Assembly (NCBI GenBank): GCA_030697645.1 | Contig: JAUYPI010000006.1 | Span: forward strand, 76,017-140,016 | DNA from: a bacterium | GTDB taxonomy: Bacteria > Patescibacteriota > Minisyncoccia > Phycocordibacterales > VMGT01 | Length of the DNA stretch: 64,000 nucleotides | Direction: 5' to 3' | In this document: positions 1 through 64,000 of the stretch, in pieces | Layout of the letters: the number at the start of each line of letters is the position of its first letter | Numbering within the stretch: the stretch's first letter is position 1 | The notes under the pieces: model-generated | Told to the model about the DNA's origin: nothing | What the model saw: only the letters and a program-made list of their open reading frames with translations | The model's database searches: none | Position numbers and translations under genes: made by a program

Positions 1-2
1 TA

Positions 3-164
3 ATGTCAAGTAACATTATCCACAGGCAGACCGAGATCATTCCTGCAGTAATGCCCGTGTCGCTCGCTGACCTTGAGACAAGAGCGTCACGGGTGGTCGG
101 GCTTGTTCACGCTGTTCAGATTGACGTGATGGACGGGTACGGTTTCGTCGTTCAAATATTTTGA
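3..164 (+). pseudogene. Truncated 5' fragment (53 codons) of a ribulose-phosphate 3-epimerase paralog
   Basis: ATG at 3. It encodes MSSNIIHRQTEIIPAVMPVSLADLETRASRVVGLVHAVQIDVMDGYGFVVQIF then a stop. This aligns to the N-terminus of the full rpe at 3869 (EIIPAIMPDSLADL...VQIDVMDGRFV). The two share a 19/20 nt stretch, cagattgacgtgatggacgg. Confidence 0.5.
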
Positions 165-251
165 ACCCTTTAAAAAACGTGGTAGGTTATAGCAAGTAGC
201 ACACTCGTTACGTTCTTTGTCTTCGAATCCTGTAACCGTAAGGAGTACAGA

Positions 252-1445
252 ATGGATCGGAAGTTTAAGCTCGGCTCAAACGAAGTTTTGCGCGAGCACG
301 TACGTACTCTCCTTACGGAGAAGGGCGAGATGCGTATTGGAAGTCTCGTGGGGGGTGTCATGTCGCGAGAAGGCCACCCGATGCCCTACGAAGGGCAGCC
401 GCGTCTCCTGCATATCATCGCTGGGATGGTTGAGAAAGGAGAAATAGCGGAGCGCTACGTCTCTAGCGAAACAAGGGGAAACAATGGGGATGAGTTTAGG
501 CGCAGGCAACACTTGGTTCGCCTCGGCAATACCGAGATAACGGCGATCGAGCCGGCGGCGGAAACGCCCTCATCCAGTGTCGGGAAAGAAAAGAAGCAAG
601 AGTATATCCTCCGCGCGGCTCTCGCGCGGGAAGAAATGCTCGACCCGCCTGCCGGAAAAAATCGAATCCTCACCGAGGCGATTCGGCTTGCGGGCTTGAG
701 CATCACTCCGGGCGGCGCGTGGTACCGAGCGTTCGACGGCCTTGTTTCCGCAGGCGTATTTCACCGAGAGGCAGATAAAGAAAACGCGGATGTGGTTCGT
801 TATTCTCTCACTGACGCTGGCCGCATAGAAGCGCGGCGTAGTGCTCCCGCGCGAGGGATCGGGCGTGGCGGTGCAGAGTCGTGTCCACCGCTCTCCCTTC
901 CCACAACCGAAACGCCGTCGGTGTCTCCATCGGAAGTACCGACGTCAACACCGAGAGCGGCACCCGAGCAGGCCGTGACGTATCTGTCTCGTCGCGCCGA
1001 GGAGCCAGTCGCGGTCTCCGAGCTCACGGCGCTCCTCAGCCGCGTATTCGTATTTGCCGATCACCTAGGGAGCATCAGTACTGCTCTGCTTCGCGAGCAC
1101 GATGAACTTCGCGCTCTTGGCGCGCATGTTAGAGAGGGTCTCAGCGCTCTCGAGGAGAAAGTGAGCGGCTGTGTCCACGCACTTGAGCGCATTGAGAAGG
1201 TCGAGGAGGCGACGGGGAGGCGCGCGACGGACGACGCGAATGCACTCGCGACTCAGCTCGACGAGCTCCGCATGAGCTTCAGTGCCGCGCGGGATACGCA
1301 TCCTCGCGATCTCGAGCTCGCCCGTGTGGTGCGCGAGTTCAAAGAAGAACTTTCTCGCCGCAGCGAGATGTTTGCGAACCTCGACGCAATGCACGCACGG
1401 CTTCAAGCGTGGGTTCTGGACGGGGACGCGCCTCACGCCACGTAA
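252..1445 (+). CDS. Hypothetical protein (397 aa) with C-terminal coiled-coil; immediately upstream of the sigma factor (43-nt gap)
   Basis: Long ORF whose codon usage matches its neighbours. There is a GGAGAG RBS before the next gene. No recognisable domain. Confidence 0.5.
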   Translation: MDRKFKLGSNEVLREHVRTLLTEKGEMRIGSLVGGVMSREGHPMPYEGQPRLLHIIAGMVEKGEIAERYVSSETRGNNGDEFRRRQHLVRLGNTEITAIEPAAETPSSSVGKEKKQEYILRAALAREEMLDPPAGKNRILTEAIRLAGLSITPGGAWYRAFDGLVSAGVFHREADKENADVVRYSLTDAGRIEARRSAPARGIGRGGAESCPPLSLPTTETPSVSPSEVPTSTPRAAPEQAVTYLSRRAEEPVAVSELTALLSRVFVFADHLGSISTALLREHDELRALGAHVREGLSALEEKVSGCVHALERIEKVEEATGRRATDDANALATQLDELRMSFSAARDTHPRDLELARVVREFKEELSRRSEMFANLDAMHARLQAWVLDGDAPHAT

Positions 1446-1488
1446 CTCGCCCCCATAGTACTCCACGCTTTACAATGAGGAGAGCACC

Positions 1489-3654
1489 ATGTCTGACTTC
1501 GATATCGTGATCGAAGGGGGACAGGTCGCTGTCCCCCAATCAACCAAATCGTCCTGCGCCGAGAGTACCGCTTTGAACGCGGGCAACCCCCTCGAGCGTT
1601 TACTGCAACGATCAGAGATACGCTCTCTTATAGCGCGTATACTCCGCGGCGAGCCGGTGACGAGCGTCGAAAAGCGCGCGGCGCTCTCCGAGGGGCAGTG
1701 CGAGGATGCGCAAGCGCGCGTGGCGCTCGCTGATCTTATCTTTATCGCTCTGCGGGGCCCCGACCGACGTCCTGATACGGATCACTCCATCCGAGAGCAG
1801 CAACCCGAGCAAGTGGCGAAGCCCTTGGCAGCGCAACCTCGACGTGGTCGTGGACGGCCGCGAGCGGAGCCACTGTTGTCTTTTGATGAGGCAGTGCGTG
1901 CCCTACCGCTCTTGACCCGTCGCGAGGCACAGGTTTTCAAACTTCGCTATGGCATTGGTGGTAAGGGCCAGAAGTCTGTCTCAGAGACTGCGTCCTACTT
2001 GGGGGTTTCGACCGCGAATGTATATACAACCGAGCGCAGCGCTTATGTGAGGCTCAAACGCTCCTCTGTCGTGCCGCAACCGGGACAACAAAGCGGTACA
2101 GAATCGGCGGATCAACGCACGCCACACACGATAGAAAGGACGTTGCCAAAGAAGCCAGAACAGAACCGCGAGCGGCATTTTCCCAGGTCCGAAAGGCGGC
2201 GTGGCCCGAGGCCAAAGGCAGACAAGCCCGTCGATGATGCACTGCGTGAGTTTGAGCAGGAGCGGCTGCGTGCGCTCGTCCTTGAAGACGCTCGCGAAAT
2301 GCATGGCGAGCGCGAGAGCGCGGCGAGAGCTTTGTTCACCGAAGCCCCGGAAGCCCGGTACGAGCCGGAGGCGTGGATTGGCACGATCAGCGCGTACTTT
2401 GCTGCCGCAGTGCGCCGTCCTCTTTTGTCGGCAGAGGAGACGTTGCAACTTTTCAAGAAGATTGATGCCGAGCGCAGCGAGATCGAGGCGCTCCTCAGCG
2501 CTCACCCTGCCGGCGCTCTCTCGCTTGAGGCTGCTCGACGGGAGCGCCCACCGTGGCACAACCTCGTTCGCTGGATGACGCTAAGGGAGAGAGAGAATGA
2601 ACCGCACACGTCTGAGGAGAAGGACAGAGACGCTCGAGATCGAGAGTTGCTCGATATGTCGGAGACGACCACTGAAGATGAGGAGACAGACGATCCAGAA
2701 GTTGCTCCAGGTCGGGTGCTCTCGCGCGCACTCGAGATACTCGAGGGACGACTTCTGAAGGATGGGTCTACGCTCGCATGCGCGGCGCTCTCCGTGCTTC
2801 TTTCTGAAGCTACGCCACGCCTCTCTCGGCTCATGGCGCTTGAGACAGAAGCCTTCGAGCACAACATGCGTCTGGTCACCTCGATTGCCTCACGGTTTCA
2901 GGGATTAGGGCTTGAGTACCTTGATCTTGTACAGGAGGGTAATATCGGCCTCATGCGGGCGATTGAGAAGTACGACTGGCGGCGAGGAATCCACCTCTCG
3001 ACGTACGCAGTGTGGTGGATTCGACAGGCGATTTTCCGAGCGGTTTGGGACAAGGGCAGCACGATCAGAATTCCGGTGCATATACGCGAGGCGACAATGA
3101 AACTACGTGCGGCTCATGCGCGCATCATGGCGCGGTCGGCAGGCGGTCGCGAACCTACGGACGAGGATCTTGCGCTCGAGCTCGATTGGGAGGTTAGCGA
3201 GGTATCCAAGGTGCGCGATACTCTCCGGCTAGACTCTACGCGCTCGCTCGATCAGCCGGTTTCGAGCCATTCGTCCGGATCCGACTCGGATGGGACGGCG
3301 CTCCTCGCGTTCATTCCTGATGCGAATGCGTCTGATGCCGGAGACCCTGTTACTGACATCGAGCGTCGAGAGGACGTAGCGCAGCTCCTTAAGACGCTCT
3401 CGCCGAGAGAGGAGAGGGTGCTGCGCCTGCATTATGGTATTGTCGAGGAGAAACCGCAGACACTCGAGCAGATTGGACGGGTTTTTGGCGTCTCGCGCGA
3501 GCGGATCCGGCAGATTGAGGTGAAAGCGTTTTCTAAATTACGACGGCGCATGCAGGCGCTCGACATCTCCTCGGAAGAGGAAATGGGAGAGAAGTTGCAA
3601 TCGTTCTTTTCTCATCCGCGCGAGGACTCGCGCGAAGCACAGAGGAGAGCGTGA
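1489..3654 (+). CDS. RNA polymerase sigma-70 family factor (RpoD-like core) with an unusual ~290-aa N-terminal extension
   Basis: Region 1.2-like PLLSAEETLQLFKKI. Region 2 LVQEGNIGLMRAIEKYDWRRGIHLSTYAVWWIRQAI. Region 4 HTH TLEQIGRVFGVSRERIRQIEVKAFSKLRR. The N-terminal part is Arg-rich and contains a second region-4-like HTH (LLTRREAQVFKLRYGIGG...SYLGVSTANVYTTERSAYVRLKR). Confidence 0.8.
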   Translation: MSDFDIVIEGGQVAVPQSTKSSCAESTALNAGNPLERLLQRSEIRSLIARILRGEPVTSVEKRAALSEGQCEDAQARVALADLIFIALRGPDRRPDTDHSIREQQPEQVAKPLAAQPRRGRGRPRAEPLLSFDEAVRALPLLTRREAQVFKLRYGIGGKGQKSVSETASYLGVSTANVYTTERSAYVRLKRSSVVPQPGQQSGTESADQRTPHTIERTLPKKPEQNRERHFPRSERRRGPRPKADKPVDDALREFEQERLRALVLEDAREMHGERESAARALFTEAPEARYEPEAWIGTISAYFAAAVRRPLLSAEETLQLFKKIDAERSEIEALLSAHPAGALSLEAARRERPPWHNLVRWMTLRERENEPHTSEEKDRDARDRELLDMSETTTEDEETDDPEVAPGRVLSRALEILEGRLLKDGSTLACAALSVLLSEATPRLSRLMALETEAFEHNMRLVTSIASRFQGLGLEYLDLVQEGNIGLMRAIEKYDWRRGIHLSTYAVWWIRQAIFRAVWDKGSTIRIPVHIREATMKLRAAHARIMARSAGGREPTDEDLALELDWEVSEVSKVRDTLRLDSTRSLDQPVSSHSSGSDSDGTALLAFIPDANASDAGDPVTDIERREDVAQLLKTLSPREERVLRLHYGIVEEKPQTLEQIGRVFGVSRERIRQIEVKAFSKLRRRMQALDISSEEEMGEKLQSFFSHPREDSREAQRRA

Positions 3655-3690
3655 AGCCCCGCGACCACATGTCGCGGGGCTTAATTTTTT
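3655..3690 (+). terminator. Rho-independent terminator after the sigma gene
   Basis: Stem agccccgcgac/gtcgcggggct with loop cacat, followed by taatttttt. Confidence 0.55.
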
Positions 3691-3868
3691 ATAGGACTTA
3701 CGCGTTTGGCGCATTTCTTTGTTGCCTTCGTCGCTCAAACCTGTCGCTCGTAGCTTCAAGTACGTCTCGCGTTTTCGCTCCTCGGCGTCTCGATACTCTG
3801 CTCAAACGCGTAAGTCCTATGTTCAATGAAGTCTGTTAAAAATGGCTCTTCGGCTGTAAGATAGATAT

Positions 3869-4585
3869 ATGCCTGCAACTCATAGTGGCGTTGAAATTAT
3901 TCCCGCCATCATGCCGGACTCGCTCGCGGACCTCCTCGAGAAGGCAGGGCGCGCTGCGGGAATCGTGCCGTTTGTACAAATTGACGTGATGGACGGCAGG
4001 TTTGTGCCGAGCGTTGATTGGCCGTACACTGGCGAGAGCGCACAAAAAGAATTTGAAGAACTCGTGCGGGGCAGTAAGACCTTGCCATTCGCCGAAAAGC
4101 TCAACTACGAAGTTGACCTCATGGTCGCGGAGCCGGAGCGCTCTGTTGCGGATTGGGTGCGCGCGGGTGTGAAGCGCGTCATTGTGCATATTGAGAGCAG
4201 TACGTATATCACGGCCGCGCTGATCAGCGGTCGCGCCGCCGCAGAGGTGCGCGGTGGCGGAGTTGAATTCGCAATCGCGCTCAATACAACGACAGAGAAC
4301 ACCGTGCTCGGCCCTTACCTCGACCATATAGATTTCGTGCAGTTCATGGGGATTGAAAAAATCGGCTACCAAGGCCGAGCCTTTGACGAGCGCGTGCTGG
4401 GGAAAATCCGCGATTTACGAGAGAGGCGCTCGGGTGTTATCATAAGTGTTGACGGCGGCGTCAATTTCGACACCGCGCCGCGGCTCATTGAGTCGGGCGC
4501 GAATCGGCTCGTCTCCGGATCAGCCATTTTCGGAAGTGACGATATCCGAGCCGCAATTGAGAAACTACAAACTTCGGCAAAGTAA
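3869..4585 (+). CDS. rpe: Ribulose-phosphate 3-epimerase
   Basis: VQIDVMDGRFVP...HVD, DLMV, SVDGG motifs. Typical ~238 aa length. Confidence 0.85.
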   Translation: MPATHSGVEIIPAIMPDSLADLLEKAGRAAGIVPFVQIDVMDGRFVPSVDWPYTGESAQKEFEELVRGSKTLPFAEKLNYEVDLMVAEPERSVADWVRAGVKRVIVHIESSTYITAALISGRAAAEVRGGGVEFAIALNTTTENTVLGPYLDHIDFVQFMGIEKIGYQGRAFDERVLGKIRDLRERRSGVIISVDGGVNFDTAPRLIESGANRLVSGSAIFGSDDIRAAIEKLQTSAK

Positions 4586-4602
4586 ACCATGTCGGCACAA
4601 TT

Positions 4603-4920
4603 ATGAACAAGGAGCTAAAACAAGAATTTGCGCGGCTGCACATCCGTCTCGATGCCATCGAGATGGACGTTCGATCTGTTAAGTCAGACGTGTCAAACAT
4701 TAAGTCCGACGTGTCTACTCTGAAGTCGGATGTATCTACACTCAAGTCCGATGTTGCTGGGTTGCAGTACAATACTGCGGTACAGTTTCGTGAAGTGCGA
4801 AATGATCTCGCGATGCTCATGAAGAACCTCGATCCGCTTGGCGATCCAAATGAAGCGGCGGATCTTTATGGTCGCGTCAAGTATCTCGAATTGAAGCTCG
4901 GCATAGAGAGTGGTAAATAA
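4603..4920 (+). CDS. Small coiled-coil protein with four tandem heptad repeats (VKSDVSN/IKSDVST/LKSDVST/LKSDVAG)
   Basis: 105-aa ORF. It contains four 21-bp tandem DNA repeats at 4678-4761. Confidence 0.45.
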   Translation: MNKELKQEFARLHIRLDAIEMDVRSVKSDVSNIKSDVSTLKSDVSTLKSDVAGLQYNTAVQFREVRNDLAMLMKNLDPLGDPNEAADLYGRVKYLELKLGIESGK

Positions 4921-5079
4921 ATCCATGCTGTCTTTGCTTTTTCTTATACTTATGGGTTTGACTGTTTGGTTTGGATTTCAAAAAAAGTTTGTTGCACTCG
5001 CCATAACCTCTACGCTGCTCGTTCTTCTAATCGGGTTTTGGATTTGGCTCGGAACTCAAGTGATAATCAATTAGAGAAG

Positions 5080-5967
5080 ATGCCCCACCTCCACGAAGAC
5101 AAAATAAAATTTCTAGAGAGTAAAGCGAATGAGATTCGCATTTCGCTCATTGAGTCACTTATCGCAGCTGGCTCTGGCCACACGGCAGGCCCCTTGGGCA
5201 TGGCGGATATTTTCACCGCGTTTTATTTTCACATCCTTAATCACGATCCGAAAAATCCGCTCTGGGAAGAACGGGATAGACTCATCCTTTCAAATGGTCA
5301 CATCACGCCGATCCGTTATGCTACCATGGCGCACGCGGGGTATTTTCCGATTGAGGATTTGAAAACATTGCGGAAATTCGGCTCGCCCCTTCAAGGGCAC
5401 CCCGAGCGCGAGCGTTTGCCCGCGGTCGAGACCACGTCCGGGCCGCTCGGTTCCGGACTCGGCCAGGCGGCGGGGTACGCCTACGGCGCGCGCATGGACG
5501 GCAAGAAATTTCGCGTCTATTGCCTCATGTCCGACGGCGAGCAGCAGGCGGGGAATACCTGGGAGGCGGCGATGTTTGCGGGGAATAACAGGCTCGCGAA
5601 CCTCACGGCGGTGATGGACAGAAACAATATACAAATAAACGGTCCCACAGAGGACATTATGCCCCTCGAGCCTTTGCGCGCGAAGTACGAGGCGTTCAAC
5701 TGGCATGTGATCGAAGTCGGCGGTCACGATTTTGAGGAGTTCGTCGCGGCGGTCGAGGAAGCAAAAGCAGTACTTGAAAAACCGACGCTTATCCTCGCGC
5801 ACGTGATCCCGGGCAAAGGCATCAAAGAGATCGAAGGCGACTACCGCTGGCACGGCTGTACCCCGGGAGGCGGGCCCGAGGACGTGTTTAAGAAAGCGGA
5901 GCAGGGGGCGAAGTTTTTGGAGGAACTGCGGGCGCTTGGAGAAATGATTAAAAACGCACACGTGTAG
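5080..5967 (+). CDS. Transketolase, N-terminal (TPP-binding) subunit of a split transketolase
   Basis: GSGHTAGPLGMADI, GHPE, CLMSDGEQQAGNTWEA and NIQINGPTEDI motifs. The ATG at 5080 gives a typical start; the tracked ORF start at 4966 is probably an artefactual upstream extension. Confidence 0.85.
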   Translation: MPHLHEDKIKFLESKANEIRISLIESLIAAGSGHTAGPLGMADIFTAFYFHILNHDPKNPLWEERDRLILSNGHITPIRYATMAHAGYFPIEDLKTLRKFGSPLQGHPERERLPAVETTSGPLGSGLGQAAGYAYGARMDGKKFRVYCLMSDGEQQAGNTWEAAMFAGNNRLANLTAVMDRNNIQINGPTEDIMPLEPLRAKYEAFNWHVIEVGGHDFEEFVAAVEEAKAVLEKPTLILAHVIPGKGIKEIEGDYRWHGCTPGGGPEDVFKKAEQGAKFLEELRALGEMIKNAHV

Positions 5968-5997
5968 CTCAACGTTCCAAGTGAGAGATTTAAGGGT

Positions 5998-6372
5998 ATG
6001 GAGCCGAAACTGATACGTGAAAAAGTCAAGCCGGACGAATTGGTAAGACTGATACGCGATGGACTTTACGATACGATGGCGAAACTTGCAGTAGATGTTG
6101 AGCGCGGGATTCTTGCAATAGGCGGCGAGTGGCATTCCGACGCAGAGGAAGTGTTGACCGCGGATGGTTCTCAAGCGAATAATGTGTGGGGCGTAAATTT
6201 TTATCCTTGGAAAGAGTCGCGGGAGCGCATTGTCTATACATCGCTCATTAACCTCAAGCCGCTCGTTCCGCATCGAAAGATGGAGATTACGGATCTGGGC
6301 ATGCGAACGAAGATACATGATCTTGTCACGCGGTTATTGCTCTATGACGACGAAACCTTACCAGCCGAATAG
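5998..6372 (+). CDS. Hypothetical protein (124 aa)
   Basis: ORF directly downstream of the tkt N-subunit. No recognisable motif. Confidence 0.45.
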   Translation: MEPKLIREKVKPDELVRLIRDGLYDTMAKLAVDVERGILAIGGEWHSDAEEVLTADGSQANNVWGVNFYPWKESRERIVYTSLINLKPLVPHRKMEITDLGMRTKIHDLVTRLLLYDDETLPAE

Positions 6373-6652
6373 CGAGAAGTGGCAGTCGTTTCCACGTGAT
6401 GTCCAAATGCGGCATATCGCCGCAGAGCTCACGCGTGCAACGAGCGCCGGAGCGCGGGGGCAAGGAGAACTTGAGCAGGAATCGCTCGAGCGGTCGCTCA
6501 TACTTGTGGACGCCTCGCTCGCGGACCCGCAATGGAATGATAAAAAAGCACTCTATCGGCTTCGCGATGCGCTTGCTGCACTGTACGCAAAACATCTCGA
6601 TCCTGCATTGAGCCGCTATATTGCCGAGGTATTATTGACCACCACGTCTTAA
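6344..6652 (+). CDS. Hypothetical protein (102 aa; start chosen at the internal ATG of ORF 6230..6652)
   Basis: MTTKPYQPNSEKW... The ATG overlaps the end of the previous gene by 29 nt. The upstream part of the tracked ORF lies in the alternative frame of the preceding gene. Confidence 0.35.
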   Translation: MTTKPYQPNSEKWQSFPRDVQMRHIAAELTRATSAGARGQGELEQESLERSLILVDASLADPQWNDKKALYRLRDALAALYAKHLDPALSRYIAEVLLTTTS

Positions 6653-6656
6653 AAAC

Positions 6657-7262
6657 ATGAACAACAAATCAGCGCCTATCTTCATCATGGTGGTCGTAGG
6701 TGTTCTTGCGATCGTCCTCCTGGGTGGAATGTATTTGTCGCGTTTTTTTTCAACGAGCAACACGGATCGTAGCGGTGCAAAAACTGCCTGCACCCAAGAA
6801 GCAAAACTCTGCCCCGACGGCACCGCCGTCGGCCGCACCGGTCCGAACTGCGAGTTTGAGGCGTGCGCAACTTCGGACAACCAACTGCCAACGACCAATG
6901 AACCGAATACGTCAGAGTGGAAAACGTATCGGAATGAAGAGTATGGGTTTGAGATGAAGTACCCGCCAACATGCCGCGTTTATTTAAATGAGGTATTCGC
7001 GAAGCCGCCTACGCCGACGTGTTTTTCCATTTTTGTGAGAGGGGAGAATAGCTTTAATCTTGAAGAGTTTCTCGAAAGTGCTAAACAAGACAATTCACTT
7101 ACGGCGTTCAAAATCGGCGGTGAGGCCGCTTACCGTATTCAAGGAACCATAAAGAAAATGGATACTATAGTGGTCAAATATAATGGTTTTGTGTACACTT
7201 TTCCGGATGCCGACTTCTTATTACGGGAGGGTATTTTATCCACCGTTAAATTCACCAACTGA
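6657..7262 (+). CDS. Membrane-anchored protein, Cys-motif family member 1 (signal-anchor TM + CTQEAKLCPDGTAVGRTGPNCEFEAC + WKTYRNEEYGFE domain)
   Basis: N-terminal hydrophobic helix IFIMVVVGVLAIVLLGG. Four-cysteine motif. Paralogous to 8159..8887 and to the C-terminal half of 9433..10368. Confidence 0.6.
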   Translation: MNNKSAPIFIMVVVGVLAIVLLGGMYLSRFFSTSNTDRSGAKTACTQEAKLCPDGTAVGRTGPNCEFEACATSDNQLPTTNEPNTSEWKTYRNEEYGFEMKYPPTCRVYLNEVFAKPPTPTCFSIFVRGENSFNLEEFLESAKQDNSLTAFKIGGEAAYRIQGTIKKMDTIVVKYNGFVYTFPDADFLLREGILSTVKFTN

Positions 7263-7266
7263 TCGT

Positions 7267-7407
7267 CTCCATGATTCTTGATTCATAATTCTTACTTCAT
7301 CCGTCATGTTCCTCAACCCATACGCAAAACTCATCCAAAACCCGTTTGATCTCGCCTCGCTCGAGAAAAAGCCGACACGGGACGGCTTCGGAAAGGGTAC
7401 GTGTTGA
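7267..7407 (+). repeat. Partial copy 1 of the tktB 5' region (native-looking leader plus 34 codons, then a stop)
   Basis: ctccatgattcttgattcataattcttacttcatccgtcATG..., encoding MFLNPYAKLIQNPFDLASLEKKPTRDGFGKGTC*. This matches the tkt C-subunit N-terminus NPFDLTALEKKPTRDGFGKG at 10365. Confidence 0.6.
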
Positions 7408-7431
7408 CATACAATTGTATAAGTATACAAT
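7404..7431 (+). promoter_or_regulatory. Sigma-70-like promoter (TTGACA-16-TACAAT) overlapping palindromes ATACAATTGTAT and TTGTATAagTATACAA; probable autoregulated toxin-antitoxin promoter/operator
   Basis: TTGACA at 7404-7409, TACAAT at 7426-7431, 7 nt before the RHH start codon. Confidence 0.4.
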
Positions 7432-7437
7432 AGTATA

Positions 7438-7696
7438 TATGGCTACCATAGACTATATCACAACCAATATTCGTCTGCCGAAGGAAGATTTAAAAGTATT
7501 GAAACAGGAGGCGTTCGCGAAAGAGCAAAGTGTGGGCGCGCTTCTTCGGTCTTTGGTTCGCGAACATTTTACGGGGCGTGCGGGGGTGCACACCAAACGC
7601 GCGCGTCGTTCCGTATGGGATCTTCCGAAGCGCGCACAGAAAACCGGTGCGCGAAATCTCGCATCCAACGTTGACCGCATCGTGTATGGAATATAA
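7438..7696 (+). CDS. Ribbon-helix-helix-type antitoxin (86 aa)
   Basis: MATIDYITTNIRLPKEDLKVLKQEAFAKEQSVGALLRSLV... Its 3' end overlaps the PIN gene by 11 nt. Confidence 0.55.
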
Positions 7697-8117
7697 CCGA
7701 AAAATATTGGTTGACGCGAACGTGTTTATTGCCCTTTTGAACAAAGATGACGCACTGCATCTCCGGGCAGTCGCTCTTTGGGCCGACATGAAGCAAGAAA
7801 ATCGCGAGCTCGTTACCTTGAATGTTGTCGCGTCTGAGGCGCTGACCGTTTTGAGCCAGCGAGGAAGCAAGGCGCTCGCGCTTGAATTGGCCGAGACGCT
7901 GTACGGTGATGGTAAAAATGATATAGAAATGGTATATGCCGACCGCATGCTCGAAGAGAGAGCGCTCGAGCGATTTCGGAGCATTCGCAGTAAAAATTTT
8001 AGTTTTGTTGACACTATCATTTTGGCGGCATTAGAGCGGTACGCCATACCGGCGCTCGCCTCGTTTGATCGCATCCTTGAGAGGTATGCGAGCGCCGGTA
8101 CCTTACGGCAGGTGTAA
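7686..8117 (+). CDS. vapC: PIN-domain toxin (VapC-like)
   Basis: KILVDANVFIAL...D...E...FVDTIILAA...D acidic quartet pattern typical of PIN. 143 aa. Coupled to the upstream RHH gene. Confidence 0.7.
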   Translation: MEYNRKILVDANVFIALLNKDDALHLRAVALWADMKQENRELVTLNVVASEALTVLSQRGSKALALELAETLYGDGKNDIEMVYADRMLEERALERFRSIRSKNFSFVDTIILAALERYAIPALASFDRILERYASAGTLRQV

Positions 8118-8158
8118 TCGAGCCCTGAATCTTTGGCACGCCTAGAAATCTCCATGGT

Positions 8159-8887
8159 ATGCACAAGCGCACCACAATTGTTTCTCTGGCACTCATCATT
8201 GCCGCCGCGGGCGGGTATGTGCTGTATGCTTCAATCATTGGAGACGTGACGCAGGACAGTGGAAGTACGCAGGCGTGCACTGAGGAAGCAAAACTCTGCC
8301 CGGATGGCAGCACCGTAGGCCGCACCGGGCCGAACTGCGAGTTTGCGGCCTGTCCCAGTCCGGAAATTATTTTTGGTAAGAAAGCCGAGGAATTATGCGG
8401 GCCGCAGCCACCGGCAGAGTGTGGGCCAGGAACAGCGCTCGGATGTTACACGAAAAGCAAAAAGTGGTCTTGTTACCCAGAAATGACTGGGTTTGATACC
8501 TCGGACTGGAAAACCTACCGGAGTGAGGAGTATGGGTTTGAAGTGCGTTACCCACAACAATGGTACAAACACGAAGCGGAGCTATTTCTTTTTTTAACTC
8601 CGACGAGCCCTGAGGTTATTACCGAATCACCTGGGATTAACTTTGTTCTGAAGCCGCTCGAAGGGCGAACAATCCAGCAGTCAGAGGATACGATAAATTT
8701 TGATCGCGAGTGCCAGCCAACAATTTTTGGAGGAAGAGGTGCGACCAAATGTCATCCGGTTATTTCTTTTGCTGGAGAAAGCTTTACATTTATTCGAATG
8801 TCAGACGGCCAGTATCTTTCAATCGGTGATTATTTAACGAGCGATCTTTCTGGCCTCATTCTCTCCACCTTCAAGTTCACCAAATGA
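8159..8887 (+). CDS. Membrane-anchored protein, Cys-motif family member 2 (TM + CTEEAKLCPDGSTVGRTGPNCEFAAC + WKTYRSEEYGFE domain)
   Basis: TM helix IVSLALIIAAAGGYVLYA. Same four-cysteine motif. Extra Cys-rich stretch CGPQPPAECGPGTALGC. Paralog of 6657..7262. Confidence 0.6.
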   Translation: MHKRTTIVSLALIIAAAGGYVLYASIIGDVTQDSGSTQACTEEAKLCPDGSTVGRTGPNCEFAACPSPEIIFGKKAEELCGPQPPAECGPGTALGCYTKSKKWSCYPEMTGFDTSDWKTYRSEEYGFEVRYPQQWYKHEAELFLFLTPTSPEVITESPGINFVLKPLEGRTIQQSEDTINFDRECQPTIFGGRGATKCHPVISFAGESFTFIRMSDGQYLSIGDYLTSDLSGLILSTFKFTK

Positions 8888-8891
8888 GCGC

Positions 8892-9050
8892 CTCCATGAT
8901 TCTTGATTCATAATTCTTACTTCATCCGTCATGTCCCTCAACCCCCAAGCAAAACTCGTCCCCAACCCTTTCGACATCGCCTCGCTCGAAAAGAAGCCCA
9001 CACGGGATGGGTTCGGGAAAGGCCTTGTTGAGGCCGGAGAGATAGAAATA
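8892..9050 (+). repeat. Partial copy 2 of the tktB 5' region (same leader; ATG at 8931; 37 native codons)
   Basis: Encodes MSLNPQAKLVPNPFDIASLEKKPTRDGFGKGLVEAGE then diverges. The leader is identical over about 45 nt to copy 1. Confidence 0.6.
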
Positions 9051-9067
9051 CATGATAAAATACGATT

Positions 9068-9436
9068 ATGCATACGATAAACCAAAAAATTAAAGAGATT
9101 ACGGACACAATCGTTAAAGAGTACCAACCGGAGAAAATTATTCTCTTTGGCTCGTATGCATGGGGCGAGCCGCATGAGTGGAGTGATGTTGACTTGCTTG
9201 TGGTAAAAGAAAGTACAAAGACGCAGCTCGAACGACGACGCGAATTGCGGCGCTTGCTTTTAGACGCAGACATGCCGCTTGATATTTTAGTGCACACAAA
9301 AAAGGAATTAGAGGACAACATCAACGAGAAACGCAATCTTTTTTTAGAAGACATAGTCCGTAATGGCCTTACACTTTACTCTGCTACGCAGGGCGAGATT
9401 GAGCTTACCCATACGCCCGCAACGCTTATTACATGA
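9068..9436 (+). CDS. Minimal nucleotidyltransferase (MNT) antitoxin-type protein
   Basis: GSYAWGEPHEWSDVDLLVV is the GSx9-13DxD nucleotidyltransferase signature. 122 aa. 4-nt ATGA overlap with the downstream HEPN gene. Confidence 0.75.
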   Translation: MHTINQKIKEITDTIVKEYQPEKIILFGSYAWGEPHEWSDVDLLVVKESTKTQLERRRELRRLLLDADMPLDILVHTKKELEDNINEKRNLFLEDIVRNGLTLYSATQGEIELTHTPATLIT

Positions 9437-10368
9437 ATGACAAAACGACACAATACGCTGGCGAGTGGTTTGAGAGAGGAGACGACGATCTCCAGGTTAT
9501 GGAAGTGCTCCTGAGGAACGAGAGTATCCCCAATGTTGTTTGTTTTCATGCGGAACAGGCGGCAGAAAAATACCTGAAAGGATTCCTGGCGCATCGTGAG
9601 CGACACGCCCGCAGGGTGCACGACTTGTCCTCACTATTGCGGGTATGCTGCGAGGTGGATGCGTCATTCAAAGCGCTACAACATGACGTAGAATTTCTTG
9701 GCGATTTGTACTTTTCGTCACGTTACCCGGACAATTACACCGTGTATCAAAAGAAGGACGCCGAGGAAGCACAGGCAGCTGCGATGCGTGTCAGGGCATT
9801 CGTCCTGGGGCGAGTAAAAGGAAACAGCGCAGATGGTGAGCCCGGCTTTGGCACCGTCGGTCTCATTGTTGGCGTTGTCGCGCTCGCGGTGTTCGTTGCT
9901 CTCGGCGCGGTCGTTTTGCGCAGCCGAGAGGGAGCGGAGGACGGCGTTGCCGCCTGCACCGAAGAAGCAAAACTCTGCCCCGACGGCACCACCGCCCTCC
10001 GCACCGGGCCGAACTGCGAGTTTGCGGAGTGTCCGCTGGTCTCCACACAAGAGGCCGGACATTTAAATGTTCAGACCGACCCCGAAATGGTTATGAGGGA
10101 GGTCGCACGACTGTTGCTTACTGCTGATAGTATTGATGCTGTGTTACCGTATTTTGACGATGGTTCTCAGTCGGTGCTCAAGCGGCGTTTTTCAGAGACA
10201 GCCCTCATGCGCTCGTTGGGTACGACTTATCAATCGGCAAAGCTTGTGGAACGAACCGATACTATTGCTACATTTGGAGTAACGGTTGCAGCGCAAGACA
10301 CGGTTTATCACGGCACGATAGTACTTTATAAGTTTGAGGATGGTAGCTGGAGGATAACTTCGCCTTGA
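9433..10368 (+). CDS. HEPN-domain protein fused to TM helix and Cys-motif extracytoplasmic domain (family member 3)
   Basis: N-terminal HEPN-like HAEQAAEKYLKGFLAHRERHARRVH (R-x5-H). Then TM GTVGLIVGVVALAVFVALGAVVL. Then CTEEAKLCPDGTTALRTGPNCEFAEC. The stop overlaps the tkt C-subunit start. Confidence 0.6.
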   Translation: MNDKTTQYAGEWFERGDDDLQVMEVLLRNESIPNVVCFHAEQAAEKYLKGFLAHRERHARRVHDLSSLLRVCCEVDASFKALQHDVEFLGDLYFSSRYPDNYTVYQKKDAEEAQAAAMRVRAFVLGRVKGNSADGEPGFGTVGLIVGVVALAVFVALGAVVLRSREGAEDGVAACTEEAKLCPDGTTALRTGPNCEFAECPLVSTQEAGHLNVQTDPEMVMREVARLLLTADSIDAVLPYFDDGSQSVLKRRFSETALMRSLGTTYQSAKLVERTDTIATFGVTVAAQDTVYHGTIVLYKFEDGSWRITSP

Positions 10369-11390
10369 ATTGTATGATTTACAGAGACGCGCATCTCGTC
10401 GAAAACCCTTTCGACCTCACCGCGCTCGAGAAAAAGCCGACGCGCGATGGGTTTGGAAAAGGCCTCGTTGAGGCTGGGGAGAAAGACCCCCGCGTGGTGG
10501 TGCTGTGCGCTGACCTTGCGGATTCCACGCGCGCGCAGTGGTTTCGGGATAAGTTTCCGGATCGCTACATCGAGCTTGGAGTTGCGGAGCAGAACATGGC
10601 GACGGTTGCAAGCGGGCTTGCGAACTACGGGAAGATTCCCTTCATGGCCTCATACGCGGCATTCAATCCGGGGCGCAACAATGAGCAAATCAGGACGACG
10701 ATCGCGCTCAATAATGTGCCGGTGAAAATCGTGGGCTCGCATGGCGGTATCAGCGTCGCGCAGGACGGTGCCACGCACCAGGCGCTCGAAGATGTGGGAC
10801 TTATGCGTATGCAGCCGAACATGGTGGTCATTGTGCCAGTGGATGCCGAAGAGGCGCGGAAGGCAACGTATGCTGCGGCGTTCAACGGGGCTCCGACATA
10901 TCTCCGCTACACGCGTGACAACCGGCCGGTGTTCACCACCGCCGACTCTCCGTTTGAGATAGGGAGGGCGAATTTGCTCTGGGACGGTAATCCCGAGGGA
11001 GACCTCGACGTCGCTGTCATCGGCTGCTCCCCGGTCCTGCACAATGCGCTCATGGCGGTTAAAGAGCTCGCCGAAGAGCGCGGACTTAAGATTGCGGTGC
11101 TGAATTGCCACACAATAAAACCGCTCGACCGCGATGCGATTGTCGGCATTGCAAAGCGAGCCGGAGCCGTTGTCACCGCCGAGGAACACCAAATCGCTGG
11201 CGGCATGGGCTCGGCAATCGCAGAACTACTTGTCCAAGAACATCCAGTACCGATTGAATTCGTCGGCGTCCACGATCGCTTCGGCCAGTCAGGAACCGTC
11301 GAGGAACTTTTCAAGGAATACGGCCTCGATGCGTCGCACATCAAGGAGGCGATCGTGCGGGTGCATGGACGAAAACAAGCCCTTAACTAA
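10365..11390 (+). CDS. Transketolase, C-terminal (pyrimidine-binding/C-terminal domain) subunit
   Basis: NPFDLTALEKKPTRDGFGKG..GSHGGISVAQDGATHQALEDVGLMR, plus a C-terminal domain. The first ~13 codons differ from the two upstream fragment copies. The tracked start is TTG at 10365; the true start may be the ATG at 10374. Confidence 0.85.
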   Translation: MNCMIYRDAHLVENPFDLTALEKKPTRDGFGKGLVEAGEKDPRVVVLCADLADSTRAQWFRDKFPDRYIELGVAEQNMATVASGLANYGKIPFMASYAAFNPGRNNEQIRTTIALNNVPVKIVGSHGGISVAQDGATHQALEDVGLMRMQPNMVVIVPVDAEEARKATYAAAFNGAPTYLRYTRDNRPVFTTADSPFEIGRANLLWDGNPEGDLDVAVIGCSPVLHNALMAVKELAEERGLKIAVLNCHTIKPLDRDAIVGIAKRAGAVVTAEEHQIAGGMGSAIAELLVQEHPVPIEFVGVHDRFGQSGTVEELFKEYGLDASHIKEAIVRVHGRKQALN

Positions 11391-11526
11391 TTACTAATCA
11401 ATATCTAAACGATCTGAATTATGGGGCTAGAATTATGAATCATGGGGGTTTTGAATGGTGAAAATTCAAACAAGTATACGCGACCATAATTCATGATTCC
11501 TACTTCTTAATTCACCGTGACCAATC

Positions 11527-12096
11527 GTGCAAAAAATCATCGTTGCCTCAAAAAATCCGGTGAAGATACATGCGGCGGAGGATGGATTTCGGCTCATGTT
11601 TCCCGAGGGAGCATTTGAGATCGAGGGCGTCACGGTACCTTCCGGCGTCCCTGACCAACCGATGTCGGACGCGGAAACTTTTGCGGGCGCATGGAACCGC
11701 GCCACGGGTGCGAGCGGGGTGGCGGCAGACGCGCATTTTTATGTCGGCATCGAGGGCGGGATTGAGGAGCGAGACGGCGAACTTGCTGCTCTCGCGTGGG
11801 TGGTTGTGCGCTCAAGCGACGGCAGGTTCGGGAAGGGAAGGAGTGGGACATTCTTTCTACCGGAGCGTCTTGCGGTGCTTGTACGCGCTGGCCGCGAGCT
11901 CGGCGATGCGAGCGACGAAGTCTTTAACGAGAAGAATTCTAAACAAGGCCTCGGCACCGTGGGGTTCCTCTCTGGCGGTGTTATGGATCGGACACAATAT
12001 TATGTGAGTGCTGTCACCCTCGCGCTATTTCCGTTCCGGAACGCGCATTTGTATTCAAACCGCATAGCTACCGCATTTCTGCGGTCGCAAAAATGA
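11527..12096 (+). CDS. yjjX: Inosine/xanthosine triphosphatase (YjjX/DUF84 family)
   Basis: VASKNPVKIHAAEDGF...VPSGVPDQPMSDAETFAGAWNRA...ALFPF pattern matches YjjX. GTG start. Confidence 0.65.
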   Translation: MQKIIVASKNPVKIHAAEDGFRLMFPEGAFEIEGVTVPSGVPDQPMSDAETFAGAWNRATGASGVAADAHFYVGIEGGIEERDGELAALAWVVVRSSDGRFGKGRSGTFFLPERLAVLVRAGRELGDASDEVFNEKNSKQGLGTVGFLSGGVMDRTQYYVSAVTLALFPFRNAHLYSNRIATAFLRSQK

Positions 12097-12706
12097 CGTG
12101 GAAGGGTTTGCAGTAGATGATGACGGAGTCGTATCGGCTTATATCCGTGCCCGCAGGGACGGGATAGTTTTGGTTCCCGCGGTTGCCTTTGAGTGCAGCG
12201 AGCTCGATGCTCTGCGCTGGGTCGCTGCCGCGCGCAAGAAGCACGCGTAAATCCGGCCCGTTCGTGACAGAGAAGTTTTCAAGGCGAAGAACTGACGAAC
12301 CGTCGGCAAGCCGGTAGAGCGTTGCGCCTCCTGACGCCTGGTGGAAGCTGTCACGGCCGGTGAAGGTTCCGGAGCCGAGGGCGGTAGGCCCTGCAGGTTC
12401 TTGAGGTACCTCTGTAGAGTTACCGCTCATACCACTCTCGTCGCCCATCATTCCCTCATTGTTCATCATGGGCATCGGCTCACTCATCATACTGTCCGGC
12501 ATCGTGGCCGCGGCGTCCATGATGTCTTCACGCATCATCTCGAGCTGCTCCGGCGGCATACCCTCCATGAGCGAGGGATCATGCGCGAGCATGTCAGCAG
12601 TCGGGAACGCTTCGTTAATCTCACGATTCAGGAAGAGCGGCGAGCCAAGATACCAGGCTGCGACACCGAGAGCAATGACGGTCATGGCGTAAATATATTT
12701 TTTCAT
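12068..12706 (-). CDS. Secreted DM13-domain protein with Met-rich linker
   Basis: Signal anchor MKKYIYAMTVIALGVAAWYL. Met-rich MMREDIMDAAATMPDSMMSEPMPMMNNEGMMG. C-terminal DM13-like region GTFTG...LRLENFSVTNGPDLRVLLA...YCKPFHVIFATA. Confidence 0.55.
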   Translation of the reverse strand: MKKYIYAMTVIALGVAAWYLGSPLFLNREINEAFPTADMLAHDPSLMEGMPPEQLEMMREDIMDAAATMPDSMMSEPMPMMNNEGMMGDESGMSGNSTEVPQEPAGPTALGSGTFTGRDSFHQASGGATLYRLADGSSVLRLENFSVTNGPDLRVLLARGSDPAQSIELAALKGNRGNQNYPVPAGTDISRYDSVIIYCKPFHVIFATAEMR

Positions 12707-12763
12707 ATTTTATCACCACGCTTGCGGGGGCGACGCTTGTGCTCAATACTATAGTAATACGGT

Positions 12764-13732
12764 ATGGTCCGCAACGAACAGAAAAACGAATCGAAACTTG
12801 ATGCGGGTATATTCGACGATGCCAAACGCTCTCTTACTCCCGAACAATACGCCGTGACACAGCAAAAGACGACCGAACGGCCGTTCGAGAACAAGTATTG
12901 GGACAATAAAGCGCACGGGAAGTATCGGTGCGTGGTTTGCGGTGCGCCACTTTTTTCTTCAGAGGAAAAGTTTGACTCCGGCACGGGCTGGCCGAGTTTT
13001 ACGGCACCGACATCCGAGAGTGCGCTCGCCATGGCTGAAGATACGACGCAAGCCAGCGAACGCACCGAGGCGCTCTGCGCGCGCTGTGGTGCGCACTTAG
13101 GGCACGTCTTTGACGACGGGCCGCGCGAGCGCGGCGGCAAGCGCTACTGTATCAATTCGGCGTCGCTCGATTTTACGCCGCAGAACGCAAGCGAGGTAGC
13201 TCCCAGAGTTCGAGACCCCATTGCGAACGATATTTCGGACGCGCTCACGGCGAACACAACACCAGAACACGCGCCGACCGAGACCGCCACATTTGCGGCT
13301 GGTTGTTTTTGGGGTGTGGAGGCTGGGTTCCGAGAACTGGCAGGCGTCGTTACTGTTACAGTGGGATATTCAGGCGGGCAGACAAAAAACCCCTCGTACG
13401 CCGAGGTCTGCGGCGGCACGACGGGCCACGCTGAGGCAGTGAGTGTCGAGTACGACTCACGGAAGATTTCGTACGACGAGCTGCTTGCGGCGTTTTGGGC
13501 GATGCACGATCCGACCGAGCGCAATCGCCAAGGGCCGGACGTCGGCAGTCAGTACCGCTCGATCATTTTTTATCATACACAGGAACAGGAGCGTTCTGCC
13601 CGCGCCTCAAAAGAGGCGTTCGAGAGGGAGGGGAAGTACGGAGCGAAGACGATCGTGACCGAGATCATCCCCGCGACACCGTTCTACCGAGCAGAGGAGT
13701 ACCACCAGCAGTATTTTGCAAAACAGCGGTAA
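12764..13732 (+). CDS. msrAB: Peptide methionine sulfoxide reductase MsrB-MsrA fusion
   Basis: MsrB: YRCVVCGAPLFSS...CARCGAHLGHVF. MsrA: GCFWGVEAGFRELAGVVTVTVGYSGG. Confidence 0.85.
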   Translation: MVRNEQKNESKLDAGIFDDAKRSLTPEQYAVTQQKTTERPFENKYWDNKAHGKYRCVVCGAPLFSSEEKFDSGTGWPSFTAPTSESALAMAEDTTQASERTEALCARCGAHLGHVFDDGPRERGGKRYCINSASLDFTPQNASEVAPRVRDPIANDISDALTANTTPEHAPTETATFAAGCFWGVEAGFRELAGVVTVTVGYSGGQTKNPSYAEVCGGTTGHAEAVSVEYDSRKISYDELLAAFWAMHDPTERNRQGPDVGSQYRSIIFYHTQEQERSARASKEAFEREGKYGAKTIVTEIIPATPFYRAEEYHQQYFAKQR

Positions 13733-13786
13733 CTGATTTTGTACTAAAAACTCTTGCTTTTTTTAAATAGATATGGTATCCTTTTG

Positions 13787-13818
13787 TTGGATAGTTGGAT
13801 AGTTGGATAGTTGGATAG
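13787..13818. repeat. Tandem octamer repeat (TTGGATAG)x4
   Basis: Exact four-fold tandem repeat upstream of the 13865 gene. Confidence 0.8.
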
Positions 13819-13864
13819 GCGGGGTAAACCGCCGCACATTGACTTTCGAGAGAGGAGTGAGGTC

Positions 13865-14539
13865 ATGGCAGAAGATCAAGAACCGCGGATGAAGGCGTTA
13901 GCGCGGCTTAATGAGATGGAGCTTTCTCCAACAAACCCTCATGTGCGTGCTGCCGCAAAGCGACTCCGTTTTAAACCTGAAACCCTCGTTAAGCGGACAG
14001 AGGAGGCGTTCCCGTCAAAATTTGAACAGCGAGTTTATGTCATCATAAGCCGCATATGGAAGCGAGCCGCGCACCCGGAAACCATCTCCGCATGTTTCCG
14101 CTATTTTAATAGCGGACAAGATCTCTACCCAGCCGATTTCGGTGCGAAGGGTAAAGGCAACAGGGTGCTTGAGAATACTGCGCAGACTCTCTTACTAATG
14201 AGCCGAGGGTTTGTCAGTAAGGACGTGGCAATGCGCTTTGTGGAGCGGTTTGGGGATCGGGCAGAAGAAGTGTACAACCTGATCGGGGATAATCTCCAGA
14301 CCCTTATGCGCAAGCTTGGTATGCGCACCTTTTCATCGCAAGCGATGATGGGGATTCTCTACGCAGTTGCGTATTCAGACAGTGAACACCCGGAAGTGCT
14401 AGATCTCGATATTGTCACCGTTGACGATGTTGAAATGGTTCTTGGCCATTTTACGGAATGGCCTGATGATAACCAGAAAGACATCGTAGCCCTGGGGCGC
14501 GTAGAAGAAGACGCATATGAAGAAAGGGGTGATGAATAA
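13865..14539 (+). CDS. Hypothetical protein (start at MAEDQEP; the tracked ORF start at 13811 lies inside the tandem repeat)
   Basis: ORF in a lower-GC segment. Translationally coupled (TAATG) to the next gene. Confidence 0.45.
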   Translation: MAEDQEPRMKALARLNEMELSPTNPHVRAAAKRLRFKPETLVKRTEEAFPSKFEQRVYVIISRIWKRAAHPETISACFRYFNSGQDLYPADFGAKGKGNRVLENTAQTLLLMSRGFVSKDVAMRFVERFGDRAEEVYNLIGDNLQTLMRKLGMRTFSSQAMMGILYAVAYSDSEHPEVLDLDIVTVDDVEMVLGHFTEWPDDNQKDIVALGRVEEDAYEERGDE

Positions 14540-15909
14540 TGGACTGGGGGAGTGAAATCCTGGATGAATTGGAGGGCAAGAAGAAAATACCGGCGAATGT
14601 CCTTGCATTGATCAGGCCGTCAGTCGCACTTCTGGACCTTGGCCTCCCGGTGGATGTTCTCTATGAACATACACGGTGGAGCATCCGAGATCTATTGAGA
14701 CGGGTGCATCCTGACCAACGACAAGGCGAGATGGTTGCAGGGTTGAAGACACTTTCTGACGCCTTTGATTTTATCAAAGACCAGGAAGTGTTTGCTGACG
14801 CATTGACTAAGGCGCGAGATGACCGTTCGTATGAGCGTCTTGGAGAACGTTCACTTCGGGCACGAATTCAGAGCTTACAGGATGATATTGCAAATCTGCG
14901 CGCGCGGCTTCATCATCAAGAACAGGCCCATCCGGAAGATATAGCGCAGTTAAAAGTGCAACATCAAGCTGACCTGCGTGCGCTCAGAGAGGCGCAGGAA
15001 AGACGTGAAGCGTTCTTTCAGGCACAGGAATCTAAAATCCGGTTCGGCGAATGGTTTCAGAGTTACCTTGCGGGGCGGATGATGGGCTTTGCTTCAAAGA
15101 GTGGAAGTGTCAGGCCGATCACCGGACATATGCAGATCATCGTCGCCTCGTTCGCTTTTTCTTTTTCCGCTCCTCCTGACGAGAAACGAAAATCCGAAAT
15201 GTACGCGAGGTACACCGAAGCGGTGGAGAAATTAGCGCGTGGCAGAAAAGTACTGCCCAAAGAGAAATCCGATCCTCTGCGCGATTTCATCGCAAGCCAC
15301 AACCTTGCTGCGGTCCCGGCCATCGAGTTGTTCGAGCGAGCGAAATCCTCCGGACTCAATGCGCCAGAGATCAGATGGAGTTTCCGACATGCACGGCGCG
15401 AACTGGATCTGACTCGCATGGGAGGTGCAGATCCAGGAGGGGTTGTACAAGAAACATCGCTGGAAGGATGGACGAGCGCGTTAGAAAACAGATACCAAGA
15501 GGCTCTCGAATACCTTGCTCGCGGGTTGAGTGTGCTGTACATAGATCGAGCTGCTGTTATGCCCCAGAGGATTACTATTGATCATCAAGTATTCGAAGGG
15601 GATGCGGTAAGTAAGGCCCGACTGTATCTACTTGGCACCGTGGATCCTGCAATAGCGTTTGAACACCATTATATTCCACCCGCGGAATATACATCTCCTC
15701 GCCTGCAGCTCACCGACGCGATTGTTCCGCACGTTGAGCCGTTTCTATGCCCTGGACGGGGGATCGTTGGACTTTCTGGCGCTCAACCGTTTACCTTGAC
15801 ACCGATATATCCCAATACCGAATGGGAACAACTCATGGAACGAAAGGAGACGATGACGAAAAGTAAAAGTACTTTATTTTTTTCTCACATCGTTCTTGGT
15901 GTGGAATAG
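14539..15909 (+). CDS. Hypothetical protein (456 aa) with central coiled-coil
   Basis: Long ORF. Coiled-coil region RARIQSLQDDIANLRARLHHQEQAH. Terminator follows. Confidence 0.5.
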   Translation: MDWGSEILDELEGKKKIPANVLALIRPSVALLDLGLPVDVLYEHTRWSIRDLLRRVHPDQRQGEMVAGLKTLSDAFDFIKDQEVFADALTKARDDRSYERLGERSLRARIQSLQDDIANLRARLHHQEQAHPEDIAQLKVQHQADLRALREAQERREAFFQAQESKIRFGEWFQSYLAGRMMGFASKSGSVRPITGHMQIIVASFAFSFSAPPDEKRKSEMYARYTEAVEKLARGRKVLPKEKSDPLRDFIASHNLAAVPAIELFERAKSSGLNAPEIRWSFRHARRELDLTRMGGADPGGVVQETSLEGWTSALENRYQEALEYLARGLSVLYIDRAAVMPQRITIDHQVFEGDAVSKARLYLLGTVDPAIAFEHHYIPPAEYTSPRLQLTDAIVPHVEPFLCPGRGIVGLSGAQPFTLTPIYPNTEWEQLMERKETMTKSKSTLFFSHIVLGVE

Positions 15910-15918
15910 TTACTCTAT

Positions 15919-15962
15919 ATCACCCCAATGCTCACTGTTTGTGCGCATTGGGGTGATTTTTA
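15919..15962 (+). terminator. Rho-independent terminator
   Basis: 12-bp stem atcaccccaatg/cattggggtgat followed by ttttat. Confidence 0.6.
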
Positions 15963-16061
15963 TAGTCGTCATTTGGGGTCTGATCCTCACCCTTCGGTAG
16001 CATTTTTTATGGTCTATAACGTGAGTTTTGTGTTGCCGTAAAGATGCGGTAGGATATATGA

Positions 16062-16388
16062 ATGGAACATCGAATGTCATACACAATCCGCGGGTTTTTT
16101 GATTTTGTGCGCGAGCAGGGCGTGGTCGGCTTTGCGGTCGGCTTCATGGTCGGCGGAGCGGCAACACGGCTTGTCGGTTCGCTCGTCGGGGACGTCATTA
16201 ATCCGCTTCTCGGCCTTGCGCTTGGTGCCGCTGGCGATTTAAGTGAGGAGTCGCTTAGAGTAGGATCCGCTGTGGTGAAATGGGGGAACCTCGTCAAAAC
16301 GGCCATCGACTTCATTATCGTTGCGGCCGTCGTCTATGTTGGGGTGCGGATGCTGGGACTCGACAAGGTTGATAAGAAGAAGCAATGA
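16062..16388 (+). CDS. mscL: Large-conductance mechanosensitive channel MscL
   Basis: RGFFDFVREQGVVGFAVGFMVGGAATRLVGSLVGDVINPLLG. About 100 aa. The true start may be the ATG at 16074. Confidence 0.8.
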   Translation: MEHRMSYTIRGFFDFVREQGVVGFAVGFMVGGAATRLVGSLVGDVINPLLGLALGAAGDLSEESLRVGSAVVKWGNLVKTAIDFIIVAAVVYVGVRMLGLDKVDKKKQ

Positions 16389-16468
16389 CGTATTGAACAC
16401 GGGCACAAAAAACACGCCACGCAAAACTGTCACGCGGCGGGTTTGATGTTGTACGGAAATAGTAGACG

Positions 16469-16672
16469 CTATACCGGAGATACCTGTTGTTCAATCATGC
16501 GGTGACAGTCAGCGACTGAAATCAGGGGCTCTCCCGGATGCTTTTCGTCCATATGCGCCTTGATGCCGGCCTCATTCATCATGCTCTTAAATTTCGCGAC
16601 TGCCTCGTCTCTGGTCGCGGCTTCTACGGTCATCGTATCGCCGCACGGGCATGTCATTTTATATGAAGTCAT
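16469..16672 (-). CDS. Small conserved protein (DUF1059-like)
   Basis: 67 aa, MTSYKMTCPCGDTMTVEAATRDEAVAKFKSMMNEAGIKAHMDEKHP. Confidence 0.4.
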   Translation of the reverse strand: MTSYKMTCPCGDTMTVEAATRDEAVAKFKSMMNEAGIKAHMDEKHPGEPLISVADCHRMIEQQVSPV

Positions 16673-16791
16673 AATTTTTTCTGTATATTGCTAAACTCTC
16701 GACCAGTATACATGGTAGCACGGTATAGATTTTCTTACGATGCTGTGGCCGTGCGGGTGTTTCTTTTTTCTGCTACAATGAGGCTGTTTTT

Positions 16792-16865
16792 GCGGCCGTA
16801 GCTTAGCCTGGAAAAGCGCTGCCCTGTCACGGCAGAGATCGAGGGTTCAAATCCCTTCGGCCGCG
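16792..16865 (+). tRNA. tRNA-Asp (anticodon GTC)
   Basis: Acceptor GCGGCCG/CGGCCGC. Anticodon stem CTGCC/GGCAG with loop CTGTCAC. T-arm GAGGGTTCAAATCCCTTC. No encoded CCA. TACAAT -10 about 15 nt upstream. Confidence 0.8.
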
Positions 16866-17012
16866 CAAAGCTAAAAAGACCCTTGTTTAGCGGTCCTTTT
16901 TAGTTGCCCGAATCTGAGTAAAGTATTTTCCAATCAAGATAGGGCCCTGAAATAGAACAGTCGATCCGTGAGGCGTCAAATCTGGTGCGAACTTGTCATC
17001 CGAGAGTAACGG

Positions 17013-18164
17013 GTGTGTGCTATACTCTCCCTGATGCCGAGCGTCGCGCTTTATAGAAAATATCGTCCAACGAGTTTCGCCGAGGTTGCGGGTCAGCCGC
17101 AGGTGACGAGGGCGCTTGAGGGTGCTCTTAAGGGTGGCTCGATTGCGCACGCCTATCTCTTTGCTGGTTCGCGGGGCACGGGCAAGACCTCGGTTGCGCG
17201 CATTTTTGCGCGCGCGGCAGGCGTCGGCGAGAGCGATCTTTACGAAATAGACGCGGCGTCAAACCGCGGCATTGACGATGTGCGCGCGCTCCGCGAGCAG
17301 GTACATACGCTACCCTTCGGCTCGCCGTACAAATGCTACATTATCGACGAATGTCATAGCCTGACAAAGGACGCGTATAACGCGCTCCTCAAAACCCTCG
17401 AGGAGCCGCCGCCGCACGCGCTCTTCATCCTCGCAACGACCGAACTCGAGAAAGTGCCGGAGACCGTTGTCTCGCGCTGCGAGCTCCACCGATTCCGCAA
17501 ACCCGCGCTCCGCGAGCTCGGCGAGTGTGCGCTCTCGGTCGCGGAGGCGGAGGGCTACACGCTTGAGCCGCAGGCTGCGGAGCTTGTTGCCCTCATCGGC
17601 GATGGGTCGTTTCGTGACACGCTCGGAGCGCTTCAGAAAGTGTTGAGCGCGGGCGGCGCTGATGCACTGGCCGACAAAAAAATAAAACGCTCGCTCATCT
17701 CTGCTGATGCCGCCGCGACAATACTCGGCGCACCATCCGCCGCACTCATCCGCGATTTTGTCGGTGCACTTGCGGAGCGCAATCTCCCCGCTGCGCTCGC
17801 CCTCGTGGGCACTGCGGCAGGGCAGGGAGGAGACCTTCGGCTTTTCGCCGAACTTTTACTGAGGCGATTGCGTTTTATCCTCCTGCTCCGCTACGCGCCG
17901 GACATGGCGGATTTTATTCGCGGCGAGCTCTCGGACGAAGACTTTGCGACGGCAAGAGAACTTGCACGCCGCTCCGATACCCCCATCAACTCCGCCACGC
18001 TCGCCGTCTTTCTCGCCGCCGCTGCGGAGATCCCCCGCGCTGCAATCCCCGAACTCCCCCTCGAGCTTGCACTGGTAGATTCACTCGATCCCTCAAATGA
18101 TAAGATTGTATATGCGATGGTTGAAGGAGGCACTCTGCATTCCAAAAAGAGATATCGTATGTGA
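17013..18164 (+). CDS. dnaX: DNA polymerase III gamma/tau subunit (short form)
   Basis: YRKYRPTSFAEVAGQ...GSRGTGKTS (Walker A)...YIIDECHSLT...SRC motifs. True start probably at MPSVALYRKY (17034). Confidence 0.8.
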   Translation: MCAILSLMPSVALYRKYRPTSFAEVAGQPQVTRALEGALKGGSIAHAYLFAGSRGTGKTSVARIFARAAGVGESDLYEIDAASNRGIDDVRALREQVHTLPFGSPYKCYIIDECHSLTKDAYNALLKTLEEPPPHALFILATTELEKVPETVVSRCELHRFRKPALRELGECALSVAEAEGYTLEPQAAELVALIGDGSFRDTLGALQKVLSAGGADALADKKIKRSLISADAAATILGAPSAALIRDFVGALAERNLPAALALVGTAAGQGGDLRLFAELLLRRLRFILLLRYAPDMADFIRGELSDEDFATARELARRSDTPINSATLAVFLAAAAEIPRAAIPELPLELALVDSLDPSNDKIVYAMVEGGTLHSKKRYRM

Positions 18165-18393
18165 AATTTATATTCACGAAACAGCTGATTGTGTGAGGGT
18201 GATCAATTTTTGGGCGGATATAATTTCTTTCAACAAAGAAGATTTTACAAGAATTTATTTCAAAAAACATAAGATAGCAACTGTCCGTAAAAACACCGGA
18301 CAGTCTTACAATGGATCATTGAGAGTGCGTATCAGAAGAAGTTCTCGTCTTAATCGAAAGGTGTCTGGATGGATAGGCGGATTAGCAAATAAT

Positions 18394-18467
18394 TGCGGGG
18401 TCGTCTAATGGCAGGACACGGGACTTTGGATCCCGTTATGAAGGTCCGAATCCTTCCCCCGCAGCCA
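18394..18467 (+). tRNA. tRNA-Gln (anticodon TTG), CCA encoded
   Basis: Acceptor TGCGGGG/CCCCGCA with U1-A72. Anticodon stem CGGGA/TCCCG with loop CTTTGGA. T-loop TCCGAAT. Discriminator G then CCA. Confidence 0.75.
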
Positions 18468-18540
18468 GCGTGGAGACAAGGCGGTGAGAGCCGCTTTTTG
18501 GCTTGCCGTTGAGCCATCGGGGTCTTTTCTCTTCAAAAAA

Positions 18541-18569
18541 TTGACGCCCACCTTCCTTTGACCTATACT
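18541..18569 (+). promoter_or_regulatory. Sigma-70-like promoter TTGACG-17-TATACT upstream of the secreted-protein gene
   Basis: Consensus-like hexamers with 17-nt spacing, about 70 nt before ATG 18637. Confidence 0.4.
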
Positions 18570-18636
18570 CCTCAAAGCACCATGCAAGGTCGATGCGCAT
18601 ATAGGCGCTTAATTTTAACAAATATATCTTAATCTT

Positions 18637-20130
18637 ATGAAAAAAATAACAAAAATACTTTGGATTAAAGTTGGAGTGTTGTCTCTTTTGGCCGTTTTTT
18701 CTCTGTTTCTCTTGAATACTGCACGGGTTATCTTTGCGCAGGGAACGCCAAAAACGGAAATCTGCAATGGCATAGACGACAACGGCGACGGAGTTATAGA
18801 TGAGGGTGTCAATTGCGATCACTATTTAAGTTATCTCGTAAATAAACCCATCAATCCGGTGAACATTGTTCTGGACGATCAGTTCATTAACCCTACGGAT
18901 TTCGTGGTTTTCTCAATTGAAAGATTGCTGAATCCGGTTAGGAAAATTCATCAGGGGCTATTGTTTGATCCCAAAAGACCGGATCTTCATTATGTGGCGT
19001 ACGGAATTCAAAGCCCCGCCCCATTTGCGCCGCGTTCCGTATTCATAGAAAATCAGTTTGAACGACGGACAATCTCGGCGCTGAAGCCCCGCTATCTGCT
19101 GACGCCTGCCGGTAAGAGAAAGATCGGTATTCCTATTGATACCGTATTGTCCACAGCGCCAGACTCTCTGGTAGGTAGGCTAGTGGCGGCAATCGTTCCG
19201 TCTATCCCCAAGAATGCCGACCACTATCTCTGCTATGACGTAGAACCCTACACTCTTACCGATGGCGTATTGCTCGGGGATCAATTCCAAAAAAATACGT
19301 TTGAACTGATCCGTGCGCGCTATCTCTGTAACCCCGTAGAAAAGACCCATGACGGAAGGATCAATGAAATTATTGACGAAAGGAATCACTTGATGTGCTA
19401 CGAGGTCATCCCGCATAATTCTCTAAATCGCCCGGTTCTCACCAATGACCAATTCGGAGTCAAGGCACTCAAGGCCGTGCGAACAGAAGAAGTCTGTGTT
19501 CCAACAGTTAAAACACACCTGCCTATAGATGTCTGTGTCCGACCAGATGTTGATGGAACGGCGGTGCTTTTAGATTCTGACACACTATATCAAAACACTG
19601 GCGGGCAACTGACGATTGTACCGCTCTCGCCGGTGGGGACAGGACTTACGGCAGACGTTATGCTCCAGAGCGGCCCCGATACGGTTATTACGCGCGGTGG
19701 CAGTCCGGAATTAGGAGAAACATATCTTTTCGAAACCGAGATGCTGCAGTTGTCACTCTCGGGAGGCGGCCGTGTCTTGCATATGCCTGTAGGCGGGAAG
19801 ATTACGACTAGCCCACGAGAGCCGGGAGAGCCGGTGCAATCGTTTGATACGGATATGTTCGAGCTGCAGGGGCAGTTGCCTCCTGGGGATCCTGATTTTG
19901 ATTTACTTCGCATTACCGCCGGAAGTGGTTATGGCTTACCAAGTCCCGGTCACACCATGCTAACTGCACAGCCGGACGGGAGTTGGGCCGTGGACAGTTT
20001 CTTCGACATCACCTACCGCATCGACTTTGTCGGAGCGCCGGGGGGGCCTCTCGCAGGCCAGAGCGGATCAAACGTCGGCACGCTTCGATTACAGAATCAG
20101 AATACTTGTACGCTTGTACGCCCCGAATAA
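18637..20130 (+). CDS. Secreted protein (497 aa) with N-terminal signal peptide and MopE-like Cys/Asp motif CNGIDDNGDGVIDEGVNC
   Basis: Signal peptide MKKITKILWIKVGVLSLLAVFSLFLL. Lower GC than the flanking genes. Confidence 0.55.
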   Translation: MKKITKILWIKVGVLSLLAVFSLFLLNTARVIFAQGTPKTEICNGIDDNGDGVIDEGVNCDHYLSYLVNKPINPVNIVLDDQFINPTDFVVFSIERLLNPVRKIHQGLLFDPKRPDLHYVAYGIQSPAPFAPRSVFIENQFERRTISALKPRYLLTPAGKRKIGIPIDTVLSTAPDSLVGRLVAAIVPSIPKNADHYLCYDVEPYTLTDGVLLGDQFQKNTFELIRARYLCNPVEKTHDGRINEIIDERNHLMCYEVIPHNSLNRPVLTNDQFGVKALKAVRTEEVCVPTVKTHLPIDVCVRPDVDGTAVLLDSDTLYQNTGGQLTIVPLSPVGTGLTADVMLQSGPDTVITRGGSPELGETYLFETEMLQLSLSGGGRVLHMPVGGKITTSPREPGEPVQSFDTDMFELQGQLPPGDPDFDLLRITAGSGYGLPSPGHTMLTAQPDGSWAVDSFFDITYRIDFVGAPGGPLAGQSGSNVGTLRLQNQNTCTLVRPE

Positions 20131-20334
20131 ACCCGCGATGCGTTGACAGAATTATCAGAACGACCAAACGCCTCCCCGTGCGATATCGGGGAGGTGTTTG
20201 GGGGGTTTCTGTGCAACAATTTTTGCTAGAATCAGTTCAATTGTCGCTATGAGCAAAGATGTCGGGCGACCCCCGCCGTGCGAAAGCTCCAAGCTTCAAA
20301 AAACAAGCTCCAGTTCATGTAAATTCCAAGCTCC

Positions 20335-20470
20335 AACCAACAATTTCAAAACAAACTTCAAATTCCAATGCATCAAATCTCAAACACGTACGTCGTGTTT
20401 GGAAATTGGATTTTGAATATTGAGATTTGTTTGGAAATTGTTGGTTGGAAATTGGAGCTTCGTCGTGGTG
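20335..20470. repeat. Intergenic k-mer palindromic element (ttggaaatt family), long imperfect inverted repeat centred on cacgtacgtcgtg
   Basis: caaacttcaaattccaatgcatcaaatctcaaacacg | cgtgtttggaaattggattttgaatattgagatttgtttggaaattg. Shares an exact 21-mer with the element at 59359-59379 (reverse complement). Confidence 0.7.
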
Positions 20471-20523
20471 TGACATTGGGTGTGTGTCTCCGTCGGCAAT
20501 TTCGTTATTCAAAGTCTGTAAGT

Positions 20524-21144
20524 ATGTACACTGCGCGAGAAGTACACATTGTGGTAGGAATTGACGAAGCAGGGCGAGGACCACTCGCCGGGCCTTTGGC
20601 TCTCGGGGCTGTCGCCCTCGGTAATATTCAACACTCGGTGTTGAACAAGTTATCCACAGGTTTGGGGCCTCTGCGCGATTCAAAACGGCTTACCGCAGAG
20701 CAGCGAGAGCAGTGGTTTGCCGCCCTCGTGAGTGTGCAGAAGAGAGGCGAACTTCGCTTTGTGGTAACTTTCGTCCGTGCATCGGTGATTGACGCGCGGG
20801 GTATCAGCGCCGCGGCGCGGCTCGCCGTGGCGCGCGTACTCCGAAAACTCACGCTGGTGCCTCGGCTCTCGAGTGTGCTTCTCGACGGACTGCTCATCGC
20901 GCCGAAGCGCTTCAGAGAGCAGCGCACGATCATCCGCGGCGATGAGACAGAGCCGCTTATTTCGCTTGCATCAATTGTCGCGAAGGTGCTGCGGGATCGC
21001 CACATGGTGCGTATGGCCCGTCGCTTTCCGAACTACGGCTTCGAGCGCCACAAAGGCTACGGCACGAGTGCCCATTATGCCGCGCTCGAGCGGTACGGGC
21101 CCTGCGCGATCCACCGCAGAAGCTTTTTGCGCGGTGTGATTTGA
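20524..21144 (+). CDS. rnhB: Ribonuclease HII
   Basis: VVGIDEAGRGPLAGPL (DEAGRG catalytic motif). About 206 aa from the internal ATG at 20524. The upstream part of the tracked ORF runs through the repeat element. Confidence 0.8.
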   Translation: MYTAREVHIVVGIDEAGRGPLAGPLALGAVALGNIQHSVLNKLSTGLGPLRDSKRLTAEQREQWFAALVSVQKRGELRFVVTFVRASVIDARGISAAARLAVARVLRKLTLVPRLSSVLLDGLLIAPKRFREQRTIIRGDETEPLISLASIVAKVLRDRHMVRMARRFPNYGFERHKGYGTSAHYAALERYGPCAIHRRSFLRGVI

Positions 21145-21286
21145 ATCTCTACGTTCCAGTGCTGCTGTCAAGCCACAGCCGAGAGAGTTGTCATGGCCTC
21201 GCGGCATGATACAATGTGCATACGCATTTCCGCTCGGCAATTCTGCAATTTGAAATCCGAAGTGAGCAGTTGAAATTGTGTAAACC

Positions 21287-22306
21287 ATGTTTGAAAACAA
21301 CGCCATCTTTTGGGTCGAAGTTGACAAGATCAGGCCGAACCCGTACCAGCCGCGCCGCGAGTTTGACGACGCGCGGCTACGCGACCTTGCGGACTCCATT
21401 CGCCAGTACGGGGTGCTGCAGCCGATCGTGGTCTCGCGCATCGAGGTGCCGAAAGAGGACGGCGGGCTTGCGGTCGAGTACGAACTCATCGCCGGAGAGC
21501 GGCGGGTGCGGGCCTCGAAGCTCGCTGGCATTGCGCAGATACCAGTCATCATTCGTGGCGGGCCTGAGAATGACCGCACGAAGCTCGAGCTTGCAATAAT
21601 CGAGAATCTCCAGCGGGAGGACTTGAGCCCCATCGATCGTGCCCGCGCATTCGCGCGGCTTGCGGGCGAGTTCGGTTTTTCTCACAGCGAGATCGGACGC
21701 AGGATAGGGAAGAGCCGCGTGTCGGTGACAAACACGATCAGGATCTTGGGCTTGCCCGAGGAGATACTCGCTGCGCTTGCCGAGAAGAAAATAACCGAGG
21801 GACACACGCGGCCGCTCCTCATGCTCACAACGAGGGCCGAGGAGCAGCTGACGCTCTTTCGCGAGATTGTGTTGCGACAGATGCCCGTGCGCGAGGCCGA
21901 GGGCATCGCGCGACGTATCGCCGTCGAGCGAGCGCGGAAGAGGATAAATGACGACCCGGATATTCTCGCGCTCGAGCGCTCGCTCTCGGAGCGCTTCGGC
22001 ACGCGCGTACAGATTGAGCGGCGTGGGGATGTCGGCGGCAAAGTGGTCATTGACTATTTCTCGCCGGACGACCTCAACAATATTGTTGCTCTGCTTCAGG
22101 CGCGCCAGAGTGCCGCCGCAGCGCTCGAGGCGCTTGAGCGACCTGTCGCTTCGGCGGAGGACATGGGATTAGAAGCTACTGGCGACGCTGAGACGCTCGT
22201 TGTTCCCGAAATACCTCGTGGTGAAGATGTGCCGACTCCCGCGCCACAACCTCTCGAAGAGCAAGACGACGCCGACCTCTACACAGTCAAAAATTTTACG
22301 ATTTGA
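21287..22306 (+). CDS. parB: Chromosome partitioning protein ParB
   Basis: NPYQPRREFD...LRDLADSIRQYGVLQPIVV...LIAGERRVRASKLAG (ParB box) and an HTH. Confidence 0.8.
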   Translation: MFENNAIFWVEVDKIRPNPYQPRREFDDARLRDLADSIRQYGVLQPIVVSRIEVPKEDGGLAVEYELIAGERRVRASKLAGIAQIPVIIRGGPENDRTKLELAIIENLQREDLSPIDRARAFARLAGEFGFSHSEIGRRIGKSRVSVTNTIRILGLPEEILAALAEKKITEGHTRPLLMLTTRAEEQLTLFREIVLRQMPVREAEGIARRIAVERARKRINDDPDILALERSLSERFGTRVQIERRGDVGGKVVIDYFSPDDLNNIVALLQARQSAAAALEALERPVASAEDMGLEATGDAETLVVPEIPRGEDVPTPAPQPLEEQDDADLYTVKNFTI

Positions 22307-22531
22307 CAAATTTATAAGCTCGTGTACGCTTTTATAAGCGTTTGTTCTGTATTGTGAGGGATATCGAGATATTTCAAGAAATTTTTGACAAGTCACAGCC
22401 AAAATCAGCAAATTTCAGGCCGGAATGAAGATAGTGGATAGGCTCTAACACCATAAGTCATTCAGTGAGGTAGCATACGCGTCCGTACGCTATATCTTTG
22501 CGTAATACGCTTTGGAGCATATACTTGAAGC

Positions 22532-23275
22532 ATGCAACCGGACGTCGAGGACAGTTATTTGGTGAAAACGGTCGGTTTTGAAGGACCGCTCGACCTCCTG
22601 CTTACTTTAATCGAGGATCGAAAACTTTCGATCAGCGAGGTTGCCTTGGCTTCCGTGGCGGATGCATACACGGCACATGTACGGGCCCTAGAGCGTGTAC
22701 CGGTGGGCGAGACCGCGCAGTTCGTGCTCACCGCTGCAACACTCCTCCTCATAAAGTCGCGCTCGCTCTTGCCGACGCTCGATTTCACGAGCGAGGAAGA
22801 AGGCGACATTCGCGATCTCGAAGAGCGGCTGCGGCGGCTCGCTGTCCTGCGCGAGTCGGCGCGAGAGCTCGCTCGTTTGGCGGCAGGTCCGGCGCTCTAT
22901 GCGCGTCGTGCTCGCGTTGAGCCGATTCCGATTTTTGCGCCCGGAAGTCGGCTCACCATGGCGGTTATTGTCGAGACTGTCCAGGGCATCGTGAGTTCGG
23001 TGTCGTCCGAGGCGTCTCGTATCCCGGAGACTCTTGTACGCCGGACGGTACACCTAGAAGAAGTGGTGCGCACGCTCGCCGAGCGGATCGAGCGTGCGTT
23101 TGCAGTGAGTTTTTCCGACATCAGAGCGGCATCACGGGACCGGCTTGATCTTATAGTAAGCTTCCTCGCGTTGCTTGAACTCGTGAGGCGCGGCGGGGTA
23201 GCTGCCGCGCAGGAAGCGCCGTTTGCGGACATTACCATTGAAGGCGATCACGTGGGCGTGCCAAGGTACGACTAA
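22532..23275 (+). CDS. scpA: Segregation and condensation protein A
   Basis: FEGPLDLLLTLIEDRKLSISEVALASVADAY. About 247 aa. Confidence 0.7.
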   Translation: MQPDVEDSYLVKTVGFEGPLDLLLTLIEDRKLSISEVALASVADAYTAHVRALERVPVGETAQFVLTAATLLLIKSRSLLPTLDFTSEEEGDIRDLEERLRRLAVLRESARELARLAAGPALYARRARVEPIPIFAPGSRLTMAVIVETVQGIVSSVSSEASRIPETLVRRTVHLEEVVRTLAERIERAFAVSFSDIRAASRDRLDLIVSFLALLELVRRGGVAAAQEAPFADITIEGDHVGVPRYD

Positions 23276-23280
23276 CGAAT

Positions 23281-23317
23281 TTCAAATTTTCAAGTGACCA
23301 ATTTCCAACAGGGCGTC
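23281..23317. repeat. Short copy of the ttggaaatt-family element immediately after the scpA stop
   Basis: cgaatttcaaattttcaagtgaccaatttccaacagg matches 55957-55993 at 31/37. Confidence 0.6.
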
Positions 23318-23575
23318 ACGATCTTGCTTGTTACCTACGCCCTGCGTGTGCTTGCTATCGCCTTTATATTCTCCTTGCCATCGTTGCCGCAAAGTACGGC
23401 TGGCGGTTCGCGTGCGGTTTTGGAAGGCATAACTGACCTGCCGCACTTTTAAGAGTCAAGGCAGGTTTACCGAGCGAGCGGTCTGTGCTTTTTTATCTAG
23501 CGTACACACGCCCTCTCTTGCGGGAGAGGGCGTGTGTTGCTTGCTGCACTGCCGCATGTTGCGTGTTGTCCGTTG

Positions 23576-24016
23576 CTACCCCTTGTCCTCGAGGATGTTG
23601 TCCACGTCGAGCCTGAACGTGGCGCTTTTTTCTCCCGCGCGCACGGTGTAGGTGCCAGCCGGGAGCGCGAAGACGTCGAGCACAGCCGTTTCCTCAAACG
23701 GGGTGAGTACCTGTGCACAGAACGCCCCCGCGGGCCGCATGGTGCGGACGTCGAGCATAAATGTTTTGCCTGCGCGCGATTGATTTACCGAGGCGACTCG
23801 CGTACAGGCGTCCGAGAGCGAGCCCGTTACCCGCGCGTGCACCTGAACAGGGAACGACTCGAGCACTTTAAGTTCGAGCGATTCGATATACGCACGGCCA
23901 CCTACTTCTGTATTCGTATTCGGCCTCTCCGGCGCCTCGGCGCTCTTGCCGCGGAAGAAAAAAAACCCGCCGACGAATATAAGGATGATGCCGCCTATCG
24001 CAAGCCCCATTTTCAT
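23576..24016 (-). CDS. Hypothetical membrane-anchored/secreted protein
   Basis: Start chosen at MKMGLAIGGIILIFVGGFFFF (signal anchor). The rest of the tracked ORF upstream is probably not coding. Confidence 0.4.
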   Translation of the reverse strand: MKMGLAIGGIILIFVGGFFFFRGKSAEAPERPNTNTEVGGRAYIESLELKVLESFPVQVHARVTGSLSDACTRVASVNQSRAGKTFMLDVRTMRPAGAFCAQVLTPFEETAVLDVFALPAGTYTVRAGEKSATFRLDVDNILEDKG

Positions 24017-24147
24017 ACTTTTTAGTATACCGCCTTTTCCCGCGTGCGCAATCCCTGTATGTATTGCGGAACGGTCAGTCGCAATAGCGAAACCCACCTC
24101 CTCAAAGACGGGGAGGTGGGCGTAGGAAGTTTGCACCCGGCTCTCTC

Positions 24148-24597
24148 TCAAGATTGAGCCCGTTTGAGAGTAATTTCGCCGGTAAGGCCATGGGGCGGAG
24201 TTAAGAGGAGGACGCCCTCTATAGAAAAAGTGCTGTCATTGGCGTATGGCGCATAAGCGAGGCGCCACTTATCAGACGGTTGCGTGGCAGTGATAGCGAT
24301 GATGCGACCAAGGTGTCCACCACACGGGCTTCCGTCTGGAATGATAAGGGTGGCATCGTCTTCGGCCAGAACGATCTTTCCATGCGTATCGCGATGACCG
24401 CGTATTTTAGCCACGCCGATACTCTGAACTCCACTGATCGTGCCACTGATAACGTGGTGCTCCCACCCTGCCTCCACTTTTGAGTCATGAGTAAAATTGA
24501 ATCCCCAACCCACCAATTCTTGCGACGTTTCCACTTTTGCGCCCGCATTCTCGAGCAGGTCAAACATCCATTGATTTGCCGACCTAGAATTTTCCAC
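24148..24597 (-). CDS. Hypothetical protein (149 aa)
   Basis: ORF with a 4-nt overlap to the downstream gene. No recognisable motif. Confidence 0.35.
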   Translation of the reverse strand: MENSRSANQWMFDLLENAGAKVETSQELVGWGFNFTHDSKVEAGWEHHVISGTISGVQSIGVAKIRGHRDTHGKIVLAEDDATLIIPDGSPCGGHLGRIIAITATQPSDKWRLAYAPYANDSTFSIEGVLLLTPPHGLTGEITLKRAQS

Positions 24598-24774
24598 GAG
24601 CGTGCCCTTCCTGTGTTTCTTTGCCGTTTCGATTGTGACTCCGGCTGAAATTCTATAGCCTTAAGGCGACAAAGTCAAATTGCCCTTCTCGCCGTTGGTT
24701 ACGTGAGTGAGTTGTAGGGAAGATTGCTTGGCATTGGAATATCCGGCCGGAAGGTTTTTTGTTACGATGCACGT

Positions 24775-26076
24775 ATGCACTTCATTGTCGACTTTCATAC
24801 GCACTCGCACTACTCGCGGGCGACGTCGCCCGAGATGAATGTCTCGGGGCTCACGCGCTGGGCGCAGCTGAAGGGCACGACGCTGATCGGCACCGGCGAC
24901 TTCACACATCCGCTCTGGTTTGCCGAGATGCGCGAGACGCTTGAGCCGGCAGAGAGCGGGCTTTTCAAGCTCTCCAGCGCAGAGGAGCGCGAAATCGCGC
25001 GTGAGGTGCCCGAGCGCTGCCGCGCCGCAATGCGCTTTCTCCTCACCGTCGAGGTGAGTACGATCTATAAGCGCGCCGGGCGTGTGCGCAAGGTCCACAG
25101 TCTGATTCTCGCGCCGTCGTTTAAGGTCGCAGCGAAGGTTAATGACACACTGCGGCGCATTGGCAACATTTCATCGGACGGCAGGCCGATCCTCGGTCTC
25201 GATACCGAGGAGCTCCTTAAAATCGTGCTTGATGCGTCCGAGGAGTGCATGCTGATCCCTGCCCACGCATGGACGCCGCACTTTGCCGTGTTCGGATCGG
25301 CGTCGGGCTTTGATTCCCTTGAGGAGGCGTTTGGCGAGAGCGCGAAATATATCCATGCGATTGAGACGGGGCTCAGCTCTGACCCCGCGATGAACTGGCG
25401 GCTCTCCGCGCTCGACAGGCTTGCGCTCGTTTCAAACTCCGACGCGCATTCGCCGCGCAAGCTCGGTCGCGAGGCGAATGTTTTTAATACCAACCTTTCC
25501 TATGCCGCGATCACCGGGGCGCTCAAGCGCAATGACCCAGAGGCTTTCGAGAGCACGATCGAGTTTTATCCGGAGGAGGGGAAGTACCACCTCGACGGTC
25601 ACAGGCTTTGCAAGACGCGCCTCAAGCCCGAGGAAACCCGCGCGCGAGGCGGGCTTTGTCCCGCGTGTGGAAAGCCCGTAACTGTCGGCGTTATGCATCG
25701 CGTTGCTTCACTTGCAGATCGTGGGCCAGGCGCGCGAGTGGCCGGCGGGCGGCCATTCCGGAGCATCGTGCCGCTTCCCGAGATCATCGCCGAGGCGCTC
25801 GAAGTCGGGCCGCAGAGCAAGCGCGTGGACGAGCGATACTTTGCGCTCCTTGCTGCGCTCGGAAACGAATTTTATATTCTCCTCGATGCGCCGATTGAGG
25901 ATATCGCGCGCGCTTCGACCTCGCTCATCGCGGAGGCAGTCCGCCGCATGAGGGCGGGTGAGGTACATATCGCCCCAGGCTACGATGGGGAGTACGGAAC
26001 CGTCAAAATTTTCGACGATGGAGAACGTATAGCGCTCGCCACGAGAGCGGCGAGCGCGCAGACGAAGCTGTTTTGA
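24775..26076 (+). CDS. PHP-domain phosphoesterase with C-terminal CxxC...CxxC zinc ribbon
   Basis: VDFHTHSHYSRATSPE (PHP motif I), further His/Asp motifs, LCKTRLKPEETRARGGLCPACGK. Confidence 0.55.
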   Translation: MHFIVDFHTHSHYSRATSPEMNVSGLTRWAQLKGTTLIGTGDFTHPLWFAEMRETLEPAESGLFKLSSAEEREIAREVPERCRAAMRFLLTVEVSTIYKRAGRVRKVHSLILAPSFKVAAKVNDTLRRIGNISSDGRPILGLDTEELLKIVLDASEECMLIPAHAWTPHFAVFGSASGFDSLEEAFGESAKYIHAIETGLSSDPAMNWRLSALDRLALVSNSDAHSPRKLGREANVFNTNLSYAAITGALKRNDPEAFESTIEFYPEEGKYHLDGHRLCKTRLKPEETRARGGLCPACGKPVTVGVMHRVASLADRGPGARVAGGRPFRSIVPLPEIIAEALEVGPQSKRVDERYFALLAALGNEFYILLDAPIEDIARASTSLIAEAVRRMRAGEVHIAPGYDGEYGTVKIFDDGERIALATRAASAQTKLF

Positions 26077-26202
26077 CGAGGAGTTTGCCGGTGGGGGGGG
26101 GATTGACTCCAGTAAGCTCCACTTACTCACTGCCCGTGAACTCAGCCGTGCGTTTGAACGTGCGATTTTTTGACTCGCAGAAATTTTTCTCGTCTGGTGT
26201 CG

Positions 26203-27930
26203 TCAAAACAGCCTCGCCTGCGGCGTGGTTGTTCTCTTTTGCGGCGGACGGAGGAAGATCCGCTCGCAAAGATTCTCGGGAAGGGACGCAAGAAAACGCG
26301 AGGGGGCGGGGAAGTACGTTTTTCCAAAAAGCGTTCGTTTTGCTGCCTGAGAAAGATACAGTCGCTCTTTCGCGCGTGTCATCGCGACGTAGAGGAGGCG
26401 GCGTTCTTCGGCGATGCGTTCGTCATTGCGCACTTCGTCCGGCCGCAGGTAGGGAAACAGCCCCTCCTCAACTCCAGCGACGAACACGACCGGAAATTCA
26501 AGGCCCTTTGCGGCGTGCGCGCTGAGGAGCATCACGGCCTCGCCCGACACTAGGGTATCTTCTGGCCGTGCGAGCGTCGCGCGCGCAAGGAGCGCGCGGC
26601 GCGCCTCGGCTAGCTCGAGGTGGTCGAACTGCGTTGCGATACCAACAAGTTCGAGAATGCGGTCAGAGAGTGTGTTGCGGCGTGGTGTCACTCTCCGGTC
26701 ATGCTGTTTAGCATTGCTTTGCGTCGCGATGGCATTTACAGCTTGCGAGAGCGTCGAAAACTTTAGGTCGTTTGCTGCGATAGGGATTTCCGCGTTTGCA
26801 TGGTAGTCGGCGTCGTGATCGGGAAGATCGAGCGTCTCGAGCTTTTCGAGCACATTGCGGACCTCGGGCTGCTCGAAAAACCCGACACCGCCGATCGTAC
26901 GGAAGGGAATACCGACGTGGTTAAGCGCGCTCTCAAACTCGCGGGCGAGCGCGTGCAGGCGATAGATCACCGCGAAATCACCGAACGAGAAATTACCTGC
27001 GCCAGCGCGCAAAAGGTCGGCGCCCCCAATCTCCCGCTCAATCGTGCGGACGATCCAGAGCGCCTCGGCTCGGTCGGAGGCTGCATGTATGATGTGCGGC
27101 CGTGTGCTTTTTTGTTCCTGCTGTGCGACATCCGATGTTGCACAAGACCCGATGCACGAGCCGGCCACTGCGAGAATCGAGGGAGTAGAACGGTAATTTC
27201 GGATGAGGCGCAGCACGCGGGCGTCAGGATAGCGCTCGGTGAACGAGGAGAAATGCCGAGGATCCGCGGCGCGAAACGAGTAGATCGACTGGTTTGGATC
27301 GCCGATGACGCAGAGGTTGCGGTGCCCCGCGGCGAGGAGATCGAGAAGCGTGCTCTGGAGCGCGTTTGCGTCTTGGTACTCGTCGGCGAGTATAAAATTG
27401 AAGCGACTGCGGTAGTGCGCGAGCACGTCCTCGTGCGTGCGGAGGAGCTCGAGCGCGCGCGAGAGGAGTGCGTCGAAGTCGAGCGCTGTGTCGTTTGTGC
27501 CCGCCCGCTTTCCGCGCGGTTTCTCACCGACGCGAAAGTTAGGAGGCACGCCAACAAGCTCTCCGTACTCGCGGAGCATCGTATGTGCGAGGGCGTGGAA
27601 GGTGGCGACTACGGGAGAGCGGAAGGTGGCGAGTGCTTGCCCGTCGAAGCCGGAGCTAAGGCGGGGAGAGTGGATTGGCGCTTGATGCGTGAGCGTGGTC
27701 GGTGCAACGGCCGCTCGAATGCGCTCCCGTATCTCGTCCACCGCCTTGTTCGTGAAAGTAATGGCGAGGATCTGCTCCGGCGGCACGCCGCGCTCACATA
27801 TCAAGCGGCTCACGCGCTCGACGAGAACGCGCGTCTTGCCGCTTCCGGGGCCAGCAACAATCACCACCGGACCATCAAGCGCGGATACGGCCGTGTCTTG
27901 ATCCGCGTCAAGTTCATCAGATAACAGCAT
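26203..27930 (-). CDS. ATP-dependent DNA helicase, UvrD/PcrA family
   Basis: Walker A AGPGSGKTRVLVERV. Motif II DEYQDAN. Motif VI-like VAMTRAKERLYLS. 575 aa. Confidence 0.8.
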   Translation of the reverse strand: MLLSDELDADQDTAVSALDGPVVIVAGPGSGKTRVLVERVSRLICERGVPPEQILAITFTNKAVDEIRERIRAAVAPTTLTHQAPIHSPRLSSGFDGQALATFRSPVVATFHALAHTMLREYGELVGVPPNFRVGEKPRGKRAGTNDTALDFDALLSRALELLRTHEDVLAHYRSRFNFILADEYQDANALQSTLLDLLAAGHRNLCVIGDPNQSIYSFRAADPRHFSSFTERYPDARVLRLIRNYRSTPSILAVAGSCIGSCATSDVAQQEQKSTRPHIIHAASDRAEALWIVRTIEREIGGADLLRAGAGNFSFGDFAVIYRLHALAREFESALNHVGIPFRTIGGVGFFEQPEVRNVLEKLETLDLPDHDADYHANAEIPIAANDLKFSTLSQAVNAIATQSNAKQHDRRVTPRRNTLSDRILELVGIATQFDHLELAEARRALLARATLARPEDTLVSGEAVMLLSAHAAKGLEFPVVFVAGVEEGLFPYLRPDEVRNDERIAEERRLLYVAMTRAKERLYLSQAAKRTLFGKTYFPAPSRFLASLPENLCERIFLRPPQKRTTTPQARLF

Positions 27931-27950
27931 ATTTTTGTGTGGACGGGGAC

Positions 27951-27982
27951 AAAAAAATCTGTTCGCCTGAACAGATTTTTTT
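27951..27982. terminator. Bidirectional intrinsic terminator hairpin
   Basis: aaaaaaatctgttc gcct gaacagattttttt: A-tract, stem and T-tract are symmetric. Confidence 0.55.
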
Positions 27983-27984
27983 GA

Positions 27985-28068
27985 GTGGACCCGGCGGGAT
28001 TTGCACCCGCTACTCTACTTACCAAAGGTAGCATTTTACTCCATAAAACTACGGGCCCGGGTCCACCG
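27985..28068 (-). ncRNA. Candidate small structured RNA (cloverleaf-like, tRNA-like element) between two terminators
   Basis: 10-11 bp closing stem gtggacccgg/ccgggtccac. It encloses three hairpins, including a T-arm-like GCGGG-TGCAAAT-CCCGC (minus strand). It does not fold as a canonical tRNA with a 7-nt anticodon loop. Confidence 0.25.
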
Positions 28069-28087
28069 AGTGAAGTATACCGTAAAC

Positions 28088-28116
28088 AAAAAACGCCCAC
28101 AATGTGGGCGTTTTTT
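28088..28116. terminator. Bidirectional intrinsic terminator hairpin
   Basis: aaaaaacgcccac aat gtgggcgtttttt. Confidence 0.55.
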
Positions 28117-28304
28117 GCTGGTAAGTAGATGAAGTCCGTAGTCTTTTACGAAGCTTGCTACCTTGTAGAACATTATAGATGAGTGCTGGTTATAAAGTCA
28201 AGCGGGAATACAGCGTCGCCCAACCATGCAGTGCAGATTGGGCGACTATTGCTATTTTTACGAACGGTCATGGAAACTTTATGACCGTATGACCGATTGG
28301 CCTA

Positions 28305-28829
28305 CTATATTCCGACGATACCCCATATGGTTTCGTGCGTGATCGTTTCGGCTATCTCGACCAAAATCGGCCATCCGACATGCTCGAGGAGAGCATCCTC
28401 TCCGCATAGCGGAAATGCTTTGCCGTATTTGACTATGTTGTGAACATAGAGGGTCCCGGAAGCGTCTATGCCGAGAAGTTGCTTCTCTTGACTGTAGAGA
28501 TCCGGAAATCCAGGGTGAGGGTCAGGCGTCGAGCACGTAAGGGTACGAGAAATCTTTACTTCTTTTCTCCGCCCTCGAAAAGCAGCCGAAAACGCGCGAA
28601 ACTCTTCTGACGCGATAAACTGCTCGTACCAATTCCAAACGATGCCCGCCGCTTCGCGTGCCTTTGGTTCATGCTCCCGCACCCACACCGCCCGAGTTTT
28701 TTGCGCCGCGGTGAATTTTGCTTTCGCCTTGCGTCGCTCGCGTAACCGACTACGCTCCTCTTGTTGTTCGTCGAGAACTCGTTCCTTGATCTGCTCGCGT
28801 AATCTTTGAAGGTGCTGACTTCTATCCAC
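28305..28829 (-). CDS. Hypothetical protein (174 aa)
   Basis: ORF with Lys/Arg-rich N-terminus. No recognisable motif. Confidence 0.4.
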   Translation of the reverse strand: MDRSQHLQRLREQIKERVLDEQQEERSRLRERRKAKAKFTAAQKTRAVWVREHEPKAREAAGIVWNWYEQFIASEEFRAFSAAFRGRRKEVKISRTLTCSTPDPHPGFPDLYSQEKQLLGIDASGTLYVHNIVKYGKAFPLCGEDALLEHVGWPILVEIAETITHETIWGIVGI

Positions 28830-28840
28830 ATCTACTCCCC

Positions 28841-29350
28841 TTAAGCCGGGTTATTGCTACGGCGTCTTTTCCGCGTCACATATGTTGGTTGGCGTTCGTG
28901 AATCCCGCTGCGGCGGTTCATGTCTCGTGCCAGCGCAAACATAAGGCACGCCAACTGGTCCATGTAGAATGCCACGATGGTGGGGTTGTCGAGATAGCCC
29001 ACAGTTTTCCGCTCAACCGCCCGTGCCTGAGTTCGCACGCAATGGAGCACGCATGAGCCCGTCGTGCCTTCGGGAATGAGAAAGTGGTCAAGCGGTTCTA
29101 ACGTAGACTCAATACCATACGTTTCCTTTTGCAAGTCGAACACGCGTTCTTTCTGCAGAGCCGGTGTGCTATTGGGGCACACCACTCCTGCTTGCAAGAC
29201 AAATAGATCATTTTGGATAGCAGTGAAGAGTTTTACATCTTTTCTCCTTTTCATCAACGACTTTGCCAGGCCGACCAACGAATTCAGGTGGTCGAGTTCT
29301 CCCAAAAGCTCGTTCTTTTCTTCGTCCAGATTGAGGTTGGTCACCGGCAC
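28841..29350 (-). CDS. ATP:cob(I)alamin adenosyltransferase, PduO type (Cob_adeno_trans family)
   Basis: DLFVLQAGV...FLIPEGTTGSCVLHCVRTQARAVER matches the PduO-type FILPGG...LH.ART..RRAER signature. Confidence 0.55.
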   Translation of the reverse strand: MPVTNLNLDEEKNELLGELDHLNSLVGLAKSLMKRRKDVKLFTAIQNDLFVLQAGVVCPNSTPALQKERVFDLQKETYGIESTLEPLDHFLIPEGTTGSCVLHCVRTQARAVERKTVGYLDNPTIVAFYMDQLACLMFALARDMNRRSGIHERQPTYVTRKRRRSNNPA

Positions 29351-29358
29351 CCTCCGTA

Positions 29359-29404
29359 ATCACAAACGAAAAACACCCTCCCATGAGGGCGTTTTTCTTT
29401 GTGA
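29359..29404. terminator. Long hairpin, possible bidirectional terminator
   Basis: tcacaaacgaaaaacaccctc ccat gagggcgtttttctttgtga. Confidence 0.35.
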
Positions 29405-29618
29405 TTTGTAATAAAAATCAACAACAGAATAAATATCTGTCCCGTATGGGTTAGGTGAGCACCTTGTCGGATGGCAGGTTGCTGGAGCGTCATCGGGCCT
29501 ATTCCCTCGGCTCACTCTTGATACTTATTCTGTTATAAATGTACCTGATACAAATGTACCAAAACGTATATCGCGCCGGCAATGTTTAGTAGTTTTAGGA
29601 AACAATAAAATCAAACTG

Positions 29619-30227
29619 TCAATGTTGATGGTCCTCGTCTCCACCGCAGCCGTCGGAGAGGTTCCAGAGTTCGGTCAATTGTTCTCCGGTAAACCCGTGA
29701 TTTTGAATGAGGTATTTTCCGAGTCCCCCGTAGACGAACCATCGCCAGCACCTGCAGCAACACGGGCCTTTTTCGTTTGAGTATAGCATGGCGTAGTCGT
29801 ACGCCTGTTGCTCTTCTGCGGTAAGTTCAAGATCGTAGTACGCAATGAGGCGTTCCGCCAATTGTGCATCAATATCATACGGGTCGTCGGGAATTTCTGC
29901 GATGTTTTGCCCGCCTACAGCTTTGAATTTTTTGAGGCCTTCAATTTGCTCGCTGTAGCGGTGGACTTCCATCGGAGTGCAGCACGATCCCCTGATACGC
30001 TCCCCGTCCGGCATATCGGCAATGGAATTTTTGAATTCTCCCGAGCAGGAAGAATTGCCGCCCTCGGAGAGTGCTTCGAACTGCGCCGCGAGCGCCGTGG
30101 GGACAGTGTGATGGTTGTCGTCCTCAGACGCTGGCCGCCTCGCCGACTCACCAAGCACCAGTGCGCCACCGACGAGAAGCGCAGTGATTCCCAGCGCGGA
30201 TGAGATTTGTTTCCTCGAGGGGCTCAT
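29619..30227 (-). CDS. Secreted Cys-rich protein (203 aa; CCC motif GPCCCRCW, CSGE, GSCCTP)
   Basis: Start at MSPSRKQISSALGITALLVGGALVLG (signal peptide), which is internal to the tracked 404-aa ORF. ATGA overlap with the upstream membrane-protein gene. Confidence 0.5.
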   Translation of the reverse strand: MSPSRKQISSALGITALLVGGALVLGESARRPASEDDNHHTVPTALAAQFEALSEGGNSSCSGEFKNSIADMPDGERIRGSCCTPMEVHRYSEQIEGLKKFKAVGGQNIAEIPDDPYDIDAQLAERLIAYYDLELTAEEQQAYDYAMLYSNEKGPCCCRCWRWFVYGGLGKYLIQNHGFTGEQLTELWNLSDGCGGDEDHQH

Positions 30228-30802
30228 GGCGTTTGTGGGGGAGTACAGATCAATGGCGAAGCGATTTTTTTTGCGATGATGACGAGTGAGAAGACGAGGA
30301 GTACCACGCCGAGGATACCGAATTCTCCGCCGTGGAGCGGCAAGATCGCAAGGGCACCAGCGGCGCCGACTGCAGAGAGTACGGTGCTCAAGAGGAAAGA
30401 GCCACAGGCGGCGCAGCCGATGCCGAGCGCGCCGCTTGCGACGCCGAGAGTTCCTGCCGCAATTTCCTGCCCTTGCAGGCGACGGCGGGTGCGCTTGAGA
30501 AAGTAGACAATCATCGTGACGTTCGCACCAAAGAGCATGGCAATTGCGATGGTGTAGCCGGCGGAGAATAGAGTGAAGTTCGTGAAAATACTGCCGAGCA
30601 GACTCAGGGCGATGGTGAGTTTGCGAGAGAGCGGCGCGTGTGAGGAGATGAAGATATCGGCAATCAGACCGATATTCGGGAGCCACACCGCAAGAAGGAA
30701 AGCGAGTATAGTGAGCGCAACCGCTAGCACAGCGTACGAAGCTCTGCCAAACACCTCGCCCGTCGCCCGTCGTAGGTTTCTGAGGTCCCCTACTATTATC
30801 AT
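30224..30802 (-). CDS. Polytopic membrane protein with intramembrane CAAC (CxxC) motif; putative thiol-disulfide redox partner
   Basis: About 5-6 predicted TM helices; GIGCAACGSFLL. Sits between a DsbA-like gene and a secreted Cys-rich protein gene with 4-nt overlaps on both sides. Confidence 0.5.
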   Translation of the reverse strand: MIIVGDLRNLRRATGEVFGRASYAVLAVALTILAFLLAVWLPNIGLIADIFISSHAPLSRKLTIALSLLGSIFTNFTLFSAGYTIAIAMLFGANVTMIVYFLKRTRRRLQGQEIAAGTLGVASGALGIGCAACGSFLLSTVLSAVGAAGALAILPLHGGEFGILGVVLLVFSLVIIAKKIASPLICTPPQTP

Positions 30803-31566
30803 GGCTGTTCTTCTTCTTTGAGCGCAAGATCAATCAGCTGTTTTACTGACGCATACGGCAGCCCGCCCGAGAGCGGATATTTTTTACCGCTCTCCGTTAT
30901 GATGATACTCCAGGGCGTACCGTTGCCTCCTGTTGCGATCGCATCGTCGAGATCGTCTTGGACATGCGCATCATAGTTGCCCGCCGTGAGGCAGAAGTTG
31001 AATTTACTTACGTCGAGTCCGATTTCCGATGCTATTTGCGGCAGGACTTTTTTGATATCTGTTTGGTCGTTCGATGGGGTCAATTCATAGAAGCGGTCAA
31101 GATACGCCCAAAACGCAGTGTTTCCGCCGCTCTCCGCGGCGCACTCGCTCGCGATAGCCTCGGCCCTCGCCTTTGAATGAAGTGTGTCGAGCGGAAAATG
31201 TCGATATATCCACGCAACGGTTCCATCTTTGCCGTATTCGTCCATCACCTGCTTTAGTGTGGGGTGGAATCGCTTGCAGAACGGACATTCCATGTCCGAA
31301 TATTCGACTATTTTTAGCGGCGCGTTCGGATTGCCACGAATGTGATCACGCTCGCTGATAGGCCGCATATTGTCTAGACTCTGCGAGTCTTGCGCTGCTG
31401 CGATTGCTGCGGGCTCTGGCGCCCTCGCGATACTTCCTCCGCGATCAGAGAAATACACCGCGGCCGCAACAAGCGCGCCCGCGAAGATAATCGAGAGCGA
31501 TACTGCAGCGGTGTGCGACGTCGAAGATCCTACGCCAGCCTCTTTTTGTATAGTGTCGTTTTCCAT
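30799..31566 (-). CDS. DsbA-family thiol:disulfide oxidoreductase with N-terminal membrane anchor
   Basis: Thioredoxin-fold active site MECPFCKRFHP. TM helix AAVSLSIIFAGALVAAAVYF. Confidence 0.7.
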   Translation of the reverse strand: MENDTIQKEAGVGSSTSHTAAVSLSIIFAGALVAAAVYFSDRGGSIARAPEPAAIAAAQDSQSLDNMRPISERDHIRGNPNAPLKIVEYSDMECPFCKRFHPTLKQVMDEYGKDGTVAWIYRHFPLDTLHSKARAEAIASECAAESGGNTAFWAYLDRFYELTPSNDQTDIKKVLPQIASEIGLDVSKFNFCLTAGNYDAHVQDDLDDAIATGGNGTPWSIIITESGKKYPLSGGLPYASVKQLIDLALKEEEQP

Positions 31567-31770
31567 CGAGTATAATTATTAGGTTTGCGAATGTTTTTTG
31601 GTATATAATCACGGCGCTCGCGGAAAATGAAAAGGCCTCTTTTCGCTTTCCGCTCGCTTGTGATTATAGCACATATATACCACGGGGGCGTGGAGAGCTG
31701 CAACGGTGCATGTCGATTGAGAGGAGTGCACGTCCGAGTACTAAAACATTCGGGCGTTTTTTGTCAGCCG

Positions 31771-31989
31771 TTACGCCACCTCGAACACCTTATTTTTTGC
31801 CGAAGCCCCTGAGACCAAACGGATGCGTGACGGGCTGACGCCAAAGTACGCGGCGATCGCGTGCGCGACACCCGCGTTTGCCTTGCCGCGGCGTGCTGGC
31901 GCTTGGACGGAAACGACAAAATGCGATTCGTCAATCTTCTCGACCGCCTCTCGTCGCGCGTTCGGCTTCGCTTTGATAAAGACTTTCAT
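31771..31989 (-). CDS. DUF167/YggU-family small protein
   Basis: MKVFIKAKPNARREAVEKIDESHFVVSVQAPARRGKANAGVAHAIAAYFGVSPSRIRLVSGASAKNKVFEV matches the UPF0235 pattern. Confidence 0.55.
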   Translation of the reverse strand: MKVFIKAKPNARREAVEKIDESHFVVSVQAPARRGKANAGVAHAIAAYFGVSPSRIRLVSGASAKNKVFEVA

Positions 31990-32016
31990 GATGAGGCCCC
32001 ATCCATAAATAATTTC

Positions 32017-32222
32017 GGATCACACGCAAAAGCACTGGTAGTCCGTCATTACGAGCGAACGTAGCCGAAGCCGCGATGCGCGGGCGCGGCGGGAAGCAAC
32101 CCAGAGTATAGTCACCGTATGTCAGAGTCGAGAGAATTGTAGGTCATCCCCCTGGATTGCTTCGCTCCGCTCGCAAAGACCTACGCCGCCGGCCTCCTTA
32201 CCGGTGCTTTTGCGTGTGATCC
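32017..32222. mobile_element. MITE-like element: perfect 19-bp terminal inverted repeats, flanked by 8-bp direct repeat ATAATTTC
   Basis: TIR ggatcacacgcaaaagcac (32017-32035) and gtgcttttgcgtgtgatcc (32204-32222). ATAATTTC at 32009-32016 and 32223-32230. The interior holds further imperfect palindromes. No transposase. Confidence 0.55.
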
Positions 32223-32327
32223 ATAATTTCCCCATCTCGCACTCACTGCACGCCCTTATGCGGCTCGTGCTCAATCGCGAAATCCCTTTCGTTCCCGATC
32301 GGGTCTCGGATTCGCTCATTCCGCGTC

Positions 32328-32393
32328 AAGCTGCATCAGGCCATGCTATTCAGCACAATATGAGTGAACTTATGTATGGACGCACGATAACGT
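32328..32393 (+). repeat. Conserved ~65-bp upstream element, copy 1 (5' of rarA)
   Basis: caagctgcatcaggccatgctattcagcacaatatgagtgaacttatgtatggacg is about 75% identical to 52078-52143, upstream of atpG. Confidence 0.5.
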
Positions 32394-32431
32394 GATAACG
32401 CGTGCGGTGCGTTTATGGTACCATCCCCTCC

Positions 32432-33559
32432 ATGGAACCGCTTGCTTCACGGTTGCGGCCACGAACGCTTGAGGGATTTATCGGGCAGGAGCATCTCGTC
32501 GGGGAGGGGATGCCGCTCCGGAGCGCGATCGAGCGTCGGCACCGATTTTCATTCATTCTCTGGGGGCCGCCCGGGGTGGGGAAGACGACGCTGGCGCGCA
32601 TCTACGCGCAAGCGCTTGAAGCGAAGCTCTACGAGCTCTCGGCGGTGTCGGCGGGGAAAGACGACGTGCGTGCGGTGCTTGCGGACGAGAGTGCCGACTC
32701 GCCGAAGGTGCTCTTTCTCGACGAGATTCACCGCTTCAACAAAGCGCAGCAGGACTTTCTCCTGCCCTTTGTCGAGCGCGGTGAGATTACACTCATCGGC
32801 GCGACGACCGAGAACCCGAGTTTTGAAGTGATCGCGCCGCTCTTATCGCGCTGCCGTGTGTTCGTGCTCCGCGAACTCTCGGAGGATGAGATCGGGATGA
32901 TCATTGCAAAGAGCGGCATATCGCTCGATGATGAGGCGCGTACGCGCCTTGCCGCTATCTCAAACGGAGACGCACGTCAGGCGCTCACCATTCTTGAAGT
33001 CGCCTCCGAGCTCTATGGGGCGGTCACGATTGAGACGCTCGAGCGCGCACTCCAGTCACAGCACCTGCGCTACGACCGCGCCGGGGAGGAGCACTACAAT
33101 ACGATCAGCGCGTTCATCAAAAGCATGCGTGCCGGGCAGCCGGACGCAGCGATTTACTACCTCGCGCGGATGGTCGAGGCCGGGGAAGACCCGCTTTTTA
33201 TCGCGCGGCGGATGGTGATATTCGCGAGCGAAGACATCGGTCTCGCGCAGCCGACTGCGCTTGTTGTGGCAAACGCCGTTTTTCGCGCCTGCGAGACCAT
33301 CGGGTACCCCGAGTGCGCGATCAACCTCGCGCACGGGGTCGCGTACCTTGCGCAGAGCCGCAAAGATCGTCGCGCGTATGATGCGCTGCGAGGAGCGCAG
33401 GCGGACGTGAAGCGCCTCGGCAATCTTCCGGTCCCGCTCAAAATTAGAAACGCCCCAACCAAGCTCATGAAAGAGCTCGGCTACGGCAGCGGATATGAGA
33501 AGTATACGAAAGAAGATTTACTCCCCGACGAGATCAAGGGGAAGAAGTATCTCGAGTAA
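32432..33559 (+). CDS. rarA: Recombination factor RarA/MgsA (AAA+ ATPase)
   Basis: [17 protein letters not shown] (Walker A), [16 protein letters not shown]-terminal MgsA domain. Confidence 0.8.
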
Positions 33560-33639
33560 TTGATGCAGTTTTGTACTCCGCCTACAATTTGACAGGCATA
33601 TAAATTTAGCGCTAGTATGAGCACGGAAGTTGGCACCCT

Positions 33640-34266
33640 TTGCGTGTGGACCGGGTAACTCGAAGCAGAAAAATTGGTCAGGCCATTTTTCAGTCCTTGG
33701 ATTATGTCAGCGAGGAAAGGAGTGATCCTGTGAATGACAAACCATTGTTTCTAGATGGACGCACACAGCGACGCGATCTGCCGCCAGATTACGAAGAGTT
33801 AGATCGCATCAACGAGAGGCTGCTGGAGCAAGCACACACGAGGGTCCAGTCGATCGCGAATCGCTTTGCAGAGGCGAGTGGCCTCTCGTCGAGCGATGCC
33901 GAAAAACAGGAGTGGACGGAACGCGTGCTCCGTGTACTCGGTGGCGTAGCGCAGTCGATTCGCGCAACGATGCCGCGTGTGCTGCGAAGACAGGGGAGCG
34001 CACGTTATGTAGTGGAGCAAACGTCGATGGGTGTACAGGGACGGTGGGAAGCTGGAGGTGCTTCCATCAACATGGAATCCCTTATCAGAGAGGAGGCCGA
34101 GTTCGGAGAATTTGATCCCGAGAAATGCGACGTGTTTAGCCGACTCGTATGCAGTGATCTGCTGCAAGGAGGGAATTTCATACCTGGTTTTGAGGTTGAC
34201 GAGAAGGGTCAAACCTATGTACGTCTCGCCTGGCATCGGCAATCTATCCCTTCCGAAATAGCGTGA
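33640..34266 (+). CDS. Hypothetical protein
   Basis: ORF of plausible length. Start uncertain; no recognisable motif. Confidence 0.35.
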   Translation: MRVDRVTRSRKIGQAIFQSLDYVSEERSDPVNDKPLFLDGRTQRRDLPPDYEELDRINERLLEQAHTRVQSIANRFAEASGLSSSDAEKQEWTERVLRVLGGVAQSIRATMPRVLRRQGSARYVVEQTSMGVQGRWEAGGASINMESLIREEAEFGEFDPEKCDVFSRLVCSDLLQGGNFIPGFEVDEKGQTYVRLAWHRQSIPSEIA

Positions 34267-34358
34267 AATGGGGTCAGCCCTTTTTTTTATCAACCCGACA
34301 CTCTTCTAAGAGTGCCGGGTTGATCTTTGACCTCGACGGAGCGCAGGTACCGTTTTGC

Positions 34359-37300
34359 TCACAGCGCTTTCACCGCCTCCGCGATCATGCTCACCGTACC
34401 GTTGCGGTTTGACATGCGGCCCTTGATCGCGATGCAGCGCTCGGGTTCGAGGTGCTCGCGGCATTCGGTGAGCGTTCGGGGGAAAAAGACAACCTCGATC
34501 GAACCCGAGAGATCGGCAATGGTGGCAAAGAGCATTTTTTCGCCGTTCTTCGTGAACACTTGTTTCGTGTTCTCGACGAGTCCGGCAGCAACCGCGAGCA
34601 TACCCTCGCGGAGCTCCGTCTTCATGCGACGGATGTCAGTGCCACGACGCTCGAGTCGCTCGCGGTAGCGATCAAGCGGATGCCCCGAGACATAGAGGCC
34701 GAGGAGCTCTTTTTCCCAGCGCAGGCGCTCGTCGGGAGCTGCGCTCGGCGCGTCCACGAGCCGCAGCTGCGGCACCGATGAGATGTCCTTCATGAGTGAA
34801 AATAGTGATCCCTGCGAGGTGCTCGCGCGCTCATGGTCGCGATTGTAGGTGAGCAGGTGCTCGATATTGGCACGCATCACGCCACGCTCGCCGAGCGCAT
34901 CCATCGCCCCGCAGCAGATCAGGGCTTCGAGCGATTTATGATTGAGCGTTCGGTCACGCACGCGCTCGAGGAAGTCTTGGAGTGTTTTGTACCCGCCGCC
35001 GCGCTCTCGCGCGGCGATGATCGAGTCGGCGATCCCCTCGCCAAAGTTTTTAATCGTATAGAGGCCAAAGCGGATTTTACCTCTCTCAAGCGATGGATCG
35101 ACGATCGTAAAACCGCCAAAGCTCTCATTGACATCCGGCGGCAGCACCGCGATCCCCATACGTTTGCACTCGGCAATGATCTCGGCGACCTTTTCAACGT
35201 CGCCGGATTCTGCGGTGAGCACCGCGCTCATGTACTCGACAGGAAAGTTCGCTTTCATGTAGGCGGTCTGGTAGGCGACTTTCCCGTAACTTGCCGCATG
35301 GGCGCGATTAAATCCGTATCCCTGGAACGGCTCGAAGAGCTTCCACAGGCCTTCGGCACTCTCTCGCGTCATTTCGGAGTGCTTCATGCAACCCTCGACG
35401 AATATCACATGCTGCTTCGCCATTTCCTCCGGAATTTTTTTACCGACCGCTTTTCGAAATCGGTCGACAGACTCCCAATTGTAGCCAGCAAGTTCGATCG
35501 CGGTAAACAGGAGGTCCTCTTGGTAGACGAGAATGCCGAGTGAGCGTTCAAGAAAGGTTTGCATTTTTGGGTGGTAGTACGTAACCGGCTTTTTCCCGCG
35601 CTTGCGGGCTATGTATTCCGGAATGTTCGCCATCGGACCCGGGCGATAGAGCGCGACCATGGCGTTGATGTCATGGATTGTCGAGGGTTTGAGGTCTATA
35701 AGATAGTGGGTCATGGCTTCTCCGGAGAGTTGGAAGAGGCCCACGGTTTCTCCACGTGCGAGCATACGGTAAGTTTTTGCGTCATCAAGTGGCAGGTTTT
35801 CTATATCGATGGCGGCGCCATTCATTTTTTTTGTCTGGTCGACGGAGTCAGCAAGTATCGAGAGATTTCTAATGCCGAGAAAGTCAAACTTCGGAAGGCC
35901 CGCATCCTCGACCGCATACATGTCGTATTGCGTAATGATTTTGCCTCCCTTAGGATCACGCTGGAGGGGGACATAATCGGTTAACGGTGTCGGAGAGATG
36001 ACGACACCGGCAGCATGAACACTCACATGCCGCACACAGCCCTCGAGTTTTTTCCCGAGATCAATGACTTCCCGTGCCTCCGCGTCGTCCGTGTACATTT
36101 TTTTGAGATCCGGCTCCATCTCAAACGCTCGATCAATCGTCATGGGAAAGCCCTGCGAGCCCATGGGGACTGCTCGCGCGATCTTGTCGCCCAAGGCATA
36201 GGGTTTGCCGAGCGCGCGCGCAACGTCGCGAACGACTCCACGCGCGAGCATGGTGCCGAAGGTGCCGATTTGTGCCACCTGTGTCTCGCCGTACTTTTTC
36301 CTGGCGTAGTCGATGACTTCGTCGCGGCGGTTGTCGGCGAAATCCATGTCAATATCCGGCGGTGATGGCCGCTGTGGGTTGAGGAATCGTTCAAAGGGGA
36401 GTTGCAAGGCGATCGGATCGACGTTCGTGATGCCGGTGAGGAACCCGACCATAGATCCGGCCGCCGACCCGCGCGTTGTGGTGAGGATGCCGTTTTGATG
36501 AGCGAAGCGAAGCAGATCGGCAACAACGAGAATGTAGGAGGTGTAGCCCTTGGTGTCAATGATGTTTAGTTCGTATTCGATACGCTCGAGGGCCTCGCGG
36601 TTCAGATCGAGATTACGCTCGTGCAGTCCTTTGATGGTCATGGCACGAAGTGCGGCGTACGGGGCCATGTTTCCCTCTGGTGTAAAGGATGGAAATGAGA
36701 GCTTGCCGAGCTCAAGTTCGATGGCACACCGCTCGGCAATTCTCGATGTGTTCTCCACCGCCTCAGGCAGAGCAGCGAACGCGCGATACGCGTCTTCGGT
36801 ACTTATGAACGAAAAGTCCTCCTCGCCGCGGAAGAGGTCGCTTTCGCCGACATCGTTCTGCGTTTGGACGGCAAGCAGCGTCTGGTGCGCACGTTTGTCG
36901 TCGCGGTCGAGGTAGTGGGAGTCCTGGGTTAGGACGAGCGGGATCTCGAGCTTATGCGCAAGGGAGACGAGTTCCTGTGTCAACTTCTGCTGTCCTGCAA
37001 CTCCGGGATGGTGCATGATTTCGATGAAGTAATTTTCTGGCCCGAAAATGTCGCGGTACTCGCGCGCAACCCGCTCCGCATCCTCTACTCCGCGGTTCGT
37101 GAGGGTACGTGCGAGCTCGCCCGCCATGCACCCTGAGAGCGTGATGAGTCCATCGCGGTGCGTGGCAAGAAGCTCTTTGTCCACGCGCGGTTTGTAGTAA
37201 AGCCCCTCGAGATTCGCTTTCGTAACGAGCAGGAGGAGATTTTTGTAACCAGCGATATTTTTTGCGAGAAGCGTGAGGTGAAAACGGTGGTTGTCAATGC

Positions 37301-37544
37301 GCGGCTCTTTATCAGTGCGGCTGCGCGCGGCCACATATGCCTCGACGCCGATAATCGGATTGATGTCGTGTTGCTTGCATTCTTTATAAAATTCGATTGC
37401 GCCATACAGATTGCCATGGTCAGTAAGCGCGAGCGCGGGCATTTTGTAGCGTGCTGCGCGTGCTACAAGGTCGGGGATTTTCGATAGTCCATCGAGGAGC
37501 GAGTAGTGACTGTGGGTGTGGAGGTGGATAAAAGGAGCGGGCAT
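34359..37544 (-). CDS. dnaE: DNA polymerase III alpha subunit
   Basis: N-terminal PHP FIHLHTHSHYSLLDG. Pol IIIa core motifs. C-terminal OB-fold. 1061 aa. Confidence 0.9.
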   Translation of the reverse strand: MPAPFIHLHTHSHYSLLDGLSKIPDLVARAARYKMPALALTDHGNLYGAIEFYKECKQHDINPIIGVEAYVAARSRTDKEPRIDNHRFHLTLLAKNIAGYKNLLLLVTKANLEGLYYKPRVDKELLATHRDGLITLSGCMAGELARTLTNRGVEDAERVAREYRDIFGPENYFIEIMHHPGVAGQQKLTQELVSLAHKLEIPLVLTQDSHYLDRDDKRAHQTLLAVQTQNDVGESDLFRGEEDFSFISTEDAYRAFAALPEAVENTSRIAERCAIELELGKLSFPSFTPEGNMAPYAALRAMTIKGLHERNLDLNREALERIEYELNIIDTKGYTSYILVVADLLRFAHQNGILTTTRGSAAGSMVGFLTGITNVDPIALQLPFERFLNPQRPSPPDIDMDFADNRRDEVIDYARKKYGETQVAQIGTFGTMLARGVVRDVARALGKPYALGDKIARAVPMGSQGFPMTIDRAFEMEPDLKKMYTDDAEAREVIDLGKKLEGCVRHVSVHAAGVVISPTPLTDYVPLQRDPKGGKIITQYDMYAVEDAGLPKFDFLGIRNLSILADSVDQTKKMNGAAIDIENLPLDDAKTYRMLARGETVGLFQLSGEAMTHYLIDLKPSTIHDINAMVALYRPGPMANIPEYIARKRGKKPVTYYHPKMQTFLERSLGILVYQEDLLFTAIELAGYNWESVDRFRKAVGKKIPEEMAKQHVIFVEGCMKHSEMTRESAEGLWKLFEPFQGYGFNRAHAASYGKVAYQTAYMKANFPVEYMSAVLTAESGDVEKVAEIIAECKRMGIAVLPPDVNESFGGFTIVDPSLERGKIRFGLYTIKNFGEGIADSIIAARERGGGYKTLQDFLERVRDRTLNHKSLEALICCGAMDALGERGVMRANIEHLLTYNRDHERASTSQGSLFSLMKDISSVPQLRLVDAPSAAPDERLRWEKELLGLYVSGHPLDRYRERLERRGTDIRRMKTELREGMLAVAAGLVENTKQVFTKNGEKMLFATIADLSGSIEVVFFPRTLTECREHLEPERCIAIKGRMSNRNGTVSMIAEAVKAL

Positions 37545-37554
37545 GGTGAGGGTA

Positions 37555-37770
37555 GTATACTACACTTTGATAATAGACCTCTCACAACACAAAACACAAA
37601 CAAAGCACAAATCCAAAAGCCACAAAACACAAACACGTAGTGCAACCGTTTTGGTTTTGGAATTTGTGTTTTGATGTTTTGTTTGTGCTTTGTAATTTTG
37701 GCTTTGGGCTTTCGTTTGTTTTGTTTCGAATTTCGCTATTCAAATTTGTGCTTTTTACAAGCTAACAGCC
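37555..37770. repeat. Intergenic k-mer palindromic element (caaaacacaaa / tttgtgttttg family)
   Basis: caaaacacaaacaaagcacaaatccaaaagccacaaaacacaaacacg...cgttttggttttggaatttgtgttttgatgttttgtttgtgctttg: arms built from the same k-mers in opposite orientation. Confidence 0.65.
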
Positions 37771-37775
37771 ATAAG

Positions 37776-39347
37776 CTACGAGCTCGCATGGTGCCCCAGC
37801 GCCGCGCGGATTTTGCGCTTGGCGAGGCCGGTTTTCACAAAGGCGAGCCACTTCCGCGTCGGCCGGGCGAATTCTCGGGTCTCGATCTCGACGATGTCGC
37901 CGTTGTGAAGTGCGGTGTCAAGTGAGACAAGCTTACCATTTACTTTGACGCCCGAGGCGTGGTCTCCGATTTCAGAGTGAATTGCATAGGCGAAGTCAAG
38001 GGGCCCGGCGCCAAGCGGCAGATCAACCACGTCGCCCTGCGGCGTGAAGACGAACACGCGGTGACTGAAGAAATCGGCTCGGAGGTGCTCGAGAAATTCT
38101 TTCGGGTCGCTGACGTCGGCTTGCGCCTCCGCGAGCTCGCGGAGCCACTCAGGGGTCGCGGGGCTCGCTACGGCGAGCGACGGTTCGTTCGCGCGCGCGT
38201 TTTGGAACCAGTAGCGGTATGAGAGGCGCTGTCCGATCCACGCGAGATGCGTGAGAAGCGAGCGGCTGTCGCCGCCTTCCTTGTAGAGAAAGTGCGAGGC
38301 GATCCCGTATTCCGCTCTCCGATGCATCTCCTCGGTGCGGATTTGAATCTCGACAACGCCGCCGCCCCCTGTGAAGATCGTGGTGTGGAGTGAGCGATAG
38401 CCGTTCGGCTTCGGGAACGCGATGTAGTCTTTGATGCGCCCCGGGAGCGGCCGCCATGTTTTGTGGACAATCCCGAGCGCGCGGTAGCAGTCCTCAACCG
38501 TGGGTACGATGATCCGGAGCGCTGAGATGTCGTACACTTTGTTGATATCCATGTCTTTGCGCTCGAGCTTGCGAAAGAGGGAATAGAGCCCCTTCAGCCG
38601 GAATGACGTCTGTGCCTCGCGGATGCCATCGAGCGCGAGATTTTTTTGGAGCGTCCGATGCACCCCTCTGAGGTGTGCTGCGGTTTCGGCGTCTTTTTCC
38701 TTGAGCAGCGCCGTTACGTGCTCGTACTCTTTCGGGTAGACGAAGGGAAAGGCGAGGTCCTCGAGGTCGCGGTTCAGCGCCCGCATGCCGAGGCGGTAAG
38801 CGAGCGGCGCGTAGATCTCGAGCGTCTCCTCGGCGATGCGTCGGCGTTTGTGTGCCGGCACATGCTCGAGCGTTTGCATGTTGTGCAGGCGATCCGCGAA
38901 CTTGATGATGAGGACGCGGATATCGCGCGCGACCGCGACAAAGAGCTTGCGCAGGCTCTCGACGTGGCGCGTCAGGCCGCGGTATTTGAGGGTCCCGAGC
39001 TTCGTGACCCCTTCAACGAGCGAGAGTATCTCGTCGCCAAATTCCGCGCGTACATCCTCAGCGGTCGCCGGCGTGTCCTCGATCACGTCGTGGAGGAGCC
39101 CCGCGGCGATCGTCTTCGCGCCCATGCCGAACTCGGCGAGTGTCTTTGCCACGGCAAAGACATGCGTGAAGTACGGCTCGCCAGAGAAACGCAGATGTCC
39201 CTCATGCGAGCGCTCCGCAAACCCGTAGGCCTTCTCAATGAGCGCGACGTCGTCTTTCGACGGTTCGCGTATGAGGGAAGTTATGTCCTTGACAGATGGC
39301 ATAGGGGCAGCACACTCATGTAACATTTGACATGTAACATTTGACAC
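37776..39347 (-). CDS. rel: Bifunctional (p)ppGpp synthetase/hydrolase (RelA/SpoT family)
   Basis: HD hydrolase motif GLLHDVIEDT. Synthetase domain RIKDYIAFPKPNGYRSLHT. TGS region. 523 aa (no ACT domain). Confidence 0.85.
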   Translation of the reverse strand: MSNVTCQMLHECAAPMPSVKDITSLIREPSKDDVALIEKAYGFAERSHEGHLRFSGEPYFTHVFAVAKTLAEFGMGAKTIAAGLLHDVIEDTPATAEDVRAEFGDEILSLVEGVTKLGTLKYRGLTRHVESLRKLFVAVARDIRVLIIKFADRLHNMQTLEHVPAHKRRRIAEETLEIYAPLAYRLGMRALNRDLEDLAFPFVYPKEYEHVTALLKEKDAETAAHLRGVHRTLQKNLALDGIREAQTSFRLKGLYSLFRKLERKDMDINKVYDISALRIIVPTVEDCYRALGIVHKTWRPLPGRIKDYIAFPKPNGYRSLHTTIFTGGGGVVEIQIRTEEMHRRAEYGIASHFLYKEGGDSRSLLTHLAWIGQRLSYRYWFQNARANEPSLAVASPATPEWLRELAEAQADVSDPKEFLEHLRADFFSHRVFVFTPQGDVVDLPLGAGPLDFAYAIHSEIGDHASGVKVNGKLVSLDTALHNGDIVEIETREFARPTRKWLAFVKTGLAKRKIRAALGHHASS

Positions 39348-39400
39348 GACGACGGGCGTTCTAGGTCAAATGTCAACGGTCAATTGTCAAATGTTCGACC
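39300..39400. repeat. Intergenic k-mer palindromic element (catgtaacatttgaca family)
   Basis: catgtaacatttgacatgtaacatttgacacgacgacgggcg...ggtcaaatgtcaacggtcaattgtcaaatgttcg. Overlaps the rel start codon. Confidence 0.55.
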
Positions 39401-39419
39401 GGACTTAGCCCCCTGCTGC

Positions 39420-41705
39420 TTATTGCTCGTTGCCTGTTGCTCGTCCGCCCGGCCGGTGATTTGCACACTCTTTATTACTGCAGCGCTCAGGAATGGTTTT
39501 CGTCCCCTCCATCATGAGTGAGCCGCAGAGGGGGCAGATGCGGCCGGTTGGTTTTGCTTTGATTGCATGTTTGCACGCGGGGTAGTTTGAACAGCCGTAG
39601 AAGAGTCCGAATTTCCCGCGCCGCTCCGCCATCTCGCCCTTGCCGCATTTTGGACAAGGAACGCCCGTGCTTGTCGCTTGCTGCGTGCTGCTTGCCGCCT
39701 TTTTAATATACTTGCACTTCGGATACTTGCCGCACCCAACAAACTTTCCAAATTTTCCATCGCGTTCGACAAGCGCGCCGCCGCACTCGGGGCAGCGCTC
39801 GCCGGTCTCCTGGGGCGGCTTCACCTCCTCGCCGTGCTCCGACCGCGCGCCTTCGCATTCGGGAAACCTGCTACAGCTCATGAACGTGCCGGAGCGGCTG
39901 AGCTTCATCACCATGGCGCTCCCGCAGGTCGGGCAGCGAAATTGCTTTGGTGCGGGACCGAGATCCGTGAGCCGCGGGACGTTCTGTCTTGCCGCGACGT
40001 CCTTGCTAAACGGCGTGTAGAAATCGGCAAGCGTCTTGGCATACTCGCGCGCTCCGCGCGCGATATCGTCGAGTTCATCCTCCATCTTCGAGGTGAAGGT
40101 ATCGCTTATGTAGGAGGCAAAATTTTTCTCGAGGAACGTGCTTACGACATCGCCCATCGCGGTGGGCTTCAGTGACCGGCCTTCTTTCTCGACGTATTCG
40201 CGATCCTGGATCGTCTTGATGATGGAGGCGTATGTCGAAGGCCTGCCGATGCCGCGTTTTTCAAGTTCCTTCACGAGCCCCGCTTCGCTGTAGCGTGGCG
40301 GGGGCTGCGTTTGTTTGCCCTCGCTCTCGAGCGAGCGGAGAGTGAGTGGTTCCTCGCGAGCGACTTTCGGAAGCTCGATGTCCTCGCCGCGCGAGGCCGG
40401 GTCCGCGGCGAGCCAGCCGTCAAATTTTGTGCGGGAGCCAATGGCAGAAAATGCGGGAACGTCTTTTGCTTCTATGGGTACTGCGACGCGCGCCGTAATT
40501 TTCGTCTTGATGAGCTCGGCCGCGGCCATCTGGCTTGCGAGCGTACGTGCGCGGATCAGCGCGTAGAGGCGTTTTTGCTCTTCGGTAGCGCCTGCGGATG
40601 CGCGCGTGATGTCCGTCGGACGGATCGCCTCGTGCGCTTCCTGCGCGCTTTTGCTCGTGGTTTTATACTGTCGCAGCGTGACATACCGCTCGCCGAATTT
40701 CTTGGTGACAGCTGCGCCGATTGAGCTCCGGGCTTCCTCTGCGAGCGTCGTCGAATCGGTGCGCATGTAGGTGATGTGCCCCTGCTCATAGAGCTGCTGC
40801 GCAGTGCGCATGGTGCGCGCCGGGGAGAAGCCGAGCCGCGAGCTTGCGGCCTGCTGGAGGGTCGAGGTCGTGAACGGAGAGCGCGGGGCCCGAGACGTTT
40901 CCGTCTCGAGTACCTCGGCGACAATCCAGCTGCCGCTGCGGCCGACTTTGAGTATTCGCTCCGCCTCCTCGCGGGTCTTTGGCTCCTCGACGCACACGAG
41001 CGTCATGCCACTCCCTTTTTTTGTCGCACAGAGCGCGGTGAGCACCCAGTAGTTCTCCGGCACGAACGCGCGGATCTCTCGCTCGCGCTCGACGAGAATA
41101 CGCAGGGCAGGGGACTGCACTCGGCCTGCCGAGAGCCCGTAGCGGAGCTTCTTCCAGAGTAGGCCCGAGAGGTCGTAGCCGACGAGGCGGTCGAGGACTC
41201 TGCGCGCCTCCTGCGCCCTGACGAGCCGCTCGTCAATATCTCGCGGATGCGCGAGCGCTTCTTTCACTGCGCGCTCCGTAATTTCGTGGAAGACCACACG
41301 TTTAACGTTTGGAATTTGGAATTTGGAATTTGGAATTTGTTTGGAGCTTGTTTTTTGGAATTTGGAATTTCCGAGGCCGAGCGCCTCGGCGACGTGCCAC
41401 GCGATCGCCTCGCCCTCTCGATCCGGGTCGGTCGCAAGCAGCACTTCGTCCGCTTTTTTTGCTGCAGCTTTGAGATCGGCGATAACTTTTGTTTTCTCCG
41501 GGATGATTTCGTAGTGCGGCGCGAATCCGTGCGCAATGTCCACCGCGTTTTCATTCTTCTTCGGCAGATCACGCACATGGCCCACCGAGGCCTTGACGCT
41601 GTAGCCCGGCCCCAGGTATTTGCTGATCGTTTTCGATTTTGCAGGAGATTCGACGATGACGAGTTTCATACGAGCAGTATGCAGCGTGCAGCAGGCAGTA
41701 AGCAA
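39420..41705 (-). CDS. topA: DNA topoisomerase I with C-terminal zinc ribbons; contains an in-frame repeat-derived insertion
   Basis: Toprim MKLVIVESPAKSKTISKYLG. Active-site region. C-terminal CPTCGS/CPECGG/CPKCGKG/CPLCGS zinc fingers. Confidence 0.85.
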   Translation of the reverse strand: MLTACCTLHTARMKLVIVESPAKSKTISKYLGPGYSVKASVGHVRDLPKKNENAVDIAHGFAPHYEIIPEKTKVIADLKAAAKKADEVLLATDPDREGEAIAWHVAEALGLGNSKFQKTSSKQIPNSKFQIPNVKRVVFHEITERAVKEALAHPRDIDERLVRAQEARRVLDRLVGYDLSGLLWKKLRYGLSAGRVQSPALRILVEREREIRAFVPENYWVLTALCATKKGSGMTLVCVEEPKTREEAERILKVGRSGSWIVAEVLETETSRAPRSPFTTSTLQQAASSRLGFSPARTMRTAQQLYEQGHITYMRTDSTTLAEEARSSIGAAVTKKFGERYVTLRQYKTTSKSAQEAHEAIRPTDITRASAGATEEQKRLYALIRARTLASQMAAAELIKTKITARVAVPIEAKDVPAFSAIGSRTKFDGWLAADPASRGEDIELPKVAREEPLTLRSLESEGKQTQPPPRYSEAGLVKELEKRGIGRPSTYASIIKTIQDREYVEKEGRSLKPTAMGDVVSTFLEKNFASYISDTFTSKMEDELDDIARGAREYAKTLADFYTPFSKDVAARQNVPRLTDLGPAPKQFRCPTCGSAMVMKLSRSGTFMSCSRFPECEGARSEHGEEVKPPQETGERCPECGGALVERDGKFGKFVGCGKYPKCKYIKKAASSTQQATSTGVPCPKCGKGEMAERRGKFGLFYGCSNYPACKHAIKAKPTGRICPLCGSLMMEGTKTIPERCSNKECANHRPGGRATGNEQ
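41306..41372. repeat. ttggaattt-family k-mer repeat inserted in frame inside topA
   Basis: gtttggaatttggaatttggaatttggaatttgtttggagcttgttttttggaatttggaatttcc, coding GNSKFQKTSSKQIPNSKFQIPNVK on the minus strand. Confidence 0.65.
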
Positions 41706-41841
41706 GCGTCGTGTGCTTGCTGCATGCTGCTAATCGCTTGCTGCTTGTAACAATTACTACAGTTCCTTCGCCTTGGCAAATAAATAAAGTCTCCGACCAC
41801 AGACGTTTGTGATCGGAGACGCATATACGGAAGTCGCTGGT

Positions 41842-42087
41842 TCACTTGATCTCGGCTGCCTCCTCATTTTTTTGGTCGAATTCATGCGCAGCCGCGAGGG
41901 CCATACCGAGAAAAGTGAATCCGAAAATGAAACAGCCTATGACCATGAACGGACTCATGGGCCAAAAACTTGAGAAGTAACCTACTACTGATGTGGCGAC
42001 ACTCACGAAAAATATGCTACAGGACGCCAGGACGAGCGTCTTGTACAGGTCTACCCCACAGTGCGAACACGAGCGGTCTTTCATCAC
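41842..42087 (-). CDS. Small membrane protein (81 aa, two TM helices)
   Basis: Hydrophobic helices VLASCSIFFVSVATSVVGYF and VIGCFIFGFTFLGMALAAA. Confidence 0.35.
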   Translation of the reverse strand: MMKDRSCSHCGVDLYKTLVLASCSIFFVSVATSVVGYFSSFWPMSPFMVIGCFIFGFTFLGMALAAAHEFDQKNEEAAEIK

Positions 42088-42185
42088 AAACCCTCCGGAG
42101 TTGTTGCATATATATTGGGCGCACGGTGTTGCTTGGATGCTTCTTCTGGCAATGAGTAAATCATCTATGCTACCATTGTGTCAAC

Positions 42186-43133
42186 ATGACGCCAATCATC
42201 GAAGTCGAACACCTTATCAAACGCTACCGGAAAGCCACCAAAAACGCCGTGGATGATATTTCGTTCTCGGTCGCGGAGGGCGAGTTTTTTGCCCTCCTCG
42301 GGCCAAACGGGGCGGGGAAGACGACGACGATCTCTGTCCTTACGACGACGCTCGCCAAAACCTCGGGTCGGGTGTTGATTGCGGGCTTTGACCTCGAGCG
42401 CGACGAGCACGCGATCCGCCGCGCCTCCGGCGTGGTTTTCCAGGGCTCCTGCGTGGATCTCAACCTCACGGCGGAGGAGAACATCCGTTTCCACGCATTT
42501 CTCTACGGGCTCTATCCGTTTCGTCCGCTCTACGCGCTGATGCCGCGCAGCTATCGCGCCCGGGTGCATGAGCTCGCCGAGCTCATGGGAATTACCGCGG
42601 CTCTTTTTCAGCCGATGCACACCTTCTCCGGCGGCATGCGTCGCAAGCTCGAGCTCGTACGCTCTCTGATGCACCGCCCCAAGGTGCTCTTTCTCGACGA
42701 GCCGACTGCGGGGCTTGATCCCCTAAGCCGCCGCGCGCTCTGGAGCTATCTCGCCGACATCCGCAAGCGCGAGCGCGTCACGATACTTCTCACGACGCAC
42801 TACCTCGAGGAGGCAGAGAGCGCTGACAACGTCGCGATCATCAACGATGGAAAAATCGTTACGTACGGAACGCCGAAAGAGCTCACGCGCACCCTGCTCG
42901 GGGACACGCTTATTGTAGACGCCGTTGACCGCGGCTCTCTCCGTAGCGCGCTTCTAAAATTCACCAACCGCGTGAGCGAAACGCCGCCGTTTCGCGTTGC
43001 TTTGAGTAAGGACCTACGTGCGCAAGACGTCGTCCGTTCGCTCTCTGTGGAGCTGACGCTATTCGATATTGAACGGCCGACGCTGGAAGACGCATATCTT
43101 AAAATTATTGGGAGCGATACAGATGCGTCATGA
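42186..43133 (+). CDS. ABC transporter ATP-binding protein
   Basis: Walker A GPNGAGKTTT. Signature FSGGMRRKLEL. Walker B VLFLDEPTAGLD. Confidence 0.8.
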   Translation: MTPIIEVEHLIKRYRKATKNAVDDISFSVAEGEFFALLGPNGAGKTTTISVLTTTLAKTSGRVLIAGFDLERDEHAIRRASGVVFQGSCVDLNLTAEENIRFHAFLYGLYPFRPLYALMPRSYRARVHELAELMGITAALFQPMHTFSGGMRRKLELVRSLMHRPKVLFLDEPTAGLDPLSRRALWSYLADIRKRERVTILLTTHYLEEAESADNVAIINDGKIVTYGTPKELTRTLLGDTLIVDAVDRGSLRSALLKFTNRVSETPPFRVALSKDLRAQDVVRSLSVELTLFDIERPTLEDAYLKIIGSDTDAS

Positions 43134-43134
43134 T

Positions 43135-43265
43135 TACGAATGTCAAAGTTCAAAACGCAAGCAAAGTCAAAAGTCAAAACGCAAAAGTCAAAACCGCAGC
43201 CTCAAAGTCAAAAGTTTGAAAGGTTTTAGGCTGTGGTTTTGAGCTTTGACTTTTGCGTTTTGACT
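43135..43265. repeat. Intergenic k-mer palindromic element (gtcaaaagtcaaaacgcaaa family) forming a long hairpin
   Basis: gtcaaaacgcaaaagtcaaaaccgcagcctcaaag...aggctgtggttttgagctttgacttttgcgttttgac. Confidence 0.65.
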
Positions 43266-43277
43266 TGGCTTGTAGCA

Positions 43278-44099
43278 ATGCTCAGGATTATAGCGCGCGC
43301 CTGTACCGTCTTTACCATGCTATTTCACTTTAATGCTATTGTCGCCATTGCCTTCCGCGACCTCACGAAGCTCTTTCGAGACCGAATCCGTCTCGTGGCT
43401 TCATTTGTGTTCCCGTTCATGTTTATCGGGGTCCTTGGTGGCGGGCTCAATGCGAGCTTCGGCGATCGGCTCGGGTTTCAATTTTTGCCGTTTGTGTTTG
43501 TTGGCGTTCTCGCGCAGACGATGTTCCAGTCCTCTGCCGCGGGCGTGATCTCTCTCATCCGCGACCGTGAGACAGACTTCAGCAAGGAGCTTTTCGTGGC
43601 ACCGATTTCTCGCTACGGCATCGTGCTTGGAAAAATCATCGGGGAATCGCTCGTCTCGCTCACGCAGGGAGTGGGTATTGTCGCGTTCGGGCTCATTATC
43701 GGTGTGCCGATTACACTCGCCGCGCTCGCCGCGATGGCGCCGGTTGCGTTCATTTCGGCGCTTTTTGGCGGCGCGTTCGGCATACTCGTGCTCGGCAACG
43801 TCCGCGAGCAGCGCACAACTGCTCAGCTCTTCCCATTTCTCATCTTCCCGCAGTTCATCCTCGCCGGCGTTTTCAACCCAATCAAGGATCTGCCTCCGGT
43901 GGCCGCGTGGCTCTCGCGGATCACGCCGATGACCTACCCCGTTGATCTCATGCGCGGCGTGTTCTACTCGGGCAGTACCGAGAGAGTCTTTGCAGTAAGC
44001 AGGCACCCACTCGCAAATATCACAATCATCGTCGTGCTGTTCGGAGTGTTTCTTCTCCTCGGCACGTGGCTTTTTGTCAGGAAGGAGAGAGAACGATGA
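43278..44099 (+). CDS. ABC-2 type transporter permease
   Basis: Six TM helices. Start at ATG 43278, after the palindromic element. Confidence 0.6.
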   Translation: MLRIIARACTVFTMLFHFNAIVAIAFRDLTKLFRDRIRLVASFVFPFMFIGVLGGGLNASFGDRLGFQFLPFVFVGVLAQTMFQSSAAGVISLIRDRETDFSKELFVAPISRYGIVLGKIIGESLVSLTQGVGIVAFGLIIGVPITLAALAAMAPVAFISALFGGAFGILVLGNVREQRTTAQLFPFLIFPQFILAGVFNPIKDLPPVAAWLSRITPMTYPVDLMRGVFYSGSTERVFAVSRHPLANITIIVVLFGVFLLLGTWLFVRKERER

Positions 44100-44184
44100 C
44101 AGAGGACGCGCCTGCACGAAATCAGAAGCACGAAGCTCGAAATCCGAAACAATATCGAAATCACTGCCTGCGGCAGGCAGGCAA

Positions 44185-45204
44185 ATGCTCAAAACAAAAA
44201 TGCAAAAATTAAAATTACAATTCAATATGCAAAATGTGCTTATTGTTGGCCTCTCGTTCGGTGTGGTCGTCTTGCTCGTGGTGACTGCCCGCGCGGAGCA
44301 CCAACGCAGAAAAGAGGTGCTCCTCCAAAAGAGTACGGCGCTTGAGAGCGTGGTTGCTACAACGACCCTCCCGAGTCCTTTTTCCTCTCTCGCGCTTGAT
44401 GCGCGCGCGGCGATTGTCTGGGACGTCGCTCTAGCCCGTCCGCTCTACAGCCGAAATGCCGACGCACAGCTGCCGCTTGCCTCGCTCACGAAGCTCATGA
44501 CCGTGCTTCTCGCGCATGAGCGTATATCGCCTCCGGTGACACTCACCATCGCGCCGTCCGCTCTCGCACCTGAGGGCGACAACGGGCTTTTCCCGGAGGA
44601 AGAGTGGCGGCTACGCGACCTCATAGGCTATACCTTGATCGTTTCCTCAAATGACGGTGCGCGAGCGCTTGCGGCTGCCGCGGGTAGCGTGGGCGGCATG
44701 GTGAGCGGGCCGTCGTCCGAGAGCAAGGCACTCGAGACATTCGTTACGGCAATGAATGAGCGCGCGATAGAGCTCGGGCTTACGCAAACGTACTTTCTCA
44801 ACGAGAGTGGGCTCGACACCTCCGAGGCGGTGAGCGGGGGATACGGATCCGCGCATGACGTTGCGCGGCTCCTCGCCGAAGCGCTCCATGAGATTCCAGC
44901 GGAGCTCGAAATGACACGCACGAAAGCTCTTGCCGTGCGCTCGCTCTCCGGCGTGGTACACGACGCGGAGAACACCAATGAGGTGGTAAACCGCATTCCG
45001 GCTTTGATCGGCGGCAAAACAGGCTACACCGATCTTGCGGGAGGAAACCTCGCCATCGTCTTTGATGCGGGGTTCGCACGGCCAATCGCCGTCGTCGTCC
45101 TGGGCTCAACACAGGCCGGGCGGTTTAGCGACGTCGAGCGGCTTGTGTGGGCGACGCTGGAGTATCTCAAAGTGTGCACCGCAGAACAAACGATATGCAT
45201 ATAA
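44185..45204 (+). CDS. D-alanyl-D-alanine carboxypeptidase (serine-type, PBP5/6 family)
   Basis: SxxK ASLTK. SxN VSSND. KTG GGKTGYTDLAGGN. N-terminal signal anchor. Start uncertain (44185, 44200 or 44227). Confidence 0.7.
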   Translation: MLKTKMQKLKLQFNMQNVLIVGLSFGVVVLLVVTARAEHQRRKEVLLQKSTALESVVATTTLPSPFSSLALDARAAIVWDVALARPLYSRNADAQLPLASLTKLMTVLLAHERISPPVTLTIAPSALAPEGDNGLFPEEEWRLRDLIGYTLIVSSNDGARALAAAAGSVGGMVSGPSSESKALETFVTAMNERAIELGLTQTYFLNESGLDTSEAVSGGYGSAHDVARLLAEALHEIPAELEMTRTKALAVRSLSGVVHDAENTNEVVNRIPALIGGKTGYTDLAGGNLAIVFDAGFARPIAVVVLGSTQAGRFSDVERLVWATLEYLKVCTAEQTICI

Positions 45205-45224
45205 TCCCCGTCAGGGGCATAGGT

Positions 45225-45370
45225 CACCCGCATTAATTTTCAATTTTGCAATTTTCAATGAATTTTCAATGTGTCAATGACTCAATGGCGGACGACGTCG
45301 TGTTTGAAAATTGTGTCATTGCAAAATTGATTGAAAATTGAAAATTGAACATTGGAAATTTCTGACTCAA
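45225..45370. repeat. Intergenic k-mer palindromic element (caaaattgaaaattg family), copy flanking mraY upstream
   Basis: Shares an exact 24-mer cattgcaaaattgattgaaaattg (45317-45340) and the core cgtgtttgaaaattg with the copy at 46486-46650. Confidence 0.7.
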
Positions 45371-45414
45371 ATGGCCACTGATCTCTGGTCTTTCATGCTT
45401 ACTCTTTTGCCCTT

Positions 45415-46485
45415 ATGATAATAAATGTAGCTAAAGTCTTCCTTCCCGCCACCATTGCTTTCGCGATCGGTGTCGTGTTCGCGCCGCTCCTGGCACACTA
45501 CTTATACCGCTTTCGCATGTGGAAGAAGAGTGCGAAAGCGGTAGCGCTCGACGGCCGTGGTACGCCGATCTTTCACTCGCTCCACCGCGATAGGGAAACA
45601 TCGACGCCGAAACTTGGCGGCATCGTGATCTGGGGAAGCACGCTTGTGACAGTACTTCTCATCAGAATTGCCGAAGACGTCATTCCCTCAGCGCTCACGG
45701 CAAAACTTGAGTTCCTCAGTCGTTCGCAGACGTGGCTGCCACTCGTAACACTCCTCGTGGGGGCAACCATCGGTTTTATAGACGACATGCTTGATGTGCG
45801 GGGAGGCGGAAAGTACCTCGCTGGTGGACTTTCGCTCCGGATGCGGCTCGGTATCGTTGCTTTGACCGGACTCATCGGTGGGTGGTGGTTTTTCACGAAA
45901 CTTGGAGTCTCAAGCATCATAGTGCCGTTTGCCGGTGAGGTGATACTCGGCTGGCTCCTCGTGCCGCTCTTCATCATCGTTCTGCTCGCGATCTACTCAG
46001 GCGGCGTCATTGATGGTATTGATGGCCTTGCCGGCGGGGTGTTTGCGGCGATATTCGGCGCGTATGGTGGCATCGCGTTTTTTCAAAACCAGATTGACCT
46101 CGCGGCATTCTCGGCGGTCGTCGTTGGCGGCATTCTTGCTTTTCTCTGGTTTAACATTCCACCTGCTCGATTCTATATGTCCGAGACAGGCACCATGGGG
46201 CTTACCATGACGCTCGCGGTCGTCGCATTTCTCACCAAGGCCGTCGTCGTCTTGCCCATAATCGCTTTTCCGCTGCTTGCCACAACCGCCTCGGACGTGA
46301 TCCAGCTCGCTTCAAAGCGCTTCCGCGGAGGGAGAAAGGTGTTCCTTATCGCGCCAGTGCACCACCACTTCGAAGCCCTCGGCTGGCCGCCGTACAAAGT
46401 GACGATGCGTTACTGGGTGATTTCGGTCATCTGCGCGCTCCTTGGCATGATCGTGGCCCTCGTGGGGAACCAGGTCACGCTTTGA
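45415..46485 (+). CDS. mraY: Phospho-N-acetylmuramoyl-pentapeptide transferase
   Basis: Polytopic membrane protein with a DD-containing cytoplasmic loop IDDMLDVRGG and HHHFE. Confidence 0.85.
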   Translation: MIINVAKVFLPATIAFAIGVVFAPLLAHYLYRFRMWKKSAKAVALDGRGTPIFHSLHRDRETSTPKLGGIVIWGSTLVTVLLIRIAEDVIPSALTAKLEFLSRSQTWLPLVTLLVGATIGFIDDMLDVRGGGKYLAGGLSLRMRLGIVALTGLIGGWWFFTKLGVSSIIVPFAGEVILGWLLVPLFIIVLLAIYSGGVIDGIDGLAGGVFAAIFGAYGGIAFFQNQIDLAAFSAVVVGGILAFLWFNIPPARFYMSETGTMGLTMTLAVVAFLTKAVVVLPIIAFPLLATTASDVIQLASKRFRGGRKVFLIAPVHHHFEALGWPPYKVTMRYWVISVICALLGMIVALVGNQVTL

Positions 46486-46650
46486 ATTTTCAATTTTCAA
46501 TGCTCAATTTTCAATAAATTTTCAATCCGCCAGCTGGCGGACCCAATGGCTCAATGACGAATCACGGACGAACGTCAGCGTGTTTGAAAATTGATTCATT
46601 GCAAAATTGATTGAAAATTGGAAAATTGATAATTGAAAATTCAGACTCGA
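46486..46650. repeat. Intergenic k-mer palindromic element (caaaattgaaaattg family), copy flanking mraY downstream
   Basis: 24-mer cattgcaaaattgattgaaaattg at 46597-46620. Arms gaattttcaattttcaatgctcaattttcaat / attgaaaattggaaaattgataattgaaaattc. Confidence 0.7.
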
Positions 46651-46707
46651 TATTTTACGTTTTACGCACAGCAGTTTTGGTGTTTTGAATCTTATCGAGT
46701 CCACTTT

Positions 46708-47814
46708 ATGCCCCGTCTCACCTTCGCCAAACCCGACTCTTTTTTCATCGCGATTCTTGTCTCGCTTACGCTCGCGGGCTTTTTCATATTTATTTCGGCT
46801 TCCCTCGGGCTTCTCGCGCGAGGAGGTGCTCCATTTGGAGCGGCGATAGTAAAGCAGCTTCTGCTCGGCATCGTAGTTGGTGGTGGGTGTTCTCTCGCCG
46901 CCACATACACCCCCTACGAGCGTTGGCGCAGATACTCCCCCTGGCTTTTTTTGGCCGCGCTTATTATCACCGCCCTCGTGTTTGTGCCCGGCGTCGGCTT
47001 TGAGCACGGCGGCGCACGGCGATGGATCGCCGTCGGCCCGCTGTCTTTTCAACCGGCAGAATTTTTGAAGTTCGCGTTCGTGCTCTACGCTGCGGCGTGG
47101 CTCGCCGCCCTCGACGAGCGGGGCAGGAAAACGGCCTTTGCTATGCTGCCGGTCTTTCTTATGCTCGCGGCGGTGGGAACGCTGCTCATTGCACAGCCGA
47201 ATACGAGCACGCTCGTCGTTATCATCGTTGCGGTTGCAGGAATGTGTATCGTTGCCGGTGTGCGCGCGCGTGACCTTGCGGCGCTTGCGGGTGTCGCGGC
47301 TGTAGGTATTATCGCGCTCATCATGCTGCGCCCCTATCTCTACGAGAGAATTCAGACGTTCCTTGATCCGTCCCGCGACGCGCTCGGCGCAAGCTATCAG
47401 ATTCAACAGTCCCTGATCGCGGTCGGGAGCGGCGGCGTCTTTGGCCGCGGCTTCGGGCAGAGCGTGCAAAAATTTGAGTATCTCCCCGAACCGATCGGCG
47501 ATTCCATCTTTGCGGTCGCAGCCGAGGAGTTCGGTTTTATCGGCGCGCTCATTTTGATTCTACTTTTCCTCGCTCTCGCCCTGCGCGGATTTCGAATCGC
47601 GGCGCATGCACCGGACAATTTTGGCTCCCTCGTCGTTACCGGCTTCATCATCCTCATCGTTTCGCAGTCATTTATGAATATCGGCGCCATGCTCGCCGTC
47701 TTGCCGCTCACCGGCACGCCGCTTATTTTCGTTTCAAAGGGCGGTACCGCCCTCTTGTTCGCGCTCGCCGAAGCAGGCATAATTGTTAATGTGTCGAGAC
47801 GTGCGAGAGGGTAG
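46708..47814 (+). CDS. ftsW: SEDS-family peptidoglycan polymerase FtsW/RodA
   Basis: About 10 TM helices. Conserved PEPIGDSIFAV and GxSQ regions. Start at MPRLTFAKPDSFF. Confidence 0.75.
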   Translation: MPRLTFAKPDSFFIAILVSLTLAGFFIFISASLGLLARGGAPFGAAIVKQLLLGIVVGGGCSLAATYTPYERWRRYSPWLFLAALIITALVFVPGVGFEHGGARRWIAVGPLSFQPAEFLKFAFVLYAAAWLAALDERGRKTAFAMLPVFLMLAAVGTLLIAQPNTSTLVVIIVAVAGMCIVAGVRARDLAALAGVAAVGIIALIMLRPYLYERIQTFLDPSRDALGASYQIQQSLIAVGSGGVFGRGFGQSVQKFEYLPEPIGDSIFAVAAEEFGFIGALILILLFLALALRGFRIAAHAPDNFGSLVVTGFIILIVSQSFMNIGAMLAVLPLTGTPLIFVSKGGTALLFALAEAGIIVNVSRRARG

Positions 47815-47890
47815 AGGATAGAAAGTGGAGAGTGGATTTTTTACTCCCACACTCTACATTCTACTTTCCACTCTCTACTTTCCACTTTCC
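47815..47890. repeat. Intergenic k-mer palindromic element (ggaaagtgg / ccactttcc family)
   Basis: agaaagtggagagtggatttttt actcccacactctacattctactttccactctctactttccactttcc. Confidence 0.55.
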
Positions 47891-47894
47891 AACC

Positions 47895-49034
47895 ATGAAA
47901 ATTTTATTCACCGGCGGCGGTACTGGCGGGCACTTTTATCCCATTGTAGCTATTGCGGAGGAGATAGACCGTCTCGTCGAAGAGCGCAAGCTCGTCGGCG
48001 TCGAGAAGCACTACATGGCTGCGGAGTCCTATGACGCAGGCCTCCTCCTCGAGCGTGATATCACTTTTCACCACGTGAGTGCGGGCAAAGTGCGGGCGTA
48101 CTTTTCGCCTCTCAATTTCCTCGACATTTTTAAGACTACTGCTGGGCTGCTTCGGGCGATCGTGCGGCTCTACTTTCTTTTTCCCGACATTATCTTCGGC
48201 AAAGGAGGCAGCGAGAGCTTCCCCGCGCTTTTTGCGGCGCGTGTTCTTGGTATTCCAGTGATGATTCACGAATCCGATACCGTGCCGGGAAGGGTCAACC
48301 GCTGGGCAGCGAAGTTCGCGCTTCGCATCGGACTCGGCTTTCCCGAGGCAGCAGCGCATTTCAAAACGATAGATAAGAAAAAAATCGCGCACACCGGCAT
48401 CCCGGTGCGGCGCGAGCTCTTTCACCCCGAGCGCGAGGGCGCACAGGAGTTTCTGCACCTTGAAGCCGGTATTCCTGTGCTTCTCGTCCTCGGTGGCTCG
48501 CAGGGCGCTATGGCGCTGAATGAGCGCGTACTCGACGCCCTGCCGCGTCTTGTCGAGCACTATCAGGTGATCCATCAGACGGGCACGGCAAACATTGAAG
48601 AGTGTACGCGCCTTGCCGCGCTTGTGCTTGAGGGAAGCGAGCAGAGGACGCGCTATCATCCATTCGGCTTTTTCAAAACGCTTGCGCTGAAACAGGCCGC
48701 CGGGGCAGCCGATCTCCTGCTCTGCCGCGCTGGCGCGACAACGATTGCAGAGGCGGCGCTCTGGGGCCTGCCTGCGATCGTCGTGCCGCTCCCGAGAGCC
48801 AAAGGCGACCATCAGCGCGAGAATGCCTTTGCCTATGCCCGCACCGGCGCTGCGGTCGTGATCGAGGAGGCGAATCTAACCAGCACGATTCTCCTTCAGG
48901 AAACTGACCGACTGATGGGCAATGTCACCGAACGTGAACGCATGCGGAATGCTGCGCGTGCCTTCGCCCGTCCCGACGCCGCCTCGCTCATCGCGGACGA
49001 GCTCCTCCGCCTTGGCCTCAAGCACGAAGGGTAA
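47895..49034 (+). CDS. murG: UDP-N-acetylglucosamine--N-acetylmuramyl-(pentapeptide) pyrophosphoryl-undecaprenol N-acetylglucosamine transferase
   Basis: GGGTGGHFYPIVA N-terminal G-loop and a C-terminal GT-B domain. Confidence 0.8.
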   Translation: MKILFTGGGTGGHFYPIVAIAEEIDRLVEERKLVGVEKHYMAAESYDAGLLLERDITFHHVSAGKVRAYFSPLNFLDIFKTTAGLLRAIVRLYFLFPDIIFGKGGSESFPALFAARVLGIPVMIHESDTVPGRVNRWAAKFALRIGLGFPEAAAHFKTIDKKKIAHTGIPVRRELFHPEREGAQEFLHLEAGIPVLLVLGGSQGAMALNERVLDALPRLVEHYQVIHQTGTANIEECTRLAALVLEGSEQRTRYHPFGFFKTLALKQAAGAADLLLCRAGATTIAEAALWGLPAIVVPLPRAKGDHQRENAFAYARTGAAVVIEEANLTSTILLQETDRLMGNVTERERMRNAARAFARPDAASLIADELLRLGLKHEG

Positions 49035-49039
49035 TTTTT

Positions 49040-49130
49040 GATAACGACGGGTTTTGGAATTTTACTTGTTGTTTTACGTTGTTGTTTTGCGCTTTTCGTT
49101 TTGCGTTTTGCATTTTCTGATATAGAGTCA
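49040..49130. repeat. k-mer low-complexity tract (gttttgcg/ttgttttac units) upstream of tRNA-Glu
   Basis: ttttacttgttgttttacgttgttgttttgcgcttttcgttttgcgttttgc. Confidence 0.4.
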
Positions 49131-49137
49131 ATCTCAC

Positions 49138-49209
49138 GGCCCTATCGTCTAATGGCCAGGACGCTACCCTCTCACGGTAGAAATCGGGGTTCGACTCCCC
49201 GTAGGGTCA
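49138..49209 (+). tRNA. tRNA-Glu (anticodon CTC)
   Basis: Acceptor GGCCCTA/TAGGGTC (one G-U). D-loop TCTAATGGCCAGGAC typical of tRNA-Glu. Anticodon stem CTACC/GGTAG with loop CTCTCAC. T-arm GGGGTTCGACTCCCC. Confidence 0.7.
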
Positions 49210-49288
49210 TTGCGGAGAAAACAAATATGTGCTACCATTTTCTTGGTGAACGGCTCTTTGTTTTTGTGTTGAAGGAAAAAAGGAGTAA

Positions 49289-50341
49289 GTGATGCCTCGT
49301 GTAGCAATTTTTGGTTGCGGGGACGCGGGAGAACTAAATTTTTGTGGGCTTAAACTCGCAGGATTTGACCCCGTTGTACTATGTGATGAGGACCCGAGTG
49401 TTCTCCAGAAAACACACTGGGCTCCTAAAAACGTCGCCCGATGTACTACAAAAAATGTAGGTACGATTTATGGGAGTGAGGACGTCGATCTCGTCGTCGT
49501 TGGAACGCCTGACCATACTCACCTTCCTGTCGCCAGTGCTGCACTAGCGGCTGGAAAATACGTATGGGTTGAGAAGCCACTCGCAACGGCAACCCAAGAC
49601 ATAGAAATGTTTGCGCATCTCGCGCACACATATCCTGGCAGGCTGCTCTTCAGCGAGACATTCACCTATCAAGCGCAGATCCAAGCAACAATACTGAATC
49701 TCGGCGAACTTGGTGGTCTACAGGGGGGGCAAACGTCATACACGATGTGGAACTGCGACCGCATTATGGGTGGCGGCAAGTGGCGCACAGAAACCCGTTA
49801 CAACCCCTGCGCCGGCGGCCTCAGCCATAACTTCATGGTACTGCGGTTACTTGCGGCATCGCCTTTCGTGCGCGTGTGCAGCCGAGGCCAGGTTCTCACA
49901 TATCACGAGCTCGGGAAACACGGCGGTTTTGATACCATGCACGGACTGCTCGAGACCGCTGCCGGACAGCTCTTTTCGTGGTACATCTGCCTTGCGACTA
50001 AAGGACCGAATAGCCCGATGGCGCACAGGACAGCGCACTTTATGCTCCAGTTTGAGTGCGGTGCGCTCATCTACGGCCATGAACCAGAGCACGACCGGCT
50101 CATCGTCAATGGAGAAAGTGCCTACTTCGCCCAGGAGGCGGAGGCGGTGTCGTGGCGCAGCTACTACAAGGAGATATGCTACCGCCGGATGCATGAAGAC
50201 ACTCTCAGGGCGATGCGTGGTGAACCAACGTTACATACTATCTGGCACGGCATTAATGTTGCAGCTGCCTGTGCCTCTGCTTTTGAATCTGCCCACCAAA
50301 ACGGCATCTGGCTCGATATTCCACAAGTATTGCAAGGGTAA
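49289..50341 (+). CDS. Gfo/Idh/MocA-family NAD(P)-dependent oxidoreductase
   Basis: N-terminal Rossmann VAIFGCGDAG...LVVVGTPDHTHLPVASAALAAGKYVWVEKP. Confidence 0.6.
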   Translation: MMPRVAIFGCGDAGELNFCGLKLAGFDPVVLCDEDPSVLQKTHWAPKNVARCTTKNVGTIYGSEDVDLVVVGTPDHTHLPVASAALAAGKYVWVEKPLATATQDIEMFAHLAHTYPGRLLFSETFTYQAQIQATILNLGELGGLQGGQTSYTMWNCDRIMGGGKWRTETRYNPCAGGLSHNFMVLRLLAASPFVRVCSRGQVLTYHELGKHGGFDTMHGLLETAAGQLFSWYICLATKGPNSPMAHRTAHFMLQFECGALIYGHEPEHDRLIVNGESAYFAQEAEAVSWRSYYKEICYRRMHEDTLRAMRGEPTLHTIWHGINVAAACASAFESAHQNGIWLDIPQVLQG

Positions 50342-50408
50342 AGATCGCTTCGTCTACAAAAGCCGCTCACACACTTGTGTATGAGCGGCTATCTATACGT
50401 ACAGGTTT

Positions 50409-50882
50409 TCAGAATAACCGAGACACGCCGATGAATAAATACCCCGTGGCGAAAAGATAGATAACCATCTTCGCCATATTGTAGATTCGTCCTCCCCTCA
50501 CGCCACTCTCGTATGCAAGAGCAATACGAAATGGGTTCGCGTCGCGATCAAGAGCGGTCCAAACGAATTGATCTGCCCTATCCGTTTGCATACCAATAAG
50601 AACCCATCCCTCTCTCGTGATGACCCACCATATCGCGCACAGGAGCAGCCCAAAAGACATACCGAAACCTACCTCCATAGCGGTGCGCACTCCGCCCGCA
50701 AGGAATCCAAAAATCACCGCATTGGCGATGAGCATGACGTTATACCGCTGCCAGATCGCTTGCCGTTCCGAGTTGATAAGCGCCGTATGGGCGGTGAAAA
50801 GACCGGTAAGCGAGATGTCGGAATACTGTTCCGTCGCTTGCGGCGCGGTAGGCCGCACCGAATACTCTTGCGCTTCCGCCAT
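50409..50882 (-). CDS. Hypothetical membrane protein (157 aa)
   Basis: Three predicted TM helices. No recognisable motif. Confidence 0.4.
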   Translation of the reverse strand: MAEAQEYSVRPTAPQATEQYSDISLTGLFTAHTALINSERQAIWQRYNVMLIANAVIFGFLAGGVRTAMEVGFGMSFGLLLCAIWWVITREGWVLIGMQTDRADQFVWTALDRDANPFRIALAYESGVRGGRIYNMAKMVIYLFATGYLFIGVSRLF

Positions 50883-51395
50883 AGCGTCCCCCCCCCGCTG
50901 CTGTTTTTAGTCGTTCAATGCTACGATGAACATCAGTAACTCCACTATGCATACATTATATCCGGCTGTATTGCAAATCGCACGGTGCGAACTCATTCTG
51001 TTTTATTAGTTCGATTACACACTAATTACAAAAAGAAATGGCCAAAGAACGAGAGTCTAAGTAATCAGAAATAATATTGTTTCAAAAGAGACTGCGTCGG
51101 AACTTCAGCGGATTATCCGTGATGAGCATGGAAAAGAACTTACGAATGCAGAGACGCACCAAGCTGCTAGCAACATGGTCAATCTTTACTGCTTGCTCTG
51201 GATGATAGACCAGTGGAGTGGTACGGAGAGAGTCTGCTCAATCCCTCAAAAAGCTCGATAAGGGGTTTTGAATTCTGTCTTGTTAGGGTCATACGAAAAA
51301 AGAGACGTCGACCGTCTCTTTTTTCGTATACCGGTGGCGAGCCGTGTGTGGATAAACTTTTTCTCGCTCAATGGCAACGTGGTAGTATTTGAGGC

Positions 51396-52070
51396 ATGGC
51401 AGAGACGGTACCGGTGTTTACCATCAAAGAGTCGCTTCGCTTCGGCTGGGAGACGACGAAGGCGAATCTTACGTTTCTCGCGGGGACGTTTCTTGTCTCG
51501 ATCGCGCCGTCGATTGCAGGCGAGGCGCTGGGGCTCGACGAGCGGGACGGCATTATACCGGCACTTTTCGTGATCGCGGCGGTTGTGGTGCAAGCCGGGC
51601 TCGGGCTCGGTCTTACGAAAATCCATTTGCGGTTTGCCCGCGGCGAGATAGCAGAATGGCGAGATCTATTTTCATGCGGCCACTTGCTGCTACCGTATCT
51701 CGGCGCCGCGATTCTCTACGGCCTCGTCGTCGTCTTTGGCCTCATCCTTCTCATTGTTCCGGGCGTCATCTGGTCCGTTAAATACGGCTTGTATTTTTAT
51801 GTGTTGCTCGACGAGCATGCGCCGCCGTTTGTTTCGCTCCAGCGCAGCGCGGAGATCACGAAAGGCGTGCGATGGCAACTTTTCCTCTTTGCCCTTATCC
51901 TCGGGCTTGTCAATGTCGCCGGGGCGTTTGCATTCGGTGTCGGCCTTCTCATCACCGTACCGGTAACAGCGATCGCTGGCGCGTATGTATATATCAAGCT
52001 GCGCGAGCGGCTCGTGCCAGCCGCCGAGCCGCCAGAACAGCACGCGGTTGTACCGGTTGAACCAGGATAG
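51396..52070 (+). CDS. Polytopic membrane protein (DUF975-like)
   Basis: Multiple TM helices and a Pro/Glu-rich C-terminus. Immediately upstream of atpG. Confidence 0.45.
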   Translation: MAETVPVFTIKESLRFGWETTKANLTFLAGTFLVSIAPSIAGEALGLDERDGIIPALFVIAAVVVQAGLGLGLTKIHLRFARGEIAEWRDLFSCGHLLLPYLGAAILYGLVVVFGLILLIVPGVIWSVKYGLYFYVLLDEHAPPFVSLQRSAEITKGVRWQLFLFALILGLVNVAGAFAFGVGLLITVPVTAIAGAYVYIKLRERLVPAAEPPEQHAVVPVEPG

Positions 52071-52077
52071 CTGCGCC

Positions 52078-52143
52078 AAGCTGCATCAGGGCGTGCATTG
52101 AGCGCGATATTAGGGTAACTTATTTATGGACGGGGCCTAAGCA
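52078..52143 (+). repeat. Conserved ~65-bp upstream element, copy 2 (5' of atpG)
   Basis: aagctgcatcagggcgtgcattgagcgcgatattagggtaacttatttatggacgg; see 32328-32393. Confidence 0.5.
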
Positions 52144-52200
52144 CACCCCCGCCGCTTATTGCGAGGCAGTGTGGAGCTAATTTACAGACCCTCTTAACCT

Positions 52201-53121
52201 ATGTCCTCCGGCAAACAATTGAAAACGCGCATCAGGTCAGTCGGTAACATTCGCAAGATTACGAAGGCGATGGAGCTTGTCTCTGTCTCCAAAATGAAGC
52301 GAGCTGTTGATGCTCTGCTCCGCACCCGTCCCTACGCTGAGGGCGCGTGGGAAGTGCTGCGCGACCTCAGAGCGGTGGCGCTCGGAGAGAGGCATCCCTT
52401 GCTTGGCGAGGAGCGGGAGTTGAAACGCGCGCTCGTCCTGCTCACGACATCCGACCGCGGCCTCTGCGCCAACTTTAACAGCGCGGTGCTCGGGAGAGTT
52501 GAGAAATTTTTGGCCGAGTTGCCGGAGGGCGCGAGTGCTGATATCGTGACTCTTGGGAAGCGCGGGCGGGAGGCCGCGGCGCGGAGGGGCTGGAATCTTG
52601 TTGCTTCGTTTGACCACCTCTCGGTGCTTCCGAGCGCCGAGGATATAGAGCCAATCGCGACTCTCCTCACGCGCGGTTTTATCGAGGGACGCTACGACCA
52701 CATCTATATCGTCTTTACGGATTTTGTCTCAGCGATTCGTCAAGAGGTGGCGCTTGAGCAGCTTTTGCCGCTCCACGAGAACGCGCGGCTTGGCGCGGCA
52801 TGGCGCGTCGGGGAGGGCGCGGTGAACACCACGCGCGCTCTCGCGCGCGAGCGCTTGCGCAGAATCGAGTTCCTGTTTGAACCGTCGGGGAAAGCGGTGT
52901 TTGAGTATGTACTGCCGCGGCTCGTTTCCGTGCAGATTTTTCAGGGCATCCTCGAGTCAATAGCGTCTGAGCACGCCGCACGCCGGCTCGCGATGAAGAA
53001 CGCGACCGACGCCGCGGCGGACATCGTTCGCGACGTCACGTTTACATTCAACCAGATGCGCCAGTCCGCGATCACGCAGGAAATCGCGGAAATCTCGACC
53101 GGAGCGATGATGACGAGGTAG
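52201..53121 (+). CDS. atpG: F0F1 ATP synthase subunit gamma
   Basis: MSSGKQLKTRIRSVGNIRKITKAMELVSVSKMKRA N-terminus. C-terminal ...MRQSAITQEIAEISTGAMM. Confidence 0.8.
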   Translation: MSSGKQLKTRIRSVGNIRKITKAMELVSVSKMKRAVDALLRTRPYAEGAWEVLRDLRAVALGERHPLLGEERELKRALVLLTTSDRGLCANFNSAVLGRVEKFLAELPEGASADIVTLGKRGREAAARRGWNLVASFDHLSVLPSAEDIEPIATLLTRGFIEGRYDHIYIVFTDFVSAIRQEVALEQLLPLHENARLGAAWRVGEGAVNTTRALARERLRRIEFLFEPSGKAVFEYVLPRLVSVQIFQGILESIASEHAARRLAMKNATDAAADIVRDVTFTFNQMRQSAITQEIAEISTGAMMTR

Positions 53122-53128
53122 GATTTTC

Positions 53129-54559
53129 TTGCGGCATCATTATCTCTATATCTCTATGGGTTCGAGTCTTAAAGGTTTCGGCGTTATTGGGGTGGTCATT
53201 ATTACCACTCTCACTCTTCTCGTCGGGGGCGCCGTCCTCTATCTTAGTAAATTTAAGAATCCGAAAGTATCGCAAGAAAGTTTTTCGGAAGAACCACTGC
53301 AGAGTGAGAATATTCAAAACGAAGGATCAGAACGAAACGAATCAGACTATCACCATCTGGAGGCTGCAATTGAAAAGAACTATTTTACTCAATGCATTGA
53401 TACCTCCCGCGCTCAGTCGACTCTTTATGAAGAAAAGCAAGATATACCGCAACAACTTGAGGACGATACTGTAATCCAGATAGAACTTGGAAAAGAACTG
53501 GGCTTTTTTACAGCCTTTCTCGCTTCAGAAAAAGATGCACAAATAAATAATCTAACTCAGGGGTTTATGGACCAACGAGCTGGCTACTCAGTAAGATTGC
53601 CGCAAGGCTGGAAACGAACCGAGGCTGGACCCCCTGGTTCTTTCATTGAATTTTCAACCTCAACGATACATAAAACAGGAGATTTGTGGGTTACGATTGA
53701 GCGTGAGACAGACCCCGGCATCTTTCCAAGGTGTAGTGGTTCGGTTCATGATTACTTACCAAAGGGAAATTCTTCTGAATTTTTGGAGAAAACACAATGC
53801 CGAGGGGGTTATTACCTTACACTGCGTCTACGGCGCGACGATCAAAATAGTGATACACACAAAAAATTACTTGAAAAAATAGCGAACAATTTCTACCCAA
53901 TTGACGAAGATTTCCTTCGTAATCGAGGAGCGAGGCCCTCCGTAGTTTTTGATAATCTTGCAACAGATGTCTTAATCCGAGTGCAACTCATGGGAAATAA
54001 AAAGATTCCTCCCAAAGGCATCCTGCGTCTTATCAAGTACACTTCGATACAAGAGGATATCTATGATGATCTCGGTCCACTTTATGATACTGGTATGGAT
54101 GGGGACGAAATTGTAAATGACGGTGTATTTTCAAAGAAAATTTCAGTTAAGGAGAGTGGGCCCAAGCCTTTATTCTTTGGGTTTATTCTCGTGGTTCCCG
54201 ATTCTATGGTTCCAACACGACTTCACGATTTGTTACTTCCGGTTGCAATTCGACAGGATCCCGAGTGTGTGGTGGATAGTTTTGTTGCAGACTTACGTTC
54301 GGGAGATATAGAATCGGCGGGAAAAAAGGTCGGCGAGCGCGTAAAAGAAGGTTTAAGTACCATAGACCAGTCCGCCTTACTCAAACTAGCTGATTCGATT
54401 GAAAGGAGGACTCTTGAGGAGCCCAAAGAAGATAGCGCGAAATGGTACCGTAGTGATTCAAGATCATATGAAATCCCTTGGGATGACGCAGATGGTCCCG
54501 GCTCATTGAGTATATCGTTGTTTAGAGACGCTCTCGGTATATGGAGTATACAGTTTTAG
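53129..54559 (+). CDS. Hypothetical membrane-anchored protein (476 aa), low GC, inserted between atpG and atpD
   Basis: N-terminal TM GFGVIGVVIITTLTLLVGGAVLYL. AT-rich codon usage unlike the flanking atp genes. Confidence 0.5.
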   Translation: MRHHYLYISMGSSLKGFGVIGVVIITTLTLLVGGAVLYLSKFKNPKVSQESFSEEPLQSENIQNEGSERNESDYHHLEAAIEKNYFTQCIDTSRAQSTLYEEKQDIPQQLEDDTVIQIELGKELGFFTAFLASEKDAQINNLTQGFMDQRAGYSVRLPQGWKRTEAGPPGSFIEFSTSTIHKTGDLWVTIERETDPGIFPRCSGSVHDYLPKGNSSEFLEKTQCRGGYYLTLRLRRDDQNSDTHKKLLEKIANNFYPIDEDFLRNRGARPSVVFDNLATDVLIRVQLMGNKKIPPKGILRLIKYTSIQEDIYDDLGPLYDTGMDGDEIVNDGVFSKKISVKESGPKPLFFGFILVVPDSMVPTRLHDLLLPVAIRQDPECVVDSFVADLRSGDIESAGKKVGERVKEGLSTIDQSALLKLADSIERRTLEEPKEDSAKWYRSDSRSYEIPWDDADGPGSLSISLFRDALGIWSIQF

Positions 54560-55951
<1,392 letters not shown>

Positions 55952-55956
55952 CGAAT

Positions 55957-56064
55957 TTCCAATTTCCAAGTGGTCAATTTCCAAGCAAATTTCAAATGCT
56001 CAAATCTCAAATTAAACTTCGTACTTCGGATTTTGTACATCGGATGTCAGCGTCGGCAATTTTT
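55957..56064. repeat. ttggaaatt-family element after the atpD stop, plus copy 1 of a 24-bp repeat (acatcggatgtcagcgtcggcaatt)
   Basis: cgaatttccaatttccaagtggtcaatttccaagcaaatttcaaatgctcaaatctcaaatt. 56041-56064 matches 62938-62961. Confidence 0.6.
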
Positions 56065-56078
56065 TTACGAAATAAGAC

Positions 56079-56504
56079 ATGAAGACCCACACGCTCGGAT
56101 TTATTTTTTCTCCGTCATTCGAGGAGGTGCTGCTCATCGAGAAGCAGCGCCCCGATTGGCAACGGGGGAAGCTCAACGGCATCGGTGGCAAGATTGAATC
56201 CGGCGAGGGCAGTGTTCAGTGCATGGTACGCGAGGCATCCGAGGAATGCGGCCTCTATTCAGAACGCGAAAGCTGGATGTACATCGGCATTATGGAAGGA
56301 TCCGAGTGGTCGGTGGACGTGTACGCACTGATTCATCAAGGAGCGCTCGACGATATTCAAACCACAACGGACGAGGAGGTCGCGTGGTACCCTGTTGCCG
56401 CTCTGCCTCACCATGCGCTCTCAAACGTGCCGTGGCTTATTCACCTCGCAATCGACAAGCTGCGCCACGACAAATTCCATTCCTGCACGGTACAGTATCG
56501 TTAG
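56079..56504 (+). CDS. Nudix hydrolase
   Basis: Nudix box GGKIESGEGSVQCMVREASEECGL. Confidence 0.7.
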   Translation: MKTHTLGFIFSPSFEEVLLIEKQRPDWQRGKLNGIGGKIESGEGSVQCMVREASEECGLYSERESWMYIGIMEGSEWSVDVYALIHQGALDDIQTTTDEEVAWYPVAALPHHALSNVPWLIHLAIDKLRHDKFHSCTVQYR

Positions 56505-56597
56505 GAGTTTTAGAGTGCTGTTTGAGTCATCAACGGCTGTTATCGGAAATATAGCCGCGTATACGCGCCAAGCCATGCGCCGTGCTAGAATAGGAGT

Positions 56598-57962
56598 ATG
56601 CAAAGCGGCACGGTTATAACGCGGTTTCCGCCATCGCCGACGGGTCTATTCCATATAGGGAATGCGCGGACGGCGCTTTTTAACTGGCTTTTTGCGCGGC
56701 ACCACGGTGGGAAAGTGCTTCTGCGGTTTGAAGACACCGACCGCGCACGCTCAAAGTCCGAGTATGAACAAAATATCCGCGATGGCCTCGTGTGGCTCGG
56801 GCTCGATTTTGATAACGCCGAGGAGGCGCCATGGCGTCAATCTGAGCGTACGGCTATCTACCGCGTTCATATCGAGCGCCTGATCGCCTCCGGCAGCGCC
56901 TACGTGTCGCGCGAGCGGGCAAAGGATGACCCGAGTAGGGAAGTGGATCTCGTGCGTCTCCGAAGCGGCGGCAAGAATGTCACTTTTCATGACGAGATCC
57001 GAGGGGATATTACTTTCGATACCACTGAGCTCGGCGATCTCGTTATCGCGCGGAACATTGGTGAGCCGCTTTATCATCTCGCGGTCGTCGTGGATGATTT
57101 CGAGATGGGTGTTACGCACGTGATCCGCGGGGAAGACCATATCTCAAATACCGCGCGGCAAATTTTGATACAAGAGGCGATTGGCGCGCCACGGCCTCTC
57201 TATGCGCACATTCCGCTCATTCTCGCGCCTGATCGTTCGAAGCTCTCGAAACGCCACGGTGCGACCGCGCTCACCGACTACCGCGACCAAGGATACCTCC
57301 CGCAGGCGCTTATAAACTACCTCGCGCTCCTCGGCTGGAGCCCGGGAGACGATAGGGAAGTGTTCAGCCCGAGGGAACTTATCGAGCGCTTCGGCCTCTC
57401 ACGCGTGCAGAAGTCCGGCGCCATATTCAATCGTGAGAAACTCGACTGGCTCAACCGCGAGCACCTTAAACTTCTCTCCGACGATGATTTCTTGGCAGCT
57501 AAAAGAATTTTTTTGCCTACCCGCGAAAGAGAACTTTTTGAGAAGCATCCGCGCACGGCGCGTGCGCTCGTGCCAATCTTGCGCGAGCGCACTGCGACGT
57601 TTTCCGACGTTCGAGCGCTCGCGGAGAGGGGAGAGCTCCTGTACTTTTTTGAAGATCCTATATTCGAGGACGCATCAAAAATTTCATGGAAAGAAACACC
57701 TAATGAGACTACAAAGCGTCACCTGCAGTATCTTGTCGCTATACTCGATGCTGCGAAAGAAAAAAATGATTACCACGAGGCGTTGAATACAACGATCTTC
57801 GAGTACGCGCTAAAAGAGGGGAAGGGGGCGGTGCTCTGGCCGATGCGGTATGCCCTGTCAGGCAAGGACAAGTCGCCCGATCCCATCACGATTGCGACGA
57901 TCGTAGAGAGGGAGGCAACAATCCGTCGTCTCAAAACCGCTATAACAATGTTGGCAGCTTAA
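56598..57962 (+). CDS. gltX: Glutamyl-tRNA synthetase
   Basis: Class I HIGH (PSPTGLFHIGNART) and KMSKS (KLSKRHG) motifs. 454 aa. Confidence 0.85.
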   Translation: MQSGTVITRFPPSPTGLFHIGNARTALFNWLFARHHGGKVLLRFEDTDRARSKSEYEQNIRDGLVWLGLDFDNAEEAPWRQSERTAIYRVHIERLIASGSAYVSRERAKDDPSREVDLVRLRSGGKNVTFHDEIRGDITFDTTELGDLVIARNIGEPLYHLAVVVDDFEMGVTHVIRGEDHISNTARQILIQEAIGAPRPLYAHIPLILAPDRSKLSKRHGATALTDYRDQGYLPQALINYLALLGWSPGDDREVFSPRELIERFGLSRVQKSGAIFNREKLDWLNREHLKLLSDDDFLAAKRIFLPTRERELFEKHPRTARALVPILRERTATFSDVRALAERGELLYFFEDPIFEDASKISWKETPNETTKRHLQYLVAILDAAKEKNDYHEALNTTIFEYALKEGKGAVLWPMRYALSGKDKSPDPITIATIVEREATIRRLKTAITMLAA

Positions 57963-57988
57963 CATACGAAAACGGCCCTCCCGAAAAC

Positions 57989-59305
57989 ATGTCAAGTGCT
58001 TCTACAAATCGCTTAAAATTTTCTATGTTCGCTGTGCGGGCTTGCGTTGGTTTAACCCTCGCTGCTGTGGCTACCGCCGAACATACGAGCGCGCAGTCGA
58101 GCGCTGAAATAAAATCAAAAATAGACGCACATACCGGCGCCGTAGCCTCTCTAGAGCATGAAATCAAACGCTACGAGGCAGAACTTGCTGCTGTAGGGCG
58201 CGACGCCGACACGCTCGAGGGCGCCGTCGCGCGGCTGACGATCTCGATTAAAAAATTTAACGCGGACATCGCCCTTACCGAGCGAGAGATTTCCGAGACA
58301 AGCGCGCGCATTGCGACCCTCAGCGGAAATATTAGCGACAAAGAGCGACGCATCGCACAAAACACAGCGGCAATCGCGGAGACCCTGCGCCGCGTGCGCG
58401 AGCAAGAAGCGGCAACCCTTATTGAAGTCGTGCTCTCGGAGTCGCGGCTCTCCGGCTTTTGGGATTCAGTCGCCAGCATCCGTCAATTTCAAGAGACTAT
58501 TCGAACTGAGCTCGCCTCGCTTCGCGCGGTAAAGACCGAGCTCGAAGGGCTCCGGGAGAAAGAGGAAGATGAGCAACTGGAGCTGATCGGGCTCCGCATT
58601 CAGCTTGCTGACCAAAAATCGCTCGTCGAGGCCGAGCGTCGAGAGCAGCGAGAACTGCTGCGCCTCACGAAAAATAAAGAATCTAATTACCAGGAGCTTC
58701 TCGCGACGAAGCTGGCCGAGAAAGAAGCGTTCGAGCGCGAAATCCACGCGCTTGAGGCCGCGCTTGAGATAGCGATAGATCCTTTAAAGCTCCCCGAGAA
58801 GAGGCCAGGGGTGCTTGCGTGGCCGCTCGAGAGCATTACGGTCACGCAGTATTTCGGCAATACGGATTTCGCTCGAGCAAACGCAGGAATCTACCAGGGG
58901 AAGGGGCACAACGGCATCGATTTTCGAGCATCCGTAGGGACGAGCGTAAAGAGTGCGCTTGTTGGTATAGTAGAGGCAGCCGGCGATACCGATCTGGTTC
59001 GCGGCTGTTCATCTTATGGCAAATGGGTGCTCGTGCGCCACGCAAACGGACTCTCGACGCTCTATGCGCATCTCTCGCTCGTCAAAGTGACCGAGGGGAG
59101 TAAAGTCGCCACGGGGGACATTATAGGTTACAGTGGAAAGACTGGCTACTCGACCGGGCCGCACCTCCACTTCACCGTCTATGCAACGCAGGGCGTGCGC
59201 GTACAGAGGTTTGCGAACAGTGTCAATTGCAAAAACGCATCAATTCCGATCGCTGACCTCAAGGCATATTTGAATCCGCTCGATTATCTGCCGGCGATGC
59301 CGTAA
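57989..59305 (+). CDS. M23-family peptidoglycan metalloendopeptidase with N-terminal coiled-coil (EnvC-like)
   Basis: Signal peptide, long coiled-coil, then C-terminal M23 GHNGIDF...HLHFTVY. Confidence 0.75.
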   Translation: MSSASTNRLKFSMFAVRACVGLTLAAVATAEHTSAQSSAEIKSKIDAHTGAVASLEHEIKRYEAELAAVGRDADTLEGAVARLTISIKKFNADIALTEREISETSARIATLSGNISDKERRIAQNTAAIAETLRRVREQEAATLIEVVLSESRLSGFWDSVASIRQFQETIRTELASLRAVKTELEGLREKEEDEQLELIGLRIQLADQKSLVEAERREQRELLRLTKNKESNYQELLATKLAEKEAFEREIHALEAALEIAIDPLKLPEKRPGVLAWPLESITVTQYFGNTDFARANAGIYQGKGHNGIDFRASVGTSVKSALVGIVEAAGDTDLVRGCSSYGKWVLVRHANGLSTLYAHLSLVKVTEGSKVATGDIIGYSGKTGYSTGPHLHFTVYATQGVRVQRFANSVNCKNASIPIADLKAYLNPLDYLPAMP

Positions 59306-59319
59306 ACGCGCATAACGAA

Positions 59320-59390
59320 TTTCCAAATTCCAAAAAACCCGTCTCCAAACACGACGTGCGTGTTTGAGATTTGATGCATTTTTCGCTTTA
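59320..59390. repeat. ttggaaatt-family element after the M23 peptidase stop; contains the exact 21-mer reverse-complement match to 20368-20388
   Basis: cgaatttccaaattccaaaaaacccgtctccaaacacgacgtgcgtgtttgagatttgatgcat. 59359-59379 is the reverse complement of atgcatcaaatctcaaacacg. Confidence 0.7.
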
Positions 59391-59395
59391 TGCAG

Positions 59396-59554
59396 ATGAA
59401 AAAAGGATATATGAGGCGCAACGCCGGACTCATCACAACTCTTTTACTCATCGCGGTCGGCGTCGGCCTGCTCGCGTATTTTCAAGTTGACTTACGTGCC
59501 CTTATCGGAGCCGCGATCCGTTGGATCGGAGCCTTTATTAGCACACTTCGGTAA
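59396..59554 (+). CDS. Possible small membrane protein (52 aa)
   Basis: MKKGYMRRNAGLITTLLLIAVGVGLLAYFQVDLRALIGAAIRWIGAFISTLR. Below the 60-aa ORF track threshold. Confidence 0.3.
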   Translation: MKKGYMRRNAGLITTLLLIAVGVGLLAYFQVDLRALIGAAIRWIGAFISTLR

Positions 59555-59868
59555 AGGTTTGGTGAGTGATTCCACACTACGTCGACAAATATATCTTGTG
59601 CGACGTTCGGTACAAAACAAAAACGGGCTTCCCTACAATCGAGAGAAGCCCCCCTTTAGTTTAGTCCTGGTCTGTGGCTATTTGGTTATTTTTGTCTCAG
59701 TGGATTAAATGCCCGCTCAAAGGCGGCTTCTTGCTCCTTGGTACTATTATTCGGCTTTCTGCTCATTCTGATTCCCGGGAAGAATATAGTCTTTCGCCTC
59801 GATGACGTGCACAGTCCTACACTCTGGGCATCGTACCCGTCTTCCTACTAACCCATGCTCTTCGATCT

Positions 59869-60186
59869 TCATTGCTCTCTCCTCGTCGCCGGTTCGGCGG
59901 GCGATTCAGGGTAGAACCCTTCGACGCCGAATTGTTGGTCGAGTTTGTCTATGAGCGTGCCCACGTCCGTGCCGTCAGGCATGTTTGCAGTAATGTATCG
60001 CTTCATCTCCTCTGTGATACCTATACCACCAAACATCGGCGTCACGATTACCGTTGGTGCAACAGATTCAGCGTACTTCTGTACGTCATCAATCTTTTGC
60101 ACATTGCGGAACCAAATCACCATCCGTTCCATTATCCCCCTTCTCCTCTCTTTCGCTAGTGACGCAGAAAATGTCCGATCGAACAA
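59869..60186 (-). CDS. Hypothetical protein (start possibly at MERMVIWF, 60132)
   Basis: Its stop overlaps (ATGA) a further 41-codon ORF at 59747-59872 (MKIEEHGLVGRRVRCPECRTVHV...). Confidence 0.35.
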   Translation of the reverse strand: MFDRTFSASLAKERRRGIMERMVIWFRNVQKIDDVQKYAESVAPTVIVTPMFGGIGITEEMKRYITANMPDGTDVGTLIDKLDQQFGVEGFYPESPAEPATRREQ

Positions 60187-60270
60187 ATCGTGCGTCAGTT
60201 TTCCGGGACAACCCTCATTTTTCTAGGGTCACGATAGCACACGGCGCCGACGCCGGCAACTTTTAGTGCG

Positions 60271-60460
60271 GTAACCGCTCACACCTTTTATTTTTGTGCA
60301 TTGCGAGAGGTGTTTAGGAAATGGCGAGCCGAGTAGAAAAATGCAGCTGTCTGAGGCCGACTAGCAAGGCGGCCGAGTTCTGCATTTTTCGTCAAGCGAG
60401 GCGACCCCATTTCGAAAAGACCGAAGCACGAGCACAAAAATAAAAGGTGTGAGTGGTTAC
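60271..60460. mobile_element. MITE-like element: ~29-bp terminal inverted repeats (22 bp exact), nested internal palindrome, flanked by 8-bp direct repeat TTAGTGCG
   Basis: ctcacaccttttatttttgtgc (60278-60299) and gcacaaaaataaaaggtgtgag (60432-60453). TTAGTGCG at 60263-60270 and 60461-60468. Inner inverted repeat gaaaaatgcag...ctgcatttttc. Confidence 0.5.
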
Positions 60461-60508
60461 TTAGTGCGAGTTGGTGCATGATTACATGCCTCGAGTTTCC
60501 ATCCATTA

Positions 60509-60545
60509 TTTGCAATAACAATGCGATCGCTTGCTTATTGCACAT
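60509..60545. repeat. 37-bp nested-palindrome repeat, copy 1 (tttgcaataacaatgcgatcgcttgcttattgcacat) at the 3' end of pepA
   Basis: Outer inverted repeat tgcaataa/ttattgca around palindromic gcgatcgc. 34/37 identical to 62973-63009. Confidence 0.6.
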
Positions 60546-62074
60546 CAAAACTCTTCAACGATTTTAAGCAAGAGGCGCACCGGGGACCCTGCGGCGCCTT
60601 TGGCGAGGTGGTCGCCCTTGGCGGAGGTCATGCGCGGCGCCATGTCTATGTGCACCCACGCCGGGTGGTTTTTGGCGAACTGGTAGAGGAACATGCCGCC
60701 GCCAATGACTCCAGCATGGCGGGTGTTGCCCTCGGCGGGAATGTTCGGGATGTCCCCGAACTCGCCCTTCACAATGTAGTCATACTCATCCCAGAGCGGC
60801 AGCGGCCAGACGTACTCCCCGCTCTCCTCGCCCCATTGCCTGATTTTGTTTGCGAGATTTTCATCGCGCGTCATAATGGCGCTCGCGACCTGCCCGAGCG
60901 CGATGAGCGATGCCCCGGTCAGTGTCGCGACGTCAACAACGAGCCGCGGCTTGTAGCGCTCGGCGTAGGTGAGCGCATCGGCGAGTATAATGCGGCCTTC
61001 GGCATCGGTATTCAGGACCTCGATCGTCTTCCCCGAGAGCGATTTCAGGATGTCCCCGGGTCGGTAGCTTGACCCCGAGGGCATATTCTCCACTGCGGGC
61101 GCAATAGCGATTACATTCTTTTTGAGCTTGAGCCGCGCGGCGAGCACGGTGGCATGAATGACCGCCGCCGCCCCAGACATGTCCATGTGCATCTCATAGA
61201 TGCTGTCTGTGGGCTTGAGGTTGAGCCCGCCGGAGTCGAAGGTAACCCCCTTGCCGCAAAGCACAATCGGCGGCTCGTCTTTCTCGCCCCCGCGATATTC
61301 GAGAACAATAAATTGCGGCTCCTCGCTCGAGCCCTTGGCGACGCCGAGCACCGCGCCCATCCCCTCGCGCTCCATCTCGCGACGTCCCAGCACTTCGACA
61401 AAAATTGGCAAGCCCGCTGCCGCCTCGCGCGCCTTTTCTGCGAGGTATTTCGGTGTCATCACACTCCCCGGCGTGTTCGCAAGATCACGGCACGCATTCA
61501 CTTCCTTCGCGACGGTCTGTGCGCGGCGGAGCGCTTTCTTAAAAGCCAGAGAATCGTCGCCGACGATCACTACCTCCGTGACCTGCTTAAAGCCGCCGCG
61601 CGGCGGCGTTTTGTGGACGTTGAATTCGTAATCTGCAAGCTCGAAATTCTCGACGACGAGCTCGAGCACCATCTCTTTCTCTTTTTCATCTTCTTTCATC
61701 TCACCACCCTTAATCTCACTACCTTGCACGGTTGATTTTCCATTGACACCAATTTTATGCGATCGCTCTAAATTGGTGCTCATTTGGTTGCCCTCGGTTG
61801 ATGCGCCTGATGCAGCCATAAGATTTGGGAAGAGAAACTCGTCGAGAAAAACCGCGATGCGCGGGAGCTTGTGCTCTTTCGCCGCAGTAATCAATTTTCG
61901 CGCTGCGACGCGGAGCTTGCGGAGCGTCATCTCCTCCCGCTTCCCTACCCCAACCGCGAGCTCAAGCCGCCAGCTTGCCTTTTCACAGAGCCGCGTGTCC
62001 TCGCCCTCGGTGAGCCGCACCGGCACAATCTCTTTCGGCAGCGTATTATCTGATGCCGTCAGTGAAATTTTCAT
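60545..62074 (-). CDS. pepA: Leucyl aminopeptidase (M17 family)
   Basis: NTDAEGRIILADAL signature, with VATLTGA and metal-binding Asp/Glu. Confidence 0.85.
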   Translation of the reverse strand: MKISLTASDNTLPKEIVPVRLTEGEDTRLCEKASWRLELAVGVGKREEMTLRKLRVAARKLITAAKEHKLPRIAVFLDEFLFPNLMAASGASTEGNQMSTNLERSHKIGVNGKSTVQGSEIKGGEMKEDEKEKEMVLELVVENFELADYEFNVHKTPPRGGFKQVTEVVIVGDDSLAFKKALRRAQTVAKEVNACRDLANTPGSVMTPKYLAEKAREAAAGLPIFVEVLGRREMEREGMGAVLGVAKGSSEEPQFIVLEYRGGEKDEPPIVLCGKGVTFDSGGLNLKPTDSIYEMHMDMSGAAAVIHATVLAARLKLKKNVIAIAPAVENMPSGSSYRPGDILKSLSGKTIEVLNTDAEGRIILADALTYAERYKPRLVVDVATLTGASLIALGQVASAIMTRDENLANKIRQWGEESGEYVWPLPLWDEYDYIVKGEFGDIPNIPAEGNTRHAGVIGGGMFLYQFAKNHPAWVHIDMAPRMTSAKGDHLAKGAAGSPVRLLLKIVEEF

Positions 62075-62218
62075 ACGTGCAGGAAGTATATATGGTCGTG
62101 TTTTCGTGAGCCACTTGACAAATCAAAATTATGCGTCGCTTGATAGTTTCAGTCTGATACTCTATACTACCCAACAGCAAAACGTTCCTGAAAATGTTCT
62201 TGAGTCTTACCCTTAACG

Positions 62219-62782
62219 ATGGTAGGAGGCAGCATGGCGGCAAGAAAAGAGCAGTTAGTTGCGGAAGCGGAAGCGTTTGCGCGCACGGTCCATGCCAATC
62301 AGGTCCGTCCGAACCGTGTCCGAGAACCCGTTACGTCGCATCTCAGAGAAGTTGCCGAGCTCGTACAACGATCCGGCGGCACTGACGAGGAAATTGCTGC
62401 GGCGTGGCTGCATGACAGTGTGGAGGACACACCAACAACCCTCGACGAGATCATCGTAGAATTCGGGATAGAGGTTGGAACTGCTGTGGGCGGCATGACC
62501 GATCCGCCAGAGTTTGAAGGATTTCCAACTCTTGAGCGTAAAACGCGCCAAGCAGAGCGTGTGCGCCACAAAAATCGAAGCATCAAGCGGGTAAAGATTG
62601 CAGACCAAACGTCGAACTTGCGTTCAGTCGCAGTCGACCCGCCGATCGCTTGGGGCAAACAGAAATGTCTCGACTACATCGAAGGCGCTCGGAGAATAGC
62701 CGTTGTGTGCTACGGCGTCAGCACGTATTTAGACTTTGAGTTTCTTAAGGCCTACCACCGTGCTCTGCAGGCACATTCATAA
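62219..62782 (+). CDS. HD-domain small alarmone hydrolase-like protein (RelA/SpoT N-terminal hydrolase homolog)
   Basis: FARTVHANQVR...HLREVAELV...AAAWLHDSVEDT matches the (p)ppGpp hydrolase HD signature. 187 aa, with no synthetase domain. Confidence 0.6.
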   Translation: MVGGSMAARKEQLVAEAEAFARTVHANQVRPNRVREPVTSHLREVAELVQRSGGTDEEIAAAWLHDSVEDTPTTLDEIIVEFGIEVGTAVGGMTDPPEFEGFPTLERKTRQAERVRHKNRSIKRVKIADQTSNLRSVAVDPPIAWGKQKCLDYIEGARRIAVVCYGVSTYLDFEFLKAYHRALQAHS

Positions 62783-62937
62783 ACAAAACAGCAGCCCGAC
62801 CTACGGGCTGCTGTTCCATTTCGCCTTTAAATAAGGAAGCCGCAAGACATCCGATATCTCCTCTCAGAGGGTGCGTGTAATAACATTACACTGAGCCATA
62901 CGACACCAAAGTGGTCAGGCGAACCTCCATCTTGAGG

Positions 62938-63009
62938 ACATCGGATGTCAACGCTGGCAATTATGTGGCAATTTTGCAATAACTATGCGATCGCTTGCTT
63001 ATTGCAAAT
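62938..63009. repeat. Copy 2 of the 24-bp repeat (acatcggatgtcaacgctggcaatt) followed by copy 2 of the 37-bp nested palindrome; plus T-tract (possible bidirectional terminator)
   Basis: tttgcaataactatgcgatcgcttgcttattgcaaat followed by ttttttta. Confidence 0.6.
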
Positions 63010-63078
63010 TTTTTTATGGCGCATCGAGATAGACGTCTCGCAGCTGGAGCTTTCGTAAGGAGGTAGTGCCTTTGTCAA

Positions 63079-64000
63079 TCATGGTGACTTTTTGCTGACG
63101 ATTTCGAGGCCGAGCTCACGAAGCTGCTCGGGGGTAGCGGGCGACGGCGCGTCCATCACCGAAGTTTGGCCGCCGCGGGTTTGCGGGAATGCCTGCACTT
63201 CCCGAAGCTGTGTCTCGCCGGTGAGGTTCATGACGTTTCGCTCAACGCCGAGCGCAATCCCCCCGTGCGGCGGCGCGCCAGCGCGTAGCGCCGCGAGCAT
63301 GTGGCCGATGCTATCCTGCGTGCGCTCAGGGTCGTAGCCCATCACGCGATAAACCGCTTCGAGGATTTCGCTCTTGTGAGCGCGGATGCTGCCGCCGCCT
63401 GTCTCAAAGCCGTTGCAGACGAGGTCGTACTGGGTGGTAAGAATTTCGCCGATGCGCTCGCCTTGAAGTAGCCAATCAATATGCTCCGGAACCGGCATCG
63501 AGAACGGATTGTGCGTGAATGTCCAGCCGCCCGCCCCGTTAGAAGCATGGCTTCGAGCGAGGCCCGCCTCGGTGCGCTCGAAAAATGGAAACCGATGTAC
63601 CCATGCGTATGCGAGAACGCCCGATTGTTTTTCTTCCTCACTGCGGAGGTCGAATTTATCCGCGCCAAATTTCCCCATAGCCTCCTCGTATGTATAGCGC
63701 GGGAAGGGTTTCTCCTTGATCGTCTTCCCCATCCCCTCGACAACTGCACTGGTCATCTCCTCGACTGCCTGCATCACGTCTTCTTGGTCAACGAACGCCA
63801 TCTCGATGTCAATTTGTGTGTGCTCAAACCCGCGATCAGCGCGCAAGTCCTCGTCGCGCATGCAGCGCGCGATTTGGAAATATTTCTCAAACCCGCCGAT
63901 CATGAGGAGCTGCTTGTATTGCTGCGGCGACTGCGGGAGCGCATAGAACTCACCCGGCTGGAGGCGCGATGGCACGAGAAAATCGCGCGATCCTTCGGGC
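63079..64000 (-). CDS. aspS: Aspartyl-tRNA synthetase, C-terminal catalytic part (gene continues beyond window end)
   Basis: Class II motif 2/3 FRDE...GGGSIRAHK...ALGVER. Ends QEAPFAD-like. The N-terminal anticodon-binding part is outside the window. Confidence 0.8.
   Translation of the reverse strand, partial: PEGSRDFLVPSRLQPGEFYALPQSPQQYKQLLMIGGFEKYFQIARCMRDEDLRADRGFEHTQIDIEMAFVDQEDVMQAVEEMTSAVVEGMGKTIKEKPFPRYTYEEAMGKFGADKFDLRSEEEKQSGVLAYAWVHRFPFFERTEAGLARSHASNGAGGWTFTHNPFSMPVPEHIDWLLQGERIGEILTTQYDLVCNGFETGGGSIRAHKSEILEAVYRVMGYDPERTQDSIGHMLAALRAGAPPHGGIALGVERNVMNLTGETQLREVQAFPQTRGGQTSVMDAPSPATPEQLRELGLEIVSKKSP

Follow-up and report, generated by a model that had tools for sequence, protein, structure and literature searches.

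The window, that is, the whole 64,000-nt stretch of DNA analysed here, opens with the truncated start of a ribulose-phosphate 3-epimerase gene (rpe), followed by a two-gene cargo and a complete rpe. With moderate confidence, we interpret this relic as a recombination scar, left when incoming DNA with an rpe start of its own was inserted at the 5' end of the gene. In the best reading, the two starts stem from separate lineages within one Parcubacteria clade, and both evolved in working genes until the event; which of the two is native is an assignment that we infer. As an insertion scar, the relic is of interest but rather ordinary in kind. It illustrates how a bacterium that is streamlined and probably symbiotic can acquire a regulator module in a central-metabolism operon while keeping the essential gene, and it offers a mark by which horizontal transfer between sister lineages can be dated.

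The Truncated rpe Start and Its Intact Partner

The relic is an open reading frame of 53 codons (3-164, plus strand), in which codons 7-45 (nt 21-137) are homologous to Rpe, and the final 8 codons and the stop are sequence unrelated to it. In BLASTP, relic residues 7-45 match the N-terminus of the intact Rpe at 25 of 39 positions (64%, E 2e-14), and the identity is 47% when all 53 residues are counted, close to the figure of about 50% given in an earlier note on this DNA. A complete ribulose-phosphate 3-epimerase is a (beta/alpha)8 barrel of about 210-240 residues. The relic covers only the equivalents of residues 5-43 of 238, and no trace of the remaining 190 rpe codons was found in any frame up to nt 3800. 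Judged by its sequence, the reading frame is a gene remnant and no enzyme. It is annotated at NCBI as a hypothetical protein (Q8R39_01640), and re-annotation as an rpe gene remnant is warranted. All 12 of the 12 invariant or near-invariant N-terminal positions of the Rpe family are kept in it, and no disabling changes were seen. The protein homology stops at nt 137, or possibly at about 149 if a 3-nt indel is allowed. Just beyond this junction, a near-palindrome read from the sequence, GTTCAAATATTTTGAAC (150-166, plus strand), spans the stop codon of the relic. The idea that the relic is part of a longer gene in another frame was rejected, as the sequence recovered to its left (L001-L003) holds no reading frame that enters it.

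The intact rpe (3869-4585, plus strand) gives a full-length match to PF00834 (1.2e-27, 97.1 bits against a cutoff of 21.1, profile positions 4-198 of 198) and has 1114 homologues, of which that of the nearest species is 77% identical. Identity along the gene shows no step, and a divergence discontinuity that would mark a chimeric 5' end was not found. A chimeric 5' end was rejected on this smooth identity and on the star-like relation of the three lineages for all four operon genes. The absence of a discontinuity at the 5' end of the intact gene counts against the scar interpretation.

The relic segment (21-137) and its partner in the intact gene (3881-3997) share a strand and are separated by 3860 nt. 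A conserved block, TGTTCAGATTGACGTGATGGACGG (113-136, plus strand), marks the 3' edge of the homology; it encodes VQIDVMDG and forms a direct repeat with 3973-3996, with 22 of 24 nt identical at the same 3860-nt spacing. Within it, ATTGACGTGATGGACGG is an exact 17-nt match (120-136 and 3980-3996), and the homology of the relic ends just past it. The near-identical DNA stretch of the earlier note is therefore real, and the block is a candidate crossover point. No further repeats were found between the two junction regions, the homology being limited to the two segments given above. The VQIDVMDG block is equally conserved in relatives without the insertion. The N-terminal block of Rpe is strongly conserved throughout the family, random members being 58-62% identical to either copy, and because of this conservation neither the 64% identity nor the 17-mer shows a specific tie to the resident rpe.

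Origin of the Two rpe Starts

At the nucleotide level, the relic is 61.1% identical to the resident rpe, which is lower than its identity to each of three other lineages (P0004 71.3%, P0003 68.5%, P0002 65.7%). The differences from the resident gene are spread 7/10/25 over the three codon positions (chi-square about 13, p about 0.001 against an even spread), with synonymous sites saturated (pS 0.86) and a pN of 0.23. Given this third-position bias, the conserved residues that were kept and the closer similarity to other lineages, the relic is not a decayed copy of the resident rpe; a recent tandem duplicate or decaying pseudogene was rejected on the same identities and codon-position spread. 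The earlier proposal of a foreign fragment thus holds in so far as the relic does not come from the resident gene. Its other half, that the relic is the 5' end of the donor, was not established. The opposite polarity is favoured by the case of tktC, in which the relics represent the native ends and the remodelled start belongs to the intact gene.

None of the collections searched yielded a donor allele or another copy of the cargo. The searches with the 397-aa cargo protein in GTDB representatives, with the same protein and the N-terminus of the sigma factor in IMG/VR, with the fragment peptide and a degenerate GLVHxVQIDVMDG DNA pattern in JGI metagenomes, and in phage and plasmid collections were all negative. 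This failed donor search and the host-like GC3 of the cargo (below) count against the scar interpretation.

The Cargo and the Spacer

The first cargo gene (252-1445, plus strand), with an AAGGAG ribosome-binding site upstream, encodes a 397-aa ORFan. The protein is predicted to contain two winged-helix-like segments, a Pro/Ser/Thr-rich linker and a long C-terminal coiled coil. A single-sequence AF2 model gives the secondary structure H-H-H-E-E twice and then long helices, at a mean pLDDT of 50.6, too poor to warrant a fold search. The protein belongs to no Pfam or PHROG family, retrieves only itself from libraries of 5.8e9 and 1.84e9 proteins, and has two marginal HMMER matches that are uninformative. 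Its C-terminal half is without Tyr, and it is not a recombinase.

The second cargo gene (1489-3654, plus strand) encodes a 721-aa protein assigned to the sigma-70 family with Pfam and PHROG. Sigma70_r2 (6.6e-19, 67.9 bits) and r4 (2e-22, 78.9 bits) are both above the curated cutoffs, r3 is weak and below its cutoff, and phrog_351 matches at 2.6e-74. A primary-sigma-like C-terminal part of 270 aa (regions 2-4) is joined to an orphan N-terminal part of 440 aa, which holds an extra region-4-like HTH (aa 135-190). The best non-self match is 48% identical over 32% of the length and comes from unrelated phyla. A group 1 primary sigma factor, or an orthologue of the RpoD of the clade, was considered and rejected, there being no close orthologue in the sister species and no recognisable region 1.1/1.2; PF00140 and PF03979 gave no match. 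No homologue of either cargo gene was found anywhere searched. The long orphan sigma-70 with its duplicated region-4-like domain, paired with the orphan DNA-binding-like protein, makes a candidate for reprogramming transcription in a lineage-specific manner.

An intrinsic terminator (3654-3682, plus strand; 12-bp stem, 9 GC pairs, T-run) closes the operon. The spacer upstream of rpe (3691-3820, plus strand, 130 nt) is bounded by a perfect 18-nt inverted repeat, ATAGGACTTACGCGTTTG (3691-3708 and 3803-3820; 2 matches against 0.04 expected), and folds into a long stem (region 3650-3870, z -5.8). It has no counterpart in the relatives, and an Rfam search of window 1-4000 gave no match. Every feature listed by the earlier note, from the three upstream reading frames through the terminator to rpe, is where it was placed.

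In composition, the cargo resembles the host. Its GC3 (0.63-0.64) is like that of host core genes and its GC is also host-like; the sole compositional sign of foreignness is the tetranucleotide usage, which deviates from the host at a z of about 3. Across every reading frame in 1-3900 and the left flank, Pfam and PHROG show only sigma-factor domains and an IS30 remnant. Neither an integrase nor a transposase was found within 138-3868 or across the remaining 60 kb of the window.

Neighbourhood and Relatives

The three closest lineages have rpiB immediately upstream of rpe and lack both cargo and fragment. DNA collinearity with these lineages begins only at window 3889-3892, the start of rpe. 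Together with the lack of cargo homologues, this supports the earlier claim that the operon of the orphan gene and the sigma factor is an insertion relative to the relatives. No relative carries the sigma operon, and neither cargo nor rpe fragment was found in 80 more distant genomes. A second Rpe piece was seen at 0 of 89 other rpe loci, where rpe is no recurrent integration site.

The non-syntenic region reaches at least 6.2 kb to the left of rpe, and the relic lies inside it and not at its edge. The leftward extension proposed earlier recovered 2.5 kb, which contains a tRNA-like scrap, two orphan genes and an IS30 remnant. No rpiB remnant or promoter similarity was found upstream of the relic. 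ARAGORN detected no full tRNA or tmRNA beside the relic; a weak tmRNA-like 3' piece to its left (E 0.0085) folds no better than shuffles. The same layout is present in two NCBI MAGs (Q8R39 MAG proteins MDP3735112-15 / MDZ4285105-08) and in two SRA assemblies (SRR13727529 and SRR26726066, both of which break at window 3711-3721), and is therefore no assembly artefact.

The tkt Locus

The earlier note saw the same arrangement of gene fragment, cargo and intact gene at tkt. The likeness is real, but the description was wrong, as tkt is a naturally split tktN/tktC pair carrying cassette arrays, and its relics are tktC 5' ends (window 7306-7404 and 8931-9047). In this operon and in the sister species (L005, L006, L008), a relic reading frame with its own start is followed by a cargo cassette with its own promoter and then the intact gene, and the relics share with that of rpe a coding-type divergence. 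They differ in their cargo, which consists of toxin-antitoxin pairs and paralogous secreted-protein genes. They also retain their native upstream neighbour, whereas the rpe relic has lost it. One tktC relic is old and common to several species (dN/dS about 0.14), whereas the rpe relic is unique to its genome. As for a single insertion mode at both genes, the layouts match, but no core or recombinase common to the two loci was found and the breakpoints of the tktC relics differ (about codon 33 against about codon 38).

A broader and rather doubtful idea is that of integrase-free capture, in which Parcubacteria would take up cassettes by recombining at short ultra-conserved 5'-end blocks in essential operon genes, namely rpe and tktC. 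A replacement start would arrive with each piece, and the native start that it displaces would persist as a small translated reading frame that drives the cassette or is co-opted by it. Such retention would fit the selection-like conservation of the tktC relic across species. If true, homology alone would have built up a cassette array like that of an integron. The rpe and tktC relics raise the idea that homology-anchored, integrase-free cassette capture may be common in Patescibacteria.

Weighing the Explanations

In the recombination event that we propose, a 3.86-kb DNA would have recombined into the rpe 5' end, at or just past the VQIDVMDG block. The incoming piece would have carried the wHTH/coiled-coil orphan gene, the atypical sigma-70, the terminator, the structured spacer and its own version of the opening ~45 codons of rpe. 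The product would be ordered as truncated rpe start, cargo and complete rpe, with the epimerase and the downstream pentose-phosphate operon remaining functional. One route would be a RecA-type crossover within the conserved block at one end combined with illegitimate joining at the other; another would be single-crossover integration of a circle carrying an rpe 5' piece. Saccharibacteria, which also belong to the Patescibacteria, have natural competence and incorporate DNA through homologous recombination (PMC10633639), and one-sided homology-facilitated illegitimate recombination is described for competent bacteria (PMC3240628). In the sister species, the nearby array of tkt cassettes is demonstrably rearranged through homologous recombination at short conserved blocks. 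Some points count against the scar interpretation. The left neighbour of the relic is not the expected native rpiB, so at least one more rearrangement is needed, or the relic itself came as a passenger. The 17-nt identical block is short for a RecA-type crossover, and an identical block at the very end of the homology is also the look expected of a site-specific att core.

That likeness is the starting point of an unlikely alternative, a site-specific integration like that of the dusA islands. A tyrosine integrase, since lost or acting in trans, would have used an attP mimicking the rpe 5' end, with its core in the VQIDVMDG codons; the old 5' end would be left as attL, and the new 5' end and upstream region supplied at attR. 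Rpe and DusA are both TIM barrels, and in each the first strands would be replaced. The architecture of a remnant 5' end, an island-supplied replacement and imperfect direct repeats is the same (PMC4482086), the 22/24-nt repeat sits exactly at the homology boundary, and the tRNA/tmRNA-3'-like scrap and IS30 remnant on the left suggest a mobile-element-rich region with possible tandem accretion. Excision should then yield a circular junction ...TTTGTACAAATTGACGTGATGGACGG|GTACGGTTTCG... (also ...GTACAAATTGACGTGATGGACGG|GTACGGTTTCG). However, no integrase is found in the 3.86-kb unit, 2.5 kb leftward or 60 kb rightward, the repeat could be explained in full by coding conservation, the block being as conserved in uninterrupted relatives, and none of the 89 other rpe loci is an integration site. 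The predicted empty-site chimeric protein (relic 5' and resident 3', DNA ...GTTCAGATTGACGTGATGGACGG|CAGGTTTGTGCC) is absent from a collection of 15 billion proteins. As no recombinase was found and the tktC relics stop at different codons, we infer that a homology-anchored event is favoured and a dedicated integrase less likely. Less probable again is that the relic was a passenger, a complete foreign rpe or piece of donor chromosome within a larger island between rpiB and rpe, later truncated by deletion, its proximity to the resident rpe reflecting only where the island lies. The position of the relic inside the non-syntenic region, the flank that is not rpiB and a divergence expected of a working gene from another lineage all agree with this. 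It needs, however, a coincidence of orientation and closeness (3.7 kb) to the one homologous gene of the genome and a truncation exactly at the most conserved block, with the rest of the gene gone without trace; the lack of disabling changes argues for a recent truncation. A local duplication of the resident rpe start with neutral decay, or an assembly chimera of co-occurring strains, is very improbable and effectively refuted. Same orientation and close proximity would suit it, and MAG contigs can be chimeric at conserved sequence. Against it stand the third-position bias, the saturated synonymous sites, the intact conserved residues, the greater similarity of the relic to three other lineages than to the resident gene, and identical junctions in four independent assemblies. 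Moreover, the relic-side sequence right of the block is unique cargo and not rpe, which a k-mer bridge cannot create.

Comparison with Known Systems

In the dusA-specific integrase islands and prophages, insertion takes place at the 5' end, the old 5' end stays as a remnant, a replacement is supplied and imperfect direct repeats result (Farrugia et al. 2015, PMC4482086). The rpe locus is alike in that the 5' end of a housekeeping TIM-barrel enzyme gene is hit, with a remnant 5' end on one side and the gene kept intact; remnant and replacement stand in direct orientation (21-137 and 3881-3997). It differs in having no island-encoded tyrosine integrase next to an att site and no other recombinase, in its tiny size (3.86 kb, two cargo genes) and in its target. 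Its repeat is indistinguishable from ordinary coding conservation, and the site recurs at 0 of 89 loci.

The other counterpart is homology-facilitated illegitimate or Campbell-type integration, known from laboratory transformation of Acinetobacter, Streptococcus, Pseudomonas and E. coli and, to our knowledge, not documented in Parcubacteria. Single-crossover integration of a 5' gene piece classically yields a truncated copy, the insert and an intact copy. Unlike in those systems, the rpe anchor is homeologous (about 61-71% identity), with only 17-24 nt of near-identity. The likeness lies in the one-sided anchor in a conserved gene segment, present at rpe without an element recombinase, with foreign DNA at the other end, and in variable breakpoints.

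Insertion scar at the rpe gene

The open reading frame (ORF) of 53 codons at 3-164 is well supported as an insertion scar, left with orphan regulatory cargo in a pentose-phosphate operon of the Patescibacteria. The intact ribulose-phosphate 3-epimerase gene (rpe) lies downstream, at 3869-4585. By BLASTP, fragment residues 7-45 align to residues 5-43 of the intact Rpe with 25/39 identical (E 2e-14). At the DNA level, 22/24 nt match between 113-136 and 3973-3996, including the exact 17-mer ATTGACGTGATGGACGG common to both copies (120-136 and 3980-3996). The right edge of the homology falls at nt 137 with any family member as query, or possibly at ~149 with a 3-nt indel. This protein match, the 17-mer and the ordered cargo between the copies bear out the earlier note, which had described an rpe fragment, a hypothetical gene, a sigma gene, a terminator and the intact rpe; all are present by coordinates, BLASTP and DNA match. 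An assembly artefact is ruled out by the matching layout in two NCBI MAGs, with identical proteins in identical order (contigs of 8.3 kb and 140.7 kb), and by the identical protein order in the Logan assemblies of two different SRA runs.

By its Rpe homologues the genome falls within the Patescibacteria/Parcubacteria and is Kaiserbacteria-like. The surroundings in related genomes differ on the left side of rpe. In the three closest lineages (Rpe identity 77, 74 and 72%), rpiB and not the cargo stands immediately upstream of rpe, preceded by ppsA in two and separated by a small PDDEXK gene in the third. Neither rpiB nor ppsA occurs in the 64-kb window or its left extensions. DNA collinearity with the relatives sets in at 3889-3892, shortly after the rpe start codon, and continues over more than 9 kb; nothing to the left of this point is common to the window and the three relatives. 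Downstream, the order in all three matches the window: a small coiled-coil gene, tktN, DUF5674 and, further on, tktC. The coiled-coil protein (4603-4920), directly downstream of rpe, carries SDVS(N/T)(I/L)K heptad-like repeats; it is kept in all close relatives at 60-85% identity and looks like a constant part of the rpe-tkt operon. The closest sister species has an 88-aa PDDEXK_3 gene between rpiB and rpe, without an rpe relic (contig L005, 9698-9964), so that the rpiB-rpe junction is variable there too.

Cargo and left flank

Both cargo genes are accessory and orphan. The first, a 397-aa ORF with a good ribosome-binding site (252-1445), found only itself in a library of 5.8 billion clusters and in an exhaustive HMMER scan of 1.84 billion representatives, and has no homologue in GTDB representative genomes, IMG/VR, phages or plasmids. 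The second (1489-3654) encodes a 721-aa sigma-70-family protein with strong regions 2 and 4, a weak region 3 and an extra region-4-like HTH at aa 135-190. Among the 5.8 billion clusters no protein exceeds 48% identity to its regions 2-4; the top non-self match, at 48% over the C-terminal third, is to primary sigma factors of unrelated phyla. The N-terminal 440 aa form an orphan extension with Arg/Lys-rich low-complexity stretches. With TktN 95% identical in one sister species, the housekeeping sigma factor of the clade would be expected to have a close orthologue there, so that the protein is probably not that factor. Cargo GC3 resembles that of the host, the deviation being in tetranucleotide usage only.

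A terminator with a 12-bp stem follows (3654-3682), and then a spacer upstream of the rpe start (3691-3820), bounded by a perfect 18-nt inverted repeat, ATAGGACTTACGCGTTTG (3691-3708 / 3803-3820), that encloses 94 nt. The spacer folds strongly, occurs once in the window, has no Rfam match and is not present in relatives. Logan contigs of two samples both end at 3711-3721, just within the repeat. Elsewhere in the window, a SAM-I riboswitch (29430-29527, minus strand; 54 bits, above the gathering score) lies upstream of minus-strand genes, and Rfam, but not ARAGORN, calls a further tRNA at 27986-58.

Recovered contigs reach at most 2.5 kb left of the window. Within this extension no longer ORF in another frame enters the fragment, the case that the earlier note had named against itself. 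Directly to the left lie a tRNA/tmRNA-3'-like scrap, 107-aa and 439-aa orphan genes and an IS30-like remnant. The scrap (contig L002, 2466-2532, minus strand, ~35-65 nt left of window position 1; GGGGTTCGATTCACCTTGGCTCCACCA) has a T-arm, acceptor strand, CCA and a complementary GGAGCC 5' strand, with no D or anticodon arm. Its cmscan match is weak (E 0.0085), it folds no better than shuffles and it is not called by ARAGORN; it is possibly an old att-site remnant. The left end of the recovered flank is a frameshifted IS30-family transposase remnant (L002 216-711; two ORFs, profile positions ~199-274 and 293-342 of 344), followed by the 439-aa orphan, which is secreted and Pro/Ser/Thr-rich, and, on the opposite strand, the 107-aa gene.

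Origin of the fragment

Rpe has an N-terminal block of 36 residues that is strongly conserved family-wide. Random members average 58% identity to the fragment and 62% to the resident, so that the 67% between fragment and resident is barely above background. Codon-aligned, the two are 61.1% identical, with 42 differences distributed 7/10/25 by codon position, saturated synonymous sites (pS 0.86) and pN 0.23; the fragment retains each of the 12 positions in this stretch that are invariant or near-invariant in the family. In three other lineages rpe is more like the fragment (71.3, 68.5 and 65.7%) than the resident gene is, which rules out a local duplicate decayed in place and upholds the earlier suggestion of a source other than the resident gene. 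Up to its truncation, or until shortly before it, the fragment belonged to a functional rpe in a different lineage of this clade. Either of the two starts may be the native one: divergence along the intact rpe does not jump at the block, and each operon gene gives a star-like relation among the lineages.

The tkt array

The earlier note had likened the rpe site to the tkt locus. Relics of a gene 5' end are indeed present there, but the tkt of this clade is split in two (tktN 5080-5967, tktC 10365-11390) with a cassette array. Between the halves (6657-10368) are three paralogous secreted Cys-motif genes, RHH-PIN and NTase-HEPN cassettes and two tktC relics, at 7306-7404 (~33 tktC codons) and 8931-9047 (~38 codons). 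The RHH-PIN and NTase-HEPN cassettes are toxin-antitoxin pairs, and the hotspot recurs in sister-species contigs (L005 12500-16500, L006 2600-5400). The gene at 9433-10368 joins a HEPN domain (aa 11-124), in one reading frame, to a transmembrane segment and a secreted Cys-motif copy; the sister species has this fusion too (384-419 aa).

Both relics retain the ancestral start MSLNPxAKL, as in outgroup TktC, with the native upstream gene end and spacer; the start of the intact tktC is remodelled and overlaps the HEPN fusion gene. At tktC, then, the relic is the native 5' end, and it was the insert that brought the working start. The sister species has an orthologue of the second relic (L005 14732-14848); between the two, dS is 0.68, dN 0.09 and dN/dS ~0.14, a coding-type divergence comparable to that of the intact tktC start. 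Either selection acts on this relic as a small ORF, or gene conversion maintains the similarity. The relics are apparently long-lived. In the sister species, a BrnT-CopG cassette and one repeat copy distinguish two contigs whose flanks are 99.9% identical. Their junction is hybrid, the crossover having fallen within 44 identical nt, and this is direct evidence that homologous recombination at short conserved blocks remodels the array.

Mode of insertion and comparison with known systems

We lean towards homology-anchored recombination, in which DNA carrying an rpe 5' piece would have recombined into the rpe start. No recombinase is present: neither cargo protein resembles one, and no integrase occurs anywhere in the window, the rest of which holds core functions (e.g. 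dnaX, dnaE, topA, uvrD, parB, murG, mraY, atpD and gltX). The repeat block is no more conserved between the copies than in uninterrupted relatives, and rpe is not a recurrent target (0/89 other loci affected). Homologous recombination is demonstrably active in the neighbouring tkt array, and Patescibacteria can be naturally competent (PMC10633639); these points, with the varying tktC breakpoints, favour this route. A site-specific integrase, now lost or acting in trans, is a doubtful candidate: the direct repeat at the homology edge and the island-like architecture suit it, but the missing recombinase speaks against it, and the two tktC relics end at different codons, which disfavours a single att core. 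That the fragment is a passenger relic within a larger island seems quite improbable. All models share one main weakness, namely that the left neighbour of the fragment is not rpiB; at least one more event would have occurred there, be it an earlier insertion, an IS30-related rearrangement or tandem accretion.

This kind of feature is already known; its moderate interest here comes from the integrase-free setting and from the tktC relics that parallel it. The architecture, with a truncated 5' end, cargo with its own terminator, a new upstream region and the intact gene, matches that of islands whose target is the dusA 5' end, which they replace (PMC4482086); these likewise have a remnant 5' end, a replacement 5' end and an edge repeat. 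It also fits the outcome classically expected when DNA with a 5' gene piece integrates by a single crossover or by a homology anchor on one side (PMC3240628).

Follow-up and report, generated by a model that had tools for sequence, protein, structure and literature searches.

The genes tktA and tktB, coding for the two subunits of a split transketolase in an uncultivated groundwater bacterium, are separated by 4.4 kb of DNA, which lies in a 64-kb stretch here called the window. The left border of this array is tktA (5080-5967; on the forward strand, as are all genes and features given below unless called inverted), which encodes the N-terminal subunit (Pfam Transketolase_N, E 7e-58) and whose protein has an identical copy in three other assemblies. 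On the right, the functional tktB (10374-11390) codes for a protein of 338 aa with the Pfam domains Transket_pyr and Transketolase_C and a variant N-terminus, MIYRDAHLVENPFD; a 100% identical protein record (P0001) exists. Its start, ATG 10374, was chosen from gene callers and the match to homologues, and lies 5 nt past the stop of the preceding HEPN-fusion gene instead of overlapping it, as an earlier note on this DNA had it.

Genes between the transketolase subunits

Next to tktA, a DUF5674 gene (5998-6372; Pfam E 5e-24) and an overlapping ORF of 102 aa (6344-6652) together occupy positions 5998-6652. The same pair is found 3' of tktA in the related arrays L011 and L017, and it may be the two-gene module of the oldest unit. 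It is followed by CysMP1 (6657-7262), the gene for a Cys-motif membrane protein with an N-terminal TM helix, the four-cysteine motif CTQEAKLCPDGTAVGRTGPNCEFEAC, a WKTYRNEEYGFE motif and a variable ectodomain ending in STVKFTN, homologues of which are encoded immediately 5' of tktB in L012, L020 and L021. A second such gene, CysMP2 (8159-8887, C-terminus STFKFTK), has a Cys module of 30 aa that is present in 8104 protein clusters.

Two predicted toxin-antitoxin (TA) modules complete the cargo. The RHH-PIN module (7404-8117; RHH 7439-7696, PIN 7686-8117) has a clear Pfam match for PIN (E 7e-13) and a weak one for RHH (E 0.0025), and is preceded by its own predicted promoter, TTGACA-16-TACAAT (7404-7431), matching at 11 of 12 positions. 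The other module (9068-10368) consists of an MNT-type nucleotidyltransferase (NTase; 9068-9436, E 5e-12) and a HEPN fusion (9433-10368, HEPN E 5e-22) combining HEPN, TM helix, Cys motif and ectodomain in one protein, an architecture conserved in L011, L016 and L025. At the DNA level the Cys motif corresponds to a conserved tract of 92 nt (6786-6877) with further copies at 8273-8364 and 9952-10043 (79-90% identity), which serves as a homology tract for reshuffling, and the WKTYRNEEYGFE-coding tract (6907-6973, second copy 8496-8562) marks a second recombination breakpoint region.

Displaced tktB 5' ends and their leaders

As the earlier note had recognised, the 5' end of tktB is present in two partial copies in the region between the two subunit genes. 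Fragment 1, MFLNPYAKLIQNPFDLASLEKKPTRDGFGKG (7306-7408), shows clear homology to codon 31, traceable to about codon 33-34, while fragment 2, MSLNPQAKLVPNPFDIASLEKKPTRDGFGKGLVEAGE (8931-9041), comprises 37 codons of an ORF that extends as far as 9080 and has been annotated as a hypothetical protein of 49 aa; of the lengths of 34 and 37 codons originally given, the second stands and the first is reached only at the limit of traceable homology. Each fragment comes after a gene for a Cys-motif membrane protein and a leader of identical sequence, and is itself followed by a TA module. Aligned with the tktB 5' end, fragment 1 is 79% identical (7322-7397 / 10387-10462, E 5e-11) and fragment 2 82% (8955-9046 / 10395-10486, E 4e-18), and at the end of fragment 1 the GTTGA of tktB merges into the -35 box TTGACA of the RHH-PIN promoter. 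The native look ascribed to the fragments was borne out, since their N-terminus is of the type M.LNP.AKL..N.FD seen in homologues. The first codons of the functional tktB, which the earlier note called unrelated, represent a second N-terminal variant; L011 has it too (MLVQDQKL), and L012 preserves it in a displaced fragment (MLYKVGKL). Homology to the fragments can be seen again from about codon 7 (AHLVE against AKLVP), ahead of the NPFD given in the note.

The differences between the fragments and tktB reside almost exclusively at third codon positions (6, 1 and 16 variable sites at first, second and third positions, respectively, and 0, 0 and 11 in the conserved peptide EKKPTRDGFGKG), with pN/pS values of 0.09-0.31 at a pS of 0.44-0.68, and the bias is significant also between fragments 1 and 2 (binomial p = 6.6e-5). 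Divergence of this kind demonstrates, as judged by codon comparison, that the fragments derive from distinct functional, foreign tktB alleles. It is difficult to reconcile with a local tandem duplication, in which the segment CysMP-leader-tktB 5' would have been copied by unequal crossing-over, TA modules inserted independently at the junctions and the copies left to diverge locally, because dead copies should change at all codon positions (seen were 0/0/11, pN/pS 0.09). Such a duplication would explain that leaders are more alike within a genome than between genomes (identical in the window, similar in L012), that the fragments of L022 are 90-94% identical to the tktB 5' end of the same genome, and that in each case the duplicated segment corresponds to the gene next downstream, be it tktB or lysS. 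However, no two units carry the same TA family, the CysMP copies are only about 38% identical outside their motifs, the lysS locus described below holds a tktB scar, and an identical junction between the tktB fragment and RHH-PIN occurs in different genomes and loci, so that we regard this explanation as rather unlikely.

The leader common to both fragments, likewise correctly noted before, forms part of an exact repeat of 43 nt, the first copy of which (7267-7309) contains the leader with its four 7-nt repeats (7271-7298) and extends a single base beyond the ATG at 7306, and the second (8892-8934) the leader plus ATGT. Over a wider range (7233-7396 / 8858-9022) the two copies are 85% identical (E 9e-46), and the 37-nt leader proper occurs exactly twice in the 64 kb (7269-7305 and 8894-8930) and in none of 100 shuffles. 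A third leader of the four-heptamer type (11486-11513) lies 5' of the gene following tktB, with an inverted two-unit copy at 11430-11443; together with 7271-7298 and 8896-8923 it makes up all four-heptamer sites in the 64 kb, where shuffles predict 0.3. Leaders with a similar 7-nt periodicity are present in L011 and L025. Yet the identity of the two leaders over 43 nt between flanks with a pS of about 0.68 is awkward for the displacement-array reading proposed below, and it needs an extra event such as a recent gene conversion or crossover at this place.

Short-read contigs of three assemblies end at the 43-nt repeat, and the related array L015 is joined to lepA at a palindromic repeat and may be a chimera, as would be expected if strain variants of a single CysMP-tktB region had been merged or strung together into a spurious tandem. 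This is, however, very improbable, as contigs of the independent assembly GCA_034376905.1 pass each repeat copy into copy-specific sequence: JAXMIX010000192 crosses copy 1 into bases specific for fragment 1 and ends at window position 7320, and JAXMIX010000207 begins at 7271 and crosses copy 2. In addition, the copies differ markedly beyond the 43 nt (see above), and homologous tandem arrays exist in at least six other assemblies, which come from different sites. Logan contigs (k=31) from two runs are 100% identical and break within the repeat, as expected. The tandem structure reported earlier is thus real; the identical 4.4 kb found in three samples represent one and the same population and therefore have no bearing on ongoing activity.

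Related arrays and transfer between loci

In the two distant relatives L009 and L010, tktA adjoins tktB, in agreement with the adjacency assumed to be ancestral. Close relatives (tktB 81-88% identical) hold different cassette sets at this site, namely MNT-HEPN only, MNT-HEPN with BrnT/A, or AbiE with BrnT/A, so that the view of the locus as an insertion hotspot with displaced partial tktB copies is upheld. L011 contains one fragment and MNT-HEPN, and L017 one fragment, MNT-HEPN and BrnT/A; the indel between the two is bordered by a 213-nt direct repeat ending at the Cys motif, and the linker between the Cys motif and the WKTYR (WKTYRNEEYGFE) tract has been swapped. In L012 there are two fragments with AbiE-like and BrnT/A modules, each with a CysMP gene, in L016 MNT-HEPN is followed by a fragment and then by other genes, and the arrays L022/L023 of a more distant genome carry two fragments, BrnT/A and RHH-PIN but no CysMP.

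In three contexts (the window, L022 and L025), homology of the RHH-PIN module sets in precisely at the -35 box TTGACA and ceases at the PIN stop, and the fusion of the tktB GTTGA with this -35 box is found in both the window and L025, this junction being shared by descent. The array of L025, another genome, resides at a class I lysS gene, where a CysMP gene, a leader and a lysS' fragment are followed by TA modules and then by CysMP, leader and lysS. A 39-nt scar of tktB separates RHH-PIN from the lysS' fragment (alignment score 32-34 versus a mean of 15 for shuffled sequences, none of 1000 of which scored as high) and demonstrates by sequence comparison that the cassette unit has moved between loci. 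As the architecture recurs at lysS, with RHH-PIN carrying a tktB scar there, tktB does not act as a specific target sequence.

The junction between fragment 2 and the NTase gene is the same in L011, L015 and L017. The fragments of the different arrays end at codons ~13, ~25, ~28, ~31-34 and 37, and no shared motif was found at the fragment/cargo junctions of the compared arrays. Together with the recurrence at lysS, this speaks against the earlier interpretation of the fragments as att-like duplicates. Insertion of small non-autonomous cassettes in tandem by a recombinase encoded elsewhere, which would recognise the tktB leader or first codons and leave the fragments as attL-like remnants, accordingly appears improbable. 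Integrative elements classically leave behind direct repeats of the end of their target gene in tandem, the perfect 43-nt tract amid diverged sequence could be read as an att core, and none of the fragments is shorter than codons 1-13, leaving room for a crossover site in that stretch. But leaders are not conserved between genomes, and the two leaders of L012 have only 16 identical bases in common, which disfavours a general leader core; at lysS, moreover, the 5' sequence is unrelated and the tktB scar is nested inside. In line with the earlier note, no integrase, resolvase or transposase was detected by Pfam in the locus or in the 40 largest other ORFs of the window, to which the screen was confined, nor in any related array. 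Searches for the tktB 5' motif and the RHH-PIN operator in viral contigs, for plasmid or phage DNA matches, for attC-like hairpins (z from -1.7 to +0.7) and for a dif-like core or site were all negative.

Elements entering a gene end and carrying a replacement end, such as phage 21/e14 in icd, and the islands that accumulate in tandem at tRNA genes with partial tRNA copies repeated between them depend on an integrase and have a fixed crossover core. The tktB array resembles them in that incoming DNA restores the target gene, partial target copies flank the inserts and tandem accumulation is possible, but it differs by the lack of an integrase, by variable end points and by the occurrence of the unit at two unrelated genes. 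TA modules are also frequent cargo of integron arrays and of the Xer-dependent dif modules on Acinetobacter plasmids, where they are thought to stabilise the array. These share with the tktB array small promoter-proximal cassettes devoid of their own recombinase; in the tktB array, however, there is no intI and there are no attC-like folded or dif-like sites, the cassettes have predicted promoters of their own, and their boundaries are pieces of housekeeping genes.

The confinement of four-heptamer leaders to this locus in the window, the similar leaders in L011 and L025 and the position of CysMP and leader before the target gene in both tktB and lysS arrays might alternatively point to a dedicated, novel cassette system, in which a host or cassette factor recognises the heptamers and drives excision and integration of TA-CysMP units 5' of essential genes. 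This, too, seems doubtful: L022/L023 combine cassettes and tktB fragments with no CysMP inside the cassettes, no candidate enzyme was found, the junctions are located in the coding fragment and outside the leader, and the heptamers may be a mere promoter or 5'UTR feature.

A probable displacement array upstream of an essential gene

The 4.4 kb are therefore probably best regarded as a displacement array that has grown 5' of an essential gene in a Patescibacteria (Paceibacteria-like) chromosome by homologous recombination combined with illegitimate joints or circular intermediates. Each unit combines a two-gene TA or TA-like module, usually accompanied by a CysMP gene and a short leader rich in A and T, with the initial 13-37 codons of the essential gene that lies downstream. 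We infer that such units would arrive on DNA of diverged relatives, with homologous recombination within the conserved tktB body forming the right end and an illegitimate joint at microhomology in the 5' end of the resident gene the left; equivalently, a circle carrying the 5' segment could integrate via a single RecA crossover. The new gene start would come with the incoming DNA, so that tktB remains intact, and the old start together with its upstream surface-protein gene would be displaced upstream as a dead remnant. Existing units may then spread through ordinary homologous recombination and be reshuffled at three conserved tracts, i.e., the Cys motif, the WKTYRNEEYGFE tract and the stretch comprising gene end, leader and tktB start. 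The joints lie mostly in codons 1-40 of the target gene, a tighter clustering than random illegitimate joining predicts unless units have mostly spread by homology after few founding events.

Jackson et al. (2009, PMC2935791) proposed homologous recombination with circular intermediates for Rhs tips, and Kirchberger et al. (2017, PMC5361080) homology-facilitated illegitimate recombination for the T6SS immunity arrays of V. cholerae, with one homologous anchor and one illegitimate joint, followed by later spread of modules through plain homologous recombination. Displacement in the absence of a recombinase, as envisaged at tktB, thus has precedent. As with the displaced C-terminal tips of Rhs (PMC2935791), the functional gene keeps a conserved anchor while acquired alternatives displace the old end, and displaced ends accumulate as an array, each with a piece of the anchor and with no dedicated recombinase involved. 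Unlike in Rhs, the tktB array displaces the 5' end and extends in the upstream direction, a housekeeping enzyme subunit (tktB, or lysS in L025) takes the place of a polymorphic toxin as the anchor, and the cargo consists of TA modules and surface-protein genes in place of toxin tips and immunity genes. With the orphan immunity arrays of the V. cholerae T6SS (PMC5361080) and orphan cdiA-CT/cdiI modules (PMC3150448) it shares sequential displacement, differences between close relatives and a foreign origin, but the orientation is reversed (5' here, 3' there) and tktB has no secretion-system context.

On the best reading of these comparisons, the tktB array would mirror, at the 5' end of a gene, the orphan arrays of Rhs, CDI and T6SS. 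The modules retained in the T6SS and CDI arrays plausibly confer immunity, whereas the tktB array retains putative addiction-type TA pairs and membrane proteins. As a cassette flanked by direct repeats is readily deleted, post-segregational killing by the TA cargo would select against its loss and may thereby stabilise the array.

Layout of the array between tktA and tktB

In the window, the N- and C-terminal parts of transketolase are encoded by separate genes, tktA (5080-5967; Transketolase_N by Pfam) and tktB (Transket_pyr and Transketolase_C), and the 4.4 kb between them carry nine ORFs on one strand together with two copies of the tktB 5' end, as the earlier note had described. On the forward strand, tktA is followed by a DUF5674 gene and a 102-aa ORF overlapping it by 29 nt (5998-6652), and by a Cys-motif membrane-protein gene (CysMP1, 6657-7262) with a leader and tktB fragment 1 (7306-7408) behind it. 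Next come an RHH-PIN pair with its own promoter (7439-8117; RHH E = 0.0025, PIN E = 7e-13, 11-nt overlap), a second Cys-motif gene (CysMP2, 8159-8887) with a leader and fragment 2 (8931-9041), and an MNT-type nucleotidyltransferase (NTase) gene (9068-9436; E = 5e-12), which overlaps by 4 nt a gene for a HEPN domain (E = 5e-22) fused to a transmembrane helix, Cys motif and ectodomain (HEPN::CysMP, 9433-10368). By their domain families, the predicted RHH-PIN and NTase-HEPN modules are both two-gene type II / type VII toxin-antitoxin (TA) systems; PADLOC matched the NTase alone, as candidate family PDC-S09, and so does not recognise a defence island here. The window is otherwise core chromosome, with genes for a sigma factor, ParB, ScpA, DNA polymerase III subunits, UvrD, FtsW, MurG and tRNA synthetases, and judging from the names on related records the host is a Patescibacteria / Paceibacteria-like bacterium.

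The 37-nt leader occurs exactly twice in the window and never in shuffled sequences. The exact repeat measures 43 nt (7267-7309 and 8892-8934) within a wider repeat that is 85% identical over 165 nt (E = 9e-46), and the real tktB 5' end is matched by both fragments (E = 4e-18 and 5e-11). Three details of the earlier note have to be revised: tktB does not overlap the stop of the HEPN fusion but starts at ATG 10374 and encodes 338 aa, the same as database protein P0001; its homology to the fragments sets in again a few codons ahead of NPFD and not only from there onward; and fragment 1 continues in decayed form to codon ~33-34, where it merges into the RHH-PIN promoter. A protein search with the 49-aa fragment ORF gave no match beyond itself, and a role of the fragments as functional upstream peptides was rejected, as both their end points and the downstream frames vary among genomes. 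The 33- to 49-aa ORFs, at present annotated as hypothetical proteins, are pseudogene remnants.

The tandem structure is very unlikely to be an artefact of assembly, as separate contigs of GCA_034376905.1 cross copy 1 (into fragment-1-specific bases) and copy 2. The 100% identical sequence is present in three other assemblies, and homologous tandem arrays occur in unrelated samples, too. Logan contigs (k = 31) break within the 43-nt repeat, as they must; the repeats fragment short-read assemblies at exactly this locus.

Some further features of the locus were observed. The leaders contain four-unit tandem repeats of the heptamer NTN[AC]TTC (e.g., ATGATTC TTGATTC ATAATTC TTACTTC or ATAATTC ATGATTC CTACTTC TTAATTC), which lie just upstream of both fragments and of the gene after tktB (7271-7298, 8896-8923 and 11486-11513 on the forward and 11430-11443 on the reverse strand), with no other site in the 64 kb, where 0.3 would be expected; the related loci L011 and, on the opposite strand, L025 have leaders with a similar 7-nt periodicity. 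The DUF5674 gene and the 102-aa ORF, neither of which matches PADLOC or NCBIfam, resemble a two-gene TA-like module in layout and directly follow tktA also in L011 and L017. Between rpe and tktA (4603-4920), a 105-aa protein with tandem 7-residue repeats (KSDVSNI KSDVSTL KSDVSTL KSDVAGL) is encoded, with a shorter homologue at the equivalent position in L011 and L017.

The ~30-aa Cys module of CysMP2 (C-x3-AK-x-CPDG-x2-VGRTGPNCEF-x2-C; 8270-8360, residues ~38-67) matches no Pfam or NCBIfam model; it is present in 8104 protein clusters (E <= 1e-3), with up to 10-11 tandem copies in many proteins. It also occurs on a 61.6-kb viral contig (L018, IMGVR_UViG_3300037755_000275; 6553-7011, reverse strand) in a 152-aa protein (CPMDAKSCPDGSVVGRTGPNCEFAPCP) with a C-terminal transmembrane helix and large structural-looking genes as neighbours. 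The fusion of HEPN, transmembrane helix, 4-Cys motif and extracellular domain has been kept in several species (window 9433-10368; L011 4187-5341; L016, reverse-complemented, 1541-2674; L025 582-1517), always behind an MNT-type nucleotidyltransferase gene, and a membrane-anchored, outward-facing HEPN partner, as predicted here, is unusual among MNT-HEPN pairs.

Related loci from other genomes

A scan of genome contigs returned only two relatives, at 63% identity. In L009 and L010 (tktB 63% identical) the subunit genes are adjacent or overlapping, and in L020 and L021 (tktB 74% and 88%) a Cys-motif-type membrane-protein gene lies directly upstream of tktB. L011 (tktB 87% at the amino acid and ~84% at the nucleotide level) reads tktA, DUF5674, ORF, CysMP pseudogene, leader, one fragment of 37 codons, MNT, HEPN::CysMP and tktB, without the RHH-PIN-CysMP2 unit. 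L017, 99.7% identical to L011 in the tktA part, has the same layout with a different linker in the HEPN fusion and an additional BrnT/CopG module, at whose borders a 213-nt stretch of the CysMP 5' end is directly repeated. L012 (tktB 87% at the amino acid level) carries a fragment of ~25 codons, an AbiE-like pair, a CysMP gene, leader, a fragment of ~13 codons, BrnT/CopG, a second CysMP gene, leader and tktB, and the more distant L016 a CysMP-like gene, MNT, HEPN::CysMP, a fragment of ~28 codons and other genes. In L022 and L023 (tktA 71%, tktB 53%) tktA is followed by a pilin-like membrane-protein gene, a fragment of 15 codons, BrnT/CopG, a fragment of 26 codons, RHH-PIN (79% identical to that of the window) and tktB, the cassettes lacking CysMP genes.

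With the subunit genes adjacent in L009 and L010 and with cassette sets that differ among relatives, this comparison of tktA-tktB junctions bears out the proposal that the site is an insertion hotspot, judged over the time in which species diverge. The junction of fragment 2 with the NTase gene is common to the window, L011, L015 and L017, and this event must therefore be old. In the more distant L013 (tktA 57%, tktB 52%), three membrane-protein genes, one with a Cys module, lie between the subunit genes (4722-7738), and neither TA modules nor fragments were found in this interval; membrane-protein genes may therefore have been present between the subunits before the cassettes.

Several smaller differences were seen amongst these loci. 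Just upstream of BrnT/CopG, L017 (reverse-complemented, 3201-3233) has 33 nt copied from the tktA 3' end (EKFIEELRALG), a scar of the opposite hotspot border that matches the window tktA at 27 of 33 nt. A T8 run in the 5' part of CysMP1 (6743-6750) is T7 with a shifted frame in the orthologue of L011 (about 2722-2728) and L017, and this orthologue also carries a TGG>TGA change (L011 about 2896); it could be a pseudogene, or a surface-protein gene that varies in phase at the homopolymer. Families of palindromic intergenic elements of ~100-200 nt are found in the window at 20325-20456, 43158-43272, 45235-45353 and 60271-60460, with related copies at 41307-41370, 59314-59380 and 46485-46648. A palindromic element of ~100 nt (ATATCAACACTCCGAC...GTCGGAGTGTTGATAT) lies inside the CysMP pseudogene of L011 (3372-3474), and at the same element the array of L015 switches to lepA; this join, a chimera or a rearrangement, was left out of the analysis.

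Origin of the fragments and their spread

Across codons 8-31 of fragment 1, fragment 2 and tktB, variable sites number 6, 1 and 16 at first, second and third codon positions, respectively, and in the stretch encoding EKKPTRDGFGKG all differences (11/11) are silent and in third position. Amongst the fragments and tktB, pN/pS is 0.09-0.31 and pS 0.44-0.68, as large as between species; an identity matrix of the 5' segments, over 72 nt, was too short for building a tree. Decay in place of a dead fragment would affect every codon position, so these sequences must have diverged while each of them still opened a functional tktB, in a lineage of its own, and have come together only later. By this third-position divergence, the remnants and the resident end stem from different lineages, through lateral acquisition. 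The third-position-only divergence of the displaced gene starts shows that DNA has passed between diverged lineages.

Nested scars reveal in which order and by which route such events took place, as illustrated by L025, where the target gene is not tktB but the gene for a class I lysine-tRNA ligase (lysS). This locus comprises the greA end, MNT, HEPN::CysMP, leader, a 13-codon lysS fragment, RHH-PIN, MNT-HepT, CysMP, leader and lysS. A stretch of 39 nt that separates the lysS fragment from the RHH-PIN promoter aligns to tktB codons 21-33 (KPTRDGFGKGLVE; score 32-34 versus a shuffle mean of 15, with none of 1000 shuffles as good), and this tktB scar stops at the GTTGA/TTGACA joint known from the window. 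RHH-PIN homology among the window, L022 and L025 extends exactly from the -35 TTGACA to the PIN stop. It follows that the tktB'-RHH-PIN unit had a single origin, has been passed on among genomes and was moved from a tktB to a lysS site. The tktB'/RHH-PIN joint lies at a shared (G)TTGA and the lysS'/tktB' joint within a stretch reading GCCNACGC in both genes, both of them candidate microhomologies of homology-facilitated illegitimate recombination.

The presence of this unit at lysS is hard to reconcile with a tktB-specific recombinase, and together with the variable fragment ends it speaks against the proposal that the fragments are att-like. The fragments end at codon ~13, ~25, ~28, ~31-34 or 37, differing by event; most joints lie clustered within codons 1-40 of the target gene, and the fragment/cargo joints of the arrays compared have no motif in common. 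The two leaders of the window, identical over 43 nt, stand in contrast to the diverged fragments. As leaders of different genomes diverge at roughly the genome-wide rate, we take this identity for a recent tract of conversion or crossover and not for constraint; it is still the strongest point in favour of an att-like core, but the two leaders of L012 share only 16 nt.

In line with the earlier note, Pfam searches of all locus ORFs and 40 further window ORFs revealed no recombinase, including no Phage_integrase (intI) match, and none was present among the called genes of L011, L012, L022 and L025. Three boundary regions showed no attC-like folding on either DNA strand (z -1.7 to +0.7 versus shuffles), the boundaries carry no inverted repeats, and Rfam gave nothing meaningful for 4500-11800. 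A dif search allowing one mismatch to CATAA-N6-TTATG, a crude core that may not be the consensus of the phylum, gave no match in the window. The viral contigs scanned contain neither the tktB 5' motif nor the RHH-PIN operator, and plasmid and phage collections hold no DNA match to the 4.4 kb. An enzyme encoded elsewhere in the genome might still act in trans. Taken together, a hotspot with displacement of gene starts is supported, and the att-like reading is not.

Displacement of gene starts as a probable mode of array growth

Sequential 5' displacement is the best-supported model for growth of the array. DNA from a relative would bring a TA module, often with a CysMP gene and leader, plus a gene start; it would recombine homologously in the conserved gene body and be joined illegitimately at its other end in the resident 5' end, or alternatively enter as a circle carrying the 5' segment and integrate via one crossover. 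The target gene would thereby be restored and the old start displaced. Established units would then spread and be reshuffled by plain homologous recombination at conserved tracts, and such reshuffling is seen between L011 and L017 in the indel bounded by 213 nt and in the linker swap. We infer that the TA modules persist by penalising deletion between flanking repeats.

A bolder and rather improbable reading regards the arrays as a recombinase-free mobile cassette system, akin to an integron without an integrase. Its unit would be a TA module, often with a surface-protein gene, and a short 5' piece of an essential gene; it would be excised as a circle by RecA recombination between flanking repeats and re-enter the same essential gene of any related cell, the 5' piece serving as a portable homologous 'att'. 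The TA pair would kill cells losing the unit, the array would double as a store of alternative surface-protein genes, and the machinery might include the heptamer-repeat leader.

Sequential displacement has known counterparts, as the same logic was proposed earlier for Rhs tips (PMC2935791) and for the T6SS immunity arrays of V. cholerae (PMC5361080). As in these, the anchor is kept in the functional gene and remnants accumulate beside it, two in the window and one to two each in L011, L012, L016, L022 and L025. However, the arrangement is a mirror image at housekeeping genes: a polymorphic toxin gene is replaced as anchor by the gene for the C-terminal transketolase subunit or by lysS, the displaced part is the 5' end, unlike the C-terminal toxin tips with immunity genes of Rhs, CDI and T6SS loci, and the cargo consists of RHH-PIN, MNT-HEPN, BrnT/A and AbiE-like modules and membrane proteins instead of toxin tips.

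The principle of displacement arrays is extended here beyond polymorphic toxin loci and 3' ends, to housekeeping genes and 5' ends. Uncultivated Patescibacteria have small, streamlined genomes, in which TA and surface-protein genes can accumulate beside essential genes without recognisable mobile-element machinery, and TA modules may be typical cargo because they would protect repeat-flanked cassettes from deletion. The array offers natural evidence for recombinase-free cassette accumulation and for recombination between lineages in Patescibacteria.

Follow-up and report, generated by a model that had tools for sequence, protein, structure and literature searches.

A membrane-anchored HEPN protein in a class II MNT-HEPN module of a Patescibacteria (CPR) lineage

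A HEPN gene that continues in frame into a membrane anchor and an extracytoplasmic module was found immediately downstream of a minimal nucleotidyltransferase (MNT) gene in the DNA analyzed here (64,000 nucleotides; "the window"). The fusion is authentic and has been maintained in evolution, and it represents a variant form of class II (COG1708/COG2250-type) MNT-HEPN modules. The fused module belongs to one Patescibacteria (CPR) lineage, in which it occupies a recombination-prone cassette array. Features of the locus are collected in Table 1.

Table 1. Features of the fused MNT-HEPN locus and its surroundings (positions in the window)
Feature	Positions	Strand	Description and evidence
tktN (transketolase N-terminal subunit)	4966-5967	+	Bounds the 4.4-kb cassette array on its left; translation
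Paralog 1	6657-7262	+	N-terminal TM, Cys motif, PsbP_2-like domain; no HEPN
RHH (7439-7696) and PIN (7686-8117) toxin-antitoxin pair	7439-8117	+	Pfam
Paralog 2	8159-8887	+	N-terminal TM, Cys motif, PsbP_2-like domain; 41 nt 3' of the PIN toxin gene
tktC 5'-end remnant ORF	8931-9080	+	49 aa (MSLNPQAKLVPNPFDIASLEKKPTRDGFGKGLVEAGE...); truncated duplicate; left border of the MNT/HEPN cassette
MNT gene	9068-9436	+	122 aa; presumed antitoxin or regulator; Pfam match
MNT catalytic signature, G28-S-x10-D40-V-D42	9149-9193	+	Regex on translation
Fusion ORF	9433-10368	+	311 aa; HEPN, GF linker, TM helix, 4-Cys module, alpha+beta domain
HEPN domain, aa 3-130	9439-9822	+	Predicted cytoplasmic; Pfam, AF2, Foldseek, PDB sequence matches
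Gly138-Phe139 at the HEPN/TM junction	9844-9849	+	Candidate processing site or hinge; alignment-invariant
Single transmembrane helix, aa 142-167	9856-9933	+	AF2 helix; Kyte-Doolittle
4-Cys module CTEEAKLCPDGTTALRTGPNCEFAEC, aa 175-200	9955-10032	+	Presumed disulfide-bonded, extracytoplasmic; repeat D1
C-terminal alpha+beta domain, aa 217-310	10081-10362	+	AF2, four helices then a four-stranded sheet; unique to the window protein
tktC (transketolase C-terminal subunit)	10374-11390	+	Transket_pyr E 9e-41, Transketolase_C E 9e-25 (Pfam)

Architecture and topology of the fusion protein

A preliminary description of this DNA had read the HEPN ORF as running in frame into a transmembrane (TM) helix and an outward-facing Cys region, and this reading is supported; the TM helix is seen in both the Kyte-Doolittle profile (19-residue mean of 3.07 at aa 144 to 162) and the AF2 model. 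A single strong TM helix and the Cys-rich module on its C-terminal side point to a single-pass membrane protein with its N terminus in and its C terminus out, the HEPN domain folding on the cytoplasmic side. Between the HEPN domain and the helix, residues 132 to 140 are disordered in the AF2 model (pLDDT <50). Beyond the membrane, the Cys motif reads C175-TEEAKLCPDGTTALRTGPNCEFAE-C200. The same motif lies behind N-terminal TM anchors in ~100 other proteins, often in tandem, and one of these proteins (P0023) has a sub-threshold match to Pacifastin_I. Extracytoplasmic disulfide-forming enzymes are enriched in CPR genomes (PMC6744442).

The whole region after the TM helix is an exchangeable extracytoplasmic module: in the window protein it consists of the 4-Cys module and the alpha+beta domain, while most relatives carry a PsbP_2-like domain. 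Based on its model (pLDDT 55 to 81) and on weak Foldseek matches to NTF2-like and VirB8-like domains, the alpha+beta domain is possibly NTF2-like. A homologue search with the last ~110 aa of the fusion returned no sequence relatives, and Pfam returned no families for them.

The HEPN domain and its MNT partner

The first ~130 aa had been described as a HEPN domain on sequence appearance, and Pfam now places PF05168 on aa 11 to 124 with an E value of 4.7e-22 (78.8 bits against a cutoff of 22). Modeling of residues 1 to 130 against HEPN folds, which the preliminary description had proposed as a check, gave a confident AF2 model (pLDDT >90 across most of aa 11 to 130, with one 10-residue block at 78) and Foldseek TM-scores of 0.77 to 1WOL, 0.76 to 0.78 to the sacsin HEPN (3O10), and 0.74 to AF0298 (2HSB). 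The domain thus has the four- or five-helix HEPN fold, and the PDB sequence matches to 1WOL and 1UFB stop at about residues 125 to 129 of the query. Its conserved core (W12, D19, C37-F38-H39, Q42, E45, K46, K49, H63, and R97-Y98-P99) is identical in the 23 fused and 112 standalone HEPN relatives that were compared.

The sequence does contain the R-x5-H that had been taken for the HEPN motif, but family members do not conserve the arginine (R57), and we rejected R-x5-H as the catalytic motif; the conserved set is H63 together with R97-Y98-P99. The canonical Rx4-6H/RX4HXY motif is absent, as R97 is followed by YPDNYTVY, which lacks a histidine, and the alignments show the same family-wide. By its sequence, the window HEPN is a class II domain, and the RX4HXY motif is confined to class I HEPNs according to a 2024 paper (PMC11586414). 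The earlier label of a type II/VII toxin was an assumption, since characterized type VII systems carry the RX4HXY motif that is missing here. For "HEPN-T" proteins, the proposed active site is formed by an alternative His plus the motif Arg (PMC3710099). H63 and R97 correspond to this site, which supports the competence of the HEPN domain.

The identification of the upstream 122-aa ORF as a minimal nucleotidyltransferase holds: Pfam matches Polbeta (E = 5.4e-12) and NTP_transf_2 (E = 1.6e-11), and a regex on the translation found the GSx10DxD signature, as given in PMC11586414, to be intact. Also as first described, the MNT gene overlaps the next gene on the same strand by ATGA, and that next gene encodes the PF05168 HEPN domain. 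An MNT gene (108 to 130 aa in all loci examined) lies directly 5' of the fused HEPN gene in 10 of 10 distinct loci.

The cassette array between tktN and tktC

The fusion gene is closely apposed to a transketolase gene. tktC begins 6 nt past the stop codon of the fusion, and its ATG start is backed by the gene call at locus L089. Fused genes also adjoin tktC at L001, L004, L006, L007, L011, and L090/L091, and in nine of the 10 distinct loci the module is directly 5' of tktC or of a tktC remnant. Transketolase_N genes occupy the equivalent position to tktN at L001, L002, L004, L007, and L090. On the other side of the MNT/HEPN cassette, the tktC remnant is marked by direct repeat D3 (8955 to 9046 versus 10395 to 10486; 82% identical). 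An equivalent remnant lies just 5' of the MNT gene at L001 and L004, is called as a 49-aa gene at L089, and at L011 is found ~1.3 kb 5' of the MNT gene, with two genes for TM proteins in between. An HtrA-like gene 5' of the module at L008 and an M50 protease near L007 were each seen once, and being single cases, they are treated as chance neighbors.

Further cassettes fill the array. A second tktC remnant (7306 to 7407, from translation) precedes the RHH-PIN pair, of which PIN is well supported (E = 1.9e-12) and RHH_1 is sub-threshold (E = 0.004; 17.5 bits against a cutoff of 20.5). The RHH-PIN cassette has the same layout as the MNT/HEPN cassette, a two-gene module followed by a TM surface protein, except that it is unfused. 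The arrays of relatives also hold the toxin-antitoxin modules BrnT/BrnA and ParE. A promoter and terminator scan of positions 5900 to 11600 gave no excess over shuffled sequences, and no terminators were found between the MNT gene, the fusion, and tktC.

The surface modules of the array are partly shared. Repeat D1, which encodes the Cys motif, occurs as three direct copies (at 6786, 8273, and 9952; 79 to 82% identical), one in the fusion ORF and one in each of its two paralogs. The "WKTYRNEEYGFE" PsbP_2-like domain of the two paralogs corresponds to repeat D4, which has two copies only and is absent from the fusion. The earlier statement that the fusion carries the extracytoplasmic module of its paralogs is thus correct for the TM helix and the Cys motif and incorrect for the PsbP_2-like domain.

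Distribution of fused and unfused forms

A search for orthologous HEPN-TM fusions, as the preliminary description had suggested, recovered ~29 diverged fused proteins with 33 to 61% HEPN identity, all MNT-paired wherever their surroundings were examined. They share the plan of HEPN, Gly-Phe, TM helix, and variable outer region, and the relatives range in length from 212 to 478 aa. In an exhaustive HMMER search with the HEPN part alone, the 11 best cluster representatives were all C-terminally extended (253 to 478 aa). The outer domain is swapped freely among relatives (compare P0002 with P0003). G138 and F139 are invariant in a 20-sequence alignment in which the flanking linker and TM residues vary, and 28 of the 29 fused proteins carry the Gly-Phe pair, compared with 8 of 87 TM-Cys relatives that lack HEPN.

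Unfused forms exist as well. At L009, L012, and L068, the gene order is MNT, standalone HEPN, and TM surface protein, and standalone HEPNs also occur among the close relatives (L010, L013, and L014). A rough HEPN tree, built by neighbor joining from ~130 columns and indicative only, has fused forms in no fewer than three places. A phage origin of the fusion was considered and rejected, as a search of IMG/VR yielded two weak matches to the HEPN core, neither of them fused.

Proposed function and alternative explanations

Our preferred reading, to which we give a probability of about one half, is that the HEPN domain is an effector facing the cytoplasm, with MNT holding it in check and a tether joining it to an exchangeable surface module. 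Soluble MNT, made from the overlapping upstream gene, would dock onto the HEPN domain at the membrane's inner face; docking itself, or nucleotidylylation, would keep the domain inactive. The HEPN domain would act as the effector, most probably as an RNase with H63/R97 as its alternative active site, and the tether would link the state of the surface module to how active or stable the HEPN is, much as in Ire1-type sensor RNases or RseA-type single-pass regulators. For three other HEPN groups, membrane HEPNs coupled to sensors have been put forward before (PMC3710099). That split three-gene versions exist speaks for a connection in function between HEPN and surface protein (a Rosetta-stone argument). 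Sensing by the outer domain is a proposal only, and because that domain is freely swapped, a passive "cargo" of an addiction module would also fit. Close relatives work as standalone HEPNs, so tethering is unnecessary for the basic function of the domain. Two further observations stand against the preferred reading: the HEPN domain lacks the canonical Rx4-6H/RX4HXY motif, and simple tethering leaves the invariant Gly-Phe pair unexplained. We found no report in the literature of toxicity or RNA cleavage by a class II (PF05168-type) HEPN-MNT pair.

Is the fusion real, and is the pair a toxin-antitoxin system at all? An accidental or very recent, functionless fusion, arising by stop loss, by recombination at the TM/Cys repeats, or by an assembly or sequencing error, was raised in the preliminary description as a recent deletion or fusion or a frameshift artifact. 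The locus is rich in recombination-promoting repeats; at the junction there are an ATG (9833) and two stops (TAA at 9815 and TGA at 9837), all out of frame; and a comparable one-off, a DUF5674 partner joined to a GF-TM segment, exists at L002. Against such an accident, the identical 311-aa product is encoded on three contigs (NCBI and Logan), one of which is the independent Logan assembly of SRR26726066, and the ~29 diverged fused homologues come from many samples and share the conserved junction and synteny. A frameshift or stop-loss artifact is rejected on the basis of the independent assembly and the fused homologues; an accident is very improbable for the window and is effectively refuted for the family. 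The L002 fusion does not reflect a general habit of joining GF-TM segments to cytoplasmic domains, as the DUF5674-partner domain stands alone, at ~109 aa, in 119 of its 120 homologues, and being a one-off, it is unusable as independent functional support. It is also unlikely, in our estimation, that MNT and HEPN form a two-subunit nucleotidyltransferase rather than a toxin-antitoxin pair, with HEPN binding the substrate as in kanamycin nucleotidyltransferase and with a membrane-proximal substrate, or the cytoplasmic end of the surface protein itself, as the target. Such an enzyme would accord with the intact MNT catalytic motif, with the missing canonical RNase motif, and with the first interpretation of HEPN domains as substrate-binding partners of MNTs (PMC3710099), and the synteny with tktC or its remnant in nine of 10 loci makes the module resemble a resident gene more than a mobile addiction module. 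However, the array is composed of classic toxin-antitoxin modules (RHH-PIN in the window; BrnT/BrnA and ParE in relatives), COG1708/COG2250 pairs were described by Makarova et al. as mobile, toxin-antitoxin-like modules that insert into operons (PMC2701414), the strictly conserved H63, R97, E45, K46, and K49 fit the proposed alternative HEPN RNase site (PMC3710099), and a candidate substrate cannot be named.

The Gly-Phe pair suggests a further and more specific possibility, which we hold only tentatively and consider somewhat unlikely: a prepilin peptidase of the PilD family may cut G138|F139 at the cytoplasmic face, as the protein inserts into the membrane or afterwards, so that the HEPN domain would be the giant leader of a class III signal. 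The products would be a ~138-aa soluble HEPN, the size of the standalone proteins (which it would exceed by only ~8 aa), and a mature surface protein; cleavage could enforce a strict 1:1 ratio of toxin to surface protein or make the release of HEPN contingent on membrane insertion and processing. The invariance of this pair amid variable linker and TM residues, and its rarity in HEPN-less relatives, would be consistent with such a site, as would the presence of Gly at -1 before a hydrophobic helix of ~20 residues (G138|F139, followed by the helix at 142 to 167). Several junctions look prepilin-like ("SGFTLISIIIVIAAIA" in P0010, "KGFTLIS" in P0121, and "EKQKGF" in P0007), and in HEPN-less relatives the GF/TM module follows short basic leaders (MEESEVVKGFGAV.., MNNQKGISSLIG.., MKNQKGITLLI.., and MKLTMKNSNGFSTLG..). 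The N terminus of one such short-leader relative (P0095) matches TIGR02537, the archaellin/type IV pilin N-terminal domain, at 20.2 bits against a cutoff of 20, the P0010 junction matches Pfam N_methyl at 19.1 bits against a cutoff of 21.2, and P0007, P0010, P0011, and P0013 have weak matches to prepilin-peptidase-dependent proteins (E = 0.02 to 0.07). At L002, the same GF-TM DNA segment (72 to 83% identical) is found behind each of a 9-aa leader, a 137-aa HEPN, and a 115-aa unrelated domain. PilD itself is widespread among CPR (PMC6744442). On the other hand, a class III signal has a short (about 5- to 30-aa) basic N-terminal leader, whereas here 137 residues with a folded HEPN domain precede the Gly, and those next to it, at -2 to -5, are acidic (ADGEPG|F). 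Prepilin leaders longer than 100 aa are, to our knowledge, without precedent. Glu at +5 is missing from all members, the window protein has no N_methyl or pilin-type match in Pfam or NCBIfam, every profile match on a fused protein is sub-threshold, and a motif scan found neither pilD nor canonical pilin genes within the window. The Gly-Phe pair could also descend from a single founder and be kept for structural reasons, as an interfacial aromatic and a glycine hinge.

Implications

The fused family offers a natural handle on the purpose of MNT-HEPN modules, as here a HEPN domain has been built into one protein with a membrane anchor and an exchangeable surface domain, and long kept that way, in one lineage of ultra-small and probably episymbiotic bacteria in which the fused form is interconvertible with a three-gene split form. 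Together, these features connect the effector with the cell surface, and through it perhaps with host contact, phage adsorption, or envelope state. Were the Gly-Phe junction a processing site, it would represent a new logic of toxin release: the production or activation of a toxin-like protein would be mechanically coupled to the export of a variable surface protein, and both this control mode for toxin-antitoxin-type effectors and this class of prepilin peptidase substrate would be new. A further lesson of the locus is how cassettes, each a two-gene module with a surface protein, stack at the 5' end of the essential gene tktC. Every cassette brings a replacement gene start, and the whole can serve as a compact model of how islands form in CPR genomes.

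Comparison with known systems

The type VII HepT/MntA systems (class I, including those of Shewanella and Aphanizomenon and the Legionella HEPN-MNT pair, PDB 8XEH) are likewise two-gene modules with a GSx10DxD-bearing MNT, and the expected logic, in which MNT neutralizes HEPN, is alike. The HEPN family differs. PF05168 was the only family matched by the window HEPN, its Foldseek TM-score to 8XEH_B is 0.50, and a PDB sequence search gave no matches to HepT-type chains at E <= 1. We take the HepT family to be DUF86/PF01934. Because the window HEPN lacks RX4HXY, the tyrosine of that motif, the acceptor in AMPylation, is missing as well.

That the architecture is unusual for an MNT-HEPN module, as the preliminary description supposed, is supported by the 2013 census of the HEPN superfamily, in which none of the three TM-associated groups is of the MNT-paired PF05168 type (PMC3710099). 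Those groups (Anantharaman et al., 2013) are DUF4145 with an N-terminal WP-signature TM, the Abi2/Swt1-type STY4199, and the HEPN-2TM-Zn-ribbon Plim_2023, and their arrangements include a TM preceded by a helical domain (PMC3710099). They share with the window protein a cytoplasmic HEPN on an inner-membrane protein, and for them, too, RNA cleavage has been proposed to respond to a stimulus at the surface. Their HEPN families and TM arrangements are different, and they are not paired with an MNT, whereas the window protein combines HEPN-T and MNT with one C-terminal TM helix and a GF junction and has no Zn-ribbon. In the literature, we found no description of a membrane-anchored, MNT-paired HEPN, no relevant paper that joins HEPN with Parcubacteria, and no functional study of PF05168 ("class II") modules.

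Two further comparisons are of function or of local sequence. The KEN-domain RNases Ire1 and RNase L and the RseA-type regulators, which are functional analogues only, also combine a cytoplasmic effector or regulator with a single TM and an outward sensor. Their activity is controlled through dimerization or regulated proteolysis. In the window protein, the sensor and linker are not homologous to theirs and the kinase domain is absent, and ligand sensing or proteolysis would be by analogy only. Type IV pilin-like proteins with class III signals resemble the window protein in having Gly at -1, Phe at +1, and then a stretch of ~20 hydrophobic residues; the "leader" of the window protein is instead a folded 137-aa domain, and it has no Glu at +5.

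The closest known systems are the class II MNT-HEPN modules (COG1708 plus COG2250/PF05168 "HEPN-T"), compared here through the structures 1WOL (ST0689), 1UFB (TT1696), and 2HSB (AF0298). They have the same MNT-then-HEPN order with overlapping genes, the same HEPN family and fold, and the same core (E45-K46..K49, H63, and R97-Y98-P99), and a habit of inserting within conserved operons is common to both. Known class II HEPNs, however, are soluble proteins of ~120 to 135 aa or MNT-HEPN fusions, and both partners of a class II pair are expected to be small and soluble (<150 aa), whereas the HEPN protein here has 311 aa and a TM helix. The window module is thus set apart from the rest of class II by its C-terminal GF junction, TM helix, and extracytoplasmic module, and by its fixed position beside tktC in one CPR lineage.

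Architecture of the MNT-HEPN pair

As the preliminary description had it, a minimal nucleotidyltransferase (MNT) gene, presumed to encode an antitoxin or regulator, overlaps by ATGA a HEPN gene whose reading frame runs on into a transmembrane (TM) helix and a Cys-rich region. The translated MNT ORF retains an intact G28-S-x10-D40-V-D42 signature, and the fusion matches PF05168 (HEPN) at aa 11 to 124 (E 4.7e-22; 78.8 bits, cutoff 22). An AlphaFold2 model of the fusion, built on 20 homologues, comprises a confident helical bundle (aa 3 to 130; pLDDT mostly >90), a disordered linker (aa 132 to 140), a single long helix at aa 142 to 167 where hydrophobicity peaks (Kyte-Doolittle mean, 3.07), a moderately confident region holding the C175..C200 motif, and a C-terminal alpha+beta domain (aa 217 to 310; pLDDT 55 to 81). 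The N-terminal part does model as HEPN: Foldseek against the PDB returned ST0689/1WOL (TM-score 0.77), sacsin HEPN 3O10 (0.76 to 0.78), and AF0298/2HSB (0.74). In sequence, the nearest solved structures are 1WOL and 1UFB; both stop at aligned query residue ~125 to 129, so the extension starts exactly at the usual end of a HEPN protein.

Features of the array and related loci (window coordinates)
Feature	Position	Strand	Remarks
tktN (transketolase N-terminal subunit)	4966-5967		left border of array
Array between tktN and tktC	5968-10373		4.4 kb; MNT-fusion pair is last unit
DUF5674 pair	5998-6372 / 6344-6652		overlapping ~102-aa helical partner
Paralog 1	6657-7262		TM, Cys motif, PsbP_2-like domain, no HEPN
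tktC 5' remnants	7306-7407, 8931-9080		truncated duplicates, 82-84% identical
Promoter-like site	7404-7431		TTGACA-16-TACAAT, 11/12
Paralog 2	8159-8887		as paralog 1
MNT ORF	9068-9436	+	122 aa; Pfam Polbeta E 5.4e-12, NTP_transf_2 E 1.6e-11
Fusion ORF	9433-10368	+	311 aa; overlaps MNT ORF by ATGA
Cys modules, 26 residues each	9955-10032, 6789-6866, 8276-8353		C-x3-AK-x-CPDG-x4-RTGPNCEF-x2-C
tktC (transketolase C-terminal subunit)	10374-11390		right border of array
TM surface protein	53156-54559		467 aa; between atpG and atpD

In a 20-sequence alignment, invariant residues were Y8, W12, R15, D19, L20, N34, C37, F38, H39, Q42, E45, K46, Y47, L48, K49, and G50, followed by L52, A53, R60, H63, L65, L68, L89, Y93, S96, R97, Y98, P99, and D100 and, as invariant as this HEPN core amid variable flanks, G138 and F139. 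R57 was not invariant, so the R-x5-H motif noted earlier is not a family feature, and the fusion has no His 4 to 6 residues downstream of R97. In this it resembles HEPN-T (PF05168), where Rx4-6H often lacks its His and a strongly conserved second, upstream His has been proposed to complete an alternative active site (PMC3710099). The conserved core (W12, D19, C37-F38-H39, Q42, E45, K46, K49, H63, L65, and R97-Y98-P99) was identical between 23 fused and 112 standalone relatives. Tethered HEPNs are subject to the constraints that act on standalone class II HEPNs, whatever the latter do.

Reality and spread of the fusion

The exact 311-aa sequence occurs on three contigs across NCBI and Logan assemblies, one of them a 4.9-kb contig from run SRR26726066. 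Among 5.8 billion proteins, a word-indexed search picked out ~20 of 212 to 478 aa that align over HEPN, TM helix, and, where present, Cys motif at 36 to 54% identity. When the HEPN part alone was searched exhaustively with HMMER against 1.84 billion cluster representatives, the 11 best of 4,704 relatives after self (E ≤ 5e-30) were all C-terminally extended; ordinary HEPNs of 125 to 135 aa appeared only from E 2.7e-29 on, and further fused members (P0130, P0153, and P0236) lay lower in the list. GTDB genomes added two fused genes (in L011 and at L012:1855-3000). Given the identical sequence in several assemblies, the diverged fused homologues, and the extended top HMMER matches, the fusion is real and conserved. 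The earlier suggestion of a recent deletion or fusion does not survive these findings, and an assembly artefact or accidental fusion is very improbable. All fused proteins share a plan of HEPN, a variable 6- to 12-residue linker, Gly-Phe, and a TM helix often terminating in GGG(Y/W/F). The outer region beyond the helix varies: it usually contains a PsbP_2-like domain, with ILSTFKF at its end, and sometimes the Cys motif.

The outer region

The proposal that the fusion carries the same module as its two neighboring paralogs proved half right: the TM-plus-Cys-motif part is a direct repeat (D1) in three copies with 79 to 82% identity, but the PsbP_2-like domain of the paralogs (WKTYRNEEYGFE; repeat D4, two copies) is absent from the fusion. 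For the last ~110 residues of the fusion, no sequence relatives were detected and no Pfam family matched; Foldseek gave a weak likeness to NTF2-like or VirB8-like folds. The Cys module is not represented by a family in the Pfam version searched; its similarity to pacifastin/Kazal-type inhibitor domains stayed below threshold. It is common in metagenomic TM-anchored proteins, many from Patescibacteria (e.g., P0021, P0023, P0025, and P0034), often in 2 to 5 tandem copies. Two homologues, P0002 and P0003 (loci L001 and L090), are identical across HEPN, TM helix, Cys motif, and the last ~200 aa, and differ by a ~35-aa Cys-rich insert closely matching part of paralog 2. This pair shows directly that modules of the outer region are shuffled.

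Genomic context

An MNT gene (108 to 130 aa) lay directly upstream of the fused gene in every locus read. tktC followed 0 to 32 nt downstream in the window and in L001, L004/5, L006, L007, L011, and L090/91, and a truncated tktC 5' end followed in L002; L008 was the sole exception. The array, which interrupts a split transketolase operon, reads DUF5674 and small partner, paralog 1, tktC 5' remnant, RHH-PIN, paralog 2, second remnant, MNT, and fusion, that is, three units of a two-gene module and a TM surface protein, separated by the tktC duplicates. L001 and L004 likewise have the remnant immediately before MNT; in L011 it sits at a greater distance, still inside the cassette. Since the consensus N-terminus (M-x-LNP-x-AKL..) is better kept in the remnants than in the working tktC start (MIYRDAHL..), every arriving cassette seems to have replaced the start of the gene. 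The layout would fit repeated Campbell-type recombination in which every cassette brought along a tktC start of its own; no recombinase is present in or near the array. Insertion of COG1708/COG2250 modules into conserved operons has been described before (PMC2701414).

A near-consensus sigma-70-type promoter lies after the first remnant, ahead of RHH-PIN; promoter-like sites in the region overall were no commoner than in shuffled sequence. Two loci have protease neighbors: an HtrA-like (Trypsin_2 + PDZ) gene directly upstream of MNT (L008:1210-2499) and an M50 site-2 protease three genes upstream of tktN (L007:761-1831). These single cases are probably chance but would gain relevance should regulated proteolysis free the HEPN from its membrane tether.

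Fused and split forms

The nearest standalone HEPNs come from Patescibacteria genomes (47 to 52% identity). Three loci (L009, L012, and L068) have a split form, in which an N-terminally anchored PsbP_2-like surface protein (starting MQKQKGISTLIG in L068) is encoded 8 to 56 nt downstream; in L009 the split cassette (5564-6924) sits between atpA and atpG. L012 holds two MNT-HEPN modules 2.6 kb apart in one Patescibacteria genome, one with HEPN fused to a TM surface protein (1557-3000; junction EKQKGIFPP..) and the other split (5612-7117). A neighbor-joining tree, rough and indicative only, placed most fused proteins in one clade with unfused members (L009, L010, L012, L013, and L014) nested within, while P0153, P0236, and L012b, although fused, grouped with standalone HEPNs elsewhere. 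Recurrent fusion and fission of adjacent genes is a classic sign of functionally linked products, and the existence of split forms here argues for a functional link between HEPN and the surface protein.

The DUF5674 pair, which looks toxin-antitoxin-like, is also conserved in L001 and L090. At L002:9851-11262 its partner is joined via SSGF to the same TM/PsbP_2-like module, a one-off, as 119 of 120 homologues are standalone (~109 aa). Another TM surface protein in the window, with leader MGSSLKGFGVIGVV.., lies within the atp genes; in Patescibacteria (CPR) genomes such cassettes seem to land preferentially in conserved operons.

Possible mechanism and alternatives

Taking the architecture and its conservation, the MNT pairing, the HEPN core, and the tktC adjacency as established, our best combined explanation is an MNT-restrained, membrane-tethered HEPN effector with an outer module (probability about 0.5). 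The single TM helix and the Cys-rich module C-terminal to it point to an N-in/C-out topology, as does the finding that CPR are enriched in extracytoplasmic disulfide machinery (PMC6744442). By analogy with class I systems, MNT may restrain HEPN, which the overlap of the two genes and the intact catalytic motif also suggest. The HEPN domain would be a putative RNase using H63/R97, following the proposal in PMC3710099, and the outer domain may couple the effector to the cell surface, as suggested by a Rosetta-stone argument and by three other TM-HEPN groups that serve as precedents. RX4HXY is present in experimentally studied type VII systems and, according to a 2024 paper, confined to class I modules (PMC11586414); for class II, "toxin" and "RNase" are thus inferences rather than established facts. 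A non-toxic, membrane-anchored nucleotidyltransferase is quite improbable in our estimate.

The main rival, unlikely and no verdict, is prepilin-type processing, with cleavage between G138 and F139. GF occurs in 28 of 29 fused proteins versus 8 of 87 HEPN-less TM-Cys relatives, counts that are phylogenetically non-independent. Some fused junctions look like prepilin sites (SGFTLISIIIVIAAIA, KGFTLIS, and EKQKGF), and the same module follows short leaders in HEPN-less relatives (MEESEVVKGFGAV.., MNNQKGISSLIG.., MKNQKGITLLI.., and MGSSLKGFGVIGVV.. at window position 53156); one such N-terminus, in P0095, matches TIGR02537 (archaellin/type IV pilin N-terminal domain) at the curated cutoff. However, the P0010 junction scored below the N_methyl cutoff (19.1 versus 21.2 bits), four fused proteins matched prepilin-peptidase-dependent proteins only below threshold (E 0.02 to 0.07), and the window protein matched no prepilin-type profile and has acidic residues before the Gly. 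Glu+5 is absent in every member. PilD is widespread in CPR (PMC6744442), but a motif scan of the 64-kb window found no PilD gene.

Comparison with known systems

NCBI annotates the fusion just as "HEPN domain-containing protein," and our literature search found no published description of a membrane-anchored HEPN fusion paired with MNT. The fusion falls outside all three groups of TM-associated HEPNs listed in a 2013 census. Both the motif and the family of HepT/MntA (class I) were tested and neither was found, so the pair is not a member of that class. By sequence, fold, and gene order it is a class II MNT-HEPN pair, departing from the customary pattern in which both partners are small and soluble. 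The pair is a conserved variant of the class II MNT-HEPN architecture, with a testable mechanism.
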